A DNA stretch of 60,247 nt from a virus. Lineage: Duplodnaviria > Caudoviricetes. Shown here piece by piece: positions 1 to 60,247 of this stretch. Within the stretch, counting starts at the first letter, position 1; every line of letters starts with the position of its first letter. Location of the stretch: IMG/VR virus record IMGVR_UViG_3300023118_000002, positions 1-60,247 of that record; one strand, written 5' to 3'. The translations under genes were made by a program, and so were the position numbers. The notes under the pieces were generated by a model. The model saw only the letters and a list, made by a program, of their open reading frames with translations. It had not been told where the DNA came from and did not search any database.

Positions 1-127
1 AGGGTTTTGCTCACTTTCCGGTAGCGCGTTAGTTACTTCATCCATTAGATAGTGGCTCTAGGAAACGCGTAGATAAAGAGCACAATACCCAGTACAAGGT
101 TGAATGCTCCGATGAGAGACAGCCCGG
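1..127. repeat. 127 bp end overlap, identical to 60121..60247; indicates a circular/complete assembly
   Basis: Exact identity of both ends; 127 is a common assembler k-mer; the repeat cuts through genes. Confidence 0.95.
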
Positions 128-251
128 TACTCACTCCGGAAGACATACCTACGCCACGTGCCATGTAGGACCAGAATCGCAGAATGTATGCAATACCAAT
201 GATCAAGGCAAGGACCGCGATGAAAAAAAGCAGGAGGTTAAGGAAGAGCAT
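45..251 (-). CDS. small two-TM membrane protein
   Basis: Two hydrophobic stretches; GAAAGG upstream; stop overlaps the start of the next gene across the circular junction. Confidence 0.75.
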   Translation of the reverse strand: MLFLNLLLFFIAVLALIIGIAYILRFWSYMARGVGMSSGVSTGLSLIGAFNLVLGIVLFIYAFPRATI

Positions 252-372
252 GGTAGTACCTTTCTAAAAGTTAGTGAGGGGCGCAATTATCTCTAGGGGG
301 GATGAGATTTTGCTGTCTTTTATATCTGGCCTAATCGGGGGAACCGGCCAAGAGCCCACATCAAATATGTTA

Positions 373-1956
373 CTAGCGGTTCATCGAACGGCGGCGAATC
401 ACAACGCTGGCTGCGAAGAGAATCACACCGAAGATGAAGATCCCAAGAGCAATGGCACTCGTGGAGTTGGTGTTGGAGCTCGCACCAGTTGATGCAAGAA
501 CTTCAGCCGGGACAGGAGTCGTCTTGACAACTACCGGAGCAATCGTCTCGACAGGAGCAGGAGTCGTCGGCGTAACAACTACCGGGGGCTCCACAACAGG
601 CGGCTTTGCGTACTTCAGATCGAAGCAGTCACCCTTTGCTGCAACGAGAGTCGCTCCGTCACCCTTGGCATAGGACGAACCAGTCTGCCAATGGATGGAA
701 GTGATCTTGTTGTGCGGGTAGGCCGCGGCGATCTCAGCAATGGTCTTGCCAAGGAACACGTTCTTGCTACCGACATTCGCAACCGAGGCCTGAGTGACAT
801 TGTGATCGGTGATGGAAAGGGAGTTGTAACCACCCAGTCCGTCGCCAGTCAGGTCCACCACGAACCGGAAGAAGATGCCGTTTCCGACAACATCCTTATC
901 GGTCCAGTTGATGCCCGTAAAGCCCTGCAGGTTGCCGTTGGTCGGGTAACCGAACTCCACCGGAGTCTTATCGCCCTGGCTCACAAACGACTTGCCATCT
1001 GCAATATCTGCAGGAGCGTGGTCATCTGACTCAGTGTAAGCGCCACCGACGAACGTACACTTCTCGCCTGCAACCGGAGGAGCGACGTAGCAAGCAGCCG
1101 AAGCGTCTGTGCTTTGAGTTACACCAGTTGCAGGAAGCACGACGAGCGTCTGAGAAAGCAGGCCAACGACCTTGGTTCCCTTCGGGTACTTCGCATCAAA
1201 GCCAGGTCCAACTTTCTGAACGGTGGCAATATACGTACCAGGTCCCGTGTATGCCTTGTTCAAATATACGCGGAAGCCGTCACCCTCGTACCCGTTCGGG
1301 TTCTGGGCAGCAGGCCAACTCGTCAGAGGCAGCAATCCAGCAGTGTCACACGTGGGGGGATTGACCGCAAGCGGCCCAACCTCGATTGTGGTAACGGTGC
1401 AGGCGGGGGTAGTGAAGACGTTGTAAACCTGACCGGAAGCCGGCCAAGACTCGTCTCCTCCGTTGAGAACACCCTTGGTAACTAGAGCGGTCGTCTTCGC
1501 ATCATCCGCGTAGAGATCGAACTGGTAAGTCGTCCCACACTTGGTAGCGAAACTGTCGAACTGGTGGACATCCGTGCTGGTGGTCAGACCGTCATGCACG
1601 AGTGCCTGGGGGAATTTAGGCTGCAAGTTGAGCGCGCCCTCCCAGATAGCCGCGTGGTACGTCACGACGGGTGCCGTTTTCGTCTCCTGCACCGGCTCCG
1701 TGGACACCGGCGTAACCTCTGTGACGGGGTCCGGGGAAGTAGACTTCGGGAGTTCCGAGGGCGTAACGTTCGGCTCGGAAACCGGCTTCTGGGCTTCGAC
1801 TGGCGTCGTCGACTCGACGGTAGGGGTCTCGGTGACGACCTGAGCCGTATCCGTGGGCGTGCCGACCTCGTCTGCTGTGGCGGGGCCGGCCAGTGCTAAA
1901 CCCCCGAAACCGAGGGACAGGACTAGTCCTGCTGCTGCAAAGATCTTTTTCATCAT
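373..1956 (-). CDS. secreted sortase-anchored (LAxTG) cell-surface protein
   Basis: Signal peptide, Pro/Thr linkers, C-terminal LASTG + TM helix + RRRS tail; AAGGAG RBS. Confidence 0.85.
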   Translation of the reverse strand: MMKKIFAAAGLVLSLGFGGLALAGPATADEVGTPTDTAQVVTETPTVESTTPVEAQKPVSEPNVTPSELPKSTSPDPVTEVTPVSTEPVQETKTAPVVTYHAAIWEGALNLQPKFPQALVHDGLTTSTDVHQFDSFATKCGTTYQFDLYADDAKTTALVTKGVLNGGDESWPASGQVYNVFTTPACTVTTIEVGPLAVNPPTCDTAGLLPLTSWPAAQNPNGYEGDGFRVYLNKAYTGPGTYIATVQKVGPGFDAKYPKGTKVVGLLSQTLVVLPATGVTQSTDASAACYVAPPVAGEKCTFVGGAYTESDDHAPADIADGKSFVSQGDKTPVEFGYPTNGNLQGFTGINWTDKDVVGNGIFFRFVVDLTGDGLGGYNSLSITDHNVTQASVANVGSKNVFLGKTIAEIAAAYPHNKITSIHWQTGSSYAKGDGATLVAAKGDCFDLKYAKPPVVEPPVVVTPTTPAPVETIAPVVVKTTPVPAEVLASTGASSNTNSTSAIALGIFIFGVILFAASVVIRRRSMNR

Positions 1957-2241
1957 TTACTCCTTGTTTGGGTCGTGCCTGAATATTTCGATGGTGTCTG
2001 CTCTGTTTAGAAGTACCGGGGGAATTGCGAGGAGTGGTGCTGTCGTTTCGTAAACAACATCTGTTCCAACCGCTAGATGAATCTGAATTGCGTTTATAGT
2101 TCCAACTTCGCCATGACCTTCAATATCAACGAAATACGGAACTTCAGAGTCAGCTGCCAGAGCTTTGCGGTATTCACTTTTACCAGATCTTGGTGGACCT
2201 GTCAAAATAGTGAAATGGCCTTTTTGTACTGCCGACATCAT
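1957..2241 (-). CDS. small P-loop NTPase/kinase-like protein
   Basis: Walker A-like GPPRSGKS; AAGGAG RBS. Confidence 0.6.
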   Translation of the reverse strand: MMSAVQKGHFTILTGPPRSGKSEYRKALAADSEVPYFVDIEGHGEVGTINAIQIHLAVGTDVVYETTAPLLAIPPVLLNRADTIEIFRHDPNKE

Positions 2242-2248
2242 TTACTCC

Positions 2249-2359
2249 TTACAGAATGTAGAAACCGTTTTCATCCTGAGGAGGAAGGTTACCGGCTTCA
2301 ATCAAATTACCGATCAGGTCGGCCAAATCAAATATATCTTGAACGGTCATGTCGTCCAT
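2249..2359 (-). CDS. 36 aa acidic micro-protein (MDDMTVQDIFDLADLIG...)
   Basis: Hand translation; AAGGAGGA RBS; fills the gap. Confidence 0.55.
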   Translation of the reverse strand: MDDMTVQDIFDLADLIGNLIEAGNLPPQDENGFYIL

Positions 2360-2424
2360 GGTTCCTCCTTAAGTTGAAAGCGAAGGGGGCCAAGCGATTG
2401 CTCAGCCCCCAAATATATAGCTAG

Positions 2425-2607
2425 TTACTCAGCAGCCTTTTTGGCCGCATCGGTAATGTCCTCAAGGACCTCGACTGCCTTGTCGCTGGGTGCGATCTTG
2501 ATGAGGCCGGCAGCGAGCGTGACAGCTACGACACCTGCACCGATGATCACGGTACGACGGATGATGGTGCCCTTGTTGGCGTTGATGGTGCGGATGAAGT
2601 TCTTCAT
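2425..2607 (-). CDS. small single-TM protein
   Basis: AAGGAGAAAACTGATG start context; hydrophobic segment; followed by hairpin ~2385-2411. Confidence 0.75.
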   Translation of the reverse strand: MKNFIRTINANKGTIIRRTVIIGAGVVAVTLAAGLIKIAPSDKAVEVLEDITDAAKKAAE

Positions 2608-2780
2608 CAGTTTTCTCCTTGTTTGGGTTTTGAATCGAGTAACTCTTGAAGATGCTCTACAAGAGTCGTCATAACTATTTCTTGTGTGTCTAAAACAGAT
2701 CCAACTAAGAACGCAACTACAACCTGCTGTTCTCGAGTCATTTCGTCATAGACGTCTTGAACGGTTCTTGCTTTAGTCAC
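2607..2780 (-). CDS. 57 aa protein resembling the capsid scaffold helix (MTKARTVQDVYDEMTREQQVVVAFLVGSVL...)
   Basis: Hand translation; GTG start with AAGGA upstream; TGA overlaps the next ATG. Confidence 0.65.
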   Translation of the reverse strand: MTKARTVQDVYDEMTREQQVVVAFLVGSVLDTQEIVMTTLVEHLQELLDSKPKQGEN

Positions 2781-2876
2781 AATCCGGTTCCTTCACATTC
2801 CGGACAGTGGCAGACTTCGAATTCCATGTAGCCGCACGCTTCGCATTTACACGGTCCCCGATCGTCTGGTACCAGA

Positions 2877-3671
2877 TCATTGAAACATCGATCTGTAGTC
2901 TTGCCGGGGGAGAGCTCGGAAGCTAATGGCAAGACAAGGCCTCCCATCCGGAGTCAGCGCACTGTTGAACTCGATACTCATCTTGTTCTCAGGAGCGAAT
3001 CCGACCTGTTCGCCGACAACGGCGTCTTCGAGACCTACCAGGTGATAGAACTCGTTGAGTGACATGTACATCTCACCGTCAATAAGCATTTCGTTGATGT
3101 CGTTCTGAGCAGAACGAATCTTCTCCATACTCGAGGTGAAATATCGACGGGTGTAGGTGTCGAGGCAAAGTACGTCTCCGGTACCGATCACAAGAGCGTC
3201 TTCGCTAGGCGGAGGATTCTTTTCGATCTGCTTCTTGACTACCTCGGTACGGACCTGATCTTCCTTGGTCTTTCCGAGTGCCTCTACTACCTGCTCTTTG
3301 TACTCCTGGAACGCGCCTTCAGTAATTGCGAAAGCACCTACAAGAGCGGCCTGACGCCTCGAGTTGATGCTCTGAGCACCGATGATACAGGCGACCGTTG
3401 CAGCTCCAGTTGACAATGCCGGAATATAAAGCGTCCAGTTGAGCTTGACCAGATCCCAATTGGTAAGAAGCTTAGGTTCAGCTCCTCCTGCTTTATATTC
3501 CGCCTCCATGTCACTGATGAGGTTGTCGGTTTTACGGACGGCTCTAGGTGTTGCTTTGACCGCCAGTATAGCTGTACTGAAAACTCCAGCTACGGCCAGA
3601 CCCGTCAGGATGACAGGTGACTTTGTTTGAACGCCTTTTACAGCATTCCTAGCGACGACGGCGAGGGACAT
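2877..3671 (-). CDS. conserved phage protein (DUF6353-like), paralog of 55234..56133
   Basis: Two hydrophobic helices then LNEFY..LG...GF block shared with the paralog. Confidence 0.7.
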   Translation of the reverse strand: MSLAVVARNAVKGVQTKSPVILTGLAVAGVFSTAILAVKATPRAVRKTDNLISDMEAEYKAGGAEPKLLTNWDLVKLNWTLYIPALSTGAATVACIIGAQSINSRRQAALVGAFAITEGAFQEYKEQVVEALGKTKEDQVRTEVVKKQIEKNPPPSEDALVIGTGDVLCLDTYTRRYFTSSMEKIRSAQNDINEMLIDGEMYMSLNEFYHLVGLEDAVVGEQVGFAPENKMSIEFNSALTPDGRPCLAISFRALPRQDYRSMFQ

Positions 3672-3867
3672 AAATTGCCTCCGGCTTTCTAATTGTGTTT
3701 ACATCATAAAGTACGCGGCCGTTTGCGAATTTACGAATTGCTCTATTCATCCTGCGCCGTTCAAAGAATCTACGCAGGCTGTTTGCGATCGGTTTGCGGA
3801 AATATCCCAACCACAGCAAAGCTGCAAGAGGAATAGCGATCGACCACGGGATGTTATCGGGTGTCAT
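3649..3867 (-). CDS. small single-TM protein
   Basis: Extended RBS TCTTGAAAGGAG before ATG 3867. Confidence 0.7.
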   Translation of the reverse strand: MTPDNIPWSIAIPLAALLWLGYFRKPIANSLRRFFERRRMNRAIRKFANGRVLYDVNTIRKPEAIYVPRRRR

Positions 3868-3874
3868 TTGTTCT

Positions 3875-3886
3875 CTCCTTTCAAGA
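3875..3886 (-). promoter_or_regulatory. extended RBS TCTTGAAAGGA(G); representative of ~12 copies
   Basis: Other copies at ~4134, 4930, 5667, 5992 (variant), 6343, 6780, 42404, 44025, 46376, 57932, 58544, each just upstream of a start codon. Confidence 0.85.
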
Positions 3887-3890
3887 AAGA

Positions 3891-3923
3891 AAGCCATACC
3901 ACAGGATTAGTGTGATATGGCTT
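3891..3923 (-). terminator. hairpin plus T-rich tail
   Basis: AAGCCATATCACA-CTAATCC-TGTGGTATGGCTT then TCTTTC. Confidence 0.6.
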
Positions 3924-3947
3924 ATTGCAGTTTTGCAGTTGGCGAGA

Positions 3948-4127
3948 TTACTCGGCCGACTCTTCTTCGGGCAGGACCGCGTTGAGGATTGCTCCAGAGA
4001 TCAGCGTGACCGCGACCGCTGTTGCAACACCGAGAACGATGTTCACGGCAAGCTTGGTGGCGAGGGCTTTGCTGACCTTCTTGAGCTCATCCTTGTTGAG
4101 GTCTTTGATGACGGTAGAGGTGGGCAT
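3948..4127 (-). CDS. small single-TM protein
   Basis: Promoter motif and extended RBS upstream; hydrophobic segment. Confidence 0.75.
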   Translation of the reverse strand: MPTSTVIKDLNKDELKKVSKALATKLAVNIVLGVATAVAVTLISGAILNAVLPEEESAE

Positions 4128-4155
4128 TGTAGTTCCTTTCAAGAGGTATTACTGG

Positions 4156-4182
4156 TCATTATATGCCCTGTTTTTTGCGCGA
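4156..4182 (-). promoter_or_regulatory. phage promoter motif copy 1
   Basis: TCGC GCAAAAA ACA GGGCA TATAATGA. Confidence 0.8.
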
Positions 4183-4183
4183 G

Positions 4184-4540
4184 TTATCCGGGGTAACGGA
4201 GCTCGATATACTCTTCCGAGAAATCAGCCGAGTCAGTCACGAAGAGCTTTACACCTACGAGCGTGTCATCAACTAAATTGTTATTCCCTCGAGGCATGAG
4301 GAACGAGGGGAACGTGTTTACGAACAGGTTAAGGTCAACCATCGGAGTAACCGTGCGATACACAACGTGCAAAGCTGGCTCCCCCTCAGATGCAAACCAA
4401 GTATCACCCTGAATATCCAGAGCAGGCTCGATGTAGGGAGTGTCCGGATTGGCCTGAGGAGGCAGTAGTCGATACATCTGCGCTTCCAGTACACCGATCT
4501 CTTCGGGCATGATACCCATGTGAATTGCAAGACTCATCAA
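4184..4540 (-). CDS. hypothetical protein
   Basis: 118 aa ORF, AAGGAG RBS, overlaps upstream stop. Confidence 0.7.
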   Translation of the reverse strand: MMSLAIHMGIMPEEIGVLEAQMYRLLPPQANPDTPYIEPALDIQGDTWFASEGEPALHVVYRTVTPMVDLNLFVNTFPSFLMPRGNNNLVDDTLVGVKLFVTDSADFSEEYIELRYPG

Positions 4541-4710
4541 TCTTCTCCTTCTAGGTGGTCTACGATCTTCGCAAACTCGAGGTTGTCATTAAGTGTCCGA
4601 AGCATCTCGAAAGCTTCGTTTAGTGCTTTGATTTCATCTTCTTTGCGGATCAGGGCAAATATACTTACACCCAGGGCTGCACTTGCGATGACGATAGCGA
4701 TTTTATTCAT
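4537..4710 (-). CDS. small protein with N-terminal TM helix
   Basis: MNKIAIVIASAALGVSIFAL; fills the gap. Confidence 0.65.
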   Translation of the reverse strand: MNKIAIVIASAALGVSIFALIRKEDEIKALNEAFEMLRTLNDNLEFAKIVDHLEGED

Positions 4711-4770
4711 ACGCGACCTTTGCAAAGTAAAACCCTAGGCCGTGAGGCTTTCGGGTATTGGATCTTTTAG

Positions 4771-4923
4771 TTAAACGAGTTTGGATGCTCGGTAGGCGTA
4801 TGCGGAGGATTCCACAGTCTTAGCGACGGCCTTCAGGAGTCCGGTTGCTACTACAGCAGCGGACAAGAGAATGGTCGCGGCGAAGATGGGGTCTTCTTCG
4901 AAACGGGCTTTGAGTTTCTTCAT
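4771..4923 (-). CDS. small single-TM protein
   Basis: Promoter and extended RBS upstream; hairpin 4729-4759 downstream. Confidence 0.75.
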   Translation of the reverse strand: MKKLKARFEEDPIFAATILLSAAVVATGLLKAVAKTVESSAYAYRASKLV

Positions 4924-4945
4924 TGGTTTTCCTTTCAAGAGGGTT

Positions 4946-4972
4946 TCATTATAGGGGTTGTTTTTAATGCGA
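4946..4972 (-). promoter_or_regulatory. phage promoter motif copy 2
   Basis: TCGC ATTAAAA ACA ACCCC TATAATGA. Confidence 0.8.
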
Positions 4973-5085
4973 GGCTTTATGGCATTTGCAATCACAGTCT
5001 ACGTGTGCGCCTTTATACCCCCGAATATCGTTCTTGCATTCTTCGTGGTTGCCCATAAAGCATTCGTTGGTAAGTGCTTCTCCAC

Positions 5086-5316
5086 TCACGTAGTCACCTC
5101 CTCATCCACCTTGAGAGTTGTCAGCTCGAGGTTCGGATAATGGCGCGCGAAGACGGATTCCGGCATGATCAGAAAGCGCGGACGCTCGCTCCAATCCTCG
5201 ACCAGAATCCAGCCAATGTTCGTGGTGTAAGCCCGCTCATCGACACCTGAAATATGATGCAGGAGATTGGTGTTTTTCTCGGTTACTTTCCAGGCTTTTG
5301 TTTCTTGATTAGCCAT
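5086..5316 (-). CDS. hypothetical protein
   Basis: 76 aa ORF coupled to upstream stop (TAATG). Confidence 0.65.
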   Translation of the reverse strand: MANQETKAWKVTEKNTNLLHHISGVDERAYTTNIGWILVEDWSERPRFLIMPESVFARHYPNLELTTLKVDEEVTT

Positions 5317-5456
5317 TACTTTGCTTCCTCTTCCGCGCGAGCGATCTTGAGTTGTTCTTCCCAGTGCTCAACTTCGTCCCAGAAGCCGAGGCCTGTAGCC
5401 AGCTTACAAAGCTTCTCGAGCGATTCAATCGAATATCCGGTACTGTTGGTCATCAT
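5316..5456 (-). CDS. 46 aa hypothetical protein (MMTNSTGYSIESLEKLCK...)
   Basis: Hand translation; AAGGAGTAAATGATG start context. Confidence 0.6.
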   Translation of the reverse strand: MMTNSTGYSIESLEKLCKLATGLGFWDEVEHWEEQLKIARAEEEAK

Positions 5457-5463
5457 TTACTCC

Positions 5464-5661
5464 TTAAGACAAACGGTTTATCAGGATCTTGCTGAGTGTG
5501 TTGAGTCCGATTATGATGGCGATTCCAACGATGAGCTTCTCTGCTGCGTGGTCAATTACATACGTGACCTGGGCAGGAATCGGAATATCGTTTGTAGCAG
5601 GTTCAGGTGCTGCTTTGGGTTGCTCTTTTACGATGCGAACCTCGAGTTTACGACCAAGCAT
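5464..5661 (-). CDS. small protein with C-terminal TM helix
   Basis: Extended RBS before ATG 5661; the longer ORF-track start runs through a promoter and an ncRNA. Confidence 0.7.
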   Translation of the reverse strand: MLGRKLEVRIVKEQPKAAPEPATNDIPIPAQVTYVIDHAAEKLIVGIAIIIGLNTLSKILINRLS

Positions 5662-5706
5662 AGGGTCTCCTTTCAAGAGAAAAATTATAACCTGTGTTAG
5701 GTTACT

Positions 5707-5763
5707 GAAAAATATCTTACGGATTCGAACCGTGACGCCCCACAATGTGCGAGAGTATCTTTC
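5707..5763 (-). ncRNA. putative ~57 nt tRNA-like small RNA with T-loop
   Basis: Closing stem GAAAGATA/TATTTTTC, hairpin CTCGCA/TGTGGG, T-arm ACGG-TTCGAAT-CCGT; lies between promoter copy 3 and hairpin TAACCT/AGGTTA plus T-run. Confidence 0.5.
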
Positions 5764-5788
5764 ACTATAGGGCTTGTAATTCATGCGA
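5762..5788 (-). promoter_or_regulatory. phage promoter motif copy 3
   Basis: TCGC ATGAATT ACA AGCCC TATAGTGA. Confidence 0.8.
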
Positions 5789-5822
5789 AAAACTATAGGC
5801 CTTGTTAGGGCCCAATAGCTTT
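5788..5822 (-). terminator. hairpin whose T-run abuts the next promoter
   Basis: GCTATTGGGCC-CTAACAA-GGCCTATAGT-TTTT-CGC. Confidence 0.65.
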
Positions 5823-5985
5823 ATTGGATGTTGAACGGGTGATCTTCGGTGACAATTCCGTGAAATGCTTTTTTATTCAAGTTTTGGAGCTTTCGGAGTG
5901 AGAGACCAACTACGATCGCGGTTGCGAGGCAGACAGTCCCAAACAGGATAGCTACTTGCGTTGAGGTAAGTTGCGATTCATTCAT
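5821..5985 (-). CDS. 54 aa single-TM protein (MNESQLTSTQVAILFGTVCLATAIVVGLSL...)
   Basis: Hand translation; promoter copy 4 and GAAAGGA RBS upstream. Confidence 0.7.
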   Translation of the reverse strand: MNESQLTSTQVAILFGTVCLATAIVVGLSLRKLQNLNKKAFHGIVTEDHPFNIQ

Positions 5986-6006
5986 TGGTTTTCCTTTCAG
6001 AGGGGT

Positions 6007-6033
6007 TCATTATAGGCTATGTTTTCCTTGCGA
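6007..6033 (-). promoter_or_regulatory. phage promoter motif copy 4
   Basis: TCGC AAGGAAA ACA TAGCC TATAATGA. Confidence 0.8.
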
Positions 6034-6073
6034 AAAACTATAACCTTTGTGGAATTACCGTGAGGTTATAGTT
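6033..6073 (-). terminator. hairpin whose T-run abuts the next promoter
   Basis: AACTATAACCT...AGGTTATAGTT followed by TTT-CGC. Confidence 0.65.
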
Positions 6074-6078
6074 GGATG

Positions 6079-6336
6079 TTAGTTTGCGGGTATAAACCAC
6101 ATGGGGGTGTTTGGTGCAACGACTGTTTCAATGATTTCGGTAACGCCGTACTTGCGTACATCATCGAGGTACGGGTTGGACAACATTTCTTCGTACACCT
6201 TTTTAAGTTCGAGATCAGGGGCATGTTTGAGCGACACTGCTGCGTAGGCAATGACCGCTCCTCCAATTGCTGCTCCGGCGTAAAGGGCGTAAAAAGTCAG
6301 TTCGTCTTTATGGTTTTTGATGAATGTCTTAAGCAT
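6079..6336 (-). CDS. small single-TM protein
   Basis: Promoter copy 5 and extended RBS. Confidence 0.75.
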   Translation of the reverse strand: MLKTFIKNHKDELTFYALYAGAAIGGAVIAYAAVSLKHAPDLELKKVYEEMLSNPYLDDVRKYGVTEIIETVVAPNTPMWFIPAN

Positions 6337-6365
6337 GGGGTTCTCCTTTCAAGAGAAATTAGGGT

Positions 6366-6392
6366 TCATTATAGGCCGTGTTTTCCTTGCGA
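6366..6392 (-). promoter_or_regulatory. phage promoter motif copy 5
   Basis: TCGC AAGGAAA ACA CGGCC TATAATGA. Confidence 0.8.
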
Positions 6393-6409
6393 AAAAATAT
6401 AACGTATGT

Positions 6410-6456
6410 AAAAAGGGAGGACTAGTCGGCTATTAAGCGTTCTAGTCCTCCCTTTT
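6410..6456 (-). terminator. strong intrinsic terminator
   Basis: AAAAGGGAGGACTAG...CTAGTCCTCCCTTTT perfect 15 bp inverted repeat. Confidence 0.8.
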
Positions 6457-6485
6457 GGGAGTGCTATTGATTGGGTTAGCGGGTA

Positions 6486-6773
6486 TCAGATTTTCTTGAT
6501 CATACTGTAGCTTTTCGAGGTGACAGCACCGATCGATTCTTTCGAGATCACGAGGAGGATTCCGAGGATGTTCACTCCAGCACTGACCCAAACGTCTTTG
6601 CTTACGGCGGTCTTCTTTGGCTTGTTGCCATTGAGGACGTCGTTGAGTTTGACAATTTGGTCTGTGATGCGAGCGTACTCCGCGGAATCGGGATCGTGGG
6701 TTTCGAGATCGGCGATTGCGATGTTGATCATCTTTTCAAGGTGAGGGTATTGTTCAGGTGTTTTCTTCAACAC
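6486..6773 (-). CDS. small membrane protein
   Basis: Promoter copy 6 and extended RBS before GTG; C-terminal hydrophobic helix. Confidence 0.75.
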   Translation of the reverse strand: MLKKTPEQYPHLEKMINIAIADLETHDPDSAEYARITDQIVKLNDVLNGNKPKKTAVSKDVWVSAGVNILGILLVISKESIGAVTSKSYSMIKKI

Positions 6774-6796
6774 GAGGGTCTCCTTTCAAGAGGGGT

Positions 6797-6823
6797 TCAC
6801 TATAGCACTTGTTTTTACTGCGA
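6797..6823 (-). promoter_or_regulatory. phage promoter motif copy 6
   Basis: TCGC AGTAAAA ACA AGTGC TATAGTGA. Confidence 0.8.
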
Positions 6824-6824
6824 A

Positions 6825-7277
6825 TTACTGATCGTAAGGCTGAATCGGGTTTACAACCTGGATGACACTCTGAGCTGCTTCTACTTTGGCAACACCCTTG
6901 TCATCAACCGTGGCAGAGTTGCTAGGCGATACGATGAGTCCATCGGTACGGATCTGCACGCCGAACTCAGTTGCTGCGGCCTTAATAACACCGATCAGCA
7001 CCAGAATAACCTCGGACCATGTAATCTGATGCGAGATTGCATACGGCAGCACAAGCGCAATAGCTGCACCAGCCAGATCCACGAGGGTCTTTGTAGCTCC
7101 CGGCCACTTACCTGGCAGAAGGGACACGAGACCCACCGACACAACGGTCGACAGGAACAGCGCGCTCAGCTGCAGGAAAGTAACCAGGTCGAACGTCTTG
7201 ACTGCAGAAACCGCGGTGAGGACCACGATAAGCAGACCGAAGATACCTGCGCCATACTTCTTAAGTACAGTGTTCAT
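6825..7277 (-). CDS. multi-TM membrane protein, holin candidate
   Basis: About four TM segments; AAGGAG RBS; follows the last tail gene. Confidence 0.55.
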   Translation of the reverse strand: MNTVLKKYGAGIFGLLIVVLTAVSAVKTFDLVTFLQLSALFLSTVVSVGLVSLLPGKWPGATKTLVDLAGAAIALVLPYAISHQITWSEVILVLIGVIKAAATEFGVQIRTDGLIVSPSNSATVDDKGVAKVEAAQSVIQVVNPIQPYDQ

Positions 7278-7321
7278 TCTTTTCTCCTTTGTTTTGTCAA
7301 AATATCCCCCCGGGCATTTTT

Positions 7322-8134
7322 CTAGCCTGTCTGCTTCCAAACGCCAGCCACCTTAACGAAAGGCTGTGCCATGACCCAGACACCGTTCACCTTAACATAA
7401 GGAACCGCGTATTTCCACAAGCCACCTACCTTAACCCGCATAGGTGCAATCGTCTTGACCGTGACGGGGGCTGAGTTAACTGAGTACTGACCTGCAGAAC
7501 CGTTATGCGCATACACGACGTATGTGTAAACGGTACCTGGGATCAAGCCAGTGTCCTGCCTAGAGACGTTGTTCTGGAATGAGACGTCTGTATATGCGCC
7601 AGTCATAGAAGATCCTAGCCATCTACGCAGCAAATATCCGTCAATACCTGCACCACCATTGTCGCCCGATCCACCCCAAGTAAGGGTCATGGATGTAGGC
7701 ATGACATTGCTAGCTACAGGCGTACCAGGCTGGCTCGGAGGTTTTGGAATACGAGGATAGGGACCAATAGATCCGTAATCCGTGCGGTTCCACACAGACC
7801 AGCTAAGCGTCTGTGCAACGCTATCAGCGCCTCGGTTACCTGCTCCGTCATGTCCGAGGTTTACACCCCAGGGACCGTCATACCATCGTTGAGCTCCAGC
7901 ACCTACACCTGAAGGAAGCGTACCACCGTGACCGTTACCACCAGCGCCACCTACAGTAGCTGTCTGGGCGCCGTTGTTATTATTGAACGATCCCGAAGTC
8001 CCTCGGTTAATAGCACCAACCCAGTAATAAACGGTTGAATAGTTACCACCTTGATCCTGCGAAACTAGATCAGCGTCGGTGTAGAACTCAGTAGACGGGG
8101 ATGATACGTTTACACCTACACGTCTAGTTGCCAT
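7322..8134 (-). CDS. minor tail protein with fibronectin type III domain
   Basis: PSQPGTP..SMTLTW..GGAGIDGY..GLIPGTVYTYVVYAHN FN3 signature; C-terminal VKV.G.W repeats. Confidence 0.8.
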   Translation of the reverse strand: MATRRVGVNVSSPSTEFYTDADLVSQDQGGNYSTVYYWVGAINRGTSGSFNNNNGAQTATVGGAGGNGHGGTLPSGVGAGAQRWYDGPWGVNLGHDGAGNRGADSVAQTLSWSVWNRTDYGSIGPYPRIPKPPSQPGTPVASNVMPTSMTLTWGGSGDNGGAGIDGYLLRRWLGSSMTGAYTDVSFQNNVSRQDTGLIPGTVYTYVVYAHNGSAGQYSVNSAPVTVKTIAPMRVKVGGLWKYAVPYVKVNGVWVMAQPFVKVAGVWKQTG

Positions 8135-8144
8135 ACGAAGCCTC

Positions 8145-8390
8145 CTATGGCAAGGTCATGAGATAGATGTCTTTGTCAGCGCCGTCCGTATTAAGTGGGG
8201 CTGCAGTACCTGAAGTGATACCTGCAGCCGCCTGGAATGCTGCGTGACCGACTGGAATCAGTCCTTTGACCTGAGCAATGTAATCCCGGGTTCGGTTGAT
8301 CTCTTGAGCTCCCAGCTTTACCCTGCCAGGATCTCCGGTATTTGGAACGAGGGCATAGCCCGCCGCAGTTGCGTCGTCTCCAACAGCCAT
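8145..8390 (-). CDS. minor tail protein
   Basis: Position; ITSGTAAP..GADKDIY tail-fibre-type motif. Confidence 0.65.
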   Translation of the reverse strand: MAVGDDATAAGYALVPNTGDPGRVKLGAQEINRTRDYIAQVKGLIPVGHAAFQAAAGITSGTAAPLNTDGADKDIYLMTLP

Positions 8391-8434
8391 TACTTACTCC
8401 TTTCCAAAGTAAACTACTCCTATTTTGACGTTCA

Positions 8435-9871
8435 TCAAGGCTCGTCTGCCCAATGGATTGCGTCCGGCACATCTTGCCATACGGTCTGACCTTGAGCAGC
8501 CCAAACGCCAGGGGTAATCACCAGACGCGAGGATAGAGTCGGATAGGACTTTTCGCCGGCTGCATCTTGGCTAAAGATCTGCTCAGTGACTCGAACGTTG
8601 TTAACGACACTGTCTTGGTTACGCACTTCAAGAATGTCTCCGAGGAAGTAGTCCTTGTCGTACTTATAAGATCCGAACTGCGGGATCTCGCCGTCGAATG
8701 CTGTGATGTTGTTGTACTTTTGTAGTTCTTGCAGTCCCTTAGCCGTTAGAAGCGCAGCCAAAGCCGCATCTTCAGTTGGATTGTAAGCAGTAGAAACGTT
8801 GCGAGCTGCGGTAATGTCAGTAATCTGGGCCGTAGTAAGAGTTGTACCAACTAGCGCTAGAACCGTGTTGATGTTGACTATGTCCTGAGGAAGTAGTCTT
8901 TGCAACTTACTGATCTTAGCGAGCGAATCGTTCTGGAACTGAGTCGTCGTAGTAAGACCCTGAGCCACCTTGATTGATGCCTGCTGAGCAGCAGTAACCG
9001 TGTAAACCGGAACTCCACCAGAACCCGCAGTTGTACGATCCGGGAAAGTGATGTCCGACGTAACATAAAGAACATGTCTTGAGAACCCTGCAGTTGCAGG
9101 ATCGATACTTGGCTCATAGACCTTTTGAGTGCCGTCTGGACTAAAGACGTAGGCCATGTTCTTGTACTGTTTTACAGAAGTCAAATATGACGAGTTCAGC
9201 AGGTTGTCAAGCACGGGGGCAAATACCACGGCGGGTAGTGCAGTCTGTCCTGTAGTGCGGTCATTACCAGAATATACATTGAAGAACAGCTGGGAGTTAT
9301 CCGCATTACGGGTGATTCTAAAGCCGAGGTCATACGTCTGACAAACGGATTTAAGAGCCGAGAGAACGCTTGTAATATCGATGGATACTGTGATAGACGT
9401 TGACGGCTCTGCAATAGTATCTGCAGGATATAGATTACCTGCCGCGTAGAAAGGCAACACATCAGCTGCGTCAAGAAGTCCATCGACCATTACGTTCTTA
9501 AATATCTGACGAGCTATGGCGGCGGGAAGACCGGTGATAACCCACTTGGGCTCCGCAGTCGTCCCGCCTACCATAGTATCTCGAGCTACACGGTCATCCA
9601 GTAGAATTTCAATGGATGACCCTGTCACAATAAGGACTTGAGAGCCGTCACTGTTACTCTTGTCTTCAATAGTCTCAATCGTCATGATTCGATTTGAACG
9701 GTTCATGGCTAGCAGCGTGCCCTGTGTGAGCAAGTTGCGGTTTGCGAGCGTCGAATGGATGTTCAGAGTAAGATCCCCGACATCGTTGTAACGCTCGGCC
9801 CAAACCACCGAGTCAAAGCTGTCAATGACAGCCGTTCGACGAAGAAGGCCGTCTAGGACATAGAGTTCCAA
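8435..9871 (-). CDS. baseplate hub/Tal-like minor tail protein (ReqiPepy6 Gp37-like)
   Basis: Follows Dit; DSFDSVVWAERYNDVG N-terminus and DYFLGDILEV C-terminal motif. Confidence 0.8.
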   Translation of the reverse strand: MELYVLDGLLRRTAVIDSFDSVVWAERYNDVGDLTLNIHSTLANRNLLTQGTLLAMNRSNRIMTIETIEDKSNSDGSQVLIVTGSSIEILLDDRVARDTMVGGTTAEPKWVITGLPAAIARQIFKNVMVDGLLDAADVLPFYAAGNLYPADTIAEPSTSITVSIDITSVLSALKSVCQTYDLGFRITRNADNSQLFFNVYSGNDRTTGQTALPAVVFAPVLDNLLNSSYLTSVKQYKNMAYVFSPDGTQKVYEPSIDPATAGFSRHVLYVTSDITFPDRTTAGSGGVPVYTVTAAQQASIKVAQGLTTTTQFQNDSLAKISKLQRLLPQDIVNINTVLALVGTTLTTAQITDITAARNVSTAYNPTEDAALAALLTAKGLQELQKYNNITAFDGEIPQFGSYKYDKDYFLGDILEVRNQDSVVNNVRVTEQIFSQDAAGEKSYPTLSSRLVITPGVWAAQGQTVWQDVPDAIHWADEP

Positions 9872-10693
9872 TTAAAGCCCTCCGTACTTGTCTGTGTATG
9901 TGATTGTGTATGGAATTGGTGCGCCCGCGATTAGAAGACGTAGCTTGTTAGCCCCGGGGGTAAGTACCAGCCACGGAGATGCAGGAGACACGCCATACAG
10001 AATGGATGTCTCAACACCGCCGCGAGTGAGAGTAGCGTACTTGTTACCCTGCGCTGTACTGATCTTCAGAATATCCCCAGCTAGCAAACTAGACGCAAAG
10101 TCCAATTCATACTGAGTCGCATCTGCACCTCGTTGATACAGTGCGAAACCAGATATAGGCCGGTTCACATTGAGTGTGAAGAGGAATCCAGTCTCGGATG
10201 TACCGATGTAATTTGCGGTTGATTCAGTGGCGTCGGAAACCGAGGTACCACTGATGAGCTCGTTTGTCATGCCGATGAAGTCTGGCAAGAAACAAATAAT
10301 GGAGATTTTAGAATCGGGGTCCGACGTGAAGCGGGGAGAATCGTTAGACTCCACCCGCCCCACAATCGTAACCACAAGACCGTTGTCTTCATAGAAACGG
10401 AGCTCGATGTACTGCTTTGTCATGAACCACTTATAGAGGTTATCGCGCAGAGCCTTAGGTGTGGTCAAGGCCCAATCGGGCGCGAAACCAATATTAAGGA
10501 TCAGATTGCGAGCATCTCTACGAGCGGATTCATACTCCACGCCGTCTCGGTTGGCGAAGCTTGAAGTAACGATTGTGGCTTTGACAGGGTCAAGACCATC
10601 GATACTCTTCAGCGTATAGCCACTCGAAATATCCTGAATGGGGAGAGTTAGAACGGCGCCAGCACTATTTCGGGCTTCCACTTTGGTCAACAA
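9872..10693 (-). CDS. distal tail protein (Dit)
   Basis: Directly after tape measure; DG..Y...RRDARNL and WLVLTPGANKL motifs. Confidence 0.8.
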   Translation of the reverse strand: MLTKVEARNSAGAVLTLPIQDISSGYTLKSIDGLDPVKATIVTSSFANRDGVEYESARRDARNLILNIGFAPDWALTTPKALRDNLYKWFMTKQYIELRFYEDNGLVVTIVGRVESNDSPRFTSDPDSKISIICFLPDFIGMTNELISGTSVSDATESTANYIGTSETGFLFTLNVNRPISGFALYQRGADATQYELDFASSLLAGDILKISTAQGNKYATLTRGGVETSILYGVSPASPWLVLTPGANKLRLLIAGAPIPYTITYTDKYGGL

Positions 10694-13600
10694 CGCCTAG
10701 TTCTCCCTTCAAGGTAGACAGCTGGTTCTGTGTTTGACGATAGACTTCCGACGTAGACAGAGCCTTCGGAGAGTTGTTGTTCTGGATGAATGTAACGGAC
10801 TTCGAATCGGGCGATGGGTTGTTTGCTTCCAACGTGAGTACTGCGTTCCTAGCCTGTTCCTGCAGCGACACAGAGGTCGCAACGTCGTTAGACGTATCAA
10901 GAGACAGGCTTGGCGTAGGCAGCATTCCAGGAATGTTCTTAGCTCCAGCCTGAATAGCCGACAGATCAAGGACCGGTCGAATAGTAGGTGTAGAGTCCAT
11001 GGAATCACTCAGAATATCCCCAGCACCAGCAAGAGAGTTCTTAAGTCCTGCAATTGCAGAATCACCAATACCACCTGCGGCAGCTTCTACCCGGTCGTAC
11101 TTGTTTTCGATACCAAGAGCAGCACCTTCACCAGTCCACTCACCAAGTCCAGTTGTAACCTTTGATGGAGAGTTGATACCTAGAACCTTCTTGATAGCAG
11201 CAGGGATAGCATTAGCAATGCGCTTAGCTGCGTTAACAACTGTGTTGATACCATTGACTAGTCCAGTAGACATACCACCCGTGATAGCATCAGCCAGGTT
11301 TAGACCGGCGGCAACCATCTTGGAGCGGTTATCACGTATACCGTTAGCAAGACCATTCACGAATGAAATGATCAGGTTGATACCAGCATTAATAATATCG
11401 CCAAGTTTGCTAGATACACCATTAATGAAGTTTACAATAATGTTAATACCCTGCTTAGCAATTTCACCGATGTTGCTGGCAATACCCTTCAGAATGCCGG
11501 AAATGATCTGCAGACCAGCCGTAACAAGCGCAGGAAGCAAGATCACCAAGGCATTCACCAACGATATGATGATAGTTGTTGCTACTTCGACAATCTTTGG
11601 TACAACCTGTTGAACTGCATCAAGCATTGCCAGAAGCAAAGCCACAAATGCATTAACCAAGTCAGGTGCTTTTTGACCAATGACTACTACCATAGACACA
11701 ATAGCTTCACCAATGGCAGCACCCAATGCGGGAAGCTGCTGCATGAAAGCTGTAAGCATCTGAGTAAATAGCAAGATCCCAGCGCCACCAATACCGACAA
11801 GCAAGCCGATACCAACTGCTAGTAGCCCAACACCTTCAGCTGCCAGGAATACACCCGTTCCGATCAGGAGGATTGCTGCTCCAAGGAGCAAGAAACCGAC
11901 CGAAGCCGGAATCAGCAATATACCCATAACCGCAAGAATGCCAAGTCCAGCAGACAGCACGGTCATGACCTTTCCGATGCCTTCCCAAGGGATAGCAGCG
12001 AGAATAGCCAAAGCCGGAGCCAGGATTGCAATAGCCAAGGCTACAGCCACGATAGCAGCAGCACCAAGCAAAGCAACAGGACCTGTGAATCCAAGTAGCA
12101 GAATGATTCCCGTAAGCACCACAAGTACCGCAGTTAGAGCCACGATACCGGAGATGATGTTTGGGATGGGTAGTGCACCAAGCAACGCCACAGCACCAAT
12201 GAGCGGTACCAGAGACAGAGCAATAGCACTAATAGCAACGGCTCCAAGCAAAGCCTGTGGTCCTGCGAAGCCAAGAAGCAGAACTGCTCCCGTGATTGCA
12301 GCAAGCATTACAACGAGCCCAGCCATACCAGCGATCAGGTTTACCAAAGGCAAAGCACCAAGCGCGGCTACAGCACCCGTGAGGATAGCTAAAGCCGGAG
12401 CAATGATAGCAATAGCCCCAGCACCAAATAGCACCTTTGGTCCCATATCACCCAGTAGCTGCAAAGTACCGACAAGAGCGGCCAATACAATGACCAAAGC
12501 AAGCATACCTTGAATAAGGTTGTTTACCGGAAGGGCACCGAGAATAGCAATTACTCCTGCAAGTAGAGCCAAAGCCGGCGCCATAATAGCGATAGCTCCA
12601 GCCGCAGCAAGGATGTTTGGTCCTATCTTAGCCATCAAGTTCAAAGCACCAACCAAAGCACCAAGAACCACGACCAAGGCAAGAACACCTTGAATAAGGT
12701 TAGGTAGAGGGATAGCACCAAGAATAGCAATAGCTATAGCCAACACGAGAATTGCGCCTGCGATAACCTGCATAGCAGAAGCAATAGCAAGAGCCGTAAA
12801 GACACCCTTTTGGCCGCCGAGCTTACTGAAAGCCTCGAACATCAGAAGAAGTTCCTTCATCAGACCACCAATAGCCGCCAATGCCAGACCCAGCTTAGCC
12901 GGATCGACAAGACTAAGCGCGACAGCCGAAGCTGCGAGCAACGCTACAGCAATAGCAATCTGAGTAAGAGTCTTTGCGTTGGTGTTCATCTCAAGCGCCT
13001 TGAGATTTGTTCTCAGAGATCCAAATATGAGGTTGAACTTAGTAACAAAGGACAGCTTGTTACCCTGCAGGATACCACCCAGGTTTCCAAAGAAACCGTT
13101 TAGAGCTGCAAGGAAACCTGCAAACAGACCGGTGTTGATGGCTTTGATAGCGTCATCAAACTTAAGACCGCTTAGAGCAGCCTTAACCTTAGTAACCGCA
13201 GTAGAAATACCCTCGCCAATACCTTCAAATATAGGCTGGAGGAAGCCCCATACGGCCTTGGCGACCGTAACAACACCATTCCAGAAACCCTGGAAGAACG
13301 CTGCCAACTCGAAGAGACCCTGGAAACGATCTTTTACCTTATCAACAAAGTTTCCTACATTGTCGCCACCCTCTTTAAGATGGGTAAGCGTCTCAATACC
13401 GTCTCCGATAATACCGAAGAAAGTCTTAAGAATTCCAATAGGAACAGCGATGATAGCTGCAAGCCCCTTGAAGAAAGTCTGGAAGACAGTACCCTTACGG
13501 ATTGCGTCATCCAACTTTACAAGGAAATCTCCAACTCGAGCTGCGATCTCAAGGAAAGCATCTGAGCCTTCAGCGGTATATCCGAACAGCTGAGCAAAAG

Positions 13601-14882
13601 CACTAATTAGAGCACCAACAGCTTGCCCGACAATATCAAATACCGCGAAGACACCCTTAAAAACTCGTGACAGCTGCTCAGCAGTTGCGGTAGTAGGAAT
13701 AAGAGCTTCTGAGAAGTCTCTCAAGAACTGAGCTACCGATTCAAATTGCTTAGCAGTTACCGGCGGGAAAATATCCCCGAAGGCATCTCGAATCAAAACA
13801 CCAATTTGCTTAACCGCATTGAAGACGTTAGCCATCGCATCAGCAACACCTTGAGCAATGATCAGCAATCCGTCAAACTGCAAACCATTAGCTACGTCAA
13901 CGCTACCGGCAGAGAACAGTCCAAACAAGGTACCGAACTGGCTAAGCACTGGCGCAAGAGCATCATGAATGCGGTCGAACATGGGACCAAGAGCGTTGAA
14001 GATATCGCGCATACCCAAGAAATAGGGGGAAGCTACATCTGCACCGATTCGAGCCAATGCCGCGTGCATGTTGGCAAGAGCACCTGTAAAGGTTTCGTTT
14101 GCCTTAGCTGCGTTAGCACCGAATGCTTCGTTCATAGCATCCGAGAACTGCTGGAAGCTAATATCACCAGTCGAGACTAGATCTCGAATCTCCTCTTCAG
14201 ATTTACCAAGGGACTTACCCAGGGTAGCTGCGGCATTGACGCCATAGGAAGACAGCTGCGTCAGCTGCTGACCCATAAGTCGGCCGTTACCAGCAATGGT
14301 TTCGAAGATTTGCGCGATGCTAGAATATCCAGAACCAGTCTGCGCAGCAACACCTGCGACCGAGCGAAGAACCGTCTCAAGTCCATTACCAGCTGTAATA
14401 CCAGAGGCACCAAACTGGGCAGCTGCAGTAGCAGCATCATCAAGACCAAACGCGGTTCCGCGCACAGCACCAAGCGCTGCGTCCATCGTTGCTTGGATAT
14501 CAAGACCAAGACCCTGGAATTGAAACTTAGCCTGCTGAAGCGCTAGAGCTCTTTTTGCACCACCATTGACAAGAGGGTCGATTAGACCTGCAGCGATGTT
14601 TTTGCCCGCGTCAAGCGCTCCTGTAACCAGATAGTTAATAGCTGATAGTCCAACAGCACCAAGGACAGAGAACTTACTCGAGATGTTCTGGAGAGCGGAT
14701 TCCATGTTCTGCAAAGAGAACCGGTTACTCGCCGCCTGAACAGCATCGATACCCGAGGTAGCGCCATCGAGCTTAAGGCTGTCTTTAAGACCTGCAATGC
14801 TCTTCGTGGTCTGATCCACGCCTTGTTCGAACTGAGCATTGTTGAACTGCATGTTTACGACGCGATCATCGATACTACTCAT
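10665..14882 (-). CDS. tape measure protein
   Basis: ~1400 aa Ala/Gly/Leu-rich helical repeats; LGINSPSKV motif; start placed at MSSIDD after GGAAGG. Confidence 0.93.
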   Translation of the reverse strand: MSSIDDRVVNMQFNNAQFEQGVDQTTKSIAGLKDSLKLDGATSGIDAVQAASNRFSLQNMESALQNISSKFSVLGAVGLSAINYLVTGALDAGKNIAAGLIDPLVNGGAKRALALQQAKFQFQGLGLDIQATMDAALGAVRGTAFGLDDAATAAAQFGASGITAGNGLETVLRSVAGVAAQTGSGYSSIAQIFETIAGNGRLMGQQLTQLSSYGVNAAATLGKSLGKSEEEIRDLVSTGDISFQQFSDAMNEAFGANAAKANETFTGALANMHAALARIGADVASPYFLGMRDIFNALGPMFDRIHDALAPVLSQFGTLFGLFSAGSVDVANGLQFDGLLIIAQGVADAMANVFNAVKQIGVLIRDAFGDIFPPVTAKQFESVAQFLRDFSEALIPTTATAEQLSRVFKGVFAVFDIVGQAVGALISAFAQLFGYTAEGSDAFLEIAARVGDFLVKLDDAIRKGTVFQTFFKGLAAIIAVPIGILKTFFGIIGDGIETLTHLKEGGDNVGNFVDKVKDRFQGLFELAAFFQGFWNGVVTVAKAVWGFLQPIFEGIGEGISTAVTKVKAALSGLKFDDAIKAINTGLFAGFLAALNGFFGNLGGILQGNKLSFVTKFNLIFGSLRTNLKALEMNTNAKTLTQIAIAVALLAASAVALSLVDPAKLGLALAAIGGLMKELLLMFEAFSKLGGQKGVFTALAIASAMQVIAGAILVLAIAIAILGAIPLPNLIQGVLALVVVLGALVGALNLMAKIGPNILAAAGAIAIMAPALALLAGVIAILGALPVNNLIQGMLALVIVLAALVGTLQLLGDMGPKVLFGAGAIAIIAPALAILTGAVAALGALPLVNLIAGMAGLVVMLAAITGAVLLLGFAGPQALLGAVAISAIALSLVPLIGAVALLGALPIPNIISGIVALTAVLVVLTGIILLLGFTGPVALLGAAAIVAVALAIAILAPALAILAAIPWEGIGKVMTVLSAGLGILAVMGILLIPASVGFLLLGAAILLIGTGVFLAAEGVGLLAVGIGLLVGIGGAGILLFTQMLTAFMQQLPALGAAIGEAIVSMVVVIGQKAPDLVNAFVALLLAMLDAVQQVVPKIVEVATTIIISLVNALVILLPALVTAGLQIISGILKGIASNIGEIAKQGINIIVNFINGVSSKLGDIINAGINLIISFVNGLANGIRDNRSKMVAAGLNLADAITGGMSTGLVNGINTVVNAAKRIANAIPAAIKKVLGINSPSKVTTGLGEWTGEGAALGIENKYDRVEAAAGGIGDSAIAGLKNSLAGAGDILSDSMDSTPTIRPVLDLSAIQAGAKNIPGMLPTPSLSLDTSNDVATSVSLQEQARNAVLTLEANNPSPDSKSVTFIQNNNSPKALSTSEVYRQTQNQLSTLKGELGVVDQSGSPK

Positions 14883-15271
14883 GCTGATTGCACCGCCTTC
14901 CATACAGCATCTGAGATGTCATCAAACACGCCTTTAGTGGCAGGGTTGATGAAGTCTACACCTTGAACATAACCGCCTGTTCCGGTTCCATGACCGTACT
15001 GAAGCATGATGACGATCGGAGTTCCTTGTCGATCCTTATTACTGTTGAGCCATGAGATGGAGTAACCGCCGCCAGAGTTTTCTACTGTGTAGTACCAGCT
15101 GGCGGCGGTTAGACCTGTTTCGGAAGGTGTTGCGTTGGCAAGAGCATCTACGCCCATTTGACCGTAGAAGTTCAGCACATCGAAGATAGAGCCTGCTTTC
15201 ATTTCCTTAAGGAAACGGTCAAGGTTGTTAGTGTCGCCACTACTCCTAATCGATATGATGCCCACATTCAC
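14879..15271 (-). CDS. HK97 gp10-like neck/tail completion protein
   Basis: TPSETGLTAASW and LQYGHGT...FINPA motifs. Confidence 0.7.
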   Translation of the reverse strand: MNVGIISIRSSGDTNNLDRFLKEMKAGSIFDVLNFYGQMGVDALANATPSETGLTAASWYYTVENSGGGYSISWLNSNKDRQGTPIVIMLQYGHGTGTGGYVQGVDFINPATKGVFDDISDAVWKAVQSA

Positions 15272-15286
15272 CTCCCATTTTGATTA

Positions 15287-15505
15287 TTACTGCTCGGGTT
15301 CAGTCGGAACCAATTCCATGCGAGCTTCGATCGAGTCCGTTGCGATTACCTGACGGTCCATATCGCTCGTGGTCGAAAAGAAGTAAGTCAGACCGATGTG
15401 AGTTCCGTCCACGAGGACACCATGCGAGAGCAGCTCTGCCGCCACCTCAGGTGATCCGTCGTTGTCAATTCGGATGTACTTTGTTTTAAGACGCCAAAGA
15501 TCCAT
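15287..15505 (-). CDS. hypothetical protein, possible fibre chaperone
   Basis: 72 aa ORF coupled to the tail fibre stop. Confidence 0.55.
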   Translation of the reverse strand: MDLWRLKTKYIRIDNDGSPEVAAELLSHGVLVDGTHIGLTYFFSTTSDMDRQVIATDSIEARMELVPTEPEQ

Positions 15506-17214
15506 TAATACCCCTTAATTAAGAATGACGAATAGTCCACGCCATCCAAAGATACCCATGTTGGTGTACCTGAGTTTGGTAGGATGTTTCCGCCGTTTTG
15601 TACGTCCAGCCGCATTCCGACGTCAGTGCCAATAGATGCAAAGATTTCGTTATACCGCGGACGAATTTGAGATGATATACCCAGAGCCATATGGTTACCC
15701 ATAATACCTCCGGTCCAAAGACCAAACAAGAAAACTTGTCGATCGGGAGTTACCGAGTAACCTGGATTACGCCAATTACTACCGTAGCCAACCCAACTGT
15801 TAGCTCCATTAATTCCAATGAATGGTATTTTATTTGGATCAACTAGAGAGACTTGACTGAGAACCACGGTTTGTCCAACAGCCAAGGACTGACTCATGTT
15901 AAACTGTTTGGTTCCAGTCAAAGGAGTAATCGAGTTCGTTCCGAACCTAAAAGCACGTACAGAAACACCCGGACTGACTACAAGATGATGTGAAGCACCT
16001 GGATAGTTAAAAGGCATATCCGTCAAAGTGCCCATTACTGCGTTGGCCGTGTAGGCCGCGGTAGCAACGATCATTCCCTCAAATATCACTACACCATCAG
16101 GGTCAATTGTATATCCTGGTGGGTGTGCAGTTGGGGCGCCGGAATATCGAGCGCCCGTGTAAGCAGCCCATCCCGATCCAAGATATGGAACAAGTGACTT
16201 GAACGTAGCAAGGCCAAGATCCACCGCACTTTTCGCTCTGAACCTGATATTGTTTAGGCTAAACCAGGTAGCTACAGTTCCACCATTGTAACGAATATAA
16301 CCGTCAGTACCTACAAAGATTGTAACAAGCGAGTTCCCGTTAAGGATATTGTACTCTTGTTCGTAGGATGGTCGCATTCCAACAGGAAGCTGAGCGATGA
16401 TTGATCCAGCCAGCGGCGCAGAATTCAAAGTCTGAATAAGACCATGAAGTCGGACTACGCCATATCGACTCATCGTGGTATGTATTTGACCAGCAAATGA
16501 GCTTAGTTTACCGTTAGCTAAATAAGCACCGACTTGATATCTTGGAGCCCCGTATGAATCATTGAGTTCATTGATGTCATTATATAGTGCCCAGCCGTTT
16601 TGCAGATCAATGGGAATCTGCTTAGCATACTTAGCAAATGCTGGATATGCCCGATCAACAAACCAAGTGGCCGAACCATCTTGACCGATGCGACTGACGA
16701 TGACAACTACACCAGGTTCGATCTTATAGTCATGCGGATCGATAAATGCAGTCTTAGTTCCACTATCGCCCTGATTAGCATCCAAGATAACTGGAGCGGT
16801 ATTACCTGAGCCGCTCCAAGTTGGATCGATAATACCCGAAAATGTCTGACGGGCGGCAAACAAACCAAGGGGGGTAACTGCACGGGACGCATCAAGCGCT
16901 GATACAGTTTCAGCTTGAGTTGCAAGCTCGACCAAACCACGACGATCAGTAGTGGCCGTAAGAGCCGCGAGACCCGACGGAGTTACTGCTCGAGTGGTAT
17001 CGCTACCAGCAATAGTTTCAACCGAAGTTGCAAGCTCTACAAGACCTGAAACGTCAACAGTAGCAGCGATGGGATAAACAATACCCGCATCGTACGTACT
17101 ACCATCATGGCGAGTAAGGATCAATCGACCGGAACTGTTAACCGTTCCAGAAACGATGGTGCCGTTCTCAATGGCGAGCATACGCTCTTTAGTGAATACC
17201 TGAACGGTTGCCAC
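15505..17214 (-). CDS. tail fibre / receptor-binding protein
   Basis: Two GLVELAT..E...RAVTP.GL repeats and three C-terminal GW..Y...GVV.L.G domains. Confidence 0.8.
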   Translation of the reverse strand: MATVQVFTKERMLAIENGTIVSGTVNSSGRLILTRHDGSTYDAGIVYPIAATVDVSGLVELATSVETIAGSDTTRAVTPSGLAALTATTDRRGLVELATQAETVSALDASRAVTPLGLFAARQTFSGIIDPTWSGSGNTAPVILDANQGDSGTKTAFIDPHDYKIEPGVVVIVSRIGQDGSATWFVDRAYPAFAKYAKQIPIDLQNGWALYNDINELNDSYGAPRYQVGAYLANGKLSSFAGQIHTTMSRYGVVRLHGLIQTLNSAPLAGSIIAQLPVGMRPSYEQEYNILNGNSLVTIFVGTDGYIRYNGGTVATWFSLNNIRFRAKSAVDLGLATFKSLVPYLGSGWAAYTGARYSGAPTAHPPGYTIDPDGVVIFEGMIVATAAYTANAVMGTLTDMPFNYPGASHHLVVSPGVSVRAFRFGTNSITPLTGTKQFNMSQSLAVGQTVVLSQVSLVDPNKIPFIGINGANSWVGYGSNWRNPGYSVTPDRQVFLFGLWTGGIMGNHMALGISSQIRPRYNEIFASIGTDVGMRLDVQNGGNILPNSGTPTWVSLDGVDYSSFLIKGY

Positions 17215-17228
17215 ATCGTCTCCTTATC

Positions 17229-18017
17229 TTATAGTGAGCTGAGTTGAAAAGTATCTTCGCTTATTTGAATAACCGTAGGCCACGTCAGTTCAGCAGTATC
17301 GCTAGTAACCATGTGGACAGCCTCATCTGGACCGCTAATTGTAGCCGTTCCATCACCGTTGTCGGTAACTTTAAATATAGCTGTTGCTTCAAAGAGCGCA
17401 AGCACCTCAAGAATTGAAGGGAAATGCGAAGGTGTAGTCTCGGTACCGTACAAGAGATTCTCAAGTGCGAGCATGGTAGAGGTATAAGCCTTTGTAGAAT
17501 CCACAAAAATATGAGATGTGGGTCTTGCCCCTGGAACGTAAGCTGGAGTGGTAGAGAGATCCCAGTTAAAGGTCTCGGCGTCTACATCTCCATTAAGACT
17601 AGCATGATCTTTTGATGCTGGTTTCAAATATCCATTGTAGACCAGATGTAGAAGGTACCCCCGAGCAGTACCCTCCACATCTGAACCAAGCAAACTCCGA
17701 TATGAGAGATTGAATGGTGGTCTAAATTGCCCGCTAAAAGCCGGCTGTGCAAACCCATCATAGGGTAACATCTCATCAGGATACGTGTATGCCTCTATCG
17801 ATGCTGAGAAAGTTCCAAGATCAACTTGATTTACCTTCTTTTGACCATCAATATAAAGAACCGTTTGACTGTCGTTATCATCCGTTTCTTTTATAGACAA
17901 CAACCCATTCCAAGGAACACCGATGCCTGATTTGGGATAGAACACTCCACGGTCCAGGCCGGTTTCAAAATATCGAGAACCAGCCAGATCCCACTGAAGT
18001 CTCATGCTAGCTCCCAA
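17229..18017 (-). CDS. major-tail-protein paralog 3
   Basis: W...G.R.FETG.DRGV, VPWNGL, IEAYTYPDE, GY.LHLVYN shared with 19233..20108. Confidence 0.85.
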   Translation of the reverse strand: MGASMRLQWDLAGSRYFETGLDRGVFYPKSGIGVPWNGLLSIKETDDNDSQTVLYIDGQKKVNQVDLGTFSASIEAYTYPDEMLPYDGFAQPAFSGQFRPPFNLSYRSLLGSDVEGTARGYLLHLVYNGYLKPASKDHASLNGDVDAETFNWDLSTTPAYVPGARPTSHIFVDSTKAYTSTMLALENLLYGTETTPSHFPSILEVLALFEATAIFKVTDNGDGTATISGPDEAVHMVTSDTAELTWPTVIQISEDTFQLSSL

Positions 18018-18648
18018 ATATAGATACGATCTCCGCCATTGTAGGCATCCGAGGATCTACCCCTAGAGAGCCATACAGAATGTTTTCAACAGCAGTGATA
18101 TGTGCCAAAGTGGCAAGAGTCGAATTGATAACCAAATGAGCAGATGGCTTGAAGCCCGTAATAACCGGCGGAACTGTAGTAACAGCCCAACTCAAGGTCA
18201 AAGGCTCAACATTATCACCGATTGTACTACGGTCTCGATCAGCGGGCTTTGCAAGAGCATTGTATACTAGGTGTAGCTTATACCCATGGTTTTCTGCTTC
18301 TACATCGTTACCTATGAGAGTGCGATACGAAAAGCCAAACTGCTTACGAGGCTGCTGAGTAATGAAAAGTCCAGCATAGATGCTAGAAGTACCATCGCAC
18401 GGCCCAAACTCCGCCGGGGCAGAAAAGGCTTCAATGGTTGCATTAAACTCTTCAGCACTTGAGATTTGAAGGAATTTGATTCCATCCAAATAGTAGGCTT
18501 CCGGTTCTCCGCCTGACGGTGCCTCTTTCACCGATGTCAAGCCGTTCCACGGTACGCCCGCAGCTGCGTTTGGGGGAAACAGAACACCCCGATCTACACC
18601 GGTCTCAAAATTGCGAGTACCAGTTGCACCCCAAACTAGCCTCGTCAT
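18007..18648 (-). CDS. major-tail-protein paralog 2
   Basis: Same motif series as the major tail protein. Confidence 0.85.
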   Translation of the reverse strand: MTRLVWGATGTRNFETGVDRGVLFPPNAAAGVPWNGLTSVKEAPSGGEPEAYYLDGIKFLQISSAEEFNATIEAFSAPAEFGPCDGTSSIYAGLFITQQPRKQFGFSYRTLIGNDVEAENHGYKLHLVYNALAKPADRDRSTIGDNVEPLTLSWAVTTVPPVITGFKPSAHLVINSTLATLAHITAVENILYGSLGVDPRMPTMAEIVSIFGS

Positions 18649-18651
18649 TTG

Positions 18652-19203
18652 TTAACCCTTCGTATTGAATTTAGCCTTACGTTCTGCGTTCAGATCTCGC
18701 TGCAGCTGTGCAGCTTCCTTCTTAGGCATCATCTTTTTCTTAGGATCGTTCTTGATGTTCACAACTCGAATGAGCGTAAGCAAACGATTAAGATGCCAGT
18801 CCTGAACTTGAAAATCTATTTGCAACGCAACGAGCCAGTAATAGATAATCTCGGCGGTTACTACCTCACCTGAGTTACCTTTAGGCGCGTTGGGATTGTC
18901 ATTAAACCAGGTAGCTGTCATCTTTCGATTGATGTAGGCACCTACCTCGTCGATTACTGGGTCCGGAATGTACGCGTAAACCTCCGGGGGAATTTCCTCG
19001 GAAAGCGTCATGCATCGGATGTAATCTAAAGTCTCTTCTGTGGTTCGCGCTTCCTTACCAAGGAATGGCTTTTCCCACTTTTGCTCCCATTTTGACAGGG
19101 AGACAAGAGAGTGCTCTAACGTGATCTTGGTCTCTTGCGTGTAGATGAAACGATTAGTCTCATCATTGAAGAGTTCCTGTTGTGGGATCGTAATCGTGAG
19201 CAC
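18652..19203 (-). CDS. tail assembly chaperone (single ORF)
   Basis: Follows major tail; LEHSLVSLSKWE and WHLNRLLTLIRV blocks; GAAAGGAGG before GTG 19203. Confidence 0.65.
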   Translation of the reverse strand: MLTITIPQQELFNDETNRFIYTQETKITLEHSLVSLSKWEQKWEKPFLGKEARTTEETLDYIRCMTLSEEIPPEVYAYIPDPVIDEVGAYINRKMTATWFNDNPNAPKGNSGEVVTAEIIYYWLVALQIDFQVQDWHLNRLLTLIRVVNIKNDPKKKMMPKKEAAQLQRDLNAERKAKFNTKG

Positions 19204-19232
19204 TCTCTTGCCTCCTTTCATTCTGTCAGGAT

Positions 19233-20108
19233 CTAGACGAAGTCGTAGAACCAGGTGTTGTCGGTCAGATCCGGGAAGGAGTAACCGTTTGCGGGCTCTG
19301 CACGAACCAGCGTGTCCTTCGTAAGGACCTTAGCGCCCGGCGTGTACAGCACACCAGTCTCGTCGTTGTAGTAGTTGACACCAACAACGGTCGGGATGGT
19401 AAGCGTGTGCGTACCAGACACGTAAGCCGGCTGGGTCGGAGTAACTTCGTTAACCGTACCGCTGAAGAACGCAAGAACTGCAGCGGGAGACGGAAGGTAA
19501 GCATCCTGCCCAACAGAACCGTAAATTGCCTGCTCGAGCGCTGCAAGACCAGCCGGGTCGACCTTCGTCGAATCGATGATGATGATTGCAGACGGCTTGA
19601 GACCGGGAACAGGAATCGGCGTAGTCGTGAACTTCCACGAGAACGTGATCGCGTCAGGCGAGTCGTTGACGGTCGCGTAAGCCTTCTCGGAAGGAGCAGC
19701 AAGTGCACCCCACACAAGATGGATCTTGTAACCGTAGTCCTGGCCCTCAACATCGTTACCGACGAGCGTCTGGTACGAAAGACCAAACGTACGGCGAGAC
19801 TGCTGACCGACGGAAACACCCGGGCTCGGAGTTGCGGTGCCATCGCACTGGGCAAACTCGTCGGGGTATGTGTAGGCCTCGATCGTGCCGGCGAACTCTT
19901 CCGCTGAGACCAGGCTCAGGTAGTTGATGTTGTCGGCGTACTTTTTGGTGACTTCAGCGCCAGAAGGCGACTCGGTAACAGTCGTAAGACCGTTCCAAGC
20001 TACACCCTCAACGTATGCACCAGTATTGTCCGGGAGGTACAGAACCCCATGACTAACACCGGTCTCGTACTCGCGCTCACCAGTCTGATCCCAAAGGAGC
20101 TGAGACAT
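19233..20108 (-). CDS. major tail protein with C-terminal Ig-like domain
   Basis: Tail-tube motifs; GC-biased third codon positions suggesting high expression. Confidence 0.9.
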   Translation of the reverse strand: MSQLLWDQTGEREYETGVSHGVLYLPDNTGAYVEGVAWNGLTTVTESPSGAEVTKKYADNINYLSLVSAEEFAGTIEAYTYPDEFAQCDGTATPSPGVSVGQQSRRTFGLSYQTLVGNDVEGQDYGYKIHLVWGALAAPSEKAYATVNDSPDAITFSWKFTTTPIPVPGLKPSAIIIIDSTKVDPAGLAALEQAIYGSVGQDAYLPSPAAVLAFFSGTVNEVTPTQPAYVSGTHTLTIPTVVGVNYYNDETGVLYTPGAKVLTKDTLVRAEPANGYSFPDLTDNTWFYDFV

Positions 20109-20120
20109 ATAACTTCCTTT

Positions 20121-20450
20121 CTAGAAGTATAGTGAGTAAATATCGTGATAAAGTTCATCTGTTTGAAACTGACGCAGAAATGTGGTCATTTTCAAAGCGG
20201 CAACTTTGTCGGGAATGGGGCTATCAGGATCGTCTGTAATAACAGTGACCTGATAACGATTGGTGTGTGAATATGGAGCGTTGTTGGCGAATATACTCCG
20301 AGTGTCATCCCGTGCATAGATGATGCAAGGGTAAGTAAGTTTCAATTTTGGTTTAGGCTTGAAATATACTTTTAGTTTCTGCTCAGGGAGTTCCCCCATC
20401 AAAGTTTCCAGAACGGTCTGGAGCCGATGCCTTGGGCCCATTGTACACAC
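20121..20450 (-). CDS. tail terminator
   Basis: Position; VYF.P....YPCIIY and RYQVTVI motifs. Confidence 0.7.
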   Translation of the reverse strand: MCTMGPRHRLQTVLETLMGELPEQKLKVYFKPKPKLKLTYPCIIYARDDTRSIFANNAPYSHTNRYQVTVITDDPDSPIPDKVAALKMTTFLRQFQTDELYHDIYSLYF

Positions 20451-20754
20451 CTCCTAACGTAAGATTGAGTCTTCGATCGACAACCTCAACAGTCGAAACT
20501 GTCCAAAGCGTGCCCATCCAAGTTACGTATCGAATGTTAGCAAAATGCATGTTTGCATAGGCATCCGCAACAATACTTAGTGTGTTCCCGACAGTGATCT
20601 CATTAGTAGCAGTATCACCTGGATTCAAACGACGATTGTTGCGAAGGACGTCACCATAGGCATTACGCTCTACGATGACGTCCTTCCACACACCAGGCGA
20701 AGTTTCTACTTGAGCAGGCTCAGCATAACCGAGCTGTCCGAAGAACTTAGCCAT
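20383..20754 (-). CDS. head-to-tail stopper/closure protein
   Basis: Position after capsid; ETSPGVW and IRYVTWMGTLWTV motifs. Confidence 0.7.
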   Translation of the reverse strand: MAKFFGQLGYAEPAQVETSPGVWKDVIVERNAYGDVLRNNRRLNPGDTATNEITVGNTLSIVADAYANMHFANIRYVTWMGTLWTVSTVEVVDRRLNLTLGGVYNGPKASAPDRSGNFDGGTP

Positions 20755-20767
20755 GGATTACTTCTTG

Positions 20768-22774
20768 TTACGCGGTACGAGTGAACGTCCAGTCGCGGTC
20801 GCTGTCGTGCTGGATTCCGTAGTTCGGAGCCGGAACGGCCTCGATGTCGAAAGTAGCGTTGACGGCGATAGCAGGCTGTGCACCCGAGTTCAGGACTGCG
20901 CCAGTGTTCGCGTTCTTGTAGATCACGCCAGTAACGGCCGGGATCGTGACAACACCAGTGCCGTTGACGAAGGTCGGAGCCTGAGCAACGACCACGTGGT
21001 CAGCGTTGATGACGAACGTGACAGCCGACTTCGGCTTGGTCAGCGCACCGGAGATGCGAGTCTCCAGCAGGTACTTCTGCTGGTTGTAGTCGATGTCGAA
21101 GAAGTCGAAGAGGTTGATCTCTCCACCAGCGTCAGCACCAACGGTGTAGTCCGCGAGGTTAACCGCGATACCAATGATGTCGGCGTTGTCCTCCATGACC
21201 TCGACGGTCACGATGTCGGCGACGGTCAGGGCAGCTGCGAGCTCTGCCTTGGTTGCGTACAGACGACGACCCAGGGTGTCCTTCACCAGGATGAGCTTCG
21301 TGAAGACAGCACGAGTGGTGTAGAAGGTGGGGGTACCGGTACCCTTGTAGTTGTTCAGACCCACAACAACAGCATCGATCAGGTCGTTCGGCGCGAGGGT
21401 CGAGGACAGCGGAACGGTGGTGTTGTACATGTCGACGTCGTACGCGATCGGGCGGACGGAGTCCTCGTCGATCTTGTCGTCGTCGTCGGACTCGCGGTTG
21501 TCACCAACGAGGATGGCACGCGCGATTTCCTCGTCGAGCATGACGCGCATCTCAGCCTGAATCCAGACCAGGATGTTGACCTCGGTGATGTCGATGATGT
21601 CATCGCGGTCGAGCTTCTGCTTCTTGTAGACCGTGGTCGGCGTGGTGATGCGACGCAGGAGCTTGATGACCTCGTCCTTCTTGAGGTTACCCTTGACGTA
21701 ACCCTTCGCACGAGCCTCATCTGCCGTCAGGTCAGCCGAGAACGACTTGATCCGAGCAAACGGGCTGTGGTGGGTACCATCGAGAACGTTCTGCACCCAC
21801 TCCATACGACGGGAGACATAGGTGATGCCGTTCTGGTCCAGCTTGGCGTCGGGGAACAGCAGGTCGATGTTCTCGATGCCGTAGTCCGCCGCGTGAGCGA
21901 GGAACGACTGCTTGAGCGAACCGAACTTCGGGCCGTCATCGAGGATGGTCTGAAGCTGAGCCGAGGTGAGCTTCGGACGCTGGGCGCCGTGTGCCAGCGT
22001 GTCCCCGTTCTGCTCGAAGGCGTTGCGCATGTTTTTGATTCCTTCCTGAATCGTTTCGTCGACGTGAGCAAGGAACTCTTCGTCATCAAGTACTGCGGAG
22101 TGTGCTACGGTGCTGCTCGAAGTGGCCTCTTCAACGGCGGCGCCGATGACGTACTCCACAACTTCGGTCTGCTTCGGGGTGAGAGTCTTGAGAATGTCTT
22201 CGACAGTCTCGTTCTCATCCGTTACAACAGTGGACTCGTGCTGAAGCTTCTGCTCCTGCTCGTCGTCCGTCTTGGTGGTGATCTTGTCTCCCACAATTTC
22301 TCCTTCGGGACTTTCGTGCTGGAGCTCTTCTCCAGTGAAAATTACTGCTTCGTCTTCGATGACATCATAGGTTCCGTCACCGTGTGCTAGACTGACATTG
22401 TCAATCTTGGCTTCCATGTTTGCGCCCTGCATTACGAGACTTACTTCCGTAATGTCACCATGCTGGACCAAAGAACCAAGCTGCTGAAGGTTCTTAGCAA
22501 AGATAGAGAGGCTCTCAATGTCACCGTTCTGAACGAGCTGCTTGCCCATCTGACCAGACTCGGTGTCATTAAAGAATCCATAAGTGTAGATGCTGCCATC
22601 TCGGTTCTCGAGAATAGCGTGACCAAGAACATTGTCGAGGTTATCATGACGATGCTTCCAAACTAGCGGGACGGTAAATTTGTCCTGGTGCTTGAAAGCG
22701 TCGGGCATGATAGTCCGTCCATCGCTGCACTTGATACCACTCTTAGTTGCCCATCCACTAAAATCTGCTTCCAT
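20768..22774 (-). CDS. fused prohead protease - scaffold - HK97-fold major capsid protein with C-terminal Ig-like domain
   Basis: HK97-type protease motifs (VWKH, VLGH, SLSI, EVSLV..GAN), acidic linker, capsid region (LDEEIARAILVGD; ETRISGAL.KPKS). Confidence 0.9.
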   Translation of the reverse strand: MEADFSGWATKSGIKCSDGRTIMPDAFKHQDKFTVPLVWKHRHDNLDNVLGHAILENRDGSIYTYGFFNDTESGQMGKQLVQNGDIESLSIFAKNLQQLGSLVQHGDITEVSLVMQGANMEAKIDNVSLAHGDGTYDVIEDEAVIFTGEELQHESPEGEIVGDKITTKTDDEQEQKLQHESTVVTDENETVEDILKTLTPKQTEVVEYVIGAAVEEATSSSTVAHSAVLDDEEFLAHVDETIQEGIKNMRNAFEQNGDTLAHGAQRPKLTSAQLQTILDDGPKFGSLKQSFLAHAADYGIENIDLLFPDAKLDQNGITYVSRRMEWVQNVLDGTHHSPFARIKSFSADLTADEARAKGYVKGNLKKDEVIKLLRRITTPTTVYKKQKLDRDDIIDITEVNILVWIQAEMRVMLDEEIARAILVGDNRESDDDDKIDEDSVRPIAYDVDMYNTTVPLSSTLAPNDLIDAVVVGLNNYKGTGTPTFYTTRAVFTKLILVKDTLGRRLYATKAELAAALTVADIVTVEVMEDNADIIGIAVNLADYTVGADAGGEINLFDFFDIDYNQQKYLLETRISGALTKPKSAVTFVINADHVVVAQAPTFVNGTGVVTIPAVTGVIYKNANTGAVLNSGAQPAIAVNATFDIEAVPAPNYGIQHDSDRDWTFTRTA

Positions 22775-22796
22775 TTTGACTCTTACTCCTTTCGTG

Positions 22797-23510
22797 CTAG
22801 AGATGGTAATAGTGCTTTAGACTTTTATGCTTCTTGCTAGATTTGCGTTTAGCCTTTGCTTTTCCGCGAGCTTTCTTCTTTGGCGGTGGTTTGACATAGC
22901 CCGCAACCTGATCGTGGATGTTCTGCTTTTCAGTATCCGCAATGTTTTGGTATTTAGCTTGCAAGTCATCCATTGCTTTAGAATAGGCTTCGCGCGCAGA
23001 CTTTACTGCATCCGAGAGTTCGTTTGAAATTCGTGCACGGTCTCTCGCGGCTTGACCAGCGGCGTTGTTATACTTGTCGCCAGATTCTTTAGCAGCTCTA
23101 GCTTTGATCTGACGATTCTGTTGCTCGATAAATGCACGCTGTTTAGGCGTAGCATCGGCAGGTATTGGATTTAGTTTGACAGCTGTATTAGCTGCCACAA
23201 GACCCTTTACAATGTCATCGAGTGTAGAATTGATTTGATCAACTGCAGCTTGGGCTTTCGCAACGAGCGCCTCAAGTTTAGCCTTTTGAGCTTCTTGAGA
23301 TGATGTTAGCTCAGCCTTTTTAGCTTTAGAGATGCTATCCCTAGCAACCGCATAAGTATCTCTTTGCTCCTTAGAAGTAAGAGCCGAACGCGCATTCTTA
23401 TCAGCCAACTGCTTAGTACGCTCGTAATATTCATGAGCTTTTACTGGATCGTAGTAGGGAGATGAATAATGCGCTAAACTTTGCTCGTCATACGTCGGAG
23501 TGTCATCCAT
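22797..23510 (-). CDS. coiled-coil protein with LAH leader and basic C-terminus; putative internal virion protein
   Basis: SLAHYSSPYYDP at N-terminus; Lys-rich tail; between portal and capsid. Confidence 0.65.
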   Translation of the reverse strand: MDDTPTYDEQSLAHYSSPYYDPVKAHEYYERTKQLADKNARSALTSKEQRDTYAVARDSISKAKKAELTSSQEAQKAKLEALVAKAQAAVDQINSTLDDIVKGLVAANTAVKLNPIPADATPKQRAFIEQQNRQIKARAAKESGDKYNNAAGQAARDRARISNELSDAVKSAREAYSKAMDDLQAKYQNIADTEKQNIHDQVAGYVKPPPKKKARGKAKAKRKSSKKHKSLKHYYHL

Positions 23511-24913
23511 TACTTACCCGATCCGATTTTCTTAATCTTGGCTTCCAGTTGAACCATTGCGTTCTCAAAGATTGCGTTCTGTTCATCTGAAATATCCGGA
23601 CTGGGGGTTGGTCCTGCAGTAATGGCCTGCTGTTCACCACCTGGACGAATTGGGGTTGATGGAATCTCACCCAAATCTGTAGAGCTGGGTGCAGGAACGC
23701 CTGCCTGAATCGGAAGATTCTTGTTCAGGAGCTTATCCGCATTCGGGTCACTAGAAGGCTTAAAGCCAAGCAATCCGCGGAATTCGTTCGAGGACAGAAT
23801 CTCGTTTCGAGTGAGTTTATCCGCAAGCTCCGCAAGATCCTGGATAGCCAGAAGCTTGAAGGGATCACGGTAGTACTCAATCGACTGACCCTGGGCACGA
23901 GCGGTCTTGGTAAGGAAAGACGATTTCATAGACTCGGTAATTGCACCGAGAATAGGCTCAATTGTACGATTGTAGTAATTAAGCAGCGTCTTTTCATCGG
24001 CAGTACCGTTGAACACCGACTCGGCAAGACCCAGTTGAGAATATAGCATTCCGGTCAAGAACTGCACCTGTGCAAGCATGTTGTTCTCAACAGGACGGTT
24101 CAGCTGAGTAATCTTTTCAGTAGCATCCGTGTAGGCTACTCCGTACTTAGATCCCTTAAGCTGATTCTCAATATCCCGAGCACGCTCTTCAGCCTGATCC
24201 TTACGTGTCTCGTTCTTGACAGCATATGGAAGCTGAATGATCAGGTCGAGCTTACCCGAACTCGCCGCTTCGTCGATTGAGTCAAGAAGACTAAGCTTCC
24301 GAAGCAATCGCTGATACGTTGAGTTGGGCTCGTTCATTACCGAATATAGCGGGTTCTCAACAATAGCCACAACGTCTTTTGGCATTGTAATCTCTTCTTT
24401 GACACCCTTTATGTCATTGTAGACCCGGAGGCGAACATGGCGGGGGTACCAATTGATGATCTCACCTACACGCAATGTGAAAATATCGTATGTACCGGAG
24501 AGAAGCGGAGTATCCGAAGTATCAATCGGAACGATAGCAATGTATCCCTTGTCAAAGAGAGTCATTGCTACATCCTGACGGAAAGCTCGAGCACCCTGGT
24601 CAATATTTGCTTTAAGCGTCAAGCAGTTGTTAAGGCCGCTCTTTGCATCGCGCAGATAGTGCTTGTTCTCATCCAAATATACGTGGTTCATGTTGATTGC
24701 AGCCACGTCGATTCCAACGCGAGTGTAGATGGAAGTAATGATAGAACGATCATTACTAACAGCCATTCGGTTACGACCAGGACTAGCGCCAGAGTTTACA
24801 GACCCACCAAATCCCATTCGGGTTGGACCCTGAACAGGCTGATCCATAAACGCATTCCAAGCGTGTGCCAGTTGTTTAACTCCGTTTGCGGCTCTATCAA
24901 ATAGTGATGCCAC
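23510..24913 (-). CDS. portal protein
   Basis: Size, position, HK97-like motifs (YYNRTIEPIL; ILSSNEFRGLLGF.P). Confidence 0.9.
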   Translation of the reverse strand: MASLFDRAANGVKQLAHAWNAFMDQPVQGPTRMGFGGSVNSGASPGRNRMAVSNDRSIITSIYTRVGIDVAAINMNHVYLDENKHYLRDAKSGLNNCLTLKANIDQGARAFRQDVAMTLFDKGYIAIVPIDTSDTPLLSGTYDIFTLRVGEIINWYPRHVRLRVYNDIKGVKEEITMPKDVVAIVENPLYSVMNEPNSTYQRLLRKLSLLDSIDEAASSGKLDLIIQLPYAVKNETRKDQAEERARDIENQLKGSKYGVAYTDATEKITQLNRPVENNMLAQVQFLTGMLYSQLGLAESVFNGTADEKTLLNYYNRTIEPILGAITESMKSSFLTKTARAQGQSIEYYRDPFKLLAIQDLAELADKLTRNEILSSNEFRGLLGFKPSSDPNADKLLNKNLPIQAGVPAPSSTDLGEIPSTPIRPGGEQQAITAGPTPSPDISDEQNAIFENAMVQLEAKIKKIGSGK

Positions 24914-24948
24914 TACATGTCACCTCCTTTCGAGATTCGAATTGAAAG

Positions 24949-25923
24949 TTATTTGACGACATACTTCCCATTCTTAAGGATAAGTTTAATGACCTCGTGA
25001 CCGGTGTCAATTGACTTAACGCCTTTAATGGTGTTGTATCCGCGATTTACAATTTCAGGATGCGCAAGTAAATAACGGCCGCCGTATTTGACAGTTGCGT
25101 AACCAGCAACTAAAATTCCTGCACCGATTAAATCCTTCTTAAGCGAGTATTCTTTCTTTGGGGCCAAACGGTTGTTATAATCTTTCCGAATAGCACTAGC
25201 TTTGGTAAAAGAATTCTGGCGGTTAGCACGATCGATCTTTGCTTGGTTTGCCGATTCAATTTCAGCTTTATGCCGACCCCAGTGCATACCAAGAACACCA
25301 TGATGAGCCAAAGAATCATCTTCAGGATCAAACTGATTCAGAGCTCGCTCGATGTAATTAATAACCTCTGCTGGATCTAATTCATCGTGTTTAATTGAAG
25401 AGACAGGAATGTTAAGTTCCATAGATGTTAATCCACCCCAAATATCATCAGCTGGACTAAGAATCTCAGTTGTCTTAAAACCCATTTTTTCATAAATATG
25501 CAAAGCGTCCGGTGATTCACCGGGAACTTCAAGCGTTAACTTAGAAATGCCTTTGTCGCGCGCATAATCAATAACACCTGAAACTGCAGCCGAAGCATAC
25601 CCATTCCCACGATGAGCTTTCTTAACGCCCAACCAAACAAGATTTAGAGAATCAGGAGTATCTTGATTGAAAGCGGCTTCTCCAACTTTTTCACCCTTGG
25701 CGTTTTTAAGAGTGAAGCTATGATACTGCTTAACTCTTTCCGCATAACCAGGACTTAGTTTAGAAAGAAGCTTGGGTATGCCAGATGTTGCATCTCGAGA
25801 CACCACAAGCGTTCCGCCACCTTTTAGCTTCTTGGTAAAGGTTGGTCGAGGTTCTTCTTTACGATCGCCCCAGTGCATACCAAGAACACCGTAGTGAGCA
25901 AGGGTCTTATTCAAATATGACAT
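24949..25923 (-). CDS. GNAT acetyltransferase flanked by two LAHxGVLGMHWG modules
   Basis: Acetyl-CoA motif V.K.HRGNGYA and A..IYEKMGF. Confidence 0.8.
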   Translation of the reverse strand: MSYLNKTLAHYGVLGMHWGDRKEEPRPTFTKKLKGGGTLVVSRDATSGIPKLLSKLSPGYAERVKQYHSFTLKNAKGEKVGEAAFNQDTPDSLNLVWLGVKKAHRGNGYASAAVSGVIDYARDKGISKLTLEVPGESPDALHIYEKMGFKTTEILSPADDIWGGLTSMELNIPVSSIKHDELDPAEVINYIERALNQFDPEDDSLAHHGVLGMHWGRHKAEIESANQAKIDRANRQNSFTKASAIRKDYNNRLAPKKEYSLKKDLIGAGILVAGYATVKYGGRYLLAHPEIVNRGYNTIKGVKSIDTGHEVIKLILKNGKYVVK

Positions 25924-25931
25924 TCTACTCC

Positions 25932-27713
25932 CTACTCAAAGGCGGCCTTGTTAGCTTTATAAGCTACGTATGCATCCAGGAGGGCTGCCACGTTATCAAT
26001 TTTGGCTTCTTGACGCTTTTTGTAAAGCTTACGGTTACCATTGGTGTCTTCCATGGTTACAGCGTTACCCATAGCGAACATCATAAGTGCCTCATCAAAT
26101 ATAAGCATGCGAGTTTTAGACGTCAAAGTCTCTTCACTCAAATGCTTAAGTTCACCAAGAGGAACAGACTCGGTTCGAGCTCCCTGAATGACTTTCTCTA
26201 TGCCAAAGGGACCATTCATAGCTTCCCATCGCTTTACAAATTCGGCAGCATTGTAAGGGTCATACCCAAACGCACGCACGTCGTACTTGAAAGTTTCAAT
26301 GTGATGCTCGAGGTCATCGTAAACTTCCATCATGTCAAGGTTGATACCCTGCAAAACGTGAAGTGTACCTTCGTTCAAGAACTCTTCATACTTAGCTCGC
26401 ATAGCACCAGGAAGTTTGTCCATAGTGTTTTGCGAGATGTAGCTGCGAGTCTTGATTCCAAAGGAACCGTCGCTCATTGGGAAGAGGAATGTGAAAGCTG
26501 TAAAGTCATCACCTTGCGAAAGGTCCGCACCCATAGCGCACATCATACCGGCGAAACGCTGATCACGATGTGGAACTACAGGAATCGTCTCTTCATAAGT
26601 GAAGAAGTAAGTGAAGCCTTCCATTGGAATGCCAAAACGCTTGGCTAGGATGTCATTACGAACCGAAGGGTTAATCACGGCACGCTCAACATCCTGCGCA
26701 TACACTTCATAAGGTACTGTAATACCTAGGTTAGGATTAGCCTTAAGCCACATGCTTTCATCCGCTACTTCTTCGATAGAATCGAGTTTGTAGTGGAAGA
26801 TTGAAATGTGAGGAGCAGCTGGACCTTCGCCGCGAAGTATAGTAGCAAGTTCCATTTTGATTGTATCGCCAGCACCGTTTCGTACGGTACCTTCAGAGCT
26901 GATAGCGACAATCAGATAGTCATCCAGCTTTGACGCACCCTGCTCAATTGCGCCGATTACGTCTTCACGGACGTCGCCGGAAAGCCATTCGTCAACGGTA
27001 GAGATCTTAGGGCGTAGACCTTGCAGCTTGTTGATCGACATCGGTCGAATTTCAAGAAGTGAGTCGGTTACGAAGTTCTGGATTCCCTTTTTAGTGGAGG
27101 CCAAGTGCTGACGAGCGGCGCGGTTGCCTGTCGTGTTCTGCAATGACCCGAGAGTCAAGAACTTAAACAGTGGACCTTGTGCTCGAGTGATTGCCGTTCT
27201 AAACGGAGACATCACTTCTTCGGCTTGTTTCATCGTAGGCGCAGTTGTGATCTGATGAGTTGTTGAAGTATCGATGTTAAGGAAGTAAGCTTGAATGAAG
27301 TAAGCATACATCGACTTAGCAGCGCCTCGAGCAACAATCAGATACTGCTTAACGGTCAAACGCTTCTTGATCAGTTTTGTTTCGTGATGTCCGCCGTGAT
27401 TGTCCTTTGATGGAACGTACACGGTTCTTTCAACGAAGTAAAACCAAGCAAGAAGCTGTTCTGCCCAAAGCTTAAACGATTCAAGCATGTGAAGCTTGTT
27501 ACCGTCAGTAAGCGTAAGTTCGGTTTCACAATACGAAATAAAACCATCAATGGCTCTGTCATCGTAATAATAGAAAGGGTTGGCGATGAGCTCTTCAATG
27601 CGGTTCATCTCCATAGCAATTTCCTTGTTTACAGGAATATCGCCGCGGAGGACTGCATCGCGGAAAGCTGCAAAATACTTTGGTGTAGCTGTGTTTGATA
27701 GGGCCATCGCCAA
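25932..27713 (-). CDS. terL: terminase large subunit
   Basis: Walker A ARGAAKS, Walker B STVDE, nuclease GADLSQGDD and KIDNVAA. Confidence 0.95.
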   Translation of the reverse strand: MAMALSNTATPKYFAAFRDAVLRGDIPVNKEIAMEMNRIEELIANPFYYYDDRAIDGFISYCETELTLTDGNKLHMLESFKLWAEQLLAWFYFVERTVYVPSKDNHGGHHETKLIKKRLTVKQYLIVARGAAKSMYAYFIQAYFLNIDTSTTHQITTAPTMKQAEEVMSPFRTAITRAQGPLFKFLTLGSLQNTTGNRAARQHLASTKKGIQNFVTDSLLEIRPMSINKLQGLRPKISTVDEWLSGDVREDVIGAIEQGASKLDDYLIVAISSEGTVRNGAGDTIKMELATILRGEGPAAPHISIFHYKLDSIEEVADESMWLKANPNLGITVPYEVYAQDVERAVINPSVRNDILAKRFGIPMEGFTYFFTYEETIPVVPHRDQRFAGMMCAMGADLSQGDDFTAFTFLFPMSDGSFGIKTRSYISQNTMDKLPGAMRAKYEEFLNEGTLHVLQGINLDMMEVYDDLEHHIETFKYDVRAFGYDPYNAAEFVKRWEAMNGPFGIEKVIQGARTESVPLGELKHLSEETLTSKTRMLIFDEALMMFAMGNAVTMEDTNGNRKLYKKRQEAKIDNVAALLDAYVAYKANKAAFE

Positions 27714-27721
27714 CCTCCTTT

Positions 27722-28141
27722 CTAAAGGTTCTTCATGATTACCATTGCCGCTTTCACACCATACTTGTTGAGGATGGTGGCGCCCCTAGCTACGGCTTTT
27801 TGGCCGACAGGGGTCCGCAAAAGAGCTGCGGCCGCCGTAACAGTAGTTCCAACACCGATAAGAACTTTAACCGCATCATTGCCTTTTTTGATTTTGGCAA
27901 TAGCGGTCTTGTCAGTCTTCAGCTTGGAATATTGCTGTTCAAGCTGCAAACGCTCATTAAGTTTTCTAAGATCTGCGTTCGAAAGGTTGCGAGAGCCCTG
28001 TCGATTGAGCTCACGTGCCTGTGCGTGATCCGGGTGCGGGGGAGCTTTAATTTTTTTGCTTCGTGAGATATCATCCTTACGACGACCCCAGTGCATTCCT
28101 AGAACACCGTAGTGCGAAAGAGTCTTTCCAAATGTCGGCAT
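27722..28141 (-). CDS. basic protein with LSHYGVLGMHWG leader; putative internal virion protein
   Basis: Leader shared with the GNAT protein; LSNADLRKLNERLQLEQQY helix. Confidence 0.7.
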   Translation of the reverse strand: MPTFGKTLSHYGVLGMHWGRRKDDISRSKKIKAPPHPDHAQARELNRQGSRNLSNADLRKLNERLQLEQQYSKLKTDKTAIAKIKKGNDAVKVLIGVGTTVTAAAALLRTPVGQKAVARGATILNKYGVKAAMVIMKNL

Positions 28142-28153
28142 GTCGCCTCCTTT

Positions 28154-28723
28154 CTATGCTGCGATCATTAGGTCTACGCCGTACCATGCAGAACTAGTTC
28201 CTGTATCTGAACCACCGCTAAGTGCCGGTGCTCCATAGTTGTATCTAGAACCAGGCACAGCACTTTGAAGTGGGGCTACCGTTTTGGCTGCGGCTAGAAC
28301 TCCAGAAACTGCGGGGTAACTTACATTGAACAGCGGTTCTCCAGCAGCAGGTCTGATAAATATGGCGGCGCTAACTGTTGCGGCATTAACCATGTTATAT
28401 GGAGTCGCAAATGGCAATTCGTTATACCCGGCAACTGCATTAGTGTCAATTCCCTGAGCCAAGACACTCGACCCGGTTGAACCTGCAAATAAGAACGAGG
28501 TTAATAGTTGACCAACACCTTCGGTAGGCATCCAAAATCTAATACCTGTTGCTACTACGCCAGATGCCGTAGCTGACAACGTGACCGCCAGCACTAGACC
28601 ACCTGATTGATTAGCATCAGTATTGGTACCTGAAGGAGTCAATCCTGCATTTGACGGAAAATATGCTGTACCAGATGATCTACGTTTTGCGTAAAGACCT
28701 CGAGCTCGGAGTAAACTACTCAT
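28154..28723 (-). CDS. beta-rich fibre/decoration protein (DUF4082-like)
   Basis: GVVATGIRFW, GYNELPFATP, WYGVD pattern. Confidence 0.55.
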   Translation of the reverse strand: MSSLLRARGLYAKRRSSGTAYFPSNAGLTPSGTNTDANQSGGLVLAVTLSATASGVVATGIRFWMPTEGVGQLLTSFLFAGSTGSSVLAQGIDTNAVAGYNELPFATPYNMVNAATVSAAIFIRPAAGEPLFNVSYPAVSGVLAAAKTVAPLQSAVPGSRYNYGAPALSGGSDTGTSSAWYGVDLMIAA

Positions 28724-29100
28724 GCAAGATCTCCAACAACCAACCAAGTATTAGTGGCCTGCTTGCGAATGGACGCACCAGAATACTGTGCTCGAGTCTT
28801 AAGAAGTGAACCTGCGCTTCGAAGAGTTGTACCCGTGCCTGCGGCAATAGTAACTTGACCAGCACCCATTTGATCGATCTCGATAATAGTCCCAATTGGG
28901 AAAGCTACAGATGAGTTTTGGGGAACTGTAACAGTGATTGCAGAAGCATTAGTACATTCAACAGCTTTGCTTGCATCGGCTAGGACCAAAGTATAAGTGG
29001 TTCCGGTCTGAGCGTTTACCGAAATATACCTTGGTCCTTTACCGTTGATAGCAGTTGCCACTGCAGCAAAACCTAGTGCGATCTGACTTGCTAGTGACAT
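28720..29100 (-). CDS. fibre/decoration protein
   Basis: TGTTYTLVLADA..AITVTVP..FPIGT..W.VVGDL domain. Confidence 0.65.
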   Translation of the reverse strand: MSLASQIALGFAAVATAINGKGPRYISVNAQTGTTYTLVLADASKAVECTNASAITVTVPQNSSVAFPIGTIIEIDQMGAGQVTIAAGTGTTLRSAGSLLKTRAQYSGASIRKQATNTWLVVGDLA

Positions 29101-29112
29101 TAGCTATCCTCC

Positions 29113-29766
29113 TTAAACGAGTGCAGCGACGAAGCCGGCCGCAAAGTCGGTTGTAGTATCTCCAACGAGCGATGCATCTTGAGCTCCAGAGACATCGGCA
29201 ACAACTAGTGTAACGTTACCGGTCTTGCCTGCTACGGCAGTAACAGATCCAGCGGCAGTGATCTGCTTCCAGTCGGCCAACGTCGTAGGCGAGTCGCTAG
29301 ACAGAACATACGTGAATCCGTTGTCTGCCCTAATCGCCATGTCACCACGCTGAGCCGTAAGCGCAAGCATCGCTGCCTGGTTAGTGGGCGTAAACGTTTC
29401 GTTGATAGCAAGAGGAGGAAGAGCTGAGGTTGGAAGTAGACCTGAGAAATCAGACCATACCAAAGTTACGTCGGCGGAAAGAGCTTTACCATTGATTTGG
29501 CGAGTAGTCGGAACTTTGGTACCGACAATAGACTCGACCTTGGTGGAAGAATATACGGTCGACGAGGATGCTGCTGCGTCATTGATAACCGCGCCTGCAC
29601 CAGAAACACTAGCCTTGACTTCATTGATCGCAGAAACCAAATTAGACTTGGCCGTAGTAGTAAGGGTCGAAAGATCACCCTGTTTGGTAGCCATCTCGCT
29701 TCGAACCGTTTTAAACTCGGTGCCGATACGAACGAAAGCTAGCTGTAGCTGTGACACAAGTGACAT
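29113..29766 (-). CDS. fibre/decoration protein
   Basis: LTTTAKSNLVSAINE, RQINGKALSADVTL, VTAVAGKTGNVTL fibre motifs. Confidence 0.7.
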   Translation of the reverse strand: MSLVSQLQLAFVRIGTEFKTVRSEMATKQGDLSTLTTTAKSNLVSAINEVKASVSGAGAVINDAAASSSTVYSSTKVESIVGTKVPTTRQINGKALSADVTLVWSDFSGLLPTSALPPLAINETFTPTNQAAMLALTAQRGDMAIRADNGFTYVLSSDSPTTLADWKQITAAGSVTAVAGKTGNVTLVVADVSGAQDASLVGDTTTDFAAGFVAALV

Positions 29767-29924
29767 TACGCTAGTCCATTCTCTAGATAGGTTTCGAGCC
29801 CAATTGGGTCATCGTAAGCGGGGTGGGGCGTTGGATCATCAATATGCGCAAGAAGGGCCGCATTAGCACCCTCTCCATTTTGATCCGGGCCTAGTTCATC
29901 GAGAAAACCAATGAGTTCTTTCAT
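29766..29924 (-). CDS. 52 aa protein (MKELIGFLDELGPDQNGEGANAALLAHIDDPTPHPAY...)
   Basis: Hand translation; ATGA and TAATG overlaps with both neighbours. Confidence 0.65.
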   Translation of the reverse strand: MKELIGFLDELGPDQNGEGANAALLAHIDDPTPHPAYDDPIGLETYLENGLA

Positions 29925-30427
29925 GATGCTTTCCTGTAGATTCGTCCAGACACGAAATCGATACCAACCGCGTCAACCGGAGCATTCGAAGGAAAGTCTT
30001 CAAGACCGGTAAGATCCCAGATCGAAGGCTTACCTTGAACAGGACCCGGAACTGTGGGTACATTGGTTCCTGGAATGTTTGGTACTGACGAAGCAGCAAC
30101 GACAAGCCGCCATTCGGATTCTTTGATCTGACGCTCAAGAGCATCGGTCGCAAACCCAGTCGTGGGCGGGTCAAACATAAGCTTAACTCGCATGAAGATG
30201 TAGGACTTGACCATGTTGATGTTCTTCTGGACACCGATCAATTCATCCCACGTAGTATCTTTGGAAGTGACAATAAGTTGATCATCATCAGGTCCAATAC
30301 CCAGCTGGGTAAGAGTCGATAGAACAGAGTTGATGTGAATGAACACATCGAGATCGAAGGCCGTTTCCTCCTCAGGAATTCCAAGCATCTTCTTGGTGCT
30401 GGTCAGGATACTATCAATGTCAGCCAT
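29921..30427 (-). CDS. head-to-tail adaptor (gp6/gp15-like)
   Basis: SILTSTKKMLGI, LTQLGIG, VKLMFDPP, ESEWRL motifs. Confidence 0.75.
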   Translation of the reverse strand: MADIDSILTSTKKMLGIPEEETAFDLDVFIHINSVLSTLTQLGIGPDDDQLIVTSKDTTWDELIGVQKNINMVKSYIFMRVKLMFDPPTTGFATDALERQIKESEWRLVVAASSVPNIPGTNVPTVPGPVQGKPSIWDLTGLEDFPSNAPVDAVGIDFVSGRIYRKAS

Positions 30428-30452
30428 CGCGGCCTCCTTTCAAAAGTTTAGT

Positions 30453-30485
30453 GCGGGCCCCAAGACTAGACCTCGAGGGGCCCGC
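30453..30485 (-). terminator. GC-rich hairpin after the micro-ORF
   Basis: GCGGGCCCC...GGGGCCCGC inverted repeat; T-tail weak. Confidence 0.55.
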
Positions 30486-30493
30486 GTGCCAGA

Positions 30494-30571
30494 TTACTGG
30501 CAGGAGTCACACTGAAGGTCATCCATAGGATCTACGGGAACAGCGTAACCAGCAACGGAATCATTGTCCAT
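30494..30571 (-). CDS. 25 aa peptide MDNDSVAGYAVPVDPMDDLQCDSCQ
   Basis: Hand translation; AAAAGGAG RBS; hairpin directly after the stop. Confidence 0.7.
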   Translation of the reverse strand: MDNDSVAGYAVPVDPMDDLQCDSCQ

Positions 30572-30588
30572 TGGGTATTTCTCCTTTT

Positions 30589-31005
30589 CTACCACAGGCT
30601 TGTGTCGCCCGGGCGTCTTTCTACCATAGGTTGAGGAAGCATTGATGCGTCACCATAGTGAATAGCATTGTGGGTATTATGAGTTACGGTGATAAGATAC
30701 TCGGGGTCCAAAATATCCGGATCACCATCATCGAGATCTTCTAGTCGCATAGGGTTCATGTGATGAATGATAACCTTATCAAATATCTGATAACCGTCTA
30801 TACCTAGATCACAACCATCATCACGCACGATCACAATATCACGAACGCGCTTCCACTCGACCGAACGGTAGAACTGTTGATTGATCCATCTGTCAAAACC
30901 GAAAGTGGACTCACCAACGGTAGCTCGAAGTTGTAAGTAATCGTATCGTTCTTCAAAAGTCTGAAACTGTGACATTTCAGAATATGATCTGACCCGGTTA
31001 CTCAA
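30589..31005 (-). CDS. HNH endonuclease, packaging-associated
   Basis: FYRSVEWKRVR..RDDGC..IHHMNP..HNTHNAIH. Confidence 0.85.
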   Translation of the reverse strand: MSNRVRSYSEMSQFQTFEERYDYLQLRATVGESTFGFDRWINQQFYRSVEWKRVRDIVIVRDDGCDLGIDGYQIFDKVIIHHMNPMRLEDLDDGDPDILDPEYLITVTHNTHNAIHYGDASMLPQPMVERRPGDTSLW

Positions 31006-31330
31006 TGGTATTATCCGAAGAAGGCTGGTAACCCTTGAAGGCGTTCATAGCCTCCTCGAACAATTCTTCGACCCTACCTGCTGAAGCCAAACTTTCAACT
31101 CGTGCCTGGGCTAGAAGAGTTTCTTGCTCGAGCTTTAGTCGCTCAAGTCTCTCTTTCTCAGTAGCAAGCTTTAGGAAGTGAACCGTCTCTTGCGATGACG
31201 CTGTTCCCGAAAGAAGCTTTCTTTCAACTACGTCCATTGCCAAAGCAATCAATTGATTCTCTCGGCCTTGCGGGGTAGTTGCCGGCGGTCTTTTGCTCGC
31301 CGGGTTGTCGTCTTTTCGAGACGTCACCAT
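30998..31330 (-). CDS. putative terminase small subunit
   Basis: 110 aa helical protein upstream of HNH near the genome end; assignment mainly by synteny. Confidence 0.5.
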   Translation of the reverse strand: MVTSRKDDNPASKRPPATTPQGRENQLIALAMDVVERKLLSGTASSQETVHFLKLATEKERLERLKLEQETLLAQARVESLASAGRVEELFEEAMNAFKGYQPSSDNTIE

Positions 31331-31367
31331 GGGTTCATCACCTCCCTAGTTCGGACATGTTCTCCAA

Positions 31368-31838
31368 TCAAACAGAAGTGTTCTTTGGAATTGGTTTAGT
31401 TCTGAGACGTCGAATTTCTGTAACTGGTTTAGTAGAATCGAACTCGGCTTGTTCTTCAGGTGTCAGCGTAATGTTACTGCGATTGACTACCTGTCGGAAA
31501 AGATTACGGAGAGTAGTGATCTGCCAAATCTGATCGTTCTTAGTGTTCTCGAGATCGGTAACTCTAGTCCCCAGCTCAGTGTTCAACGATTCAGCTTTCT
31601 CTACCGCGGCATTAGCCCGGTCAAGGAGATCCTGATACGTTTTAATCTGACTATCCGTTCCTGAGAGCATTACAGTTGTCTCATCGAGATTAAGCTTTTT
31701 GTTGGCGTTGTTCTTATTAAGTAGAAACCCAAGAGTTACAGGTACTGCTGCGGCAATGAGTGCTAGTGTAACCGCGACACCTACCGTGCTCCAGTTTACG
31801 CTAACATCCGGAATTGCTGCTTCAAATGGTAATATCAT
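31368..31838 (-). CDS. membrane-anchored coiled-coil protein (lysis cassette)
   Basis: N-terminal TM helix then coiled coil. Confidence 0.6.
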   Translation of the reverse strand: MILPFEAAIPDVSVNWSTVGVAVTLALIAAAVPVTLGFLLNKNNANKKLNLDETTVMLSGTDSQIKTYQDLLDRANAAVEKAESLNTELGTRVTDLENTKNDQIWQITTLRNLFRQVVNRSNITLTPEEQAEFDSTKPVTEIRRLRTKPIPKNTSV

Positions 31839-32296
31839 TTGCTAACTTCTCCTGCCTGCTTTATAAGCGTCAGGTAGATGAAGATAACACGTGAAATTGG
31901 TATTACCAAGAATGATGAATTGAGAACGAAAGAAACGCCTCGAGCAACATCACCTTGGAAAAAAGCAAGCGCAATAAAAACTTCATAGACCAGAACTAGT
32001 GTTACTAAAGAAGCAGCACTATACATCTCAAGTCTAGCAAACTTCGGAAAGAACGTGGCTCCGAGTAAAGCGCAAAAAGCAGTTGGTAAAACTAAAGTCG
32101 AAAATGCAATTTGGAAAAAATCGCCCTGCGCCTCAACCAAGGTGGGGATAGATCCAAAAATTGAAGCAATGCCCCAAAGAAAATAGATCAGGTAAAGTGT
32201 GGCGGCTGATCTATGGTAAAGTACAGCGAGAACTTTGTCAGGTCCCCAATCATCACCGATGCGATGAAACACAGTTCGGTCTATAAATTTGCGCAT
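31835..32296 (-). CDS. four-TM membrane protein, holin candidate
   Basis: Four hydrophobic segments; downstream of endolysin. Confidence 0.6.
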   Translation of the reverse strand: MRKFIDRTVFHRIGDDWGPDKVLAVLYHRSAATLYLIYFLWGIASIFGSIPTLVEAQGDFFQIAFSTLVLPTAFCALLGATFFPKFARLEMYSAASLVTLVLVYEVFIALAFFQGDVARGVSFVLNSSFLVIPISRVIFIYLTLIKQAGEVSK

Positions 32297-32349
32297 GGAA
32301 ACCCCCTAAGCTTTACGCATGGCTTTTGAAAGAATGTAGTTAGTTTTAA

Positions 32350-32532
32350 CAGGCTTTGAAGGGAACACCAAGACTTTCACACAGTTTTTTCGGACCCGAC
32401 CGATACACCATGCGCTTGAAAGGAGGGGGTCGGAGAAGGCTGATGAAGGCCTAAGTAACCCACTTTGTGTCTTGATGTTCCCGTCAAAGCCTGCAGTGGG
32501 ATCGCTATCCATTTTGAGTAGCGATCCCACTG
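32350..32532 (-). ncRNA. putative structured RNA displaying CCUCCUUUCAAG
   Basis: 14 bp hairpin 32494-32532; long stem 32469-32493 with 32350-32374; inner stem 32428-32433 with 32396-32401 enclosing the motif at 32415-32426. Confidence 0.6.
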
Positions 32533-32539
32533 AGCTTAC

Positions 32540-33346
32540 TTACTTTAGAACTCGGTTGTTCTCGGCGTTAGCACGTTCTGCTGCGGCCTTCATGTTTGGA
32601 CCCCAAAGATCATCGCGGTCTTTGTAGCCCCACTTGGAACGAAGCCAGTTCGCAACCGAACCACGGTAGTTGACGTTAAGGAAAGTCTGCAGACCCTTAC
32701 GAGTCTTAGGGCCAGGCTTGTTGTCAACTGCAGTAGCACCACCATTGCGACGAGCAATTTTCTGGAAGCCCTCAATGTTAGAGAGCGACATCAGATCTTC
32801 TACGGTTGCTGTGTGGTAGCTCGGCGCAGGAGCGGAAGGCGCAGTTGGCGCACTTGGCGTTGCCGGCGGTGCATCCACAAGCGAACCTCGATTGGTCTTG
32901 TGCCAGGGCTCTCCGAAGTTGTAGCCTTCGTTTTCGAAGTTGAACTGTCCGGCATGATCGCGCATCCAGTTGTCTCGAGCGGTTCCACGGGTCATCACTC
33001 CCTTGTCAGCTCCGGTGTCCCGGATGTCGATTGAACGCGGACCGTTAGGACCATCGTCTTCGTGGTTGGAAGTACCAGGTGCGGCGACCGTACCAGCTGC
33101 AGAGATACGATACCAAAGCTGACCGTTCCAGCTTCGTGTGTCGTAGACCTTGCGTCCCTTGATACCACCAGAAGTTACGTAGCGCTGACGGAAAATGCTT
33201 TCCTGCTCAGCACGAGTACGAGTACCACTTGAGATGATCAAGCTCTGACCGGTGGCTGCATGGAATGCTTCGTTCATACGATCGAAGTCGGCAGCAACAT
33301 GTATCTCTACACGCTGGCCGTTACGGGTGGTGTACGAATATGTCAT
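32540..33346 (-). CDS. endolysin, M15-family Zn peptidase plus C-terminal cell-wall-binding region
   Basis: SGTRTRAEQ, PGTSNH, SIDI, EPWH motifs; Pro/Ala linker. Confidence 0.85.
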   Translation of the reverse strand: MTYSYTTRNGQRVEIHVAADFDRMNEAFHAATGQSLIISSGTRTRAEQESIFRQRYVTSGGIKGRKVYDTRSWNGQLWYRISAAGTVAAPGTSNHEDDGPNGPRSIDIRDTGADKGVMTRGTARDNWMRDHAGQFNFENEGYNFGEPWHKTNRGSLVDAPPATPSAPTAPSAPAPSYHTATVEDLMSLSNIEGFQKIARRNGGATAVDNKPGPKTRKGLQTFLNVNYRGSVANWLRSKWGYKDRDDLWGPNMKAAAERANAENNRVLK

Positions 33347-33594
33347 TCGGTTGCCTCTGCTCCCTTGTCGTCGTCAGGTGCGTTTGCAACTGAAACGGTG
33401 TCGGCGTGTTCTACTCCGGGGACAAGAATAAGTTCACCCTTGTCATCGAGACCGAAGGCGTCGGTAATACCATCACCGTTCAGATCCTGATCGAGTGGGA
33501 GGAGAGGATTCTCGTTCCCGTCTTTCTTCCACTGAAGAAGTGCGGCCTTGATAGCTGCTTTGTCTTCGTCAGGCAGTGCTGAAATGTCGGACAT
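33343..33594 (-). CDS. small acidic protein, first gene after the predicted cos
   Basis: AAGGAGAAAACTGATG start; DLNGDG Ca-binding-like loop. Confidence 0.65.
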   Translation of the reverse strand: MSDISALPDEDKAAIKAALLQWKKDGNENPLLPLDQDLNGDGITDAFGLDDKGELILVPGVEHADTVSVANAPDDDKGAEATE

Positions 33595-33679
33595 CAGTTT
33601 TCTCCTTACTTTGCGTGGTATAGACCCCTGGAGTTTCCAAAGACATACCACAGAATTTCCCCCCGGGGATTTTTTGAGG

Positions 33680-33688
33680 ACAGCGGCG
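33680..33688 (-). other. predicted cos site, 9 nt 3' overhang CGCCGCTGT
   Basis: Non-coding gap between polymerase and lysis/packaging modules; resembles CGCCGxxxT overhangs I recall for related phages. Confidence 0.6.
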
Positions 33689-33745
33689 ATGCAGAGAGGG
33701 GGCCCGAAATTTTAGACCCCCCCTCCCCTACACCTTATAAACTCC

Positions 33746-34006
33746 CTAGTAGTCTGAAGGCGTAACTTTTTTGTAAATCCCGAAAGGATTTTCTTTTATA
33801 AGTTCGTTAATACCTTCTAGAATTGCTGATTCCTGATCAGCATCAGAGAGATCATTACTTGTGATCACATACCTAGCCAGTAGGCCCGTCGAGTAGTAGC
33901 CCAGGTATTCATCATGGGCCAGCCATTCACTGTACTGCGTGAAAGGGTTCCATGGGTTGTCGGTTGTCGTGATCATCACTGCATGATTGTCAGTTACATT
34001 AGTCAT
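33746..34006 (-). CDS. conserved hypothetical protein
   Basis: MITTTDNPWNPFTQY..W block; AAGGA RBS. Confidence 0.7.
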   Translation of the reverse strand: MTNVTDNHAVMITTTDNPWNPFTQYSEWLAHDEYLGYYSTGLLARYVITSNDLSDADQESAILEGINELIKENPFGIYKKVTPSDY

Positions 34007-34030
34007 TACTTGCGCTTCACCATCCTTTCA

Positions 34031-36766
34031 CTACTTGTCAAGTGCTGAGTACAGTGTACTGGTAGAGATACCTAGTCTAGATGCAATCTCCGCAACTGTA
34101 TAGTTGCCTGATGCTAACATGGACTGGGCTAATGCAAGGCTAGCATTGTTAACCTTGGGCCTATCTCTTGGTGTGGCGAGGGATCTAAGATCTTCAACAT
34201 CTGTATTGTCAATGATCTGCTTAAGCTTACTGGCGGTAATGGCACCGGATTGAATGGCGTTCCATTCTTCATCAGTAATCTTAATCTTAATCTTACCAGC
34301 ACCAACCCTAGTACGTGCCTCAGTAAGGGCCATACCATTGACCTTCTTGAGGTCTGCCTTATCAATACCGGGGTTCGCTTCAACCTTAGCCCTTACAATA
34401 GACTGGGCCAACAACTGGGCTTGTCTTTCGAGGGGGGCATTCTTTAGAGCAATGTTTAGCTTAGCATTTAGAGACTTAACCTCATTACTGTAAACACTCT
34501 TAGCAGACTGGCTGTATGGAATGTTCTTAATAGTGAGGGACTCTTTTCTAGCTTCATTAGCAAGAGCCTTTAGACTATTAGCATGATCAGCATAGATGCG
34601 TTCAATTAGGGTACCACCATTACCAGACACAAGGGTATGTGCGTCATTGGTATAGGCGCCTTTCTTAACCTTCTCACGAGAGATGGTAACTTCACCCTTT
34701 TTGTTTGTATAGGTTTCATCAGCAATTACATAATGCTTGTTACCCTTAGCATCAGTCTCCCAATGAGAACCCTTTGGTACGTACATCTTCTCACCAGTAG
34801 CTGCATCAATAGGACCACCAAGGTGCACAGGCCGAGGCTTGCGAGCATCAATGTTTTTATCAGATGTAGTTCTAGAGATCAGTGTAGAGGCACCTTTTTT
34901 AGCACCATTCTGATACTTGCGCTTTAGCTCGTTAATGTTGTTGTCAAGAGCAGAAGCCTTGTAATCTAAGTTGTGTTTCTCAGCATCGATAACAACCATC
35001 GAATGACGAACAGCTCGAGCAATCTCACTTTCATGAGCACCCTTAATAGTCATGTCCGTAATTAGATTAGAAACATCACCCATAAGCTGTTGCTTAAGAC
35101 CGCCTGGATTCTTAGCTCCAGCAAGACCCTTAGTAGAATCTTTCGGAAGCTTGTACAACTCTTTAGGATCAAAGTTCTTAAGTCCACTAAGAGCGGCGGA
35201 AGTCTTAACTTTTCCGTCGTTATTAGGAATTACAAGAACTGTATCACCATCAAAGTCTGCACCTGACAGACGTTCTGCTACCTTGGCATTGATTCCAACT
35301 GCGTCCCTAGCATTCAAAGTAATTGAACGGCGAGCTTCCTTATTACTGTTGTTTACAGTAAGTTGTGGAATCTCAAAGATGCCACCATGAGGGTGACGAA
35401 CTAGAGTGACCACATCTCCATCGTGATACTTAGGAGCAAAGATTTCCGTTTCACTAAGACTGTTAATTGGAAGGATTACATGGTTTGCAGTTCTCGGAAG
35501 ACCAGTTGCTTGAAGTTTCACAGCTGAAGAATCAGCCTCGTCTGCATAAGTCTCGAGCAGCTTGCGCTTAACTCCAGGGTTTGTCAGAGCAAGGATGTCT
35601 TCTAGATCCGCACGCTTTGAGTTCTGCGTAAGATCCAACTGAGCTTTAGCAAGGGCCGGCGTCTGCTTCGAAAGGAACTGTGACGAGAAGTTATTAGACC
35701 AGGTGTACCAATCACCTTCCTCATTCACAATGTTCAGAGGCGAACGCTCAACCTTACCTGTCTTAGGATCTGTGTAACCCTTAGGCCGAGTAATAGAACC
35801 AAACGGATTCGATTCGTCTCCAGTCTGAGGCTTCAAAGCGTCTAGCTTGTTACCGGTATCTTTTTTGTTGGTATTGAACAGAATGTCAACGCCCTTAGGC
35901 AGATCATCCTTGTACATTGCCATACCCTTGATGTAGTGCGTACCATCAACAGGGACACGAACCTGAGCATAGTTTGCATTGCCCAAAGAAATGTCAGCGA
36001 CACCCGGACGAAGGTACATCACACCATCAGAAGCAGCACCACCGTCAGGACCATACTTAACCTCAACACGCTTCGAACTGATGTTAACAAGAGGGCCCAA
36101 ATCGGCGGCTTTCTTATTAGTATCAGGATCGATGTATTCAGCGATGCTATGGATTTTATCCTTGTTGTGATAAACCTCTTTAGCAGTTGTAGATTCGTGT
36201 ACTAAGACCTTCAAAGAAGTCTTCTTACCGGTACCTACCTGAGTTACGTCGGTGTAACGAATAACGTAACCCTGGTCCTTAAGCATAGCAATGCCCGTCT
36301 TAAGAGTCGTGTCACTGATTCCCATGTGGTTCTCAGTACCCTTACCGACATCGACATACTTGTACTTGTCAACGTTGTCTTTAAGGATGTTAGCAACAAC
36401 CTGGTTACGATTAGCACGCTCCTGAACAATGGGGTCCATAAGAGCCCGAACAGAAGATTCGTTCATACCCAACTGCTTACCGATTGCGCTGTTGCTCATA
36501 CCCTTATCTTTAAGAGCCATGATACGACGAGTTTTCTCGGCACGAACATCGTTAGAAGAGATAGAGCGGCGAGCACGGAGATCAGCTGTAGAACTAAAAC
36601 CCAGTCCCTCAGCAATCTTAACCTCACTCAAACCCTTCTTCTTAAGATCTTCATAGGCTGCTAGAAAGCTGACGCCACTTTGGTAAGGGTCTTCACCTGA
36701 ACCCCAAGGATAGCGTCCTGAGTGATGCGGAGTACCATAGTGAGCGAGCGTTGATTCGTCATTCAC
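34031..36766 (-). CDS. single-subunit two-barrel RNA polymerase (YonO/cellular RdRP-like) with HTH domains
   Basis: SGADFDGD at 35243-35266 preceded by LVRHP; upstream SDG and AQVR..YIKGM; three HTH-like segments; AAGGAG before GTG 36766. Confidence 0.8.
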   Translation of the reverse strand: MNDESTLAHYGTPHHSGRYPWGSGEDPYQSGVSFLAAYEDLKKKGLSEVKIAEGLGFSSTADLRARRSISSNDVRAEKTRRIMALKDKGMSNSAIGKQLGMNESSVRALMDPIVQERANRNQVVANILKDNVDKYKYVDVGKGTENHMGISDTTLKTGIAMLKDQGYVIRYTDVTQVGTGKKTSLKVLVHESTTAKEVYHNKDKIHSIAEYIDPDTNKKAADLGPLVNISSKRVEVKYGPDGGAASDGVMYLRPGVADISLGNANYAQVRVPVDGTHYIKGMAMYKDDLPKGVDILFNTNKKDTGNKLDALKPQTGDESNPFGSITRPKGYTDPKTGKVERSPLNIVNEEGDWYTWSNNFSSQFLSKQTPALAKAQLDLTQNSKRADLEDILALTNPGVKRKLLETYADEADSSAVKLQATGLPRTANHVILPINSLSETEIFAPKYHDGDVVTLVRHPHGGIFEIPQLTVNNSNKEARRSITLNARDAVGINAKVAERLSGADFDGDTVLVIPNNDGKVKTSAALSGLKNFDPKELYKLPKDSTKGLAGAKNPGGLKQQLMGDVSNLITDMTIKGAHESEIARAVRHSMVVIDAEKHNLDYKASALDNNINELKRKYQNGAKKGASTLISRTTSDKNIDARKPRPVHLGGPIDAATGEKMYVPKGSHWETDAKGNKHYVIADETYTNKKGEVTISREKVKKGAYTNDAHTLVSGNGGTLIERIYADHANSLKALANEARKESLTIKNIPYSQSAKSVYSNEVKSLNAKLNIALKNAPLERQAQLLAQSIVRAKVEANPGIDKADLKKVNGMALTEARTRVGAGKIKIKITDEEWNAIQSGAITASKLKQIIDNTDVEDLRSLATPRDRPKVNNASLALAQSMLASGNYTVAEIASRLGISTSTLYSALDK

Positions 36767-37346
36767 CGAAGGTCTCCTTATCGATCTCAGTAATGCGGCG
36801 GTCAAAGGTTTTGATTGAATCGATGATGTGCATCAAGTCATCCAGATCCGGAACATAGATCTCAACTGCATCGCCCTTGTAGATACGAAGTTCGATGTCG
36901 ATGTCGGCCGGGTTGTGACCATACTCGAGACAAAAGATGCAGGCATAGATTTCAAGCTGGCGCATGTAAGTACGAGTAGTACCAGTCTTGAGATCATGAA
37001 TGCGAAGCATCCAACGTTCAGTCTTGGGATCGTAACGGAATGAAATGGTGTCAGCTGTACCGAAACAATTTGGAGAGTAGTACAAAGGCTGCTCTGGCTG
37101 CATTTTGAAACCGATACCGTCATTGACGTAAAGGTTCATAGTCTTACGAACGTCAGGCATTTTAACCCGAAGCGCGATCAGTTCTGCAGCGAGAGCGTGC
37201 TTACGATCTCCGAGCCTAGCTGCCTGAGCAGTGTAGACTCTTTTGTCCATAGCTTCTTCATCATAGTTAGTCCAGCTCGGGTTGCTGGGTGCCATGAGGT
37301 TAGCGTGCTTACCTGCCAACTCGTAGTGCGGATTGAAGCGCATCAA
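36759..37346 (-). CDS. PD-(D/E)XK Cas4/RecB-like exonuclease
   Basis: GDRKH, PEQ, FGTAD, IHDLKTG, QLEIYA motifs. Confidence 0.8.
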   Translation of the reverse strand: MMRFNPHYELAGKHANLMAPSNPSWTNYDEEAMDKRVYTAQAARLGDRKHALAAELIALRVKMPDVRKTMNLYVNDGIGFKMQPEQPLYYSPNCFGTADTISFRYDPKTERWMLRIHDLKTGTTRTYMRQLEIYACIFCLEYGHNPADIDIELRIYKGDAVEIYVPDLDDLMHIIDSIKTFDRRITEIDKETFGE

Positions 37347-37617
37347 GAACCTCCTCTTTGTTTTCTGGATAGATAAACGCGGAGAATGACATCTGGTTCA
37401 TCTGATCAACAAACCAATCCTGGTTAGGCTGATGAGGTGCGTCTTCAGACTTTTTAACTTCTAATGCTGCCCAGCGATTCTTCCATAGAATCAGAAGGTC
37501 GGGAATTCCTTGCTGGTAGCCGGAGTCGTTCTTTTGGATTATGCATCCCGGGAACAGTTCACGCAGCTCTTTAATCAAGTCTGCCTGAAAGTCCCTTTCT
37601 AGTTTAGAGGTCATCAT
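37309..37617 (-). CDS. VRR-NUC endonuclease / Holliday junction resolvase
   Basis: LERDFQ, GIPDL, ALEVK, PNQ motifs. Confidence 0.85.
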   Translation of the reverse strand: MMTSKLERDFQADLIKELRELFPGCIIQKNDSGYQQGIPDLLILWKNRWAALEVKKSEDAPHQPNQDWFVDQMNQMSFSAFIYPENKEEVLDALQSALRVGR

Positions 37618-37679
37618 TTTCTCCTTTAGACAAAAAGGGAAGAATTGCAGAGCCAAAAGCTACTGATATTCTATCTCCT

Positions 37680-37706
37680 TCATTATAACAGATGTTCTTG
37701 GTGCGA
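37680..37706 (-). promoter_or_regulatory. phage promoter motif copy 7, upstream of VRR-NUC/exonuclease/polymerase
   Basis: TCGC ACCAAGA ACA TCTGT TATAATGA. Confidence 0.75.
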
Positions 37707-37708
37707 TA

Positions 37709-38001
37709 GTATGCTATAAAGTCGAGGAAGCTAGACAAAAAAATTATCACATGTAAAAAACACAAATCTCAAATATTTTGGGCAAAAAACTTTTCTGTAG
37801 GAAATTTGATTTTATAGCATGCTATAATTCTAAAATTCTCGCGTAAAGAGTTTATAGCAAAATATTTGTGTTTTTGTGCAGAGGATTTCCCGGAATTCCG
37901 GGGTTTTTAGGGGGTGTCTCAAAAAAACCGTTTCTAAGACACCCCCAAAACCCTCGACTTTATAGCATACACCTCGGCCTACTTGTATGCTATAAAGTCG
38001 G
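37709..38001. repeat. AT-rich non-coding region with inverted iterons; candidate replication origin
   Basis: GTATGCTATAAAGTCGAGG at 37709-37727, exact inverse at 37952-37970, partial copy at 37985-38001; palindrome TTATAGCATGCTATAA at 37812-37827. Confidence 0.7.
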
Positions 38002-38008
38002 GAAAAAA

Positions 38009-38572
38009 CTACGCATCGAGATAACGAAATGTAAACCCGTGATGGGTCCTAGAGCGTCCGTCACCCCTCAAACAGATGTAAATAGCATTCGCATCACCTG
38101 AAATAGCCTGTGCACATGCTCTCACCGAGTCATAGATTTCTCCTGTTTCTATGATCTGAACTCTGCGAGCCATCCGTCTAAGGCGCTTCCAGTCCCCTGT
38201 GTCTTCCCTTCTGAATATGACTGGGGTACCGTCTGATAGATTCCATCTGAGGTTAAACACGTTTAAGTTACGCGGATCACCATCGACAAAGTCTGGACTC
38301 AACAGAGTAAAGTCAACCGCATTGTAGAAGGCTACAAGCATCAATCTCCAGACAGGTCCATGAAAAGCCCAGTCGTAATACTCAAATGCAACCCAAACAT
38401 CGTGTGTCTTTCGGTCTATGGCCGTCTTTACGTAGTCCTGAGTATCGCTATTAAACACTCTTCCATATGAGCTCACACTCATGTTAGGGAAATGCCTAAT
38501 AGGTCTCCAAATCTCAGGTTCTTGATACATCCAATCACTCCCCATTGAAATACAGAATCCTAACTTGTCCAA
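38009..38572 (-). CDS. NUMOD4 / degenerate HNH / NUMOD1 protein
   Basis: EIWRPI..F...VSSYGRVFN; DGDPRNLNVFNLRW; IIETGEIYDSVRACA. Confidence 0.7.
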   Translation of the reverse strand: MDKLGFCISMGSDWMYQEPEIWRPIRHFPNMSVSSYGRVFNSDTQDYVKTAIDRKTHDVWVAFEYYDWAFHGPVWRLMLVAFYNAVDFTLLSPDFVDGDPRNLNVFNLRWNLSDGTPVIFRREDTGDWKRLRRMARRVQIIETGEIYDSVRACAQAISGDANAIYICLRGDGRSRTHHGFTFRYLDA

Positions 38573-38819
38573 CCGGGATCTGGAAATCTAAAAAGAAATC
38601 CGACCGATAGTCGTAACTATGTATTAGGAGGCCACAGCCGGCATTGTAAGCCTGTCTCTTAGCCTCTGTGGACTGTTGCCTATACTTCTCAACTTCGTAG
38701 CCTCTAACGTCCACAGAGCCATCTGTGTGCACTTCGAAAGCAGGAGAGAAGTTGAGCTTTATAGGACTAACGGCCCCGGGCAAGATAAGCTTCCAATGAT
38801 CCGTAGGCTTCAATCTCAT
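38535..38819 (-). CDS. hypothetical protein
   Basis: 94 aa ORF filling the gap. Confidence 0.5.
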   Translation of the reverse strand: MRLKPTDHWKLILPGAVSPIKLNFSPAFEVHTDGSVDVRGYEVEKYRQQSTEAKRQAYNAGCGLLIHSYDYRSDFFLDFQIPVGQVRILYFNGE

Positions 38820-38997
38820 CGGCAGTACTCAAAAGTTCAGATTTCATTTGCTTAGACCATATAGCGTTATGTCCAGCTCGATCTAGATCTTTGATTACGG
38901 CATCAAGAATCCTCGACTGAAATCTCAAGTTAGCTACGTATTCCAGCATTTGCAGTTCTTCCATAGATTTATCGTGATAGTCTTTACCGTCAGCCAC
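38767..38997 (-). CDS. hypothetical protein
   Basis: 76 aa ORF; C-terminus resembles that of 38990..39253. Confidence 0.6.
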   Translation of the reverse strand: MADGKDYHDKSMEELQMLEYVANLRFQSRILDAVIKDLDRAGHNAIWSKQMKSELLSTADEIEAYGSLEAYLARGR

Positions 38998-39253
38998 GGT
39001 TGCCCCCCGTCTTAAATTCGGTCAAAGACCCGGCAGCCTTTAACTGATCGAGCCTAATTTGAAGACTCTCAATGCGAGCACTAGTGTGGACAGGCTTGCC
39101 AATCCTGATACCGTTAGCCATGTTCTTGAGATCTTCCTCAACGGCCTGCATGTTAAAGATCTGACTCTCAACCCAGAGCTCGAGTAACTTTTTCATTCCG
39201 TCCTCAGCGGCTTCGGGCTTACCAAACATCTGCTCATAAAAATCACTCATCAT
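38990..39253 (-). CDS. hypothetical protein
   Basis: GGAGTAAATGATG start context. Confidence 0.65.
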   Translation of the reverse strand: MMSDFYEQMFGKPEAAEDGMKKLLELWVESQIFNMQAVEEDLKNMANGIRIGKPVHTSARIESLQIRLDQLKAAGSLTEFKTGGNRG

Positions 39254-39259
39254 TTACTC

Positions 39260-40498
39260 CTATGCTGCTTTCGCGTATACCGACTTGTAGTATTTGTTCT
39301 CGTTAAAGGTTTTCTTAGTTGCTATCGCTTTCGAAATTGCGTTATCAATGGGACTGTTGGATCTGAGCGTGTAGTAGTATAGATCTGTATACGGGGTGTT
39401 GAGCCGATCAATTCTTCCCATTGACTGTTCCATGATACGGTACGAGTAATTGAGAGACCAGAAAACAATCGTGTCAGTAGTGATGCAATTCCAACCCTCT
39501 GCCCCAGCCGTATATTGAACAAAATATAGCCAGCGCTCTTTATCAGGTATCTCTTCATGCTTTTGACCATTATACTCCGCATATTCAGACAAAGTAGAGC
39601 TACCAAGTGTCCTTAGCATCTCTAATTCGTAATTGAAATTGTAGAAGACAATCAACCTTGGATGCTTTTCCATCAACTGCATCAAGGCGCCATACCGATC
39701 TTTATCCGTATTGACGACTTTTCGCATCAGGCCAAACATCTCCTGCACATCCTTGATTGGACGTTCCTCATAGATATGCCAGCGGTCTTTAACTACACGA
39801 TTAAAGAGTCCTTCGTCATAATTGACGATAATATTGGAAGTATGTCTCGTTGTCCGTCGTAGATAAGGCATCTCAACCAGCACACGTTGACGAAGTGCGT
39901 TGAGATGACGGGTTTCCACATAATGATCGATTTTTGGGAACGAGGAGAAGTTGTTGTAAACCACGTGCCGCCTTGTGAATTCCTTTCGATTTTTATAGAA
40001 CCCATTGGCAATGAAAATCGGTGCATAGTCCATCCACGTATCACCCGGGGTCGCAGAAAGGACCACCCACTTATTGGCCTTAGCAATCTTAAGGAAGGCC
40101 TTAACCCAAGCTCCACTACCAACAAGCCGTTGCTCGTCAAAAATGAAAAACGCATTAGTTACCTCCTTATATGATTCGATATTGTTCCAGGAATCAACCT
40201 TGACCTTTGTTTTACCGTTAACGGAAGTACCGTCAGCCGATAGTCCAAACGGCGGAAGTTCTGCTTCCCACTCAAGTGAGTTTCGCTTTTTCGCCGTAGT
40301 GATGATATAAAGGTCTCTAGGCTTTCTAGCATCGAACCAATCACCTTTACCATTGATTCGAACGCCTCCCTCAGCGACGTAAGCCCAGTAATAAAAGATC
40401 GCAGTACGGCTCTTGCCTGTGCCGACACCACCTTTGAGGACACATCCATTATGCATCTCCTTTGCTGCTTTGATTTGATGTGGGTCTAGCTCAAGCAT
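39260..40498 (-). CDS. superfamily 2 DNA helicase
   Basis: GGVGTGKS, FIFDE, LSATP, GAEGWN, QSMGRIDR. Confidence 0.9.
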   Translation of the reverse strand: MLELDPHQIKAAKEMHNGCVLKGGVGTGKSRTAIFYYWAYVAEGGVRINGKGDWFDARKPRDLYIITTAKKRNSLEWEAELPPFGLSADGTSVNGKTKVKVDSWNNIESYKEVTNAFFIFDEQRLVGSGAWVKAFLKIAKANKWVVLSATPGDTWMDYAPIFIANGFYKNRKEFTRRHVVYNNFSSFPKIDHYVETRHLNALRQRVLVEMPYLRRTTRHTSNIIVNYDEGLFNRVVKDRWHIYEERPIKDVQEMFGLMRKVVNTDKDRYGALMQLMEKHPRLIVFYNFNYELEMLRTLGSSTLSEYAEYNGQKHEEIPDKERWLYFVQYTAGAEGWNCITTDTIVFWSLNYSYRIMEQSMGRIDRLNTPYTDLYYYTLRSNSPIDNAISKAIATKKTFNENKYYKSVYAKAA

Positions 40499-40679
40499 CA
40501 AGTTTCCTGTAACCGAGTGCCATATGTAGCTGCTTAGGCGCATCGGGCTCAACCAACTGCATAGTGTCCGCTACAGCCTGAGCTACACTATCCGAGAAAG
40601 TTTTCTTCGTGAGCTTCTTAGGGATCTTAACTATTATCTGGCCGTGGCCTTCTATGTTAATTTTAATTTTAGCCATCAC
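40491..40679 (-). CDS. hypothetical protein
   Basis: 62 aa ORF filling the gap. Confidence 0.55.
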   Translation of the reverse strand: MMAKIKINIEGHGQIIVKIPKKLTKKTFSDSVAQAVADTMQLVEPDAPKQLHMALGYRKLDA

Positions 40680-40971
40680 GCTCCACTAGATGCAAGTTAG
40701 TAACACAGTTGTCTGAATAATCCCCCGAGATATGCCGCACATCCACTTCCTCGCCGTAGTTTACAAAGAATGCTTGAGCTACAAGACGATGCACAAAGAA
40801 GTTTTTAGCAACACCATTACGTGAGAGTTTTACAATGAGCTTACCCACGTTTTTTGAGTGCACCCACGGCTTTAGATCTCGGTTATGCTTAGCGTTTACC
40901 ACCGTGCCATAATTGCTAACCGCGTAGTTGGGATATCCCTCAATCTCGACAAAGACTTCTTCTACCTGCAT
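40669..40971 (-). CDS. NUMOD4-HNH homing-endonuclease-like protein
   Basis: IEGYPNYAVSNYG; VHRLVAQAF; VRH..GD..DN...NL. Confidence 0.8.
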   Translation of the reverse strand: MQVEEVFVEIEGYPNYAVSNYGTVVNAKHNRDLKPWVHSKNVGKLIVKLSRNGVAKNFFVHRLVAQAFFVNYGEEVDVRHISGDYSDNCVTNLHLVERDG

Positions 40972-41135
40972 TATTTCCCCCTATTTTGGCACGAATCCCA
41001 GTGTCCACCATATGCACGAAGCCAGCCTGTATAAGGCCCATTGCAATGCGTACAAAACTCCTCACGACCAATGAGAAGTCTGTTAAAAGCTTTATGCAAT
41101 CGTGTTGCTAGTCGAAGTAAATTGATCTTCATTAC

Positions 41136-41441
41136 TTACCCCCACAGTTTGGTATAGCGTAGCTTCCAGCATTTGGTGCAAACGTAAATATAGACATCGT
41201 TGTTGTAAACCCCTCTTCGAACGTACTTAAGCTGACAACGGTGTTCCATACCGGTCTTCTCCAACTCTTTGATGTGATCTTGCAACCCTTTAAAGGTGCG
41301 TATCTCATTTATTGTCATGAACTGCATGAGATCGGCATCGGACCATTGGGTGTAGGCTACGTTATTTTTCTGTGTCTTTTTTGATGTTTTCTTCAACCGC
41401 TTGAGTAGCCACTTCAACCAAATTAGCACCATCTGCACCAT
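41136..41441 (-). CDS. hypothetical protein, start uncertain
   Basis: C-terminal H.C and CTKC; real start probably near 41363. Confidence 0.5.
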   Translation of the reverse strand: MVQMVLIWLKWLLKRLKKTSKKTQKNNVAYTQWSDADLMQFMTINEIRTFKGLQDHIKELEKTGMEHRCQLKYVRRGVYNNDVYIYVCTKCWKLRYTKLWG

Positions 41442-41583
41442 GCACCTCCTTTACGTGATCCTCGACATCGGTCAAAGCAATGGGCTTAGCACAAGACCCA
41501 CACATGTAATAGCTTTTTCTCCACGGGTTACCATCAGGCGCCGGCAACTTCAGCAGCGTTACGATCTTCATCAATTTCTCCAA
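41362..41583 (-). CDS. small C2H2-type zinc-finger protein
   Basis: CGSC...HVKEVH. Confidence 0.55.
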   Translation of the reverse strand: MEKLMKIVTLLKLPAPDGNPWRKSYYMCGSCAKPIALTDVEDHVKEVHGADGANLVEVATQAVEENIKKDTEK

Positions 41584-41776
41584 ATAACTGTTTAACTAAT
41601 CTGTAAGGACTTCGGTTTGAATGCTTATCCTTATTAGCAAGGCTTACGGCCCAACTTTTGCCAGCCCAATAAGGCTCTAAGATGGCTTTGCGTCTTAGAT
41701 TCATAACACGGCCATCTTCGCACACCCAATAATTAGGAAACCCGGGAACCTGCTTCCATCTAAGCTTCCAAATCAC
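41534..41776 (-). CDS. NUMOD4-like protein
   Basis: WKQVPGFPNYWVCEDGRVMN. Confidence 0.65.
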   Translation of the reverse strand: MIWKLRWKQVPGFPNYWVCEDGRVMNLRRKAILEPYWAGKSWAVSLANKDKHSNRSPYRLVKQLFGEIDEDRNAAEVAGA

Positions 41777-41957
41777 GCTTAGCTCTCCACTCCGCTACCC
41801 AATCTGGAAGATGTTCTGGACATGCGTGCCAACCTTCTTTAGAATGAAACCATCCTTGTTGCCCACCAGAGTGTATATACCCCCACTTATGGTTCTTAAA
41901 CCGGTTTGTACAACCCTCAACAGAACAGTAAATATACTCATCTGCGCCGTCCTTCAT
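41760..41957 (-). CDS. small Cys/His zinc-binding protein
   Basis: CSVEGC...GW...CPEH. Confidence 0.6.
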   Translation of the reverse strand: MKDGADEYIYCSVEGCTNRFKNHKWGYIHSGGQQGWFHSKEGWHACPEHLPDWVAEWRAKRDLEA

Positions 41958-42148
41958 CAGACAAGCTTATCTACTGCACGCTTGATAGCTTTTACAAGCT
42001 CCTTAGTTTCGAAGTTGACAACCCCTTCAGTATCATCAACGTTCTGTCGTGATTCGATCGGGAGCTCAAATGTAGTGAGCTTGTTTTCGACGTATGACCC
42101 CTCGAGCCGAATTAGTAGCTCTACATGGATTATTTCTTTGTCAGCCAT
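41957..42148 (-). CDS. hypothetical protein
   Basis: 63 aa, GGAGG RBS, coupled stop/start. Confidence 0.6.
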   Translation of the reverse strand: MADKEIIHVELLIRLEGSYVENKLTTFELPIESRQNVDDTEGVVNFETKELVKAIKRAVDKLV

Positions 42149-42396
42149 TACTTAGCCTCCACAAGCGTGTACATTTGAATATTGTTCAGGTCTGTTAGAA
42201 TGTCAAACAGTTCAAAATCTATAGACTTCATTCCCGGGTCTTGCAATATTGTATGGCCTGGAATTAACACCGGATCATTTGCACGCCATGTAAATACGGT
42301 AGTTAACACTCGGGGAAATTCGAAGGTGGTCTTGGTATTGTCATCTTCAATTATTATGGTGACTTTTTTTGCACGCACTAAATTTATGTCGTTCAC
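42148..42396 (-). CDS. hypothetical protein
   Basis: Extended RBS before GTG. Confidence 0.65.
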   Translation of the reverse strand: MNDINLVRAKKVTIIIEDDNTKTTFEFPRVLTTVFTWRANDPVLIPGHTILQDPGMKSIDFELFDILTDLNNIQMYTLVEAK

Positions 42397-42596
42397 AACT
42401 ATTCTCCTTTCAAGAAAATATAGGTTGGTGGAAGGGCGGTTAGAAGAGTGTAAGACCTCAACTAACCGCCCCCTGACCCATTAATACCCGGGGAAGCAAC
42501 TCCCAGACATTTGGCGGTCACATAGCCCTTTATGGACACTGTAAATATGGCAGGGGCTTTCTACCTGGACGACTTCTCCAGTGCATACCTTTTACT

Positions 42597-42716
42597 TGTC
42601 ATGGTGGGCACGATGTAGTTGCTAGCTACGCTGTTGTTTGAGATATGCGCCGGATTCGGTGCGCCATCCCCACCCGCTCTGAGCTTAAGACACTATTTAA
42701 AGACGCTCAGACGTCT
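42597..42716 (-). ncRNA. pistol self-cleaving ribozyme
   Basis: P1 AGACG/CGUCU with loop UCUGAG pairing to CUCAGA; UUAAAUAG; P2 UGUC/GACA; UUAAG; GCG; P3 GGUGGG/CCCACC; scissile A-U at 42602/42601. Confidence 0.9.
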
Positions 42717-43062
42717 ACTGGTTCATTGTGATTGCGATTTCAGAAAGCTGCATATACTCCTGAGCCAAGACTTCCTTTGACAAGACTCGAACTCTAACAA
42801 ACGTCCCGTCCCGATCAGGCAAGACCACAACAATCTGCCCAGGTTTGAGCCACACAATACCAAAAGGACTTTTACTTCGCCACCAGAGAACTGCACCATC
42901 GGTCTTTTCATAGTCAAGATCACTGGTTCGAAACGCCGGAATCCCACCGAGGGAAAGCCAATTTTGAATATCACCAACATTTTCTTCGGTGCATTCAACC
43001 GCAAACTCAGCTTCAGTGATAGGAATAACTCTTTCAACCTTAAGCATCGGGCGCCTTCCCAT
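42715..43062 (-). CDS. hypothetical protein, possibly related to 46448..46741
   Basis: EAV...EN...I..W and KPGQIVV pattern. Confidence 0.6.
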   Translation of the reverse strand: MGRRPMLKVERVIPITEAEFAVECTEENVGDIQNWLSLGGIPAFRTSDLDYEKTDGAVLWWRSKSPFGIVWLKPGQIVVVLPDRDGTFVRVRVLSKEVLAQEYMQLSEIAITMNQ

Positions 43063-43270
43063 CCGGTGTCTGGCTCATGAAAGACTCCACCCGAGCAAGT
43101 TCCTCGAGCTCCTCACGTGCCTTCTGATTGAGCGCCTTAACAATCAGCCCCGCCATGACAGGAGTACCTGCGTCAGGCACAACCTCGTTCCACGACGATC
43201 GACCAGCCGGCTTTTTGATGACACTGACGATACCGTTAGCTTTGAAATATGTTGCGAATTCGTCCATCAT
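43040..43270 (-). CDS. hypothetical protein
   Basis: GGAGTAAATGATG start context. Confidence 0.6.
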   Translation of the reverse strand: MMDEFATYFKANGIVSVIKKPAGRSSWNEVVPDAGTPVMAGLIVKALNQKAREELEELARVESFMSQTPDGKAPDA

Positions 43271-43692
43271 TTACTCCCTTCAAAGTGCATGTTTTTCTTG
43301 CCCCACCGAATGGTGATGTTGCGAGTAAGCGGAGACCGGTCAATCTCCATAACCACGCCGAGATCTGCAGCTCTATCTGTGTAGATACGTTTGAGCTGGG
43401 TGTTGCTTATAGATGGCAATGAAAGCATGAGCTGCTCAGTCAAGATGATCTCGCCCTCTTTACCAACCGGCAACGGCCAGCCTTCATAATCGGTGCGCTG
43501 AAGTCGCAACTGCTTAGCTTTTTTGTTACGCTTTTTGGCATAACGGTCATAGCTATAGGCGCGCAGCTTAGACAGACCACCGAGAATGATAACAGGCAGA
43601 ACACCCATCAAGACAATGATGATGAAATATCCAGCAGCAATGCCACCTGCAATTACGAAAAGCCACATCCACCATGTCATTTCAGGCATCAC
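43267..43692 (-). CDS. membrane protein
   Basis: N-terminal hydrophobic segment; GGAGG RBS. Confidence 0.65.
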   Translation of the reverse strand: MMPEMTWWMWLFVIAGGIAAGYFIIIVLMGVLPVIILGGLSKLRAYSYDRYAKKRNKKAKQLRLQRTDYEGWPLPVGKEGEIILTEQLMLSLPSISNTQLKRIYTDRAADLGVVMEIDRSPLTRNITIRWGKKNMHFEGSK

Positions 43693-43784
43693 GTACCTCC
43701 AGTTGTAAGGCCCGCAATGACCAGCATAACGAACAGCGCAAACATCACAATTACGACCAGGACAATACCACCGCAGCCCCTCAT

Positions 43785-44018
43785 CTAAAACTCCCCGTTC
43801 AGAATATCGATCATCACCAGAGTTGTCGGCTTGCCGGCCTTGAGGTACTCCACCATCTTGTCGAAATGTTCACGACAGAGAGACATACCGCCAAGGATCG
43901 CAACCGCTTGGCGGGAATACTGCTCGCCCTCTTTGAGCTCATGAGCGATACAAAGCCGAAGCACATGCCCCGATGCGTCGATCTTTTCCTCGGTTTCAAA
44001 CTGAATTGCCTTTTCCAT
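43785..44018 (-). CDS. hypothetical protein, paralog-like to 46039..46227
   Basis: Extended RBS; C..AVAILGGMSLCREH. Confidence 0.65.
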   Translation of the reverse strand: MEKAIQFETEEKIDASGHVLRLCIAHELKEGEQYSRQAVAILGGMSLCREHFDKMVEYLKAGKPTTLVMIDILNGEF

Positions 44019-44220
44019 GTTGTTCTCCTTTCAAGAGAAATATATCTTTTATAGCTTCGTTAGTCCGCTCAAGTCTTTCAACTTCTTGGGTAATGACTAC
44101 TGTTCCGTTTTCTAATCCCTCAAGCAATCGCTTAGCCGTTGGATCGGTATCTTGAGTCTGGATTGCCCGGTCTACAAGCGCTTGGGGGACATATGAAACA
44201 AAGGGCTCGCTTCTATCCAT
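43996..44220 (-). CDS. hypothetical protein
   Basis: 74 aa ORF coupled to upstream stop. Confidence 0.5.
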   Translation of the reverse strand: MDRSEPFVSYVPQALVDRAIQTQDTDPTAKRLLEGLENGTVVITQEVERLERTNEAIKDIFLLKGEQHGKGNSV

Positions 44221-44876
44221 TAGAGCTCTGGATCTTGCCGTTCGGAACGAATTCTTCCGATTTCATCCTGGATATACCAGATGGCTTTTTCCAAGTCGTT
44301 GATCTGCTTTTCGACCGTGTCACCACTGCCGGCTTTCAGACCATTACGCCAAAGGTACTTAAAAGCACTACCAATGTTAAAATTCCTGTGCCGAACCACC
44401 TCAATACACTCAATCCCACTTGGATCGATATTGTAGTGCTTAGGGTGGTTCACACCAGCTTGATCGATATCATTACCGGTGGTGCTCTTTTCTTCTTGAT
44501 TACTGTTCACGTGAGCATCTCTCCAATCAGGTTTAGCGATAGCAATCCCCAAGCATTTCTTACACATTGGACGAGTAGCGGTGTCATGGCTAATGTCATA
44601 CTCGAGGTTTGCGTAACTTAGTGCATTGTTAAGTCGAGGAACACCACACAATGTTTGCTCACTATCCAAAAGCGGTCTGTGAACCAAGGGAATTATCGCC
44701 TGAGGCTCATTGGCTTCTGAATTCCCCGCGGGACCTTCCGGACCTACCTGAGGTAGTTTTGGCTCCACGTATTCGTTACACTCGCACCTACTTCGTGCAC
44801 AAGGATGGCGATCTCCAGGATGCACCATCGGGTGACTACTCCACGAATGACCACAGTATTCACATAGCGGTTCCAT
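44220..44876 (-). CDS. DUF3310-domain protein with Cys-rich N-terminus
   Basis: VNHPKHY..GIECIEV..FNIGSAFKYLWR..DLEKAIWYI. Confidence 0.8.
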   Translation of the reverse strand: MEPLCEYCGHSWSSHPMVHPGDRHPCARSRCECNEYVEPKLPQVGPEGPAGNSEANEPQAIIPLVHRPLLDSEQTLCGVPRLNNALSYANLEYDISHDTATRPMCKKCLGIAIAKPDWRDAHVNSNQEEKSTTGNDIDQAGVNHPKHYNIDPSGIECIEVVRHRNFNIGSAFKYLWRNGLKAGSGDTVEKQINDLEKAIWYIQDEIGRIRSERQDPEL

Positions 44877-45601
44877 TATGGTGCCACCCTTCCATTCCTG
44901 ACAAATGCGTCGTAAGTAGCCGGCATTGCTTTTGCAAAATGCGCTGCAACCTTCATAGCACCCATCTGGATCTCCCACTGAGGGTAGGAGCGCACCAGAC
45001 TGTCCTCCGACTCAATCCTCAGTGAGAGGAAGTTCATCAGGGAACGAGCATTGACCGTCCAGTACATCTGAGTGTAGATGTTAACCGGAAGGACCATGCG
45101 AGCAACCTCGTTAGCAATACCGGCCTTGAGCATCCACTGGTAATGCTCCCAAGCGTCTACGGCACTGTGATTGAGAATACCCTGGATGTCCATAGTAGCC
45201 TCGAGATTGGGCTCGAAAACGGGACGCATTTTTGTACCCACGTTGATCACCTTGCGACCGTGGTCTGGGGTATAGAACTTCGGGGGCAGCTCAGTGTAGC
45301 GACCGCTCATCTCATTGAAACTCGACATGCGATGACGCTGCCACTCACGAACGACAAACAGTGGTGCCTCCACAAAGAAGGTAAACATATTGTGCTCGAA
45401 CGGACTACCATGACGACCGGCCATAAGTGCCTCTATAAGGCGCTGTGGGACCGTCTCAGGCTTGTTCTCGCCCTTACTGGATACCTGTGCGGCCTGGACA
45501 ACCATGTCGTCAGAAGCCATTGCACGGACCAGATTGACAGTGATTTCACTGCTAAATTCGATTGGGGGTCTTTCGTCTACTTTACTCATCATTTTCTCCA
45601 T
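44876..45601 (-). CDS. thyX: flavin-dependent thymidylate synthase
   Basis: HGSPFEH; RHRMSSFNEMSGRY (RHRx7SxR); EVARMVLP; NARSLMNFLSLR. Confidence 0.95.
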   Translation of the reverse strand: MEKMMSKVDERPPIEFSSEITVNLVRAMASDDMVVQAAQVSSKGENKPETVPQRLIEALMAGRHGSPFEHNMFTFFVEAPLFVVREWQRHRMSSFNEMSGRYTELPPKFYTPDHGRKVINVGTKMRPVFEPNLEATMDIQGILNHSAVDAWEHYQWMLKAGIANEVARMVLPVNIYTQMYWTVNARSLMNFLSLRIESEDSLVRSYPQWEIQMGAMKVAAHFAKAMPATYDAFVRNGRVAP

Positions 45602-45788
45602 AATATACAGATGTAATTCGTTGATTAATCAGGTTGAGTTCGTCCACTTGATGCATGTAAACGTCGCCAGAATACATAAAAGAAGACATCATGCTTCTGA
45701 TTTTGCGGACGTACTCTCGCTTAAGAATACGAACCAGTTTTCTGCGGGCGCGGCGTTCAGGCTGTGTGAGATACTTTTTAGTTTTCAT
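45582..45788 (-). CDS. small basic protein
   Basis: 68 aa ORF, ATGA overlap. Confidence 0.55.
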   Translation of the reverse strand: MKTKKYLTQPERRARRKLVRILKREYVRKIRSMMSSFMYSGDVYMHQVDELNLINQRITSVYYGENDE

Positions 45789-46042
45789 CGGTCAGTAAAC
45801 CTTTGGACTTCTTGCTGCAAAGCCATTTCAAGAAGTCCACGACGCTCAATAAAGCGCATATCCTCCTTGAAATATGATGCCAGCTGCGCCGTTCTGCGTT
45901 GCTCGAGCTCAACTGAAGTCTGCTCAGTAATCAGAATCCAAGTACGAACATAGGGCTGATCTTCGTCGTTAACCGTATCAACAAACTCAGATATAGCGGC
46001 ATTGAGCTTATCTCGAGCCGCCTCTTTCTCTTCGTCCATCAC
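45785..46042 (-). CDS. hypothetical protein
   Basis: 85 aa, GAGGA RBS. Confidence 0.6.
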   Translation of the reverse strand: MMDEEKEAARDKLNAAISEFVDTVNDEDQPYVRTWILITEQTSVELEQRRTAQLASYFKEDMRFIERRGLLEMALQQEVQRFTDR

Positions 46043-46227
46043 TCGAAGTCCTCATCCCGCTGATAGGTAATTCGACCTTCCCAAACAGGCAACGTTTCAA
46101 ACACTCGAGAAACATTCTTGTCCGAGACATTTGAAATATGGTGCTCACAGACGGCAGTACCACTTCGAATTGTGATCGCGTCGAAAGCTTCGCCTTCTTT
46201 TACCATCAAGCACACTGCACACTTCAT
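46039..46227 (-). CDS. small zinc-binding protein
   Basis: CAVC...AITIRSGTAVCEHH. Confidence 0.6.
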   Translation of the reverse strand: MKCAVCLMVKEGEAFDAITIRSGTAVCEHHISNVSDKNVSRVFETLPVWEGRITYQRDEDFE

Positions 46228-46447
46228 TAGTCAGTCACCAACTCAGGATGCTTGTTTACGAAATCTTCGGCCGCGGCACGGTAAATAGACATGCCAAGAG
46301 GAGCGTTATCGTCAGTCCATTCACTAAAATGATTGGCTAAAAGTTCTATAAGTTCTTGTCTGTTCATTTAGTTTCTCCTTTCAAGAGAACGGTGGGGTCA
46401 TCGACTTTTCGCCAAATGACCCCACCGGGAATTTTTCGTAAAACTGC

Positions 46448-46741
46448 TTACGAAACTTTTTCGTACTTGCGATCAAAGACACTCGACTTGCAAGGGTAGA
46501 ACTCACCCTCGGTTCCTCGAATGATCCAGAAATCCTCGAGCGCTGCCATGATACCTTCAAGTGTGTGCACTCGGATCTGTGCCTGATGGACACCGGACTC
46601 GTTGGGCTCAACGTATTTGGCAATCCCGCCGTTGGCTTCTACCCACTCGATGATCTCGCCGGCCTGCTGCTGAGAACCATCCCAGTAACGTGCCTCGATC
46701 TCTACCTGACGGCTAAGAAACTTTTCTGCCTTCTCCATCAA
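46448..46741 (-). CDS. conserved small phage protein (TLEG...WIIRG..GEFYPC family)
   Basis: IEARYWDG, HTLEG, GEFYPCK..F...YE. Confidence 0.75.
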   Translation of the reverse strand: MMEKAEKFLSRQVEIEARYWDGSQQQAGEIIEWVEANGGIAKYVEPNESGVHQAQIRVHTLEGIMAALEDFWIIRGTEGEFYPCKSSVFDRKYEKVS

Positions 46742-47111
46742 TGCCTCCTTCTAGTCCAGTTAGGTTTTCCCACGAGTGGGGGGTCTCAGCATCGATATGG
46801 GTTGCCGGGAAAGTGCACCCTAGAATTCCACAAGGGTGTTCAGGAGTACCTGCCTGAGGCCGCTCGATCTCGTTGCGAGTATCCACATCGAAGTGAATGG
46901 TTCCGTGAGTAAACTGTGCATGAATGCCGAGGTTGAAAATATCCTCATCACACTCAGAGCAGTCGTACCTACGTATCTCATCGAGGTTTTCTGGGTCGTG
47001 CTTGGGTAGGATCGTGTAGTGAACTACGAGTTCTTCCGGCGTGTTGGCTTCTTTCACAATAGCCTCCACGTCATGGACCTGCTCAAAGAAAGGCTTCTCT
47101 TGATCAGTCAT
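46713..47111 (-). CDS. acidic Cys/His-containing hypothetical protein
   Basis: CSEC..H...H; AAGG RBS. Confidence 0.6.
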   Translation of the reverse strand: MTDQEKPFFEQVHDVEAIVKEANTPEELVVHYTILPKHDPENLDEIRRYDCSECDEDIFNLGIHAQFTHGTIHFDVDTRNEIERPQAGTPEHPCGILGCTFPATHIDAETPHSWENLTGLEGGIDGEGRKVS

Positions 47112-47210
47112 CCTTTTTAGCCTTTCTTACCTCGGCTGAACCGATCGCGTAGCCAATAAAGATACACACTATTGCCGTCAGCACCCCTAAGAAGAACGAT
47201 AGGTTCTCCA

Positions 47211-47483
47211 TTACTTCTTGAACCCTTGAAACTCGTTGGCCTTTTGGACCCTGTACTGCCCTTCGCCTACGATGATCACGTCACCGACATTGGCAACGCG
47301 CCAGCCCTTCTTGGTACGGACCTTGACACGATGACGGCTCTGGTCGCCATTACCGTCCACGTAATAGATGGCGTCAGCTGCTCCGCCACGCTCATTGATC
47401 CAGTTAGCCAGCTCTAGGAAGTTCTTGACTGTGACCTTAACACCGCGGTCACCATTCTCTAGCTTGCGTGTTTTAATTGCCAT
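47211..47483 (-). CDS. hypothetical protein, possibly related to 46448..46741
   Basis: AAGGAG RBS; VRTKKGWRVANVGDVII. Confidence 0.7.
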   Translation of the reverse strand: MAIKTRKLENGDRGVKVTVKNFLELANWINERGGAADAIYYVDGNGDQSRHRVKVRTKKGWRVANVGDVIIVGEGQYRVQKANEFQGFKK

Positions 47484-47596
47484 GAGATACTCCTTGATTG
47501 AAATTGAGGAATTGGGTTAAATACCAACCACTAAGCCATTTGCTCGACCCTAAATTCCATTTGATCGAGCAGTTACAGCCGTAATGCTGACACCCA

Positions 47597-47635
47597 TGGG
47601 GCGTGTGAAACTCCATACTATGTTCACACGCCCCA
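47597..47635. terminator. hairpin after SSB
   Basis: TGGGGCGTGTGAA...TTCACACGCCCCA 13 bp inverted repeat; no clear T-tail. Confidence 0.5.
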
Positions 47636-47652
47636 CAAATGATTATCATGAT

Positions 47653-48174
47653 TTAGAAAGGCTCTTCGAGAGGGTTCTCGCGGAACACAACACTAGATTG
47701 CGTACTGCTGATCTTGTTCTCGGGGACCTCTGCATACTTCATCTCGAGCTCGTCTTCCTCGATGGTGAAGTATCCACTACGAAGGTAGGCAGTAATACCC
47801 TGCTTACCGTTGAAGTCATAGTGGTAGGGGTTGACGATCAGGTCGACATTGGTGAGCACAGCCCAGTCCAGCATCGGCATGTCTTCCTCGTCGAGAGTCG
47901 TCTTGTTGCGTGAAGTCACAAGGACCAGACGCGGACGCGGCTCGCTGTTGAAGTTGACCTTGATCTTAAGGAAGGGCTGGGGCTGATCATCGTCATCACG
48001 AGGCTTGAGGTACTTCACGTTCCAGCCATCGGCCTTCATCTGAGTAGCCACATCGTCGTTCAGGAGAACCAGGAAGTTACGCTCTCCCTTGTTGTTGAAC
48101 TGTCCCTCCTTACCCGAGAAGTTACGGATACGGATCTGGACGCCCTCCATAGTGACGTCATCTTTGCGTGCCAT
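47653..48174 (-). CDS. putative single-stranded DNA-binding protein
   Basis: RNFSG...N..G.RNF block, acidic C-terminus ending in F, near the polymerase. Confidence 0.65.
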   Translation of the reverse strand: MARKDDVTMEGVQIRIRNFSGKEGQFNNKGERNFLVLLNDDVATQMKADGWNVKYLKPRDDDDQPQPFLKIKVNFNSEPRPRLVLVTSRNKTTLDEEDMPMLDWAVLTNVDLIVNPYHYDFNGKQGITAYLRSGYFTIEEDELEMKYAEVPENKISSTQSSVVFRENPLEEPF

Positions 48175-48178
48175 TTGC

Positions 48179-48529
48179 TTAGTCTTCCTTCTGCAGTTCG
48201 TCGTTCTTTGCGATTGCCTTGTGCGCCCACATGGACGCTTCCTCGAGTGCGGTCTGAGCAAGGTCTGCTTCACGAGACTTACCGAGACGACGGTTCAATC
48301 CCTTAGCAAAGCCCTTGAAGTTCTCTCGCAGTTCAGCGTGCTGAGCAGTACTATTGTTCGGACCCTCGATGGTCGCCTTGTGGAAACCAAAGCGGTTCTC
48401 GATCTCGTCATCGCTAAGCAGGGTGTTCTCGAACTGCACCACCTCGATACCTTCGGGAAGAGGCTGTCCCGCCGGCCAGATCGGCTCCTGGGGCTGCCCA
48501 ACCGGGCTCTGGGTGTTGAATTCACTCAT
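48179..48529 (-). CDS. Acb2/Tad1-like helical hairpin protein, candidate anti-defence sponge
   Basis: SREADLAQTALEEASMWAHKAIA helix. Confidence 0.55.
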   Translation of the reverse strand: MSEFNTQSPVGQPQEPIWPAGQPLPEGIEVVQFENTLLSDDEIENRFGFHKATIEGPNNSTAQHAELRENFKGFAKGLNRRLGKSREADLAQTALEEASMWAHKAIAKNDELQKED

Positions 48530-48839
48530 CAGTTTTCTCCTTTGTTTTGTTGATTACATCTTCGGCTCGGTCAGCATCAAGCACTACTGTACTAAACCCG
48601 ACCAAACTTTCGCTCAGTAGTTCGGAGATGGCATTACCCTCATTAATCTCCATGAGAATATGCACACCATCGCCGTCTACACTTTCGACTTTTGCCTTAC
48701 CGATCGTGGCGCCTCCCTGATAATAGAGAGGCACCCAACCTTCAGCGTCTTTTCCGTCTAGCAAGTCGACTCGCCTTCTTTCGTAACTTATCCGCCCGCT
48801 TTTGGTGCGCCGCGGCATAACCACGCATGTCGTCTGCAC
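48522..48839 (-). CDS. hypothetical protein, start uncertain
   Basis: ORF filling the gap. Confidence 0.55.
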   Translation of the reverse strand: MQTTCVVMPRRTKSGRISYERRRVDLLDGKDAEGWVPLYYQGGATIGKAKVESVDGDGVHILMEINEGNAISELLSESLVGFSTVVLDADRAEDVINKTKEKTDE

Positions 48840-49014
48840 GATGCAGATGCCAATCCTGTTCTTTTTGTACGTCAGCGAGCTTCATGAAAGCTACGTCGAA
48901 ACGCTCGCTCCACTGGTTAGCTAGTTCTACCTCTTGTATCGCTTTAGCCTCCAGCTCTCTTGCTTGATTGCGCTCAGCAGCTTCTTGAGCGAGGAGATCA
49001 TACGCTGTGTCCAT
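48742..49014 (-). CDS. coiled-coil hypothetical protein
   Basis: AAGGA RBS; heptad pattern. Confidence 0.55.
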   Translation of the reverse strand: MDTAYDLLAQEAAERNQARELEAKAIQEVELANQWSERFDVAFMKLADVQKEQDWHLHRADDMRGYAAAHQKRADKLRKKASRLARRKRR

Positions 49015-49108
49015 GACTGTTCCTTCTTTCCATGACGGGGGTAATATTTTGCAGTCCCCTCAGTCACTTGAACGTCGAGGAGACGGTTGAACTCTTGTCG
49101 TTTAGCTT

Positions 49109-49537
49109 CTACAGAACTGCTGTCCATACCACTGCTCCAATCACGATCAGGGCGTCAAACACGACGCCATATAGAATACCTCGCCAAAGCCACTTACGCT
49201 TGTCTTCACGACGCTGGTTGTGACTCAGATCGTTCATAGCAAGAACAAGAGCCGCGGCTTTGACCTGCTGCATACTTCTAATCGACTGAACCGCATGACC
49301 CATTAGATGACGCATACCGCCTTTGAGATCGTGATCGGCGTCATAACCCAGATCTTCTATCTGCCGAATCCTTTCAGACATGACGTAGTAGTTCCACTGG
49401 TCCGCGTTCATCGTATCGACAGGCGGGATGTCTTTATACTCAGTGCAAGTACAATTACTAATCAAACAACGAGTGTCACCTTCTGCATGGTATGCGGTTT
49501 TATGCATACAGTTTGCACACCTCATGATACGAACCAT
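49109..49537 (-). CDS. Cys-rich protein with C-terminal TM helix
   Basis: CANC.H...C...CTC, similar to the N-terminus of 44220..44876. Confidence 0.6.
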   Translation of the reverse strand: MVRIMRCANCMHKTAYHAEGDTRCLISNCTCTEYKDIPPVDTMNADQWNYYVMSERIRQIEDLGYDADHDLKGGMRHLMGHAVQSIRSMQQVKAAALVLAMNDLSHNQRREDKRKWLWRGILYGVVFDALIVIGAVVWTAVL

Positions 49538-52500
49538 TCCACATCACCGAACTTGGCAATATTGTCCTTGGCATCGTCAACCAGATGATCGAAGTAACGC
49601 ATGTCGATTGACTTCTCCAACCCCATGGTCTTTACCATCTCAGACTCGAGCCACAAATATCCCGTAGCTCCGGTAGCCGAATGGAACTTCCCATCCTTCT
49701 CACGCTGAAGCAGTCCACCACCCTCAGTTACAGGGCAGAAGACTCCGGTCTTACCAACGAAACGCTTGTTGTCATTAGCGAGGGCCATCATCTCCTTGTC
49801 ATTAGTGAAGTCAAGCCAAAGACTCGTCTGGACCGACTTGGTCTCACACTTGTCCTTAAAGAGAATGTTCTGATGCGTGAAGAGCTTCTTGAAGACGTAC
49901 GGGTGCTTAAACTGCGCTCCCGTGGCATCCCATTCAGCCGGCTTACGTCCGTCAGTTTTCTTACCCACGAACACCGCGTCATTGACAAGACAGATCTTTT
50001 CGTAAGTTGCCTCGTGCTCGAACTCGTATCCGTAGTTCTGACCGAACTCCATGACAGCGTCGATGATGGTCTTAGGATCAGTATCCTTGGGCACCACAAT
50101 CTTGATCGAGTCGGTCTTGATGTGAATGACCTGGTAGCCGAACTCCTGCACCATCTGCTTGCAGAGAATCATGAAGAGAGCTCCACGCTTTGCCACAATG
50201 TTGTCGACATTGCGAGGATCACGGAATGCGTTTTCAAACTTCTGCATGGTGAGCCCGTAAACGATGTTGATAACAATCTTAAGCGCGTATGCCAGAGCGT
50301 CAGAACCAGAAGTGTCCTCGAGGTACTTGGCAAGCCGTCCACCAAACATTTCCCTAGCCTCGTCGAAGTTCTTACGCTTAATAGCGATACGAGCCTTCTT
50401 GATTTCGGCATAGTTCTTGGTGTACTCATCTCCAAAGAGGTTGAGCAGCTCGATCGAGGTCGGATGCATAGATGCAACGTCCAGGAGCACAACGTTCTCG
50501 TACATACCTGGCTCGGCATAAACGTACCCACCTTCACCTGTGATCTCACCATGGAAAGTCGACTTACCACTCTCAAAGGTGTATCCGGGGAATTCATCAG
50601 CAAGGTTCGTATAAACGAATTCCTCCTGCGGCCGACGGTTCTCACCGAAGACAATACGAGCCGCGTGCTGCTGAGTAGTAGCGTTAGCCGAAAGACCGGA
50701 AAGCTCAGACAGAATCTGACGAGCAATGAAGTCTTCCTTACGAGCATCAAACACTGCCTCAGTTGCGCGCACATCGTTTTCACAATATGCTGCAATCTGA
50801 TCCCACATGTCTTCTGGCGCTGGCTTGTCCCATGGAATACTCATCTCAACGTGAGGAATATCCAGATCGACTTCCCACTTCTTCAAGCTCTTCTTCTCAT
50901 TTGCGAAGTCAAAGACGTCGGTATAAGAGAGGTTGTAGGCTTCACCGAAGGTGGCATTCGGTACGTTGCTGATCAGCTTCTGACTGAGCTTGTAAAGCCG
51001 CTCGTTGTCATAACCAAGATAGCGAGCATACAGAATGTGATTGTCGTACTTCCGGTTGTTGAACCCGACGAGACGAAACTTGAGAAGTTGCTCGACCTCT
51101 GCAGGTGATGGGTTGATCATGGTAGTGACGTTCTCAGCACCATAATACTTCCAGCAGATCATGAAGAGGTTGGAATATACCTCAAGGTCAAAGATGACGA
51201 TTGGTACTTCCTTAACCTCCTCTTCAACATCCTCATACTTCTCTTCCGACACCTCAGAAGCAAACTTCATCTGAGCTACCAGACGCATAGCCGGCAACGC
51301 TTGGTTGGTCGAGTTTCCTGCAAAGGCAAGGATCTTGTTACGCATGTCAGTCACGTCATAGACGAGGTCTGAGGCATACGCATCTTCTAGAATCTTATGA
51401 ATGAAGTCCACACTAGATTTGGTACCAGGATGAATCTCCTTCCGCAGGTTCCGGTCGATCAATTCCCGGAGAGCTTTCTCCGACTTGATCTGGTCTGAAT
51501 TCATCACTTTTTTCTCCTTGGTTGGAAGTGCTCCAGGATGGAGAGTTGCCACGGGTATATTGTTACACCGAGACAATCTTCTACGAAGGCTTGCATCTCC
51601 ATTAAAGACTTTGACTTCGATTCCATCGTCGTAGACCGACGAGAGTTCCGAGACGTCTCCGTCATAGATATAGTGGAGGTGGATGCCCGCGCCACTCTTG
51701 GAGAACTCCGCGTATGTGCTAGGCCACGAGCTCGCTTTCTCGAGGCTCCTTTCCGCGCTTTTTTCACCGGTTGCATCCCTCAAATCGAAGTCGATCACAA
51801 TATGATTCTGCGGTACCTTAACGTAATGCTCTTGGGTAGTGTCAAGATCCTGCAGCATAGTATGGACTACTTTAGAATCGGCAGGAATATACTCTTTACC
51901 ATCCTTACCGATCCTCGGGTTGTTCGTCCAGAACTTCATGTAACCGTCGTCGTTCACAGAATACTGCGCCGGCATGGTTGCCATCTCACGATCGAACAGG
52001 CTTTCGGTTTCGTCCATTACCAAAGAGAACACTCGAGCTTCCTCGACATGCTTCTGTGACTTGAACTTGTCAGCAGTAAACCCGGTGTACCAGCTGCGAC
52101 TGCGTGTTCCATCCTCTGCAATGTGAACGTCTTCGAAGTTCTCGAAGTAATTCTTAAGCTCCTCACGGAACTTGTACATCGGCATAGAGAATGAGAGATC
52201 AGCTTCTTTAACGTAATCCTTGTACAGATCGAAAGCTCTTTTGAGACTAATTCCCTCCGGGTCTTTTAGGTCCTCCCAATGCCACTCAACGAAGTTGAAG
52301 AACACGTCAGTTTGCAACATCATGTCCTCCGGCACATACCCCGAGTAGTAATCCTTACCCATGTTGCGATAAACCTCGAGGGCGTGAGACGCAATTGCCC
52401 CAAGCTCGAACTCAATACGCGACATAAGTGCCTGATACTTACGAGGACTAACCTTGTTACCCGTAGGCTTCACGTCGATGAGACGACGCAACAGACCGCT

Positions 52501-53358
52501 CTTCGAGTCCGTAATCTTCACAGGCTTGTTAGTACCCATGAAGAGGAAGGCGTTGAAGAACATGTCATACGAAGGCTTGTACTTCTCGTTTACATTCATT
52601 ACCTCATGCGAGACAATAGAGTTGAGAGTGGTGTTGTCTTCGATTTTGGAGAGGTCGCCATCATGCTGTATCGCCACAAGCGGGTTGCTTTTGAAGGCTT
52701 CAGTGGCAAAGGCATTGTTATTACCAGTGAGCTGCTTGGCATTGAAGGTAACGAAATATCCTTCAGTGAGCTTTTGCAGGATGAGTAGGAAGGTAGACTT
52801 ACCAGTACCAGCGGCTCCGTAAAGAACAACAAATTTCTGGATCTGTTTAGCATCTCCGGCAATAATAGCTCCGAGAGCCCACTCAAGCTTGGCTCTCTCA
52901 TCAGGAGAGTATAGCGTTCCAATGAGCTCATCGTATGCTGAGTAATCTCCGGGTTGTAATGAATATGCCAGTCGTCTTGAAACATAGTCTTCTTTTTTCA
53001 CCTCCGTATTAGCAAATGTCAGGTCCACGTCAAGCTGTGTGCTGTTGTCACTAAGATGTCCGATGTAATTCCTGAATTGCAACCACGTATTCGTGCTGAA
53101 GTTGCCCAGGTACTTACGATGAACTTCCGTAACTGGTTCGGTGGTTACCTCATAAGCTTTAATATCCTCGTCTACTAGACGCTGAACATCGTACTCATCG
53201 GTTGACCAAAGACCCTTTGCTTCGTCCCAGATGGCATAGAAACTCCGGCCTCGGACCATAAGATCCTTGGAACGGATGACCTTGAAGTCAGGATATACCT
53301 CAACAACTCCAAGCTTTTTGCCTTCTAGCGGCCGCTCCTTAATTTGATCGAAATCCAT
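49522..53358 (-). CDS. fused SF3 helicase - AEP primase - 3'-5' exonuclease - family B DNA polymerase
   Basis: GAAGTGKS and FMGTN; IDFD and SKSGAGIHLHY; FDLE, GFNNRKYD, YCENDV; DVASMHP, KIVINIVYG, KTDS. Confidence 0.9.
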   Translation of the reverse strand: MDFDQIKERPLEGKKLGVVEVYPDFKVIRSKDLMVRGRSFYAIWDEAKGLWSTDEYDVQRLVDEDIKAYEVTTEPVTEVHRKYLGNFSTNTWLQFRNYIGHLSDNSTQLDVDLTFANTEVKKEDYVSRRLAYSLQPGDYSAYDELIGTLYSPDERAKLEWALGAIIAGDAKQIQKFVVLYGAAGTGKSTFLLILQKLTEGYFVTFNAKQLTGNNNAFATEAFKSNPLVAIQHDGDLSKIEDNTTLNSIVSHEVMNVNEKYKPSYDMFFNAFLFMGTNKPVKITDSKSGLLRRLIDVKPTGNKVSPRKYQALMSRIEFELGAIASHALEVYRNMGKDYYSGYVPEDMMLQTDVFFNFVEWHWEDLKDPEGISLKRAFDLYKDYVKEADLSFSMPMYKFREELKNYFENFEDVHIAEDGTRSRSWYTGFTADKFKSQKHVEEARVFSLVMDETESLFDREMATMPAQYSVNDDGYMKFWTNNPRIGKDGKEYIPADSKVVHTMLQDLDTTQEHYVKVPQNHIVIDFDLRDATGEKSAERSLEKASSWPSTYAEFSKSGAGIHLHYIYDGDVSELSSVYDDGIEVKVFNGDASLRRRLSRCNNIPVATLHPGALPTKEKKVMNSDQIKSEKALRELIDRNLRKEIHPGTKSSVDFIHKILEDAYASDLVYDVTDMRNKILAFAGNSTNQALPAMRLVAQMKFASEVSEEKYEDVEEEVKEVPIVIFDLEVYSNLFMICWKYYGAENVTTMINPSPAEVEQLLKFRLVGFNNRKYDNHILYARYLGYDNERLYKLSQKLISNVPNATFGEAYNLSYTDVFDFANEKKSLKKWEVDLDIPHVEMSIPWDKPAPEDMWDQIAAYCENDVRATEAVFDARKEDFIARQILSELSGLSANATTQQHAARIVFGENRRPQEEFVYTNLADEFPGYTFESGKSTFHGEITGEGGYVYAEPGMYENVVLLDVASMHPTSIELLNLFGDEYTKNYAEIKKARIAIKRKNFDEAREMFGGRLAKYLEDTSGSDALAYALKIVINIVYGLTMQKFENAFRDPRNVDNIVAKRGALFMILCKQMVQEFGYQVIHIKTDSIKIVVPKDTDPKTIIDAVMEFGQNYGYEFEHEATYEKICLVNDAVFVGKKTDGRKPAEWDATGAQFKHPYVFKKLFTHQNILFKDKCETKSVQTSLWLDFTNDKEMMALANDNKRFVGKTGVFCPVTEGGGLLQREKDGKFHSATGATGYLWLESEMVKTMGLEKSIDMRYFDHLVDDAKDNIAKFGDVEWFVS

Positions 53359-53382
53359 TGGGCCTCCTTTCAGGAGCGTTTG

Positions 53383-53931
53383 CTATACATTGATGTTCTC
53401 CATCAAGTATTGGGACATTTGGTACCATATCTCGACTTCCCGCTGGTCGTGTCCAGGGTGTCGAAGAGGGAACAACCCCTCACTTCCATCTGCTCGATAG
53501 GTGCGGTTGACGACTCCACGAATAAGTTCGTCAATTTCAATCTGGACCTGGTCGTTAAACATCTCATCGACGTAACGACGCAGGTCCAGATTATCCATTA
53601 ATCTCCAGAACCAATAGTCGGTACCCATCTGGGTCTCGAAATCCATTCTGCCGGCGAGGGCGACGACCATCTCAAGGAAACTGCATGGCTCTGATAGCCA
53701 CATCCCATCGACGTCGCCGCCCTCTTCCTCATCTACAAATCGCTGGCGCAAGTCCAGACCATCGTAGAGTCGGTTGTCATCATTAGGAATGAACCAGCTG
53801 AACTCAACCTTGTAAAGCTGCACGCACAGAAGCCAATGACTCCTTGCCGGATTACGCTGAGTGTCTGGTTCAAGTTGACGGTGTAGCCAGGTTAGATACC
53901 GCTCATCGAGTGTTCCATTAGTCGCCATCAC
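53383..53931 (-). CDS. conserved hypothetical protein
   Basis: DDNR..DGLDLR..F, CSFLEM, GLFPL, VEIWYQM blocks. Confidence 0.75.
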   Translation of the reverse strand: MMATNGTLDERYLTWLHRQLEPDTQRNPARSHWLLCVQLYKVEFSWFIPNDDNRLYDGLDLRQRFVDEEEGGDVDGMWLSEPCSFLEMVVALAGRMDFETQMGTDYWFWRLMDNLDLRRYVDEMFNDQVQIEIDELIRGVVNRTYRADGSEGLFPLRHPGHDQREVEIWYQMSQYLMENINV

Positions 53932-54733
53932 TCTCCCGCATCTTGAGCGGCTTCGTCATCATCCGCTTCATTTCATCCTCTGGGATGATGTTAAGGACCA
54001 CACGGGTGTACGTCCGGTCGTCACGAGTGACCTCGTAGTCGTTCTCCTGACGCTCGTCACGGATATAGACCTGGTTCTCGTCGGTAGTTCCCTGGCCCCA
54101 CTTCTGATCGAAGAGCTCACCCAGAACTTGCTTGGGGTTCGGAACGATCTGCTCACTCGAGTCGATGAGCGTCTCATCCCCTTCGAAATATGTCAGCTCG
54201 AGCTTCGAGTAAGGGCTTTCGCTCTCCATGTACTCGTCGATCGAGATGACATACGGACCGTTGGGATCACGAACCGTTGTGAAGCTGGGCACAGAAGGCA
54301 CCGGAATATCCGCGTCAGCATCAACGTCGTCTACCTGGCCCGGGAAAGTAACTCCGCCGTAAGGAACAGTCTGACTCTTGAACTTCTCGATGATGCCCTT
54401 GACGTCTACCTGATTCTCAGGATCGTCATCATCAGACTCCGTCGGCTTCGGATCTGCCGAGTCGTACTCATCGATCACACCTGGATCTTCAAGAGGCTGC
54501 TCATGCTCGAGCGGACCGGTCTCCGGGTGAAGCTCAGCAACGGCCGATTCCGGAGTTGCATAGGGACCAGTCTTGTTGGCGCGATGAATATCGTCAATCC
54601 AGTCAGCCCGGATCTCTTCGACTGCTTTGTTGAAGCCCTTGGTTGCCCGGCGCATCGCTGCGAAATATCCGATGCCGAAACCGGCTCCCAGTCCTGCCGC
54701 GACAAGACCAGCGTATTTAAGTTTGATGTTCAT
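53918..54733 (-). CDS. acidic protein with N-terminal membrane anchor
   Basis: Gly-rich TM helix; PYVIS..EY, LTYF..D, VYIR blocks. Confidence 0.75.
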   Translation of the reverse strand: MNIKLKYAGLVAAGLGAGFGIGYFAAMRRATKGFNKAVEEIRADWIDDIHRANKTGPYATPESAVAELHPETGPLEHEQPLEDPGVIDEYDSADPKPTESDDDDPENQVDVKGIIEKFKSQTVPYGGVTFPGQVDDVDADADIPVPSVPSFTTVRDPNGPYVISIDEYMESESPYSKLELTYFEGDETLIDSSEQIVPNPKQVLGELFDQKWGQGTTDENQVYIRDERQENDYEVTRDDRTYTRVVLNIIPEDEMKRMMTKPLKMRESDGD

Positions 54734-55152
54734 TACTTCTTCTCCTGAGTTTTGGTAGCCGGCTTGCGACGGGGGTTTCTTTTGACTGGCGGTTTGCTCG
54801 GCTCCATGTTTTTCCGAAGCTCCTGCAAGGCGGGGTTATCCCGAAATGGAGTTTGAGTGAGGTGCTCTTTTGGAACGTAAGGCATCTTCTTAAGACCACC
54901 TTCTTTTGGTATGATGAACTCTCGCGCTACTTCATCGGTGAAGACTTCGTCACCAATCTGCTCAAGGTTCTTGAGAAAGAGCTCATGGTCAAACTTAGTT
55001 CCGTCAGGCGCAGGAATATGCTTGACAGGTGCCTCTACGAGATTCTTGGTGTCCTTCATGGCCTCAGTCAATTCTTTGATCTGAGCAGAAGTCTTAAGAG
55101 TATCCTCACTGAATTTATTTGGTCGGGGTTTGGGCTTCGGAATTTCCATCAT
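54733..55152 (-). CDS. Lys/Pro-rich hypothetical protein
   Basis: AAGGAGAG RBS before ATG 55152. Confidence 0.65.
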   Translation of the reverse strand: MMEIPKPKPRPNKFSEDTLKTSAQIKELTEAMKDTKNLVEAPVKHIPAPDGTKFDHELFLKNLEQIGDEVFTDEVAREFIIPKEGGLKKMPYVPKEHLTQTPFRDNPALQELRKNMEPSKPPVKRNPRRKPATKTQEKK

Positions 55153-55233
55153 TCTCTCCTTGTAAAGTGAGAGGCCGCAACGATACTTTTCAAATAGCAT
55201 TGCGGCCTCTGTGTAACTTTGAACTGCTAGTGA

Positions 55234-56133
55234 TTAGATCTTGTCGTAGATCACCCCGTCGACGTTGAAGTCGAGCCAGATGTTCTTTTCCCAACCGTTG
55301 ATGAAGTTGCGCTTGGACTGAGTGGATGCGTCATACAGACCAAAGTCGATGAAGTTGTCACCGTCCTTGCTGATGATCCATCCCACAACTGCACCTTCAG
55401 GGGTGTGCGGGAATCCGAGACGCTCATAAACCTCATTGAGGAAGATGTGCCCGGTTGCAAGCAGCTTGTCATTGAGTCGGTTCTGCTCGGACGTCAAGAA
55501 GAACTGGTTGTAACCAGCTCCATCCTGCCAGTAGTCATTACCCTCATCAAAGACACGAGCGTACTTGCTCATCTTGGTCGGGTCGACCTCAGTGACCACA
55601 GTCTTCTTACCGTCAGGACCCTTCTCCGAAGACTCGGTGATGCCCAGTCGGTAGTCCCGATCTTTGTCTGCACCGAGGTCCTCGATCACACGAGCACGGT
55701 AAGCCGCGAAGCTCTTCTCAACTGCGTTGTATGCAGCGACAAGTGCGACGTTACGCTTACGCATGATGCCGTGACCTGCAAGGATTGCTCCAGCACCGGA
55801 GATAAAGAGGGACGTAGCAGGGCCATAGAGCTTGGTGAACTCCAGCACGTTTCTCAAATATACTCTGTAAAGCTGGCGCTTGTAGTTGGCCTCGGTGTAC
55901 TCTTCAACCTCGTCAGGGTTTTCCTGAGAGAGAGCATAAGACTGCTTCGTGTCGTTGACACGGCGCTCAGCACGAGCAACCGTTTCTTCAAGACGAAGGG
56001 TAGAACGAACCGCGAGAAAAGCTCCGGCGGACATACTGACAAGACCAACGCCCGTCAGAATCTCCGGCGCGTACTTCTTGACCAGCAGCCCACCTCGGCC
56101 TACAACACCGTTGAGGCTAGTTGGTACCATCAT
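55234..56133 (-). CDS. conserved phage protein (DUF6353-like), paralog of 2877..3671
   Basis: PEILTGVG, FLNEVYERLG, VVGW, LDFNVDG. Confidence 0.75.
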   Translation of the reverse strand: MMVPTSLNGVVGRGGLLVKKYAPEILTGVGLVSMSAGAFLAVRSTLRLEETVARAERRVNDTKQSYALSQENPDEVEEYTEANYKRQLYRVYLRNVLEFTKLYGPATSLFISGAGAILAGHGIMRKRNVALVAAYNAVEKSFAAYRARVIEDLGADKDRDYRLGITESSEKGPDGKKTVVTEVDPTKMSKYARVFDEGNDYWQDGAGYNQFFLTSEQNRLNDKLLATGHIFLNEVYERLGFPHTPEGAVVGWIISKDGDNFIDFGLYDASTQSKRNFINGWEKNIWLDFNVDGVIYDKI

Positions 56134-56422
56134 TTTTCTCCTTCATTTCTATTTCTAGTTGTTTCTCTTCCGGAGTCTTAGGTCGGACTCGGAATTCTTG
56201 TCGAACGCTGAATCTGTGATCCTCTTCTACAAGGATGTTATCAGCTCGGATGATTGTGACGGGGTATTCTTCGATCACGTAGTAAAGCGCAAATACTTCA
56301 GGAGACAGACCAGACGCATGGACCATCGCCTCAAGCCATTGCTCTTTGTCGTAAGCGATCGAGTCAACGATGTTCATGACGAACTCTTGAAACTGGAAAG
56401 GCCCGTCTCCTGTGTCAGGCAT
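56117..56422 (-). CDS. hypothetical protein
   Basis: Start moved to MPDTG to avoid overlap with the upstream gene. Confidence 0.55.
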   Translation of the reverse strand: MPDTGDGPFQFQEFVMNIVDSIAYDKEQWLEAMVHASGLSPEVFALYYVIEEYPVTIIRADNILVEEDHRFSVRQEFRVRPKTPEEKQLEIEMKEKNDGTN

Positions 56423-56669
56423 TTGGGTGATCTTCAGCCAAGCCGGGTCGGATACTTCCAATAGGCCCGTGATCGGTAAGCCCTCCGGCGTTGACCATGA
56501 ACTCGGAAGCGGGGGACAGCCCGTATAGACTCTGTCCGCTTTTAAATTCGAACCCAAGAGTCTCAAGATCTCCTGATTTGACGTTTCGCCGCTCGTTAAC
56601 TTTTGAAACGGTACCGAATCCTGCGACATAATCACCTACCGCTATCTCACTTGCTGGGATGTTTAGCAT
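56415..56669 (-). CDS. hypothetical protein
   Basis: IPASEIAVGD small beta-barrel-like start; GGAG upstream. Confidence 0.55.
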   Translation of the reverse strand: MLNIPASEIAVGDYVAGFGTVSKVNERRNVKSGDLETLGFEFKSGQSLYGLSPASEFMVNAGGLTDHGPIGSIRPGLAEDHPNA

Positions 56670-56814
56670 TAGATCTTCTTTCTCCACATAAGGGGCTCGT
56701 GCATAGAATCTGCAAATTCCCAACCCGCTTCAAAAAGAATCTTGACGACATCTTGAGGTAGACCTGAGATGACAGAAACATTCTCGATGATCTCTGCCTG
56801 CAGCGAAATATCCA

Positions 56815-57489
56815 TTATCGGATAGGCTTAGTCGCCGGCAGATCAAGCACGAATCCGTCTCGAACACTGGTGATAGTGGCACCACGCAAGTCGAACCACC
56901 CCCACTTGTCATCTGCATAGCTGCCCGTGATCTGCACAAGCTCATACAGATCGGACACCGCTGCTACATCGTAACGATCTACGATATCGATGAGGCTTGA
57001 CAGAACCAGCTCTGCCTCGGCACGGGTTTGAAGCACGATGTTGTCGAAGTTGTGAGTAGCCATATCTCGTGATGAGATCTCCCTTGAAGGGGTTGTGGTA
57101 CCACCATTACGACTGATCAAGTTATAGTTAACCTGACCTGGACGGCGACTTCCGTTACCGGGAATCCCAACACTCTGTCCGAACAGAGCACGGTTAGCAC
57201 CCTGTGAGATCATGTCAAATATAACTGTCTTGATAGCCGGCACTGCCACCTCAAAGAGGAGATAGTCACCAACACCGCGTGCATCATCACCTGTAAAAGC
57301 CTGACGAAGACGCGATGCGAGCTTTGGCTTCTGCTTAACCGCTGTCACACCCTCGAGAGGAACGATCTTAGGCTTAACTTTGCCCTCTTCGGTTGCGCCC
57401 TCTTTGCTTTTCTTGCTGTTGGGTGGGAATGCGGCACGGTTAACTCGAGCTGGATCAACCAAGGGGGTCTTTTCTTCATTTTCAGGCAT
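56815..57489 (-). CDS. conserved hypothetical protein
   Basis: PPNS, TRAEAE.VL, VSDLYEL, KWGW blocks; AAGGA RBS. Confidence 0.75.
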   Translation of the reverse strand: MPENEEKTPLVDPARVNRAAFPPNSKKSKEGATEEGKVKPKIVPLEGVTAVKQKPKLASRLRQAFTGDDARGVGDYLLFEVAVPAIKTVIFDMISQGANRALFGQSVGIPGNGSRRPGQVNYNLISRNGGTTTPSREISSRDMATHNFDNIVLQTRAEAELVLSSLIDIVDRYDVAAVSDLYELVQITGSYADDKWGWFDLRGATITSVRDGFVLDLPATKPIR

Positions 57490-57507
57490 GTTTTGTCCTT
57501 TTGCTTA

Positions 57508-57541
57508 GAAAAGCTAAATGGGTTGTTATACCCACCTAGCT
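57508..57541 (-). terminator. hairpin plus T-run
   Basis: AGCTAGGTGGGT-ATAACA-ACCCATTTAGCT-TTT. Confidence 0.65.
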
Positions 57542-57547
57542 AAGTTA

Positions 57548-57925
57548 CTACTGGTTGTCCGACTCAGGCTTGTTGTCGTCCTGCTTTTTCTGGAGATCTT
57601 CGTCTGATGCGTGAAGAAGCTCCTTCTCCCAATCAGCCAAAGGCTCTTTATCACTCGGCTCGATTGCGTGATCGGCTTTCGGGTTGAACAGAGCGCTCAC
57701 CTTTTCTGCGTAGTTGTCGATCTGACTGGAGACGTGCTTTGCGGAAAGATCGCCCAGAACACCGGACAATCCCCAGCCTCCGATGGAGACCATGACTTTC
57801 TGGATCTTGCCAGAATCAAGGGGCGTAGTTGCCTTAACGAGATTGCCGACGACTGCTCCGACGCCGGCGCTTACTGCGAGTTCAGCTACACCTTTCAGAA
57901 GGCTAAGCTTGTTGATTGTTGCCAT
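57548..57925 (-). CDS. hypothetical protein with hydrophobic hairpin
   Basis: Promoter copy 8 and extended RBS. Confidence 0.75.
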   Translation of the reverse strand: MATINKLSLLKGVAELAVSAGVGAVVGNLVKATTPLDSGKIQKVMVSIGGWGLSGVLGDLSAKHVSSQIDNYAEKVSALFNPKADHAIEPSDKEPLADWEKELLHASDEDLQKKQDDNKPESDNQ

Positions 57926-57972
57926 GTTGTTCTCCTTTCAAGAGACAAATATAAAGCACCGGTTAGGGTCCT

Positions 57973-57999
57973 TCGTTATAGTGCATGTTATTTGTGCGA
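57973..57999 (-). promoter_or_regulatory. phage promoter motif copy 8
   Basis: TCGC ACAAATA ACA TGCAC TATAACGA. Confidence 0.75.
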
Positions 58000-58003
58000 A
58001 TGT

Positions 58004-58534
58004 TTACTTACTCGTGAAGATGGCGTTCTTGTACTCGAAGCTGGGGGAGTAGGCGATCGTGATATCTGCGGCGTCAGCAACGCTGAAAGCCTCGTTCCAC
58101 TTCATCGTCTGTCCAGCAAGAAGCGGGCCAGCGGGGGTGTCGCCGATGTTCTGACCGAAGTCCGAGATCGCTGCAGCCTGCTGTCCACCGGAGGTAGCTG
58201 TGGGCCACCCAGCCTGGTCGAGAGTCTTGTCCGAGTTGTTGGTAACTACGAGAGTGACCTGAATATAAGTCATTCCAGCAGTCGCTCCAGCCGCCTCAGG
58301 AGAAGGCGTGTATGGCGCTGCAGGGCTCACCGAGACGCTGACACCGTCCTTGTAGGTCACTACCTCGCCGAACTTCTTGACCAAAGGATCGGTCACAGGA
58401 GCAGGTGCCGGCTTCTCAACGGTTGCCGAGGAGGCCTTGGGATCTGCGTGGGTGGAACCCTGAACGGCGCATCCTGACATCAGGAGAACGACGGGGAGGG
58501 CGATTGCGATGCTGATTTTCTGGATGGTGTTCAT
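58004..58534 (-). CDS. lipoprotein with Ig-like (DUF4352-like) domain
   Basis: Signal peptide with lipobox-like MSGC; VTLVVTNNSD and LLAGQT motifs. Confidence 0.8.
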   Translation of the reverse strand: MNTIQKISIAIALPVVLLMSGCAVQGSTHADPKASSATVEKPAPAPVTDPLVKKFGEVVTYKDGVSVSVSPAAPYTPSPEAAGATAGMTYIQVTLVVTNNSDKTLDQAGWPTATSGGQQAAAISDFGQNIGDTPAGPLLAGQTMKWNEAFSVADAADITIAYSPSFEYKNAIFTSK

Positions 58535-58576
58535 TTTAGGTTTCTCCTTTCAAGAGAATTTATTTGTTGGTAAAAG

Positions 58577-58666
58577 TGTCGTTTTTATTACATAGCCTGG
58601 CAGGGCTTGTAACTGACCAGCTCACTTTAAGGCTGGAGGACGACATTCCCATCTGACTGCCATCAG
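58577..58666 (-). ncRNA. putative kissing-loop structured RNA
   Basis: Hairpin loops UGGCAG (58657-58662) and CUGCCA (58598-58603) are complementary; stems UGUCGU/ACGACA and CCAGC/GCUGG. Confidence 0.5.
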
Positions 58667-58668
58667 CG

Positions 58669-58758
58669 TGCCCGCCCAGGGACTCGAACCCTGGATCTGT
58701 CAGAGGATATGAACATTATTTAGAGGTTCATACTTGAAGACGCTACCGTCTCGCGGGC
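58669..58758 (-). ncRNA. non-canonical tRNA-like element (90 nt)
   Basis: GCCCGC/GCGGGC acceptor-like stem plus A; T-arm CAGGG-TTCGAGT-CCCTG; arms AGACG/CGTCT and TATGAAC/GTTCATA with an 11 nt loop; no encoded CCA. Confidence 0.65.
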
Positions 58759-58762
58759 TACC

Positions 58763-58802
58763 TCTCATCGCCTATCTTGAAAGGAGGTTTGTGGCGATGA
58801 GA
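58763..58802 (-). ncRNA. hairpin displaying CCUCCUUUCAAGA in a 20 nt loop
   Basis: Perfect 10 bp stem TCTCATCGCC/GGCGATGAGA; motif at 58775-58787. Confidence 0.6.
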
Positions 58803-58808
58803 AACTTG

Positions 58809-59501
58809 TTACTGCTGCGGTGCCTGGCCCGGGAAGAGATCCGTGCGAGGTGTGGACTGCTGAGTTACACCTTCCGCCGGAACTGCCGCATCTGGAACCG
58901 GAGTTCCACCGTAAGGGTATCCGTCAGGTCCAGCAGTCGGTGTCTGATACTGCTGAGGAGGCTGAACTTCCTGGGGCGCGGAGAACTGTACAGGCTGAGC
59001 GGGGGCAGTATCCTGCTGTCCCTGAGGAACTCCAAGACTTCCGGGGGTACCTGCTCCGCCCGCAACCGGAGGAGTAGGCCGCTCGGTGTTTGCACCAGGC
59101 CGAAATCCCTTGACTGCCTGTGCCTCACGATTCTTCGCAGCAATGTCTGGAGGAAGAATTGCGTTGATGAACTCCGCGGAATATCCACCGTTCTGAAGGA
59201 GCTCCATGATGAGAACAGAGTACGGCTCCGAGTTCTCAAAGCGAGCCCAGACCTCGTCGGACTTGAAGAAGGATTCACCATCCTCGCTCTTCTCACCATA
59301 GGTCCACTTGAGGATCTTGCGGAACTCCGGCATAACGACAGAGCCCTTATCTGAGGCACTGATCTTAGCCAGGGTCTCTGACCAGGTTCCATCGGACTCG
59401 AGCTCACGCATGGCAAGCTCGGCCTTGGTCAAGTTGAAGTAGAAATCTTTCGTGACCTGCTGGCCGTTGAAGTTGGTGTATGTAATCGGCTTGACGAGCA
59501 T
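58809..59501 (-). CDS. conserved hypothetical protein with Pro/Gln-rich tail
   Basis: ITYTNFNG..DFYFNLTKAEL and YGEKSEDG..F.KS blocks. Confidence 0.8.
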   Translation of the reverse strand: MLVKPITYTNFNGQQVTKDFYFNLTKAELAMRELESDGTWSETLAKISASDKGSVVMPEFRKILKWTYGEKSEDGESFFKSDEVWARFENSEPYSVLIMELLQNGGYSAEFINAILPPDIAAKNREAQAVKGFRPGANTERPTPPVAGGAGTPGSLGVPQGQQDTAPAQPVQFSAPQEVQPPQQYQTPTAGPDGYPYGGTPVPDAAVPAEGVTQQSTPRTDLFPGQAPQQ

Positions 59502-59509
59502 TGTTTTCC

Positions 59510-59989
59510 TTAAATTGCGTTGTGGTCAAAGACCTGGTTTGCGGTTTTCTTGTAGGTGTCGACGTATGTTTGGTGCCGTGTGACATCGTGTGTGACTTCG
59601 AAATATAGCCCGTCACCTGGAACTGTGGTGGAGATCATTGCTTTCCAGTTGCCCAGAATATAGGTCCACCAGACAATGTAGAGCTGCTCGACCGTCAACT
59701 CGTCTTCACCAGATTCGGCTGTGACAACTGCGTGAGCACCAACTACATACTGCTTGGCGTAGCGAAGGAAACGGTTAGGATCTTTGTCGTAATCCGAGGT
59801 GTCTTCGAACGGGGGATCTGCCTTGGAGGCCCACTTGGGTACCGAACTTCCATCGGGAAGTTTATCAATAGCCTCCTTCGAACATTGGGGACATAGTCCA
59901 GGTCCACCACAGCGCGCTCGGACTCGCTTGTACGATTCATCGTCGCTTGATGTTCCCGGAATATGATGTCCGTGACTTGTTAGAGCCAT
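59510..59989 (-). CDS. DUF6275-like protein with N-terminal Cys cluster
   Basis: YIVW....LGNWKAMIST....LYFEVT....TYVDTYKK; RCGGPGLCPQC. Confidence 0.7.
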   Translation of the reverse strand: MALTSHGHHIPGTSSDDESYKRVRARCGGPGLCPQCSKEAIDKLPDGSSVPKWASKADPPFEDTSDYDKDPNRFLRYAKQYVVGAHAVVTAESGEDELTVEQLYIVWWTYILGNWKAMISTTVPGDGLYFEVTHDVTRHQTYVDTYKKTANQVFDHNAI

Positions 59990-60165
59990 CTTGGGTCCCT
60001 TTCTTCATCTGCTGGTTGTGCTTTGACGATCTCTCGGTAAGTGTCAGTCCACTGGCGGCCTGTCCAAAAGCGATCGTGAGTCACACTCCAGATCTTGTAC
60101 CCGATGGAAGTGTCGTCTGGAGGGTTTTGCTCACTTTCCGGTAGCGCGTTAGTTACTTCATCCAT
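59980..60165 (-). CDS. hypothetical protein
   Basis: 61 aa; start coupled to the stop of the 45..251 gene copy. Confidence 0.6.
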   Translation of the reverse strand: MDEVTNALPESEQNPPDDTSIGYKIWSVTHDRFWTGRQWTDTYREIVKAQPADEERDPRWL

Positions 60166-60247
60166 TAGATAGTGGCTCTAGGAAACGCGTAGATAAAGAG
60201 CACAATACCCAGTACAAGGTTGAATGCTCCGATGAGAGACAGCCCGG
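60121..60247. repeat. 127 bp end overlap, copy of 1..127
   Basis: Exact identity. Confidence 0.95.

Follow-up and report, generated by a model that had tools for sequence, protein, structure and literature searches.

In Thermus phage P23-45, the two-barrel RNA polymerases use motifs of their own in rifampicin-resistant early transcription, the virion enzyme gp96 an AT-rich motif and the non-virion enzyme gp64 a GC-rich one (PMC10770324). A conserved motif lies directly upstream of early-gene starts there, is reported only from enzyme-bearing relatives, and precedes the polymerase gene as well (PMC10770324). YonO of the Bacillus prophage SPbeta, a phage-encoded DNA-dependent RNA polymerase that is made of a single peptide and is a homologue of the multisubunit enzymes, transcribes one long late operon, and its report leaves the promoter sequence undefined (PMC5467207). 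A further family has been grouped with the YonO-like and crAss-like enzymes via the DxDGD motif (10.1101/842583). No description of its promoter was found in the searchable literature: the word 'promoter' does not occur in the text of the paper that proposed the family as polymerases (10.1101/842583), in Arthrobacter phage papers or in a Microbacterium phage paper. Database labels for the family read only 'HTH DNA-binding protein' or 'RdRP'.

Here we analyze a 60,247-nt stretch of phage DNA (the window, taken at its full length) that encodes such an enzyme and carries eight copies of a 27-bp motif. We suggest, with a probability of roughly 0.6 and on comparative evidence, that the phage's single-chain two-barrel RNA polymerase, a member of this widespread and uncharacterised family, has its cognate promoters in these copies. 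P23-45 offers a close parallel: a siphovirus with a single-chain two-barrel polymerase of the cellular/QDE-1 class, the predicted structure here matching the PDB entries 8f5m, 8f72 and 8h2m, whose labels name Thermus-phage RNA polymerases. As in that system, the encoded polymerase has an intact DxDGD loop (GADFDGD, with a fold match), the motif is oriented and stands at gene heads, and the enzyme is found in motif-bearing relatives (35/36 near-complete records, with common descent as a caveat). Unlike the P23-45 enzymes, to which it is only about 12% identical in structural alignments, the polymerase here has fused HTH/sigma-4-like modules ('helix-turn-helix' does not occur in the text of PMC10770324), and its putative motif has three blocks, the proximal one mimicking TATAAT.

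Results

The pattern TCGC-N7-ACA-N5-TATARYGA has exactly eight exact matches in the window, each of 27 bp, starting at positions 4156, 4946, 5762, 6007, 6366, 6797, 37680 and 57973. All lie on the minus strand, which is the coding strand of every gene in the window, and no match occurred in 100 dinucleotide-preserving shuffles (0 expected). Scored with a PWM trained on 209 unrelated IMG/VR instances, the eight copies reach 27.0–38.0 bits, whereas no other site in the window exceeds 9.9 and the maxima across 20 shuffles were 5.2–17.5; given this gap there are exactly eight copies, and the rigid repetition claimed in the original prediction is recovered by the exact-pattern scan and the PWM alike. 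The claim that every copy is a minus-strand element at the head of a gene held for the strand of all eight, and seven occupy an intergenic gap 25–70 nt ahead of an SD and start codon, the exception being copy 3, which precedes a non-coding stretch. The block starts are spaced 11 and 8 bp, so that the proposed separation by one helical turn is true only roughly. The hexamer is TATAAT in five copies, TATAGT in two and TATAAC in copy 8. It is followed by G-A-R-A in 298 IMG/VR instances (a set that had been selected for GA), and in the polymerase-operon class of motifs by AGAAGG. Confined to the coding strand, with a terminator upstream and an SD and start codon downstream, the motif is placed as a promoter is, as had been proposed, and a second conserved motif able to serve the polymerase was not seen in the intergenic gaps of the window.

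Six copies are found between 4,156 and 6,823, all, like the features that follow, on the minus strand. Copy 1 (4156–4182; PWM score 30.8) stands before the gene at 4127–3948 and copy 2 (4946–4972; 38.0) before the gene at 4923–4771, while copy 3 (5762–5788; 34.7) follows a terminator at 5814–5796 and precedes a non-coding, tRNA-like RNA. Copies 4 (6007–6033; 36.2) and 5 (6366–6392; 36.7) each have a hairpin and T-run immediately before them, with the genes at 5985–5821 and 6336–6079, respectively, downstream; copy 6, TCGCAGTAAAAACAAGTGCTATAGTGA (6797–6823; 30.7), precedes a small gene at 6773–6486. Copy 8 (57973–57999; 29.6), whose hexamer lacks the final T, heads a gene run from 57925 to about 38009 that includes a DNA primase/polymerase (53358–49522) and a helicase.

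Copy 7, TGT-TATAAT-GAAGGAG (37680–37706; 27.0), heads an operon of overlapping nuclease, exonuclease and polymerase genes that follows it directly (37617–37309, 37346–36759 and 36766–34031). The first encodes a VRR-NUC-like endonuclease (37309–37617; phrog_93, E = 1.8e-17) and the second an exonuclease that is Cas4-like in relatives (36759–37346; phrog_3953, E = 3.3e-62). The predicted position of copy 7 ahead of the polymerase operon was thus confirmed, a homologous promoter preceding the operon in relatives too, and the arrangement is consistent with positive autoregulation. At a distance of 37 nt upstream from copy 7 there is a sigma-70-like site, TTGAGA-18-(TG)GATAAT (37743–37772), from which the host might first express the polymerase; it may also be a chance match, such matches being no commoner than in shuffles and sigma-70-like sites showing no enrichment in the genome. 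After the operon comes a non-coding stretch rich in G/C runs (33595–33745), which we infer from synteny to be the counterpart of the ends of the genome in cultured relatives. It yielded no minus-strand terminator, and transcripts from copy 7 could therefore continue into the lysis and structural genes.

The ORF at 34031–36766 (minus strand; 911–924 aa; phrog_4291, E = 0) is a QDE-1/YonO-like two-barrel RNA polymerase by sequence and by predicted fold. Its AF2 model (pLDDT 89.8) is matched by Foldseek to QDE-1 (E = 1.2e-9), the Thermus-phage RNA polymerases 8f5m, 8f72 and 8h2m, RDR2 and P23-45 gp96, and its catalytic motif GADFDGD (residues 515–521) is invariant across 100 aligned homologues. 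The N-terminus consists of a disordered peptide, which is conserved and similar to DUF7211 repeats found in a head-module protein, followed by HTH/sigma-4-like and winged-helix modules (approximately residues 42–203); the C-terminus is an HTH array (~845–923), and HTH and sigma-70 region-4 matches are found at both termini. The earlier description of this product as a polymerase with HTH modules is therefore sound, and extends to both of its ends. The only polymerase-like ORFs found were this enzyme and the primase-polymerase. Among 40 ORFs scanned against Pfam (10 of them also against PHROGs, with about 70 small ORFs outside the scan), we saw no further sigma or transcription factor and no MotA- or AsiA-like protein, and no repressor-like gene was found among the ORFs scanned. 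The polymerase family comprises at least 2288 clusters at 50% identity (representatives at E ≤ 1e-3), and 250 cultured phage records contain it, including Arthrobacter, Gordonia, Streptomyces, Microbacterium, Lactococcus and gut phages.

If the motif is read by this enzyme, the two would be expected to occur together, as the original prediction had proposed for relatives. An exact-pattern scan of IMG/VR was followed by a polymerase search in 76 match records, of which 55 contain the polymerase; among the motif-bearing records that are at least 90% complete the proportion is 35/36. In the reverse direction, 80 loci were chosen by polymerase similarity alone, and 68 of these had sufficient upstream DNA. 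With the pattern used here, the three-block motif was present 700–1500 nt upstream of the polymerase in only 35/68, compared with 0/68 in a control of the same length within the polymerase gene, and the full motifs at these loci are on the coding strand in 20/20 cases. The expected co-occurrence is thus found, and it is confounded by the shared ancestry of the whole phage group.

Phages of different host phyla, and both lytic and temperate relatives, share the layout of the motif, with blocks that differ from one polymerase lineage to another. Arthrobacter phage Truckee has 11 copies at syntenic places (seven exact and four TCA variants), and Scap1, a Streptomyces phage of 61% GC, has three. 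Lactococcus phage P078 has 10 copies of the form TTACA-N5-TATAATGA, in which the ACA-N5-TATAAT spacing is unchanged and the first block is different and A/T-rich; neither a -35 nor a TGn is present. Faecalibacterium phage FP_oengus, which is temperate, carries ACGCG-N6-CA-N5-CTTTAT-G 13 times with the register unchanged, CTTTAT|G replacing TATAAT|G also in the copy before its polymerase operon. This hexamer has no A at position 2, and recognition of the -10 element by the sigma-70 family requires that A.

The proximal block could also be taken for a host element, it being a perfect sigma-A -10 in five of the eight copies, so that host RNA polymerase could use the sites. Resemblance to a sigma-70/sigma-A promoter lies in the hexamer, which is TATAAT or TATAGT in seven of eight copies and stands at an ordinary distance from the SD; those seven carry A as the second base and T as the sixth, whereas TATAAC of copy 8 does not end in T. 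With spacers of 16–19 nt, each of the eight copies matches TTGACA at 1–3/6 bases at best (the background mode is 2–3), which bears out the earlier observation that a TTGACA-like box is absent at sigma-A spacing; the TGn of an extended -10 is present in only two copies (6 and 7), and a sigma-70 scanner run over positions 1–9000 flagged none of the six copies there. In place of a -35 the motif has two more fixed blocks, at -31 and -20 in sigma-70 start numbering. Further departures are the invariant bases right after the hexamer, the predicted start at the hexamer edge, and the pairing of the same layout with a non--10-like hexamer in one relative, FP_oengus.

The position of the start is suggested by a small structured RNA (5707–5763, minus strand) downstream of copy 3. 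The first base of its closing stem is the G adjoining the TATAGT hexamer, it contains a T-arm-like GGTTCGAATCC, and a second hairpin and U-run come next, to about 5680; ARAGORN and Rfam were both negative for it. Homologues were found in Truckee and L096, and in all three sequences the closing stem starts at the post-hexamer G and ends at a U-run, with pairing at stem positions 3 and 6 maintained through two-sided changes. A stem from the terminal GA had been proposed downstream of copies 3 and 8, and such a stem is indeed predicted from the G of that GA for both copy 3 (z = -2.47; 0/200 shuffles fold equally well) and copy 8 (z = -2.29; 4/200 as stable), that of copy 7 not being significant (z = -0.71). 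If transcription began about 7 nt later, as at a sigma-70 promoter, one strand of the small-RNA stem would be lost, and the putative start is therefore placed at the hexamer edge. This points to initiation right after the hexamer, on an argument that draws on three sequences whose folding z-scores are modest (-1.05 to -2.47) and holds only if the small RNA neither comes from an upstream promoter nor is processed from a longer precursor.

Discussion

Comparative support for the proposed reading of the motif by the phage polymerase comes from the co-occurrence, the variation of the blocks with lineage, the FP_oengus hexamer and the small-RNA stem, with common descent detracting from the first of these. 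In the mechanism that we propose, the HTH modules fused to the enzyme would read TCGC (near -25) and ACA (near -13), the two blocks further upstream, TATAAT, being A/T-rich, would be the melting region, and RNA synthesis would begin at the conserved G after the hexamer (G-A-R-A), or one base later. Six promoters in mid-genome would each serve one small gene (in one case the small RNA) bracketed by terminators, copy 8 would drive the replication gene run, and copy 7 would drive the nuclease-polymerase operon, giving feed-forward expression; once the genome ends join, read-through from copy 7 into the lysis and structural genes may be possible. The first polymerase could be made by host sigma-A acting on the TATAAT block or on the adjacent sigma-70-like site, or could be delivered in the virion. 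Unless the virion contains the polymerase, the motif before its own operon cannot be the sole route to its expression, and, FP_oengus being temperate, induction there must begin with host RNA polymerase. Promoters of the T7/SP6 type are compact and rigid, with a TATA-containing segment next to a purine-rich start. The motif resembles them in its size (~30 bp), its rigidity, its TATA segment abutting a purine-rich start and the similar working of the proposed model; we rejected membership of that class, the polymerase here being two-barrel and not of the Pol A-like T7 class, and the likeness is one of analogy.

A different explanation, which we consider improbable, is that the copies are strong early host sigma-A promoters acting through the TATAAT -10 alone, the phage polymerase transcribing, for example, late genes. 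TCGC and ACA would then be sites for another phage or host factor, or inherited sequence. Sigma-A promoters of Actinobacteria often function without a -35, and -10-only promoters are common there, which would suit a motif with TATAAT in five copies, TATAGT in two, TGn in copies 6 and 7, and leaders of ordinary length. In T4 middle promoters a MotA box at -30 lies about 13 bp upstream of the -10, in place of the -35, and the motif here likewise combines a -10-like hexamer with a box ~13 bp upstream that replaces the -35; unlike them, it has a third block (ACA) and belongs to a system spanning Gram-positive phyla. Early genes normally depend on host RNA polymerase unless a polymerase is injected, and the genes served here, the small central and the replication genes, look early. 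Their transcription units are bracketed by intrinsic terminators, which between the small genes are of the kind obeyed by host RNA polymerase and so speak against the cognate reading, and the related YonO transcribes late, not early, genes (PMC5467207). Against host promoters stand the absence of a -35 from all eight copies and of the last T from copy 8, and FP_oengus, which preserves the complete layout in 13 copies although its CTTTAT is without the essential A. The spacing is also identical in Lactococcus phages, without the -35 or TGn normally required there; the invariant post-hexamer bases and the small-RNA stem place the start at the hexamer edge; and the scan of 40 ORFs yielded no candidate factor, nor the gaps a second polymerase motif.

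More doubtful still is dual use, in which weak firing by host sigma-A, at the TATAAT block or at the TTGAGA-18-TGnGATAAT neighbor before copy 7, makes the first polymerase, and the phage enzyme then takes the sites over via the upstream blocks. Such a scheme would solve the bootstrap problem without a virion enzyme and would fit the retention of -10 mimicry in four actinobacterial-host lineages and in Lactococcus phages, as well as the extended -10 TGn of copy 7 and the sigma-70-like site 37 nt upstream. In other cos phages the right genome end enters the cell first; the polymerase operon is at the right end in cultured relatives and, by analogy, would do the same. The FP_oengus version, however, has no usable -10 even in its polymerase-operon copy, and the site near copy 7 is no better than chance matches. 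That the motif is instead an operator-like regulator site (compare the oriented 'stoperators' of some mycobacteriophages) or the boundary of a mobile promoter-gene cassette is very unlikely: many oriented copies do lie within short intergenic gaps, and the central small genes, each with its own terminator, look like independent insertions, but the hexamer is melting-prone and keeps a short, constant spacing to genes that follow terminators and are otherwise promoterless, no repressor-like gene was found among the ORFs scanned, and lytic relatives share the layout with temperate ones.

Taken as the cognate promoters of the phage polymerase, the eight copies would belong to a large family (at least 2288 clusters) of enzymes with built-in sigma-like HTH modules, a self-recognised three-block promoter, a melting block that imitates a -10 and a start right after it, the N-terminal peptide possibly being a packaging tag; as a whole this picture is tentative, and we would sooner expect some part of it to fail than all to hold. 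If true, it would mean host-independent transcription across Actinobacteria and Firmicutes, and it would account for the fact that genomes of this phage supergroup have a low-GC, one-strand architecture. Should the N-terminal peptide serve as such a tag and bring the polymerase in together with the DNA, the motifs would be true early promoters of an injected enzyme. A 27-bp candidate promoter with natural specificity variants makes promoter finding by a sigma-less two-barrel RNA polymerase testable in vitro, and may yield orthogonal expression parts for Gram-positive hosts.

Motif copies in the window

The eight copies of TCGC-N7-ACA-N5-TATARYGA (copies 1 to 8, at 4156, 4946, 5762, 6007, 6366, 6797, 37680 and 57973) are exact matches confined to the minus strand, as the original prediction had it, and none appears in 100 shuffles. 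When three mismatches are allowed, the extra sites are at chance level only, and a position weight matrix built from 209 IMG/VR instances scores the eight copies at 27.0-38.0 bits, with the next site at 9.9 bits and shuffle maxima of 5.2-17.5 bits. Each copy is located in an intergenic gap, and in the central cluster the repeating unit runs from a terminator hairpin and T-run through the putative promoter and an SD sequence to a small gene. The absence of a -35 box holds for 8/8 copies, the best TTGACA match being 1-3 of six bases at spacers of 16-19, the same as at random positions. The T-run ahead of TCGC in copies 3-5 was considered as a -35 or UP element and ruled out, as it belongs to the preceding terminator, whose tail it forms. 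TGn is present in copies 6 and 7 only, the hexamer of copy 8 is TATAAC, and sigma-70-like sites are not enriched in the window relative to shuffles (5 versus 6.3, 17 versus 20.3 and 7 versus 12.2). We noted that CTATAGTGAG resembles the reverse complement of the T7 promoter core, a likeness that we take to be coincidence.

The polymerase

The ORF at 34031-36766 matches phrog_4291 over its full length (E = 0) and contains GADFDGD, which is invariant across an alignment of 100 homologues. An AlphaFold model based on this alignment (pLDDT 89.8, pTM 0.84) has QDE-1 as its best PDB fold match (7y7s, E = 1.2e-9), together with entries labelled Thermus-phage RNA polymerases (8f5m, 6.3e-7; 8f72, 2.4e-6), plant RDR2 and P23-45 gp96 (1.3e-3); the TM-scores of these matches are low (~0.3), which is in line with 12% identity and a chain of several domains. 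A PDB sequence search returned weak HTH matches only (E ≥ 0.32). By Pfam, residues 90-122 and 882-923 match sigma-70 region 4 and further HTH families, and in the model residues ~42-148 form helical HTH-type modules, 157-203 a winged helix and 845-923 a helical array. A scan of 40 ORFs, the ~70 smallest excluded, turned up no sigma factor, no MotA-like factor and no other transcription factor.

At E ≤ 1e-3 the family comprises 2288 representatives, of which 884 remain at the stricter E ≤ 1e-30, and it is found in 250 cultured phage records. In several relatives (records G009, G015, G043, G048, G056, G062, G071 and G072) the match is split (~12-657 and ~680-922) inside one longer frame, so that there is an insertion near residue 660-700, and in two library proteins of ~1800 aa (P0079 and P0091) the polymerase forms the C-terminal part, with ~1060 extra residues ahead of it. 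Koert et al. earlier proposed the protein as a YonO/crAss-like polymerase and as the signature of a phage supergroup spanning Actinobacteria and Firmicutes hosts, and the word 'promoter' occurs 0 times in the available text of that paper (10.1101/842583). A literature search, with the supplementary figures of Koert et al. and Chaban et al. outside its scope, found no paper describing the motif.

Co-occurrence of motif and polymerase

An exact IMG/VR scan with TCGC-N7-ACA-N5-TATAATGA returned at least 112 stretches, many with 3-9 copies. We searched 76 underlying records, drawn from the motif-matching stretches, for the polymerase and found it in 55; among motif-bearing records rated at least 90% complete it is encoded in 35/36, bearing out the co-occurrence in relatives that had been put forward as a check. 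A second sample was taken from the enzyme side, comprising 80 loci chosen by polymerase similarity alone, 68 of them with at least 1500 nt upstream. In 35 of these 68 loci the three-block motif heads the nuclease gene, 700-1500 nt upstream of the polymerase, and a same-length control inside the gene gave 0/68. All 20 full motifs in the 805 kb that the polymerase-selected loci make up are on the coding strand. The hexamer is followed mostly by AGAAGG in the operon-upstream motifs and by GAAGGA in window copies 7 and 8. Short blastn matches of the putative promoter-leader segments of the window fall in seven phage records; the five checked (DizzyRudy, Damascus, both OhMyWard and Truckee) all encode the polymerase, and the other two are Mossy and Makai.

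Lineage variants of the motif

The Arthrobacter phage Truckee, whose polymerase is 47% identical to that of the window in the 12-68 region (family about 49-52%), has seven exact copies that follow its tail genes, at 29400-32426, and four further copies with TCA replacing ACA, one of which is ahead of the nuclease-polymerase operon. Scap1 (Streptomyces, 61% GC; polymerase identity 51.5%) has three copies of TCGCAAGTTTTACA-N5-TATAGTGAGACCCCTAC. Ten plus-strand copies of TTTTAAGTTTTACA-yrCCC-TATAAT, eight of them followed by GA, are present in the Lactococcus phage P078 (37.6%), where the ACA-N5-hexamer spacing is the same, the first block is A/T-rich, and both a -35 box and TGn are absent. In FP_oengus, a temperate Faecalibacterium phage (40.9%), the actinophage-form pattern has 0 real matches, and the motif was identified by reading upstream regions: 13 copies of GACGCGAAAAAnnCA-N5-CTTTATGGA stand ahead of small early genes and the polymerase operon, in the register of the window motif ([A/T]CGC-R-N6-CA-N5-hexamer-G). 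The layout is thus kept across two host phyla, and single blocks change with the polymerase lineage.

The -10 recognition by the sigma-70 family depends on the A at position 2, which the FP_oengus hexamer lacks, so that one lineage has lost its resemblance to a host -10 element. We consider it unlikely that host sigma-A alone reads the motif, and less likely still that sigma-A shares it with the phage enzyme. The best-supported reading, to which we assign a probability of roughly 0.6, is that the motif is a promoter read by the phage polymerase; the observation behind the original prediction is confirmed, and the phage polymerase as the reader is retained at this strength.

The system that appears most similar in function is that of phage P23-45. 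According to the available parts of its description, transcription of the pre-early and early genes there is rifampicin-resistant and is carried out by two-barrel polymerases of the phage, starting from motifs specific to these enzymes; the joint presence of motif and enzyme in related phages served as supporting evidence (PMC10770324). Unlike P23-45, the window system would combine fused HTH modules, a three-block promoter and -10 mimicry. For YonO, the promoter was left undetermined in the accessible portion of the 2017 paper (PMC5467207).

Transcription start and a small RNA

With nCA-N5-TATARY-GA as the only selection, 298 unique IMG/VR instances give block 1 frequencies of T.93, C.99, G.98 and C.97, with a purine at position 5, a predominance of A and T at positions 8-11, and R then A (.73) in the two positions after GA; these frequencies are inflated because every locus came from an exact match.

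Copy 3 is followed by no ORF and instead by a predicted structured RNA. The stem described in the original prediction is recovered: in the minimum-energy fold, eight bases starting with the G directly after the hexamer pair with the bases just before a U-rich tail (z = -2.47). This small tRNA-like RNA (5707-5763 (-)) has homologues in Truckee (locus L009, 19976-20049 (-)) and in one IMG/VR contig (locus L096, 115-192 (+)). It has a closing stem of 8-10 bp, a hairpin within, a T-arm containing GGUUCGAAUCC, which is common to all three, and a U-run. Both homologues have the same closing-stem pairing from the G (GAGAAG with CUUCUC and U7 in Truckee; GAGAAAGUAA with UUACUUUCU and U5 in L096), and stem positions 3 and 6 differ on both sides among the three RNAs. 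The closing stems were read from single-sequence folds (z -1.05 to -1.91 on trimmed segments), and MAFFT/RNAalifold recovered the T-arm alone because the ends were misaligned. A pattern search for the small RNA found it in 0/76 related IMG/VR records, so the covariation argument is limited to three sequences. Rfam returned chance-level matches only (E ≥ 1.2) for the RNAs after copies 3 and 8, and ARAGORN called no tRNA within the window.

If copy 3 makes the small RNA, its 5' end would be at or before the G after the hexamer, which fits a start at the hexamer edge, as originally suggested, rather than 6-8 nt downstream. It is possible that the pairing from this G instead reflects a 5' end that comes from an upstream origin or from processing.

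Other tRNA-like elements were seen. The 274-nt non-coding gap at 58535-58808 (-) has a tRNA T-arm-like hairpin, CAGGGTTCGAGTCCCTG, at 58677-58693, with no tRNA calls there, and in P078 (locus L124, ~23998-24060 (+)) a motif copy is followed by a segment with the look of a tRNA D-arm, TTAGCTCAGAGGGAGAGC; ARAGORN called no tRNA on 50 kb of P078.

Genome layout and expression of the polymerase

The window, a complete IMG/VR record, has direct terminal repeats, and its minus strand carries all recognisable genes. In transcription order the replication genes come first (primase/polymerase, 53358-49522; helicase, 40552-39260), then the nuclease-exonuclease-polymerase operon (37617-34031), a G/C-run-rich non-coding stretch (33745-33595), the lysin, terminase (27707-25932), portal and protease-capsid fusion, the tape measure (14882-10665) and tail genes, and last a cluster of very small genes (6823-3948). 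Cultured relatives such as Truckee have the same circle cut directly after the polymerase gene, which puts the polymerase operon at the right genome end. Two DUF6353 paralogues (2877-3671 (-), E = 3e-68; 55234-56133 (-), E = 2e-65) are ~7.5 kb apart round the circular map and flank the arbitrary start of the record. The ORF at 48179-48529 (-) matches the Acb2/Tad1 hairpin domain with E = 5.8e-13 (Pfam PF24729), a family of anti-CBASS/anti-Thoeris nucleotide sponges, and a Pistol self-cleaving ribozyme at 42665-42716 (-) (Rfam RF02679, E = 0.0017; 38.4 bits, above the gathering score of 34.5) is within a 318-nt non-coding gap among the replication-region genes.

The non-coding region upstream of copy 7 (37707-38008 (-)) has several copies of GACTTTATAGCATAC, one pair of which forms a 15-bp inverted repeat, along with the palindrome TATAGCATGCTATA and a strong hairpin. 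Iteron-like repeats occupy the equivalent position in Truckee (GGTCAAAAG) and FP_oengus (TGGCCAAAAA). This region may serve as a replication origin or as the binding region of a regulator of the polymerase operon. In the copy 7 leader (37630-37681 (-)) an attenuator-like hairpin with CUUUUUG behind it can form, starting at the first G, and the fold is no better than shuffles (z = -0.71). The GAAGGAG behind copy 7 is unlikely to serve translation of the leader, as no start codon comes after it.

There are several candidate sources of the first polymerase molecules. Host sigma-A may act on the TATAAT block, and in FP_oengus at least, which is temperate, induction must begin with host RNAP. Another candidate is a sigma-70-like TTGAGA-18-TGnGATAAT site at 37772-37743, which is no better than chance. 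A third is a virion-borne enzyme, for which the basis is the N-terminal peptide only: residues 1-40 of the polymerase are disordered, yet hold the nearly invariant LxHYGxxRxSGRYPWGSG (36650-36766 (-), residues ~1-40). Read by eye, this peptide looks similar to two DUF7211 repeats (LAHYGVLGMHWG) in the GNAT protein whose gene (24949-25923 (-)) lies between those for terminase and portal. Pfam did not reach DUF7211 on the peptide and scored HTH families alone. In some relatives the peptide also begins other left-arm ORFs (for example with 65% identity over residues 10-44, E = 6.6e-10), and it may be a shared targeting tag.

From 34031 to 7322 the motif is absent, sigma-70-like sites are not enriched and a minus-strand terminator was not found. 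Under the preferred reading, in which the phage polymerase transcribes from the motif, its HTH modules would read TCGC and ACA, the hexamer would melt and synthesis would begin at the G. Copy 7 would then place the polymerase operon under feed-forward expression, and its transcripts may pass the junction of the genome ends and continue into the lysis genes and the structural genes.

Follow-up and report, generated by a model that had tools for sequence, protein, structure and literature searches.

The DNA analysed here (the window, 60,247 nucleotides) comprises the whole 60-kb genome of a siphovirus that belongs to the ReqiPepy6 / 1706 / actinophage AM-AU-BI-DJ lineage. The features considered below are the following:

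20768..22774, minus strand: protease-capsid fusion ORF, 668 aa, made up of protease, spacer and capsid domain
22382..22774, minus strand: prohead protease domain, fusion residues 1–131, ending at the invariant site VSLAH131 (Pfam Peptidase_S78, phrog_3270)
21893..22381, minus strand: acidic spacer, a scaffold-like linker, residues 132–294, with six further [L/V]-x-H sites (His 153, 179, 225, 237, 262 and 294)
20768..21892, minus strand: HK97-fold major capsid domain, residues 295–668, from structure alignment
22797..23510, minus strand: basic protein of 237 aa, pI 9.65 (phrog_11413), between portal and fusion gene
23510..24913, minus strand: portal gene, with QLAH at residues 14–17
24863..24871, minus strand: N-terminal portal site L15-A-H17, followed by AWNAF, conserved in relatives
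24949..25923, minus strand: GNAT protein, 324 aa, with LAHYGVLGMHWG at residue 8 and LAHHGVLGMHWG at residue 205
25852..25917, minus strand: DUF7211 tag 1, N-terminus of the GNAT protein (PF23847, 36.3 bits)
25261..25320, minus strand: DUF7211 tag 2, with His207, inside the GNAT protein, separating its GNAT domain from a basic C-terminal module (PF23847, 39 bits)
27722..28141, minus strand: basic protein of 139 aa, pI 10.7, with LSHYGVLGMHWG at residue 8
28070..28123, minus strand: DUF7211 tag, N-terminus of the 139-aa protein (PF23847, 38.9 bits)
34031..36766, minus strand: single-chain two-barrel RNA polymerase, 911 aa from GTG (phrog_4291, E 0), with helix-turn-helix segments at both ends
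36695..36748, minus strand: polymerase tag L7-A-H9-Y-G-x-x-H-x-S-G-R-Y-P-W-G-S-G24 (GTG numbering), defined by conservation

The fusion protein matched Pfam Peptidase_S78 over residues 20–126 (22.5 bits, cut-off 21) and phrog_3270 (E 2e-219), and scored 21.2 with NCBIfam proheadase_HK97, under the cut-off of 59 for that model. Across 43 homologues, S90, H105 and H41 of the protease domain and H131 at its end were invariant, and H52 was at least 90% conserved; which of S90, H105, H41 and H52 are catalytic we presume from analogy rather than from a structural superposition. In the AlphaFold2 model, pLDDT was about 90 over residues 1–130 and below 50 at spacer residues 131–188 and 219–266, with helices at 191–218 and 271–295. 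VIA-align superposed residues 104..383 of the mature HK97 capsid protein (1ohg_A) on model residues 274..591 (Z 16.0, rmsd 5.6, 257 aligned), and Z values of 14–16.6 to HK97, GTA and actinophage capsids and to encapsulins place the HK97 fold at about residues 270–592. The mature capsid N-terminus is predicted to follow His294 or His262; a PDB sequence search with the fusion returned no solved relative that would give this end. The one PDB sequence match, a designed repeat protein aligned over 26 spacer residues, was judged spurious. The fusion gene has been described before, without mass spectrometry (Klyczek 2017; Giantsbane preprint).

All seven [L/V]-x-H sites that an earlier note on this sequence had placed between the protease and capsid domains were recovered, their His codons starting exactly where it had put them (22382, 22316, 22238, 22100, 22064, 21989 and 21893; residues 131, 153, 179, 225, 237, 262 and 294). 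Every one of the seven His in fusion residues 127–300 thus has L or V at position -2, a number reached by none of 200,000 shuffles of the same residues. The comparison of site density with the remaining proteome, suggested in the same note, gave 7/7 His for the spacer versus 45/258 His with L or V at -2 for the rest (76 minus-strand proteins). The tripeptide LAH was seen 13 times, where 2.1 were expected (Poisson 4e-7), and hydrophobic-x-His occurred inside the first 30 residues of eight other proteins. As hydrophobic-x-His is a weak pattern on its own, its weight comes from conservation in relatives. Among 44 distinct fusion homologues, the share of spacer His in hydrophobic-x-His ranged from 5/9 to all; for cultured phages it was 7/7 in Lactococcus phages P092 and 1706 and 7/9 in ReqiPepy6. 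Over 264 spacer His from 45 sequences, the -2 residue was L in 56%, V in 9%, I in 7% and M in 2% (LIVM, 74%), and among 100 His of the capsid domain L was outside the seven commonest -2 residues. A chance origin of the spacer pattern was ruled out by the shuffles and by this conservation. Six of the seven sites fell in segments of pLDDT < 50 or at their borders in the AlphaFold2 model, and the seventh at the end of the last helix preceding the capsid domain.

The L-x-H leaders reported earlier for the genes at 22797..23510, 24949..25923 (where the motif recurs internally) and 27722..28141, and for the polymerase, were likewise borne out. The three GVLGMHWG leaders are instances of the Pfam domain of unknown function DUF7211 (PF23847, a 25-position model), each scoring above its gathering cut-off of 27 bits, and in an alignment of 36 small tagged proteins H10, G12, G15, W18 and G19 were invariant. 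The putative targeting tag had been described as a single G-x(4-8)-WG element; this wording merges two conserved tags, HxGxxGMxWG and, in the polymerase, HYGxxRxSGRYPWGSG. Since the His is invariant in the aligned tags, there was no P1 variation to correlate with the spacer. The acetyltransferase assignment of the GNAT protein was clear (Acetyltransf_1, residues 68–149, E 5.4e-12, 46.4 bits, cut-off 20.7). Its C-terminal module comprises 117 aa with a pI of 10.1, a third LAH lies at residue 286, and the tag-GNAT-tag layout is repeated in the relative L014. The 139-aa protein was also considered as a small terminase because of its position; it matched no terminase family, and the same tag occurs on enzymes. 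Literature searches on DUF7211 and on the tag peptide found no paper.

The likeliest start of the polymerase is the GTG at 36766, which stands behind AAGGAG, and not the TTG at 36805; this start places the L of the tag at residue 7, matching the relatives. The long ORF (34031..36805) carries LAHYGTPHHSGRYPWG. The tag was present in 78/78 N-terminally complete homologues, and H9, G11, S16, G17, R18, Y19, G22 and S23 were invariant in 51. Residues 1–25 nevertheless had pLDDT < 50 in a model with a mean of 80, and a tag that is invariant yet disordered in the model is as expected of a linear motif. The leader gave no match to PF23847 at E ≤ 10 in a six-frame scan of the whole record, and none in hmmscan; as it shares only L-x-H-Y-G and W-G with DUF7211, we treat it as a separate, related tag. 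As to the enzyme itself, the catalytic DxDGD loop is found as DFDGD at residues 517–521 of the long ORF, and D504, F505, D506, G507 and D508 (GTG numbering) were invariant in 51 sequences. Foldseek retrieved QDE-1 (7y7r_A, E 1.5e-8, TM 0.32), in agreement with a two-barrel fold, as well as the Thermus phage polymerases 8f5m (P74-26 gp62, E 1.6e-6, TM to target 0.46), 8f72 (E 2.1e-6) and 8h2m (P23-45 gp96, E 4.8e-3).

Two further head-module proteins carry the site in other contexts. The leader of the 237-aa protein reads SLAHYSS, with L at residue 12 and SLAH14 followed by YSSPYYDPVKAHEYY. A pattern scan of IMG/VR gave no close relatives of this protein; homologues were found instead in the phage collection, in 61 phage records. 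In 9/9 inspected N-termini of the family (window included), hydrophobic-x-His lies at residues 8–20 and is followed by a ...YDPVKA-x-EYY block. Relatives of the portal protein have hydrophobic-x-His with an AWN-type triplet at residues 7–16 in 48 of 52 distinct full-length N-termini. The AWNAF-type motif itself is kept in 52/52, and because the four N-termini lacking His-AWN retain it, the portal His may be structural.

A 40-residue tag query matched 142 of 50,697 phage records at E ≤ 1, almost all of them in genera that encode the fusion (found in 247 records) and the polymerase (found in 250); the motif is restricted to the lineage that has the protease-capsid fusion. Across 80 related loci we counted 83 DUF7211-like tags in 77 ORFs, 54 inside the first 35 residues and 29 internal, with two to three tags between domains, in polyprotein-like fashion, in five proteins. 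Of 21 loci that extended 4 kb or more upstream of the fusion gene, 20 had a tag. Tagged ORFs of the related loci lay upstream of that gene in 44 cases and downstream in none. Rhodococcus phage ReqiPepy6 encodes eight tagged proteins. Unrelated enzymes bear the tag, namely GNAT and, in 6 of 22 larger tagged proteins, LigT/2H phosphoesterase. The cargo is basic (pI 9.3–10.7) and the fusion protein acidic (pI 4.6). The proposed L-x-H link between scaffold and cargo held up in that the same short motif occurs in the scaffold spacer and near the N-termini, or at domain joints, of head-module proteins and the polymerase, and this link is conserved across relatives infecting two phyla.

Database records of relatives bear on whether such proteins enter the virion, as had been suggested for the polymerase and an acetyltransferase. 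In the authors' GenBank deposit for Lactococcus phage 1706 (EU081845.1), which writes predicted functions as 'putative ...', orf7 and orf75 are labelled 'structural protein'. The product of orf75 is the polymerase homologue (38% identity over 1000 columns, with the same tag and DFDGD), and that of orf7 is doubly tagged (residues 32 and 181), with R or K after the His. The ReqiPepy6 record annotates gp106 as 'similar to 1706_gp75, structural protein'. These labels give record-level support to the idea that the polymerase and a DUF7211-tagged protein are packaged; the proteins concerned (1706 orf7 and orf75; ReqiPepy6 gp013, gp015–gp021 and gp106) are direct homologues with the same tags, fusion protein and polymerase. 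The untagged 1706 orf62 and orf71 are also labelled structural, so either the label covers co-purifying proteins or the tag is not required. The 1706 structural labels reportedly stem from virion mass spectrometry. Homology of the polymerase among relatives was already pointed out in a preprint (10.1101/842583). The 1706 and ReqiPepy6 records and the available text of this preprint draw no link between tag, His sites and packaging, and the available text of papers citing phage 1706 held nothing on its virion proteins. Tying the 1706 labels of orf75 and orf7 to the tag is new here.

The closest parallel is phage T4, whose protease gp21 cuts after L/I-x-E both in its scaffold and in basic internal proteins, within leaders of 10 residues (PMC9026906, available text). 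T4 gp21, IPI-III and Alt share with the window a code of hydrophobic residue, any residue and fixed P1, with many sites in the scaffold and one near the N-terminus of basic cargo; the T4 internal proteins are packaged into the head and leave it by ejection, and relatives differ in their sets of cargo (PMC9026906, same portion). Unlike in T4, the P1 residue is His instead of Glu, every capsid subunit carries the protease as a fusion, the tag also lies between domains, and the phage is a siphovirus of Gram-positive hosts; no sequence similarity was found. Whereas T4 removes the leader, the conserved part of the tag here lies C-terminal to the His and would be retained in the product. The head proteases of phiKZ (gp175) and SPN3US (gp245) likewise recognise a short motif at which they trim many packaged proteins; the inner-body or ejection proteins of these phages include virion RNA polymerase subunits delivered with the DNA (PMC10052503, PMC7411985 and PMC9026906, as far as their available text goes). 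These are giant myoviruses whose polymerases have several subunits and whose proteases cut after Glu, in contrast to the 60-kb siphovirus, single-chain polymerase and predicted cleavage after His of the window.

The best reading, to which we give a probability of roughly 60%, is a system of capsid targeting and processing that resembles that of T4 but is specific for His, and that includes trimming and ejection of the cargo; cleavage after His, the address role of the tag, its binding partner and ejection are inferred. The capsid subunit would be made as protease, acidic spacer and HK97-fold capsid domain. Once the procapsid has closed, the protease would cut after the His of hydrophobic-x-His (P3 hydrophobic, P1 His). 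These cuts would free the protease, chop the spacer into peptides of 12–46 residues able to exit, and create the mature capsid N-terminus after His294 or His262. In the putative cargo the same site, preceded by acidic residues, lies 7–25 residues from the N-termini of the 139-aa, GNAT and 237-aa proteins and the polymerase, and also at the joint of the GNAT domain and the basic C-terminal module. The residues after the His (GxxGMxWG; SGRYPWGSG in the polymerase) may serve as the address that brings the precursors into the assembling head, where the protease would then trim them. The basic products would stay with the DNA and probably be ejected with it, so that the infected cell would receive a ready-made polymerase and auxiliary enzymes. 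The polymerase, the acetyltransferase and other tagged head-region proteins are thus probably loaded into the head, trimmed and delivered with the DNA.

The same observations could be explained by an address that is not cleaved. Here the spacer would be cut, but the cargo tag would act as a pseudo-substrate or docking peptide, bound to the protease domain or another head component, and the cargo would be packaged uncut. Of the 264 spacer His, 55% are followed by A, S or G, whereas in the 78 tags the next residue is F, H or Y in 94%, and this shift from small to aromatic or His suggests that the tags might bind uncut. The conserved block sits after the His, and changing position 10 of the T4 leader stops processing while still allowing targeting (PMC9026906, available text). 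On the other hand, internal tags at domain joints, up to three per protein, resemble a polyprotein to be cut, and variation after the His is tolerated (R or K in 1706 orf7; E or I in three polymerase homologues). We regard uncut packaging as unlikely.

Somewhat less likely still is that the motifs are unrelated: DUF7211 and the polymerase N-terminus would be conserved for other reasons, for example to cap a module that binds DNA or membranes or to act as an assembly or packaging cofactor, the proteins would not be cargo, the spacer His would serve structure or metal or pH sensing, L-x-H would be coincidental, and the 1706 labels would reflect co-purification. The weakness of the pattern among other His of the proteome, the structural labels on untagged 1706 proteins, the basic modules with hydrophobic C-terminal stretches, and the place of the 139-aa gene directly upstream of the large terminase, frequently that of the small terminase, are all compatible with this. 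Against it, five conserved contexts (spacer, DUF7211, polymerase, 237-aa family and portal) have only an acidic run and hydrophobic-x-His in common, tags are limited to the head module, the polymerase and the fusion-bearing lineage, one tag sits on unrelated enzymes, and the 139-aa protein lacks a small-terminase family match. Cleavage by a host protease, or self-cleavage of each protein, instead of the fused prohead protease is very improbable: host Prp trims capsid and scaffold proteins of some staphylococcal phages, but the site is conserved across phages of Actinobacteria and Lactococcus, whose hosts differ, it travels with the fused protease, and the first site, the invariant H131, coincides with the end of the protease fold.

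The favoured targeting and processing system also has features in common with HK97, whose gp4 and gp5 share the S78 protease family and the capsid fold. The delta domain of HK97 gp5 is an N-terminal, scaffold-like precursor segment that is cut up and lost, but HK97 makes its protease as a separate protein, with a C-terminal tail that serves as the targeting element. We know of no cargo tag or His code in HK97. Phage polymerases carried in the particle include N4 vRNAP, gp66 of crAss-like phi14:2 and gp96 of Thermus P23-45, whereas packaging of the window polymerase is a prediction. The window polymerase has its two-barrel fold in common with the P23-45 polymerases and QDE-1 (PMC10770324, available text). 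The P23-45 virion polymerase is part of the tape measure protein, and that of the window a free 99-kDa protein of putative activity with a capsid-type leader.

A wider reading, which we put forward only tentatively, is that DUF7211 and its polymerase variant form a lineage-wide portable label (at least 247 cultured phages, Actinobacteria and Lactococcus). Any protein bearing it would dock on the fused protease, be cleaved after the His and enter the cell along with the DNA, and the polymerase would read a private promoter of the ACA-N3-CCTATAATGA type common to phages of two phyla. The repeated promoter-like motif ahead of early genes includes TATAAT, and the single published reading takes it as a host sigma-70-type promoter (PMC9671010), so an injected polymerase is not required by the data. 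If the wider reading holds, Gram-positive siphoviruses would gain early transcription independent of the host polymerase, together with pre-made GNAT and 2H phosphoesterase.

A literature search on prohead proteases, capsid targeting and internal proteins in actinobacteriophages returned no actinophage paper. If the targeting and processing system is real, it would add a prohead-protease specificity, cutting after His, for which we found no literature precedent, and assign a function to DUF7211. Head-carried enzymes have so far been known mainly from T4, N4, crAss-like and giant phages; a large and easily cultured group, spanning hundreds of SEA-PHAGES isolates and dairy lactococcal phages, would then package an RNA polymerase of its own together with exchangeable enzymes, and the tag could readily be used to load actinophage capsids with proteins.

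The window, 60,247 bases long, is an entire IMG/VR virus record. It carries a 127-base repeat at both ends, which marks a circular assembly, and 76 of its 91 greedily picked ORFs are on the minus strand. The head-region genes are listed here in gene order, followed by the polymerase ORF:

27722..28141, minus strand: 139-aa protein, first
25932..27713, minus strand: large terminase, second
24949..25923, minus strand: 324-aa GNAT (acetyltransferase domain) protein, third
23510..24913, minus strand: portal, fourth
22797..23510, minus strand: 237-aa protein, fifth
20768..22774, minus strand: 668-aa fusion (prohead protease, spacer and capsid protein joined), sixth
34031..36805, minus strand: polymerase ORF as listed

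The nearest cultured relatives were phages of Arthrobacter, Streptomyces, Gordonia, Rhodococcus (ReqiPepy6), Microbacterium and Curtobacterium, together with the Lactococcus 1706 group. The capsid-protease fusion of this lineage is described in a published account (Klyczek 2017, PMC5513430). Elsewhere in the genome, three paralogous genes lie in a row at 17229-20108 (-), encoding 291, 213 and 262 aa; the W-x-x-x-G-x-R-x-(F/Y)-E-T-G motif that the major tail protein has at its N-terminus is shared by all three, of which just the first matched phrog_2645. Duplication of the major tail gene in this lineage was noted in the Giantsbane preprint. Two DUF6353 paralogues (2877-3671 and 55234-56133, both (-); E 3e-68 and 2e-65) are located far apart in the non-structural part. 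A 527-aa protein at 373-1956 (-), whose N-terminus resembles a signal peptide and which matches no Pfam family, lies where the G+C content of the window is highest (55.6%), and 49522-53358 (-) encodes a 1278-aa primase-polymerase fusion (DUF5906 and phrog_4210 DNA polymerase) typical of the lineage.

The earlier note had proposed that the protease cuts after His at L/V-x-H sites in the spacer, and that cargo bearing the same motif, including the polymerase and the acetyltransferase, is packaged and injected. The seven spacer His codons were found where it had placed them (near 22382, 22316, 22238, 22100, 22064, 21989 and 21893), all with L or V at position -2. These seven are every His present in fusion residues 127-300, and none of 200,000 shuffles reached seven L/V-x-His. 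In the comparison with the rest of the proteome that the note suggested, L or V stood at -2 in 45 of 258 other His against 7/7 in the spacer, and the LAH tripeptide was observed 13 times versus 2.1 expected. Cleavage after every His would give predicted spacer peptides of 12-46 residues.

The same context was present in relatives. From 80 IMG/VR loci, 47 complete fusion ORFs were called, representing 44 distinct relatives, in which the hydrophobic-x-His share of spacer His ranged from 5/9 to all, while the rest of the spacer was poorly conserved. Position -2 of the 264 spacer His was L in 56%, V in 9%, I in 7% and M in 2%; for capsid-domain His (n=100), L was absent from the seven commonest residues at this position. 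The fusions of Lactococcus phages P092 and 1706, with an overall identity of about 34-35%, had 7/7 spacer His in context, and ReqiPepy6 had 7/9.

An AlphaFold2 model of the fusion, built on an alignment of 43 homologues, was divided as follows:

residues 1-130: confident protease domain, pLDDT about 90
residues 131-188: pLDDT under 50
residues 191-218: helices
residues 219-266: pLDDT under 50
residues 271-295: helices
residues from about 310: capsid domain

Six of the seven spacer His fell in the low-confidence stretches of this model or at their edges, and the invariant His131 is exactly at the end of the protease fold. The capsid part matched HK97-fold capsids with Z of 14-16.6. Alignment with the mature HK97 chain (104..383) begins at model residue 274, which could place the mature capsid N-terminus after His262 or His294.

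The four leaders in which the earlier note had seen the motif were as described. DUF7211 (PF23847) scored over the cut-off in three of them, but the polymerase leader was unmatched even at E <= 10. The three DUF7211 tags at 25262-25317, 25853-25908 and 28071-28126 are 71-82% alike in DNA over 56 bases. The 80 loci yielded 83 DUF7211-like tags, spread over 77 ORFs; 54 of the tags lie among the first 35 residues, the other 29 are internal, and five proteins have two or three tags between domains. Their logo reads acidic-acidic-F-L-(A/E)-H-(F/H/Y)-G-V-K-G-M-K-W-G-V-R-K. Of the 21 loci whose sequence extends 4 kb or more upstream of the fusion gene, 20 have a tag, and where a fusion gene had been called, all 44 tagged ORFs lay upstream of it and none downstream. 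A 40-residue tag query (E <= 1) matched 142 of 50,697 phage records, almost all in genera that have the fusion (247 records) and the polymerase (250 records); ReqiPepy6 encodes eight tagged proteins.

For the polymerase, the start is probably the GTG at 36766, behind AAGGAG, rather than the listed TTG at 36805. This GTG lies 13 codons into the listed ORF, and its use gives both the N-terminal length and the Leu at residue 7 found in relatives. Among 80 polymerase loci compared, 78 had a complete N-terminus; 77 of these matched hydrophobic-x-H-x-G ... SGRYP(W/Y)G at residues 6-26, and the remaining one was off by one residue. H9, G11, S16, G17, R18, Y19, G22 and S23 were invariant in 51 aligned polymerases, and residues 1-25 were the least confident part of the polymerase model (mean pLDDT 80). 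Invariant yet low in predicted confidence, this N-terminus has the signature of a linear motif that would be read by a partner. The protein has DFDGD, and its model matched QDE-1 (E 1.5e-8) and the two-barrel polymerases of Thermus phages. A preprint (10.1101/842583) had earlier proposed, on the basis of HHpred and the DxDGD motif, that this 'HTH protein' is a lineage-typical YonO/crAss-like polymerase, with no virion claim in the relevant part of that source.

Portal and 237-aa proteins carry related N-termini. Among 52 distinct portals, hydrophobic-x-His followed by AWN was found in 48, and AWNAF was kept in all 52; in the 237-aa family, each of the nine members examined has hydrophobic-x-His between residues 8 and 20, then YDPVKA-x-EYY. 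Compared with one another, the five conserved contexts (spacer, DUF7211, polymerase, portal and 237-aa) have only an acidic run and hydrophobic-x-His in common.

In the 1706 authors' GenBank record (EU081845.1), products inferred by similarity are labelled 'putative ...', and the plain label 'structural protein' is given to orf6, 7, 11, 12, 17, 62, 71 and 75. We found two DUF7211-type tags in orf7 (462 aa; residues 32 and 181), and orf75 (1029 aa) shares 38% identity with the window polymerase over 1000 columns and has the same leader and DFDGD. The 'structural protein' labels reportedly come from virion mass spectrometry. They were also given to orf62 and orf71, which have no tag, and the label is thus no proof of specific packaging. 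The ReqiPepy6 gp106 record bears the note 'similar to 1706_gp75, structural protein'.

A rigid promoter-like motif, AAAACA-N3-CCTATA(A/G)TGAA (also written ACA-N3-CCTATAATGA), occurred in 10 copies with up to 3 mismatches, versus 0.19 expected, all on the gene strand. Six copies at 4155-6815 (-) precede small genes behind the tail genes, and further copies are at 37679-37698 and 57972-57991; the motif is followed by a conserved leader with a ribosome site. Its core recurs in the same region of the Lactococcus phages (8 copies in P092, 9 in 1706). It may serve the phage polymerase itself or be a promoter of the host type, and the one paper on it, dealing with Gordonia phage Vardy, reads it as a sigma-70-type -10 element (PMC9671010). 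The motif is compatible with an injected polymerase but does not make one necessary.

Public sources already contain, separately, the fusion gene, the polymerase homology and the 1706 labels; the link joining them is not public as far as our literature search reached, which found no paper on DUF7211, the tag peptide or capsid targeting in actinophages. By analogy, the arrangement is most likely a T4-like capsid-targeting scheme with a hydrophobic-x-His code. T4 gp21 cleaves after L/I-x-E at many sites of the scaffold but at a single site in the 10-residue leaders of basic internal proteins, which are ejected after trimming (PMC9026906). In the window phage the cut code would be hydrophobic-x-His, and the protease is built into each capsid subunit. 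The spacer is acidic (pI 4.6 for the whole fusion) and the cargo basic (pI 9.3-10.7). Three features speak against a one-to-one match with T4: His is followed by a small residue in the spacer but by an aromatic one in the tags, the conserved tag block comes after the presumed cut, and the polymerase tag is a separate variant.

In annotated relatives, tagged genes are named acetyltransferase, phosphoesterase, RNA ligase or peptidase. Among the 22 larger tagged proteins, six have an N-terminal LigT/2H phosphoesterase domain and one the tag-GNAT-tag layout of the window. In the six related IMG/VR loci concerned (L011, L012, L032, L038, L052 and L076), the tagged head-module protein has this LigT/2H domain upstream of an internal tag. 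Some phage enzymes of the 2H phosphoesterase type degrade the cyclic nucleotides used as defence signals, so the tagged 2H protein may be an injected counter-defence.

What the first reader, a model, noticed from the sequence alone, without database searches (positions are those of the whole stretch)
32350..32532. Structured RNA in the lysis cassette displays the complement of the extended RBS
Seen: the gap between endolysin and holin candidate folds into a 14 bp hairpin and a long stem whose inner loop has CCUCCUUUCAAG (32415-32426). This is complementary to CUUGAAAGGA(G), found at about 12 small-gene starts. A second display occurs at 58775-58787; these are the only opposite-orientation copies I noticed. 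The adjacent GCGCAUGG is also complementary to the holin start CCAUGCGC (32291-32298). Known: CCUCCUUUC matches the actinobacterial 16S 3' end, while the AAG extension does not. Inference: a trans-acting anti-SD sRNA that silences a gene class or host translation, and may time holin expression. Caveat: several late genes have GAAAGGAGG and would also pair.
Basis: partly seen in the sequence, partly recalled or inferred. Interest (0 to 1): 0.85.

Follow-up and report, generated by a model that had tools for sequence, protein, structure and literature searches.

The report
Phage RNA displaying an anti-ribosome-binding-site sequence
The gap between the endolysin and holin-like genes holds a member of a widespread, apparently undescribed family of folded phage RNAs whose exposed strand is the exact complement of the ribosome-binding leader carried by a whole class of the phage's own early genes, so it may be an RNA switch for that gene class.

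Summary
Window 32349-32494 (minus strand) is a real, conserved, structured RNA.

**Structure.** A closing stem of about 25-35 bp encloses a three-way junction. Its single-stranded joint reads (U)CUCCUUUCAAG(AG). In 27 relatives the stem is 94% paired, all 29 pairs covary, and G-U outnumbers A-C 56 to 10. This points to RNA on the gene strand.

**Distribution.** I found about 50 distinct members in IMG/VR phage contigs. Four cultured actinophages also have it: Microbacterium phage Count and Arthrobacter phages Qui, Argan and Sporto. Rfam 15 has no match.

**Position.** The element usually lies just inside the left cohesive end, upstream of a conserved 110-aa gene plus an HNH gene. It is not specific to the lysis cassette, so the proposed link to holin timing is not supported.

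**Complementary leaders.** Genomes with the element also carry 1-12 copies of the leader CUCUUGAAAGGAGA(A). These lie at starts of right-arm, non-structural genes, and match the joint over 13-16 contiguous bases in five relatives.

**Independent parallel.** In Cluster K mycobacteriophages, the single reverse copy of their different "start-associated sequence" also sits in a hairpin loop.

**Limits.** No RNA data exist, so trans-silencing is an inference (about 0.4). In this window the joint pairs at least as well with late-gene ribosome-binding sites.

The parts
32349..32494 (-). The structured RNA element: closing stem P1, inner helices P2a/P2 and P4, and single-stranded joint J2.
   Evidence: MFE fold. 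Covariance model R1 hit at 32349-32495(-), 69.4 bits, E 1.9e-15, the only strong hit in the window.
32469..32494 (-). P1, 5' strand (11 bp, a C/U mismatch, then 14 bp).
   Evidence: In the 27-sequence alignment 29 of 29 pairs covary and 94.4% of cells are paired.
32349..32374 (-). P1, 3' strand.
32437..32452 (-). P2 hairpin AGGC-CUUCAUCA-GCCU. Its loop carries UCAUCAG, the complement of CUGAUGA (spacer end, AUG, A). It is enclosed by an extra helix P2a (32457-32464 with 32424-32431).
   Evidence: The UCAUCAG loop is shared by the subgroup found. That scan required the motif, so its invariance there is by construction.
32415..32426 (-). J2 joint CCUCCUUUCAAG, the displayed anti-leader / anti-Shine-Dalgarno sequence.
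   Evidence: unpaired probability 0.75. The core CUCCUUUC is present in 18 of 20 distinct relatives found through protein homology plus the model.
32378..32414 (-). P4 hairpin, variable in relatives. Its 5' strand holds GCGCAUGG, which is complementary to the holin-like start.
32494..32532 (-). Perfect 14-bp hairpin with an 11-nt loop, 7 nt after the endolysin stop. No U-run follows it.
   Evidence: The terminator scan did not call it.
58765..58800 (-). Second display: an 11-12 bp hairpin with a 20-nt loop ACAAACCUCCUUUCAAGAUA, directly after the stop at 58809.
   Evidence: Relative G002 has the same loop core on a stem of different sequence.
3876..6790 (-). Six sense copies of the leader (C)UCUUGAAAGGA at gene starts: 3876-3885, 4134-4143, 4930-4939, 5668-5677, 6344-6353, 6781-6790.
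   Evidence: Each lies 5-9 nt before ATG or GTG, and most lie behind TATAAT-like boxes.
42405..46385 (-). Three sense leader copies: 42405-42414, 44026-44035, 46376-46385.
57933..58554 (-). Two sense leader copies: 57933-57942 and 58545-58554.
33655..33690 (-). Predicted cohesive-end site. CGCCGCUGU is followed by the left-end sequence CCUCAAAAAAUCCCCGGGGGG, so the physical left end is near 33679.
   Evidence: The same sequence starts at least 12 relatives' contigs and the GenBank records of Sporto, Argan, ClubPenguin and Count. The 9-base 3' overhang of cluster AU phages is given in PMC5679793 (whole text read).
32540..33346 (-). Endolysin (VanY-type peptidase domain), the upstream neighbour.
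31835..32296 (-). 153-aa membrane protein (holin-like, no family match), the downstream neighbour.
   Evidence: Weak similarity to the G001 counterpart.
30589..31330 (-). The 110-aa phrog_4259 gene (30998-31330) and the HNH endonuclease gene (30589-31005). In most relatives this pair follows the element directly.

Best explanation
Window 32349-32494 (minus strand) encodes a member of a conserved family of structured phage RNAs of about 110-165 nt.

**Architecture.** A long closing stem (median 31 bp) carries a three-way junction. The junction holds a pyrimidine-rich strand, (U)UCUCCUUUCAAGAG, single-stranded between two hairpins. In one subgroup the neighbouring hairpin loop reads UCAUCAG. Together these two pieces are the reverse complement of an ideal translation start region: Shine-Dalgarno, an 8-nt spacer, then AUG.

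**Proposed mechanism.** The RNA is made as part of the left-arm (lysis, packaging, structural) transcript. It may be released by cleavage in the long stem. Its exposed strand then base-pairs with the short 5' leaders CUCUUGAAAGGAGA(A) of the right-arm, non-structural gene class. This covers their ribosome-binding sites and switches that class off, or marks it for a double-strand RNase.

**Shown.**
- The structure, its conservation, and its strand.
- Exposure of the motif.
- Co-occurrence of the element with long complementary leaders.

**Inferred.**
- Transcription timing and processing.
- Pairing in vivo.
- The direction of the effect.
For: 1. **Structure.** z = -6.8. For P1 across 27 relatives, 94.4% of cells are paired against 63.6% in shuffles. 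All 29 pairs have double changes, and 0 of 500 shuffles reach any of the five measures. Slid controls give 37-50% paired.
2. **Strand.** G-U 56 against A-C 10 in P1. The sense fold is more stable than the antisense fold in 25 of 30 rows. R1 always scores the sense strand far higher, for example 123.5 against 50.1 bits.
3. **Not coding.** Stop-free frames fall in all three phases relative to the core (15, 12, 12).
4. **Family size and reach.**
   - 27 distinct members came from motif scans.
   - 23 of 79 loci fetched only by homology to the neighbouring protein have a sense hit.
   - Four cultured phages have hits of 60-98 bits.
5. **Exposure.** The mean unpaired probability of the 8-nt core is at least 0.6 in 47 of 49 members that have a core. 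Whole-element means are 0.21-0.39. Four members carry two tandem copies (L200, L174, L189, L213).
6. **Complementary leader class.**
   - TTGAAAGGAG or CTTGAAAGGA counts, gene strand / opposite strand: window 11/2, G002 11/2, G005 6/1, G006 3/1, G004 2/1, G003 1/1, Count 10/1, Argan 2/1, Sporto 3/1, Qui 12/2. Reversed-pattern controls give 0-1.
   - Match lengths to J2 are bimodal: most sites match 6-9 nt, while a separate class matches 13-16 nt (G002 10 sites, G005 5, G004 2, G006 2, G003 1).
   - Those leaders top the duplex ranking in G002 and G005, at -23 to -29 kcal/mol against medians of -13.4 and -14.5.
   - All of them lie in the non-structural arm.
7. **Relatives without an element.** In four relatives with no element found near the conserved gene, no reverse copy occurs anywhere in the record, and sense copies number 1, 0, 2 and 0.
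8. **Second leader class.** GGAGAAAACUGAUG occurs in all 8 genomes whose P2 loop is UCAUCAG. It occurs in none of the 5 genomes whose loop differs.
9. **Second scaffold.** The same loop sits on different stems in the window and in G002.
10. **Independent analogue.** In 4 of 4 Cluster K1 mycobacteriophages checked, the one reverse copy of their different start-associated sequence forms the 10-nt loop of a long hairpin in a non-coding gap.
Against: - **No expression data.** No RNA run holds this phage.
- **The window's own J2 is a variant.** It matches the class-1 leaders over only 11 nt (about -20 kcal/mol). It pairs better with GAAAGGAGG sites of large late genes, at -24 to -26.5 kcal/mol. Class specificity is therefore weakest in the very genome under study.
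- **G001 and G007 do not fit.** They have the element but no long-matching leader class, and G007 shows no compensatory change.
- **Low-GC relatives are uninformative.** In G012-G016 the complement is just a generic strong ribosome-binding site.
- **Covariation cannot separate RNA from DNA.** Covariation between J2 and the leaders would equally arise if both were copies of one double-stranded DNA site.
- **Co-occurrence is confounded** by shared ancestry and by G+C content.
- **Ascertainment bias.** The motif scans required the conserved blocks, and R1 was built from those sequences, so conservation of the core is partly by construction.
- **Some pairing of the motif.** In the window's MFE fold the first bases (CCCCCU) pair with an upstream strand.
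Confidence: 0.42

Rival explanations
1. Cis-acting element of the left-arm transcript. The long stem would be a processing or stabilising site, for example for RNase III as at the phage T7 intergenic sites. The anti-Shine-Dalgarno strand would fold back onto the ribosome-binding site of the next gene, setting translation of the holin-like gene here and of the 110-aa gene elsewhere.
For: - The element always lies on the gene strand, 25-120 nt before the next start.
- The stem of about 30 bp has a mismatch at a fixed distance of about 15 bp from the junction.
- Some downstream sites match J2 beyond the core: L223 and L139 match over 11 nt.
- In the window, ACCCCCU and GCGCAUGG are complementary to AGGGGGU and CCAUGCGC of the holin-like start.
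Against: - Complementarity to the next gene is only the generic 6-9 nt in most members, for example L087, L133, L210 and L190.
- The two complementary blocks in the window are in the wrong order for one helix, and one of them lies inside P4.
- The downstream gene differs between members while the motif stays the same.
- This reading does not explain the 13-16 nt matches to many distant leaders, nor the second scaffold.
Confidence: 0.22
2. Protein decoy. The exposed strand copies the 3' tail of 16S rRNA and binds a protein that normally recognises that tail. Candidates are a ribosomal protein such as bS21, a maturation factor, or a host endoribonuclease toxin that cuts the tail.
For:
- Tandem copies occur in four members.
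- OLE RNA carries an anti-SD mimic that is bound by bS21 (PMC12054373, passages read).
Against: - The flanks conserved in the family (UUCU before the core and AAGAG after it) differ from the rRNA tail. They match the phage leaders instead.
- No candidate protein partner is linked to the element in gene order, apart from the 110-aa gene of unknown function.
Confidence: 0.12
3. DNA-level element. The 13-nt motif would be a binding site for a DNA-binding regulator that works in either orientation, or the inverted repeat would act as single-stranded or cruciform DNA near the cohesive end (packaging, replication, or a hairpin promoter for the phage polymerase).
For: - The element usually lies 27-80 nt inside the physical left end.
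- Sense copies of the motif follow -10-like boxes.
- The phage encodes a polymerase-like protein of family phrog_4291.
- Identity of the motif in both orientations is what a DNA site predicts.
Against: - In Count the element is 2.5 kb from the end, and in the window 1.2 kb.
- G-U 56 against A-C 10 favours one strand, and that strand is the non-template strand.
- The inner helices and junction are RNA-like.
- Both reverse copies sit in loops of conserved hairpins, which a double-stranded site does not need.
Confidence: 0.1
4. An unannotated small protein gene (the 74-aa ORF 32306-32530 on the minus strand), or a chance fold.
For: - A stop-free sense frame crosses the element in 33 of 51 members.
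- GenBank annotates the Count element as the 5' part of gene 7.
Against: - Antisense frames are open nearly as often (26 of 51).
- The open frames fall in all three phases relative to the conserved core (15, 12, 12).
- Element length varies from 108 to 165 nt, with compensatory stem changes.
- Chance is excluded.
Confidence: 0.02

Closest known systems
Start-associated sequences (SAS) of Cluster K mycobacteriophages (Pope et al. 2011, PMC3203893; passages read)
   Same: - A 13-nt asymmetric repeat contains the Shine-Dalgarno core and lies a few bases before start codons.
- There are 11-19 copies, restricted to the non-structural right half of the genome.
- The repeat is conserved beyond what 16S pairing explains.
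[quoted passage not shown]
- The authors left open whether an RNA or a protein binds the repeat.

The window's CUCUUGAAAGGAG leaders behave the same way (11 sense copies, 2 reverse).
   Different: - The sequence differs (GGGATAGGAGCCC), as do the phage lineage and the host.
- The paper did not report that the reverse copy lies in a structured RNA loop. I saw that here for Anaya, Adephagia, CrimD and Angelica.
- Those four phages are close relatives, so they count as one observation.
c4 antisense RNA of phages P1/P7 (recalled, not read here)
   Same: It is a small phage RNA processed from a longer transcript. Its exposed loops pair with a ribosome-binding region to shut down translation of a target.
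   Different: - c4 targets one operon on the same transcript.
- It is released by RNase P.
- Its fold is unrelated.
- No match to any Rfam family was found here.
Anti-SD mimic in OLE RNA bound by bS21 (PMC12054373; passages read)
   Same: A structured non-coding RNA carries a copy of the 16S anti-Shine-Dalgarno sequence that matters for function.
   Different: - In OLE the mimic is paired within a helix and binds a protein.
- Here the motif is single-stranded, is extended towards the phage leaders, and lies in a phage.
RNase III processing hairpins between phage T7 genes (recalled)
   Same: A long, irregular, intercistronic stem lies on the gene strand of a polycistronic phage transcript.
   Different: - T7 sites have no conserved exposed primary sequence and no three-way junction.
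- Cleavage was not tested here.
Abundant stable non-coding RNAs at the genome ends of Cluster A mycobacteriophages L5, D29 and StarStuff (PMC5712189; passages read)
   Same: An actinophage non-coding RNA lies next to a cohesive end. Its function is unknown.
   Different: - Those RNAs lie at the right end and come from the early promoter.
- They span about 500 nt.
- No sequence or fold relation was tested.

Membership tests
Any Rfam 15 family | Covariance-model score at or above the family's gathering score. | tested here: not met
   The whole window at gathering thresholds returns only Pistol at 42665-42716. At E up to 10, 32250-32600 returns only symR (22.9 bits against 61 needed, on the 14-bp hairpin) and a snoRNA fragment.
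New family defined here (model R1) | Closing stem of at least 20 bp with compensatory changes. | tested here: met
   The window scores 69.4 bits, E 1.9e-15. At least 20 enclosing pairs occur in 49 of 49 members. All 29 pairs covary.
New family defined here (model R1) | Single-stranded CUCCUUUC core between two inner hairpins. | tested here: met
   The window core is at 32418-32425 with unpaired probability 0.75, flanked by P2 and P4.
Base-pairing (antisense) regulatory RNA | Accessible seed with extended complementarity to its targets. | tested here: met
   The window shows 11-nt matches to 10 leaders. Relatives show 13-16 nt matches.
Base-pairing (antisense) regulatory RNA | The RNA accumulates and alters target expression. 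| not testable with these tools
   No listed sequencing run is on record as RNA.
Start-associated-sequence system (Cluster K type) | An asymmetric repeat containing the SD core, 3-7 nt before start codons, confined to the non-structural arm. | tested here: met
   All 11 sense copies map to the right arm once the cos site is placed at about 33679.
Start-associated-sequence system (Cluster K type) | The sequence GGGATAGGAGCCC. | tested here: not met
   The window's repeat is CUCUUGAAAGGAG. The resemblance is functional, not homology.
Intrinsic terminator | G+C-rich hairpin followed by a U-run. | tested here: not met
   The scan of 31800-33800 does not call the 14-bp hairpin or P1.
tRNA / tmRNA-like | ARAGORN detection. 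| tested here: not met
   No genes were found in the window.
RNase III substrate | Cleavage of the long stem. | not testable with these tools
   Only the geometry is seen: about 30 bp with an internal mismatch.

The most novel reading that the evidence does not exclude
Phages of at least two unrelated actinophage lineages may encode a 'private anti-Shine-Dalgarno' RNA. The lineages are the cluster AU-like Arthrobacter/Microbacterium phages with their metagenomic relatives, and the Cluster K mycobacteriophages.

The RNA would be a structured scaffold that displays the complement of the phage's own start-associated leader. Through it the phage would switch translation of its whole non-structural gene class at once. 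This would answer what start-associated sequences are for, a question left open in 2011. It would also define a new layer of temporal control in phage development.
Probability: 0.3. Interest if true: 0.85.

Novelty: new variant of a known kind. Interest (0 to 1): 0.72.

Why it matters
**A new, testable RNA family.**
- Its closing stem covaries strongly (29 of 29 pairs).
- I found about 50 distinct members. More than 571 IMG/VR stretches encode the protein that usually neighbours it.
- It occurs in cultured, non-pathogenic laboratory systems: Microbacterium foliorum phage Count, and Arthrobacter globiformis phages Qui, Argan and Sporto. It can therefore be tested directly.

**A candidate partner for an old puzzle.**
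- Conserved leaders or start-associated sequences in front of many non-structural actinophage genes have had no known partner.
- This RNA offers a concrete candidate.
- The same arrangement turned up in Cluster K mycobacteriophages with a different sequence.

**What follows if pairing is real.**
- It would be a class-wide translational switch encoded by a single RNA.
- Functionally it would parallel phage T4's RegB nuclease, which inactivates early ribosome-binding sites (recalled).

**What follows if pairing is not real.**
- The family still marks the left-arm leader of a large phage group.
- It also corrects annotations, for example the extended start of Count gene 7.

Tried and rejected
- **Megablast** of 31800-33400 against GenBank phages: no match.
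- **Holin-like protein** as a probe in IMG/VR: no relatives.
- **Exact 19-nt core** in IMG/VR: none.
- **Genome contigs pattern scan**: 21 hits in unrelated phyla, none in Actinobacteria. I did not inspect these 21 loci individually; most non-member hits of the looser viral scan were reverse complements of ordinary gene starts (ribosome-binding site plus ATGGCTGATGA).
- **Sequencing runs**: no RNA holder listed. Two DNA holders were found, one of which may be the source sample.
- **Hammerhead reading of the plus strand** (GAAA … CUGAUGA): rejected. Only 18 nt separate the two blocks, and Rfam gives no hit.
- **Mini-ORF on the plus strand** behind the ribosome-binding-site-like sequence: 3 codons in the window, with variable length and no conservation elsewhere (by inspection).
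- **Anticodon-loop mimic** (CUC-CUUUCAA-GAG): the 3-bp stem is absent in the window and in several unbiased members.
- **phi29-type packaging RNA**: the loops are not mutually complementary (by inspection).
- **Cohesive-end (cosB) role**: weakened by Count (2.5 kb from the end) and the window (1.2 kb).
- **Column-wise covariation for P2 and P4**: not obtained, because their registers and lengths differ between members. I report only that 34 of 49 MFE folds show a hairpin on both sides of the core. That count is depressed by the 3-bp mini-helix.
- **Second reverse copy in Qui** (1008-1017): lies in a coding region, lacks CUCC and is not displayed.
- **Literature**: searches found no description of this RNA or of an anti-SAS RNA.
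Full report
**What is there**

Near the finding all genes lie on the minus strand. The endolysin is at 32540-33346. A 243-nt gap follows, and then a 153-aa membrane protein at 31835-32296.

- Seven bases after the endolysin stop lies a perfect 14-bp hairpin.
- Directly behind it, 32349-32494 folds into a long stem around a multiloop.
- The gap has dG -98.4 kcal/mol, z = -6.8, with 0 of 200 shuffles as stable.
- The opposite strand folds equally well in this one sequence.
- On the minus strand the multiloop reads …GGCC-UUCAUCA-GCC UUCUCCGACCCCCUCCUUUCAAG CGCAUGG….

CTTGAAAGGA occurs 13 times in the window, against 0.24 expected.

- Eleven copies are on the gene strand, each a few bases before a start codon and mostly behind TATAAT-like boxes.
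- Two copies are on the other strand: at 32415 (this element) and at 58776, in the 20-nt loop of a hairpin after the stop at 58809.

**What the phage is**

The window is a complete, circularly assembled IMG/VR record. Its 'terminal repeat' is a 126-base assembly overlap inside coding sequence.

- *Endolysin.* It resembles Microbacterium phage endolysins.
- *924-aa gene (34031-36805).* It matches phrog_4291, labelled 'RNA-dependent RNA polymerase', with E = 0. GenBank relatives annotate it as a helix-turn-helix protein, and it is the last large gene at their right end.
- *110-aa gene (30998-31330).* It belongs to phrog_4259, of unknown function, and is followed by an HNH endonuclease gene.
- *Where this gene pair occurs.* It is found in 227 GenBank phages of Arthrobacter, Gordonia, Streptomyces, Microbacterium and other hosts, mostly at the extreme left end.
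That description also gives 9-base 3' cohesive ends (PMC5679793, whole text).
- *Left end.* The left-end sequence of cultured relatives is CCyyAAAAA…CCCCGG(G/C)GG…. It also starts at least 12 metagenomic contigs. In the window it occurs once, at 33655-33690 on the minus strand.

The real gene order from the left end is therefore: cos, a 102-aa gene, endolysin, the element, the holin-like gene, a 156-aa gene, phrog_4259, HNH, and then the structural genes. The eleven leader-bearing genes all lie in the right, non-structural arm.

**A conserved RNA family**

- *First relative.* A relative with 44% endolysin identity (G001) has the same layout between endolysin and a holin-like gene: a hairpin, then a long stem around UCAUCAGCC…CUCCUUUC. 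Its stem sequences are different.
- *Motif scans.* Two motif scans of IMG/VR gave 27 distinct members.
- *Closing stem P1.* It is 94.4% paired, against 63.6% in shuffles and 37-50% when the partner column is slid. All 29 pairs show double changes.
- *Strand.* G-U pairs number 56 and A-C 'pairs' 10. The sense fold is the more stable in 25 of 30 rows. The covariance model R1 always scores the gene strand far higher. The functional strand is therefore the gene strand, and RNA is the natural reading.
- *Not coding.* Open frames cross the element often, but in all three phases relative to the core (15, 12, 12).

*Reducing ascertainment bias.*

- The scans required the two conserved blocks, so I fetched 79 further loci purely by homology to phrog_4259.
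- R1 found a sense hit in 23 of them.
- Among the 20 distinct sequences in this set, 18 keep CUCCUUUC exactly. Of the other two, one (L151) has GUCCUUUC and one (L161) has no core.
- Four sequences carry two tandem copies.
- The UCAUCAG loop proved specific to a subgroup.
- R1 was built from sequences with an invariant core, so some bias remains.

*Cultured phages.* R1 also hits:

| Phage | Position | Score (bits) |
|---|---|---|
| Microbacterium phage Count | 2502-2647 | 84 |
| Arthrobacter phage Qui | 293-413 | 98 |
| Arthrobacter phage Argan | 180-317 | 70 |
| Arthrobacter phage Sporto | 377-493 | 60 |

It finds nothing near phrog_4259 in a Gordonia, a Rhodococcus, a Bifidobacterium or a Streptomyces phage, nor in a fecal scaffold. 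Only the fetched stretch around the gene was searched in each: 1.2 kb upstream where the record allowed, and about 100-160 nt in the Streptomyces phage and the fecal scaffold, where the gene lies at the record start.

*Summary numbers.*

- Across 49 members with a core, P1 has at least 20 pairs in all 49 (median 31).
- The core's mean unpaired probability is at least 0.6 in 47 of them. Whole-element means are 0.21-0.39.
- Rfam 15 has no matching family.

**Position**

The element is not a lysis-cassette feature.

- In most members it lies 25-120 nt before phrog_4259 and only 27-80 nt inside the physical left end.
- In Count it follows the lysis genes, 2.5 kb from the end.
- In Qui five small genes separate it from phrog_4259.
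- In the window and in G001, L014 and L049 it lies between endolysin and the holin-like gene.
- One contig (L140) has two copies.

This variable placement argues against a role tied to holin. Together with the strand bias, it also argues against a cohesive-end DNA function.

**The complementary leaders**

- *Counts.* TTGAAAGGAG or CTTGAAAGGA is strongly over-represented on the gene strand of genomes that carry the element. Exactly one or two reverse copies occur in each. Gene strand / opposite strand counts are: window 11/2, G002 11/2, G005 6/1, G006 3/1, G004 2/1, G003 1/1, Count 10/1, Argan 2/1, Sporto 3/1, Qui 12/2. Reversed-pattern controls give 0-1.
- *Match lengths.* I measured how far each AAGGAG site matches the complement of that genome's J2. 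The distribution is bimodal. Ordinary sites match 6-9 nt. A separate class, yCUCUUGAAAGGAGA(A), matches 13-16 nt in G002 (10 sites), G005 (5), G004 (2), G006 (2) and G003 (1).
- *Duplex energies.* That class heads the predicted duplex ranking in G002 and G005.
- *Second leader class.* GGAGAAAACUGAUG is complementary to the P2 loop plus the 5' part of J2. It occurs in all 8 genomes with a UCAUCAG loop and in none of 5 without it.
- *Relatives without an element.* Four relatives without a detected element have no reverse copy, and 0-2 sense copies.
- *Second display.* The hairpin of the window recurs in G002 with a different stem and the same loop, ACCUCCUUUCAAGAUA.

**Results against the trans-silencing reading**

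- The window's own J2 has an insertion (…UUCUCC GACCCC CUCCUUUCAAG CG). It matches the class-1 leaders over only 11 nt.
- Its best predicted partners are GAAAGGAGG sites of large late genes.
- G001 and G007 have the element without a long-matching leader class. In G007 the changed J2 is not compensated.
- In low-G+C relatives the complement is simply a generic strong ribosome-binding site.
- Covariation between J2 and the leaders cannot separate RNA pairing from one DNA site read in two orientations.
- Co-occurrence is confounded by ancestry and base composition.
- No RNA data exist.

**Independent parallel**

Pope et al. (2011) described 13-nt start-associated sequences in Cluster K mycobacteriophages.

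- The sequences are confined to the non-structural arm.
- Four phages each have one opposite-orientation copy.
- The authors left open whether an RNA or a protein binds them (passages).

I located the reverse copy in Anaya. The record has 16 forward copies and 1 reverse.

- The reverse copy lies in a 385-nt non-coding gap near the right end. The gap folds with z = -6.0.
- It forms the 10-nt loop CCUCCUAUCC of a long hairpin.
- Adephagia, CrimD and Angelica have the same hairpin.
- These four phages are close relatives, so this is one further case, not four. It is nevertheless a different sequence in a different lineage.

**Verdict**

*Solid findings:*
- The element is a member of a new, widespread structured-RNA family.
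- Its defining feature is an exposed anti-ribosome-binding-site strand.

*Best-supported mechanism:*
- The strand pairs with the phage's own start-associated leaders to control that gene class (about 0.4).

*Rivals:*
- A cis-acting processing and translation element (about 0.2).
- A 16S-tail protein decoy (about 0.1).
- A DNA-level site (about 0.1).

*Not supported:*
- The holin-timing idea.

Cultured hosts make the decisive experiments straightforward.

Noticed in passing
window 42665-42716 (-): Pistol self-cleaving ribozyme, Rfam RF02679, 38.4 bits against a gathering score of 34.5. It was the only Rfam hit in the window.
   Followed up: no
window 33655-33690 (-); window 1-126 = 60122-60247: The predicted cohesive-end site is CGCCGCUGU followed by CCUCAAAAAAUCCCCGGGGGG. 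The record is circularly permuted, and its 'terminal repeat' is an assembly overlap inside coding sequence.
   Followed up: partly
window 11707, 26642, 57629 (positions on the reverse-complemented window): A second conserved start motif, GGAGAAAACTGATG, has 3 copies here, 9-12 in G001, and copies in all 8 genomes with the UCAUCAG loop. It is complementary to the P2 loop plus the 5' part of J2.
   Followed up: partly
L258 (Microbacterium phage Count, MH153801) 2502-2647: The annotated gene 7 (2502-3044) starts inside the RNA element, whereas the homology to phrog_4259 begins at 2685. The annotated start is probably too far upstream.
   Followed up: partly
L265 (Anaya) 571-583; also L266, L267, L268: The single opposite-orientation start-associated sequence of four Cluster K1 mycobacteriophages forms the 10-nt loop of a long hairpin in a structured non-coding gap near the right end. 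In Angelica the site falls inside annotated gp92.
   Followed up: partly
L256 (Argan) 42-169; L255 (Sporto) 43-155: A second long-stem structure lies between the left end and the element in both phages. R1 scores it weakly (34 and 23 bits), and its inner region holds no CUCCUUUC core, although Argan's reads CUACUCCUUCC.
   Followed up: no
L140 3948-4062 and 5279-5387 (-): One 5.5-kb contig carries two copies of the element about 1.2 kb apart (68 and 79 bits).
   Followed up: no
window 34031-36805 (-): The 924-aa protein matches phrog_4291, labelled 'RNA-dependent RNA polymerase' (E = 0), and has helix-turn-helix and sigma-region-4-like segments. GenBank relatives annotate it only as a DNA-binding protein, and it is the last large gene before the right end.
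   Followed up: partly
L258 (Count) 105-183: Count has a tRNA-Tyr gene directly inside its left end, in the place where many relatives have the RNA element.
   Followed up: no
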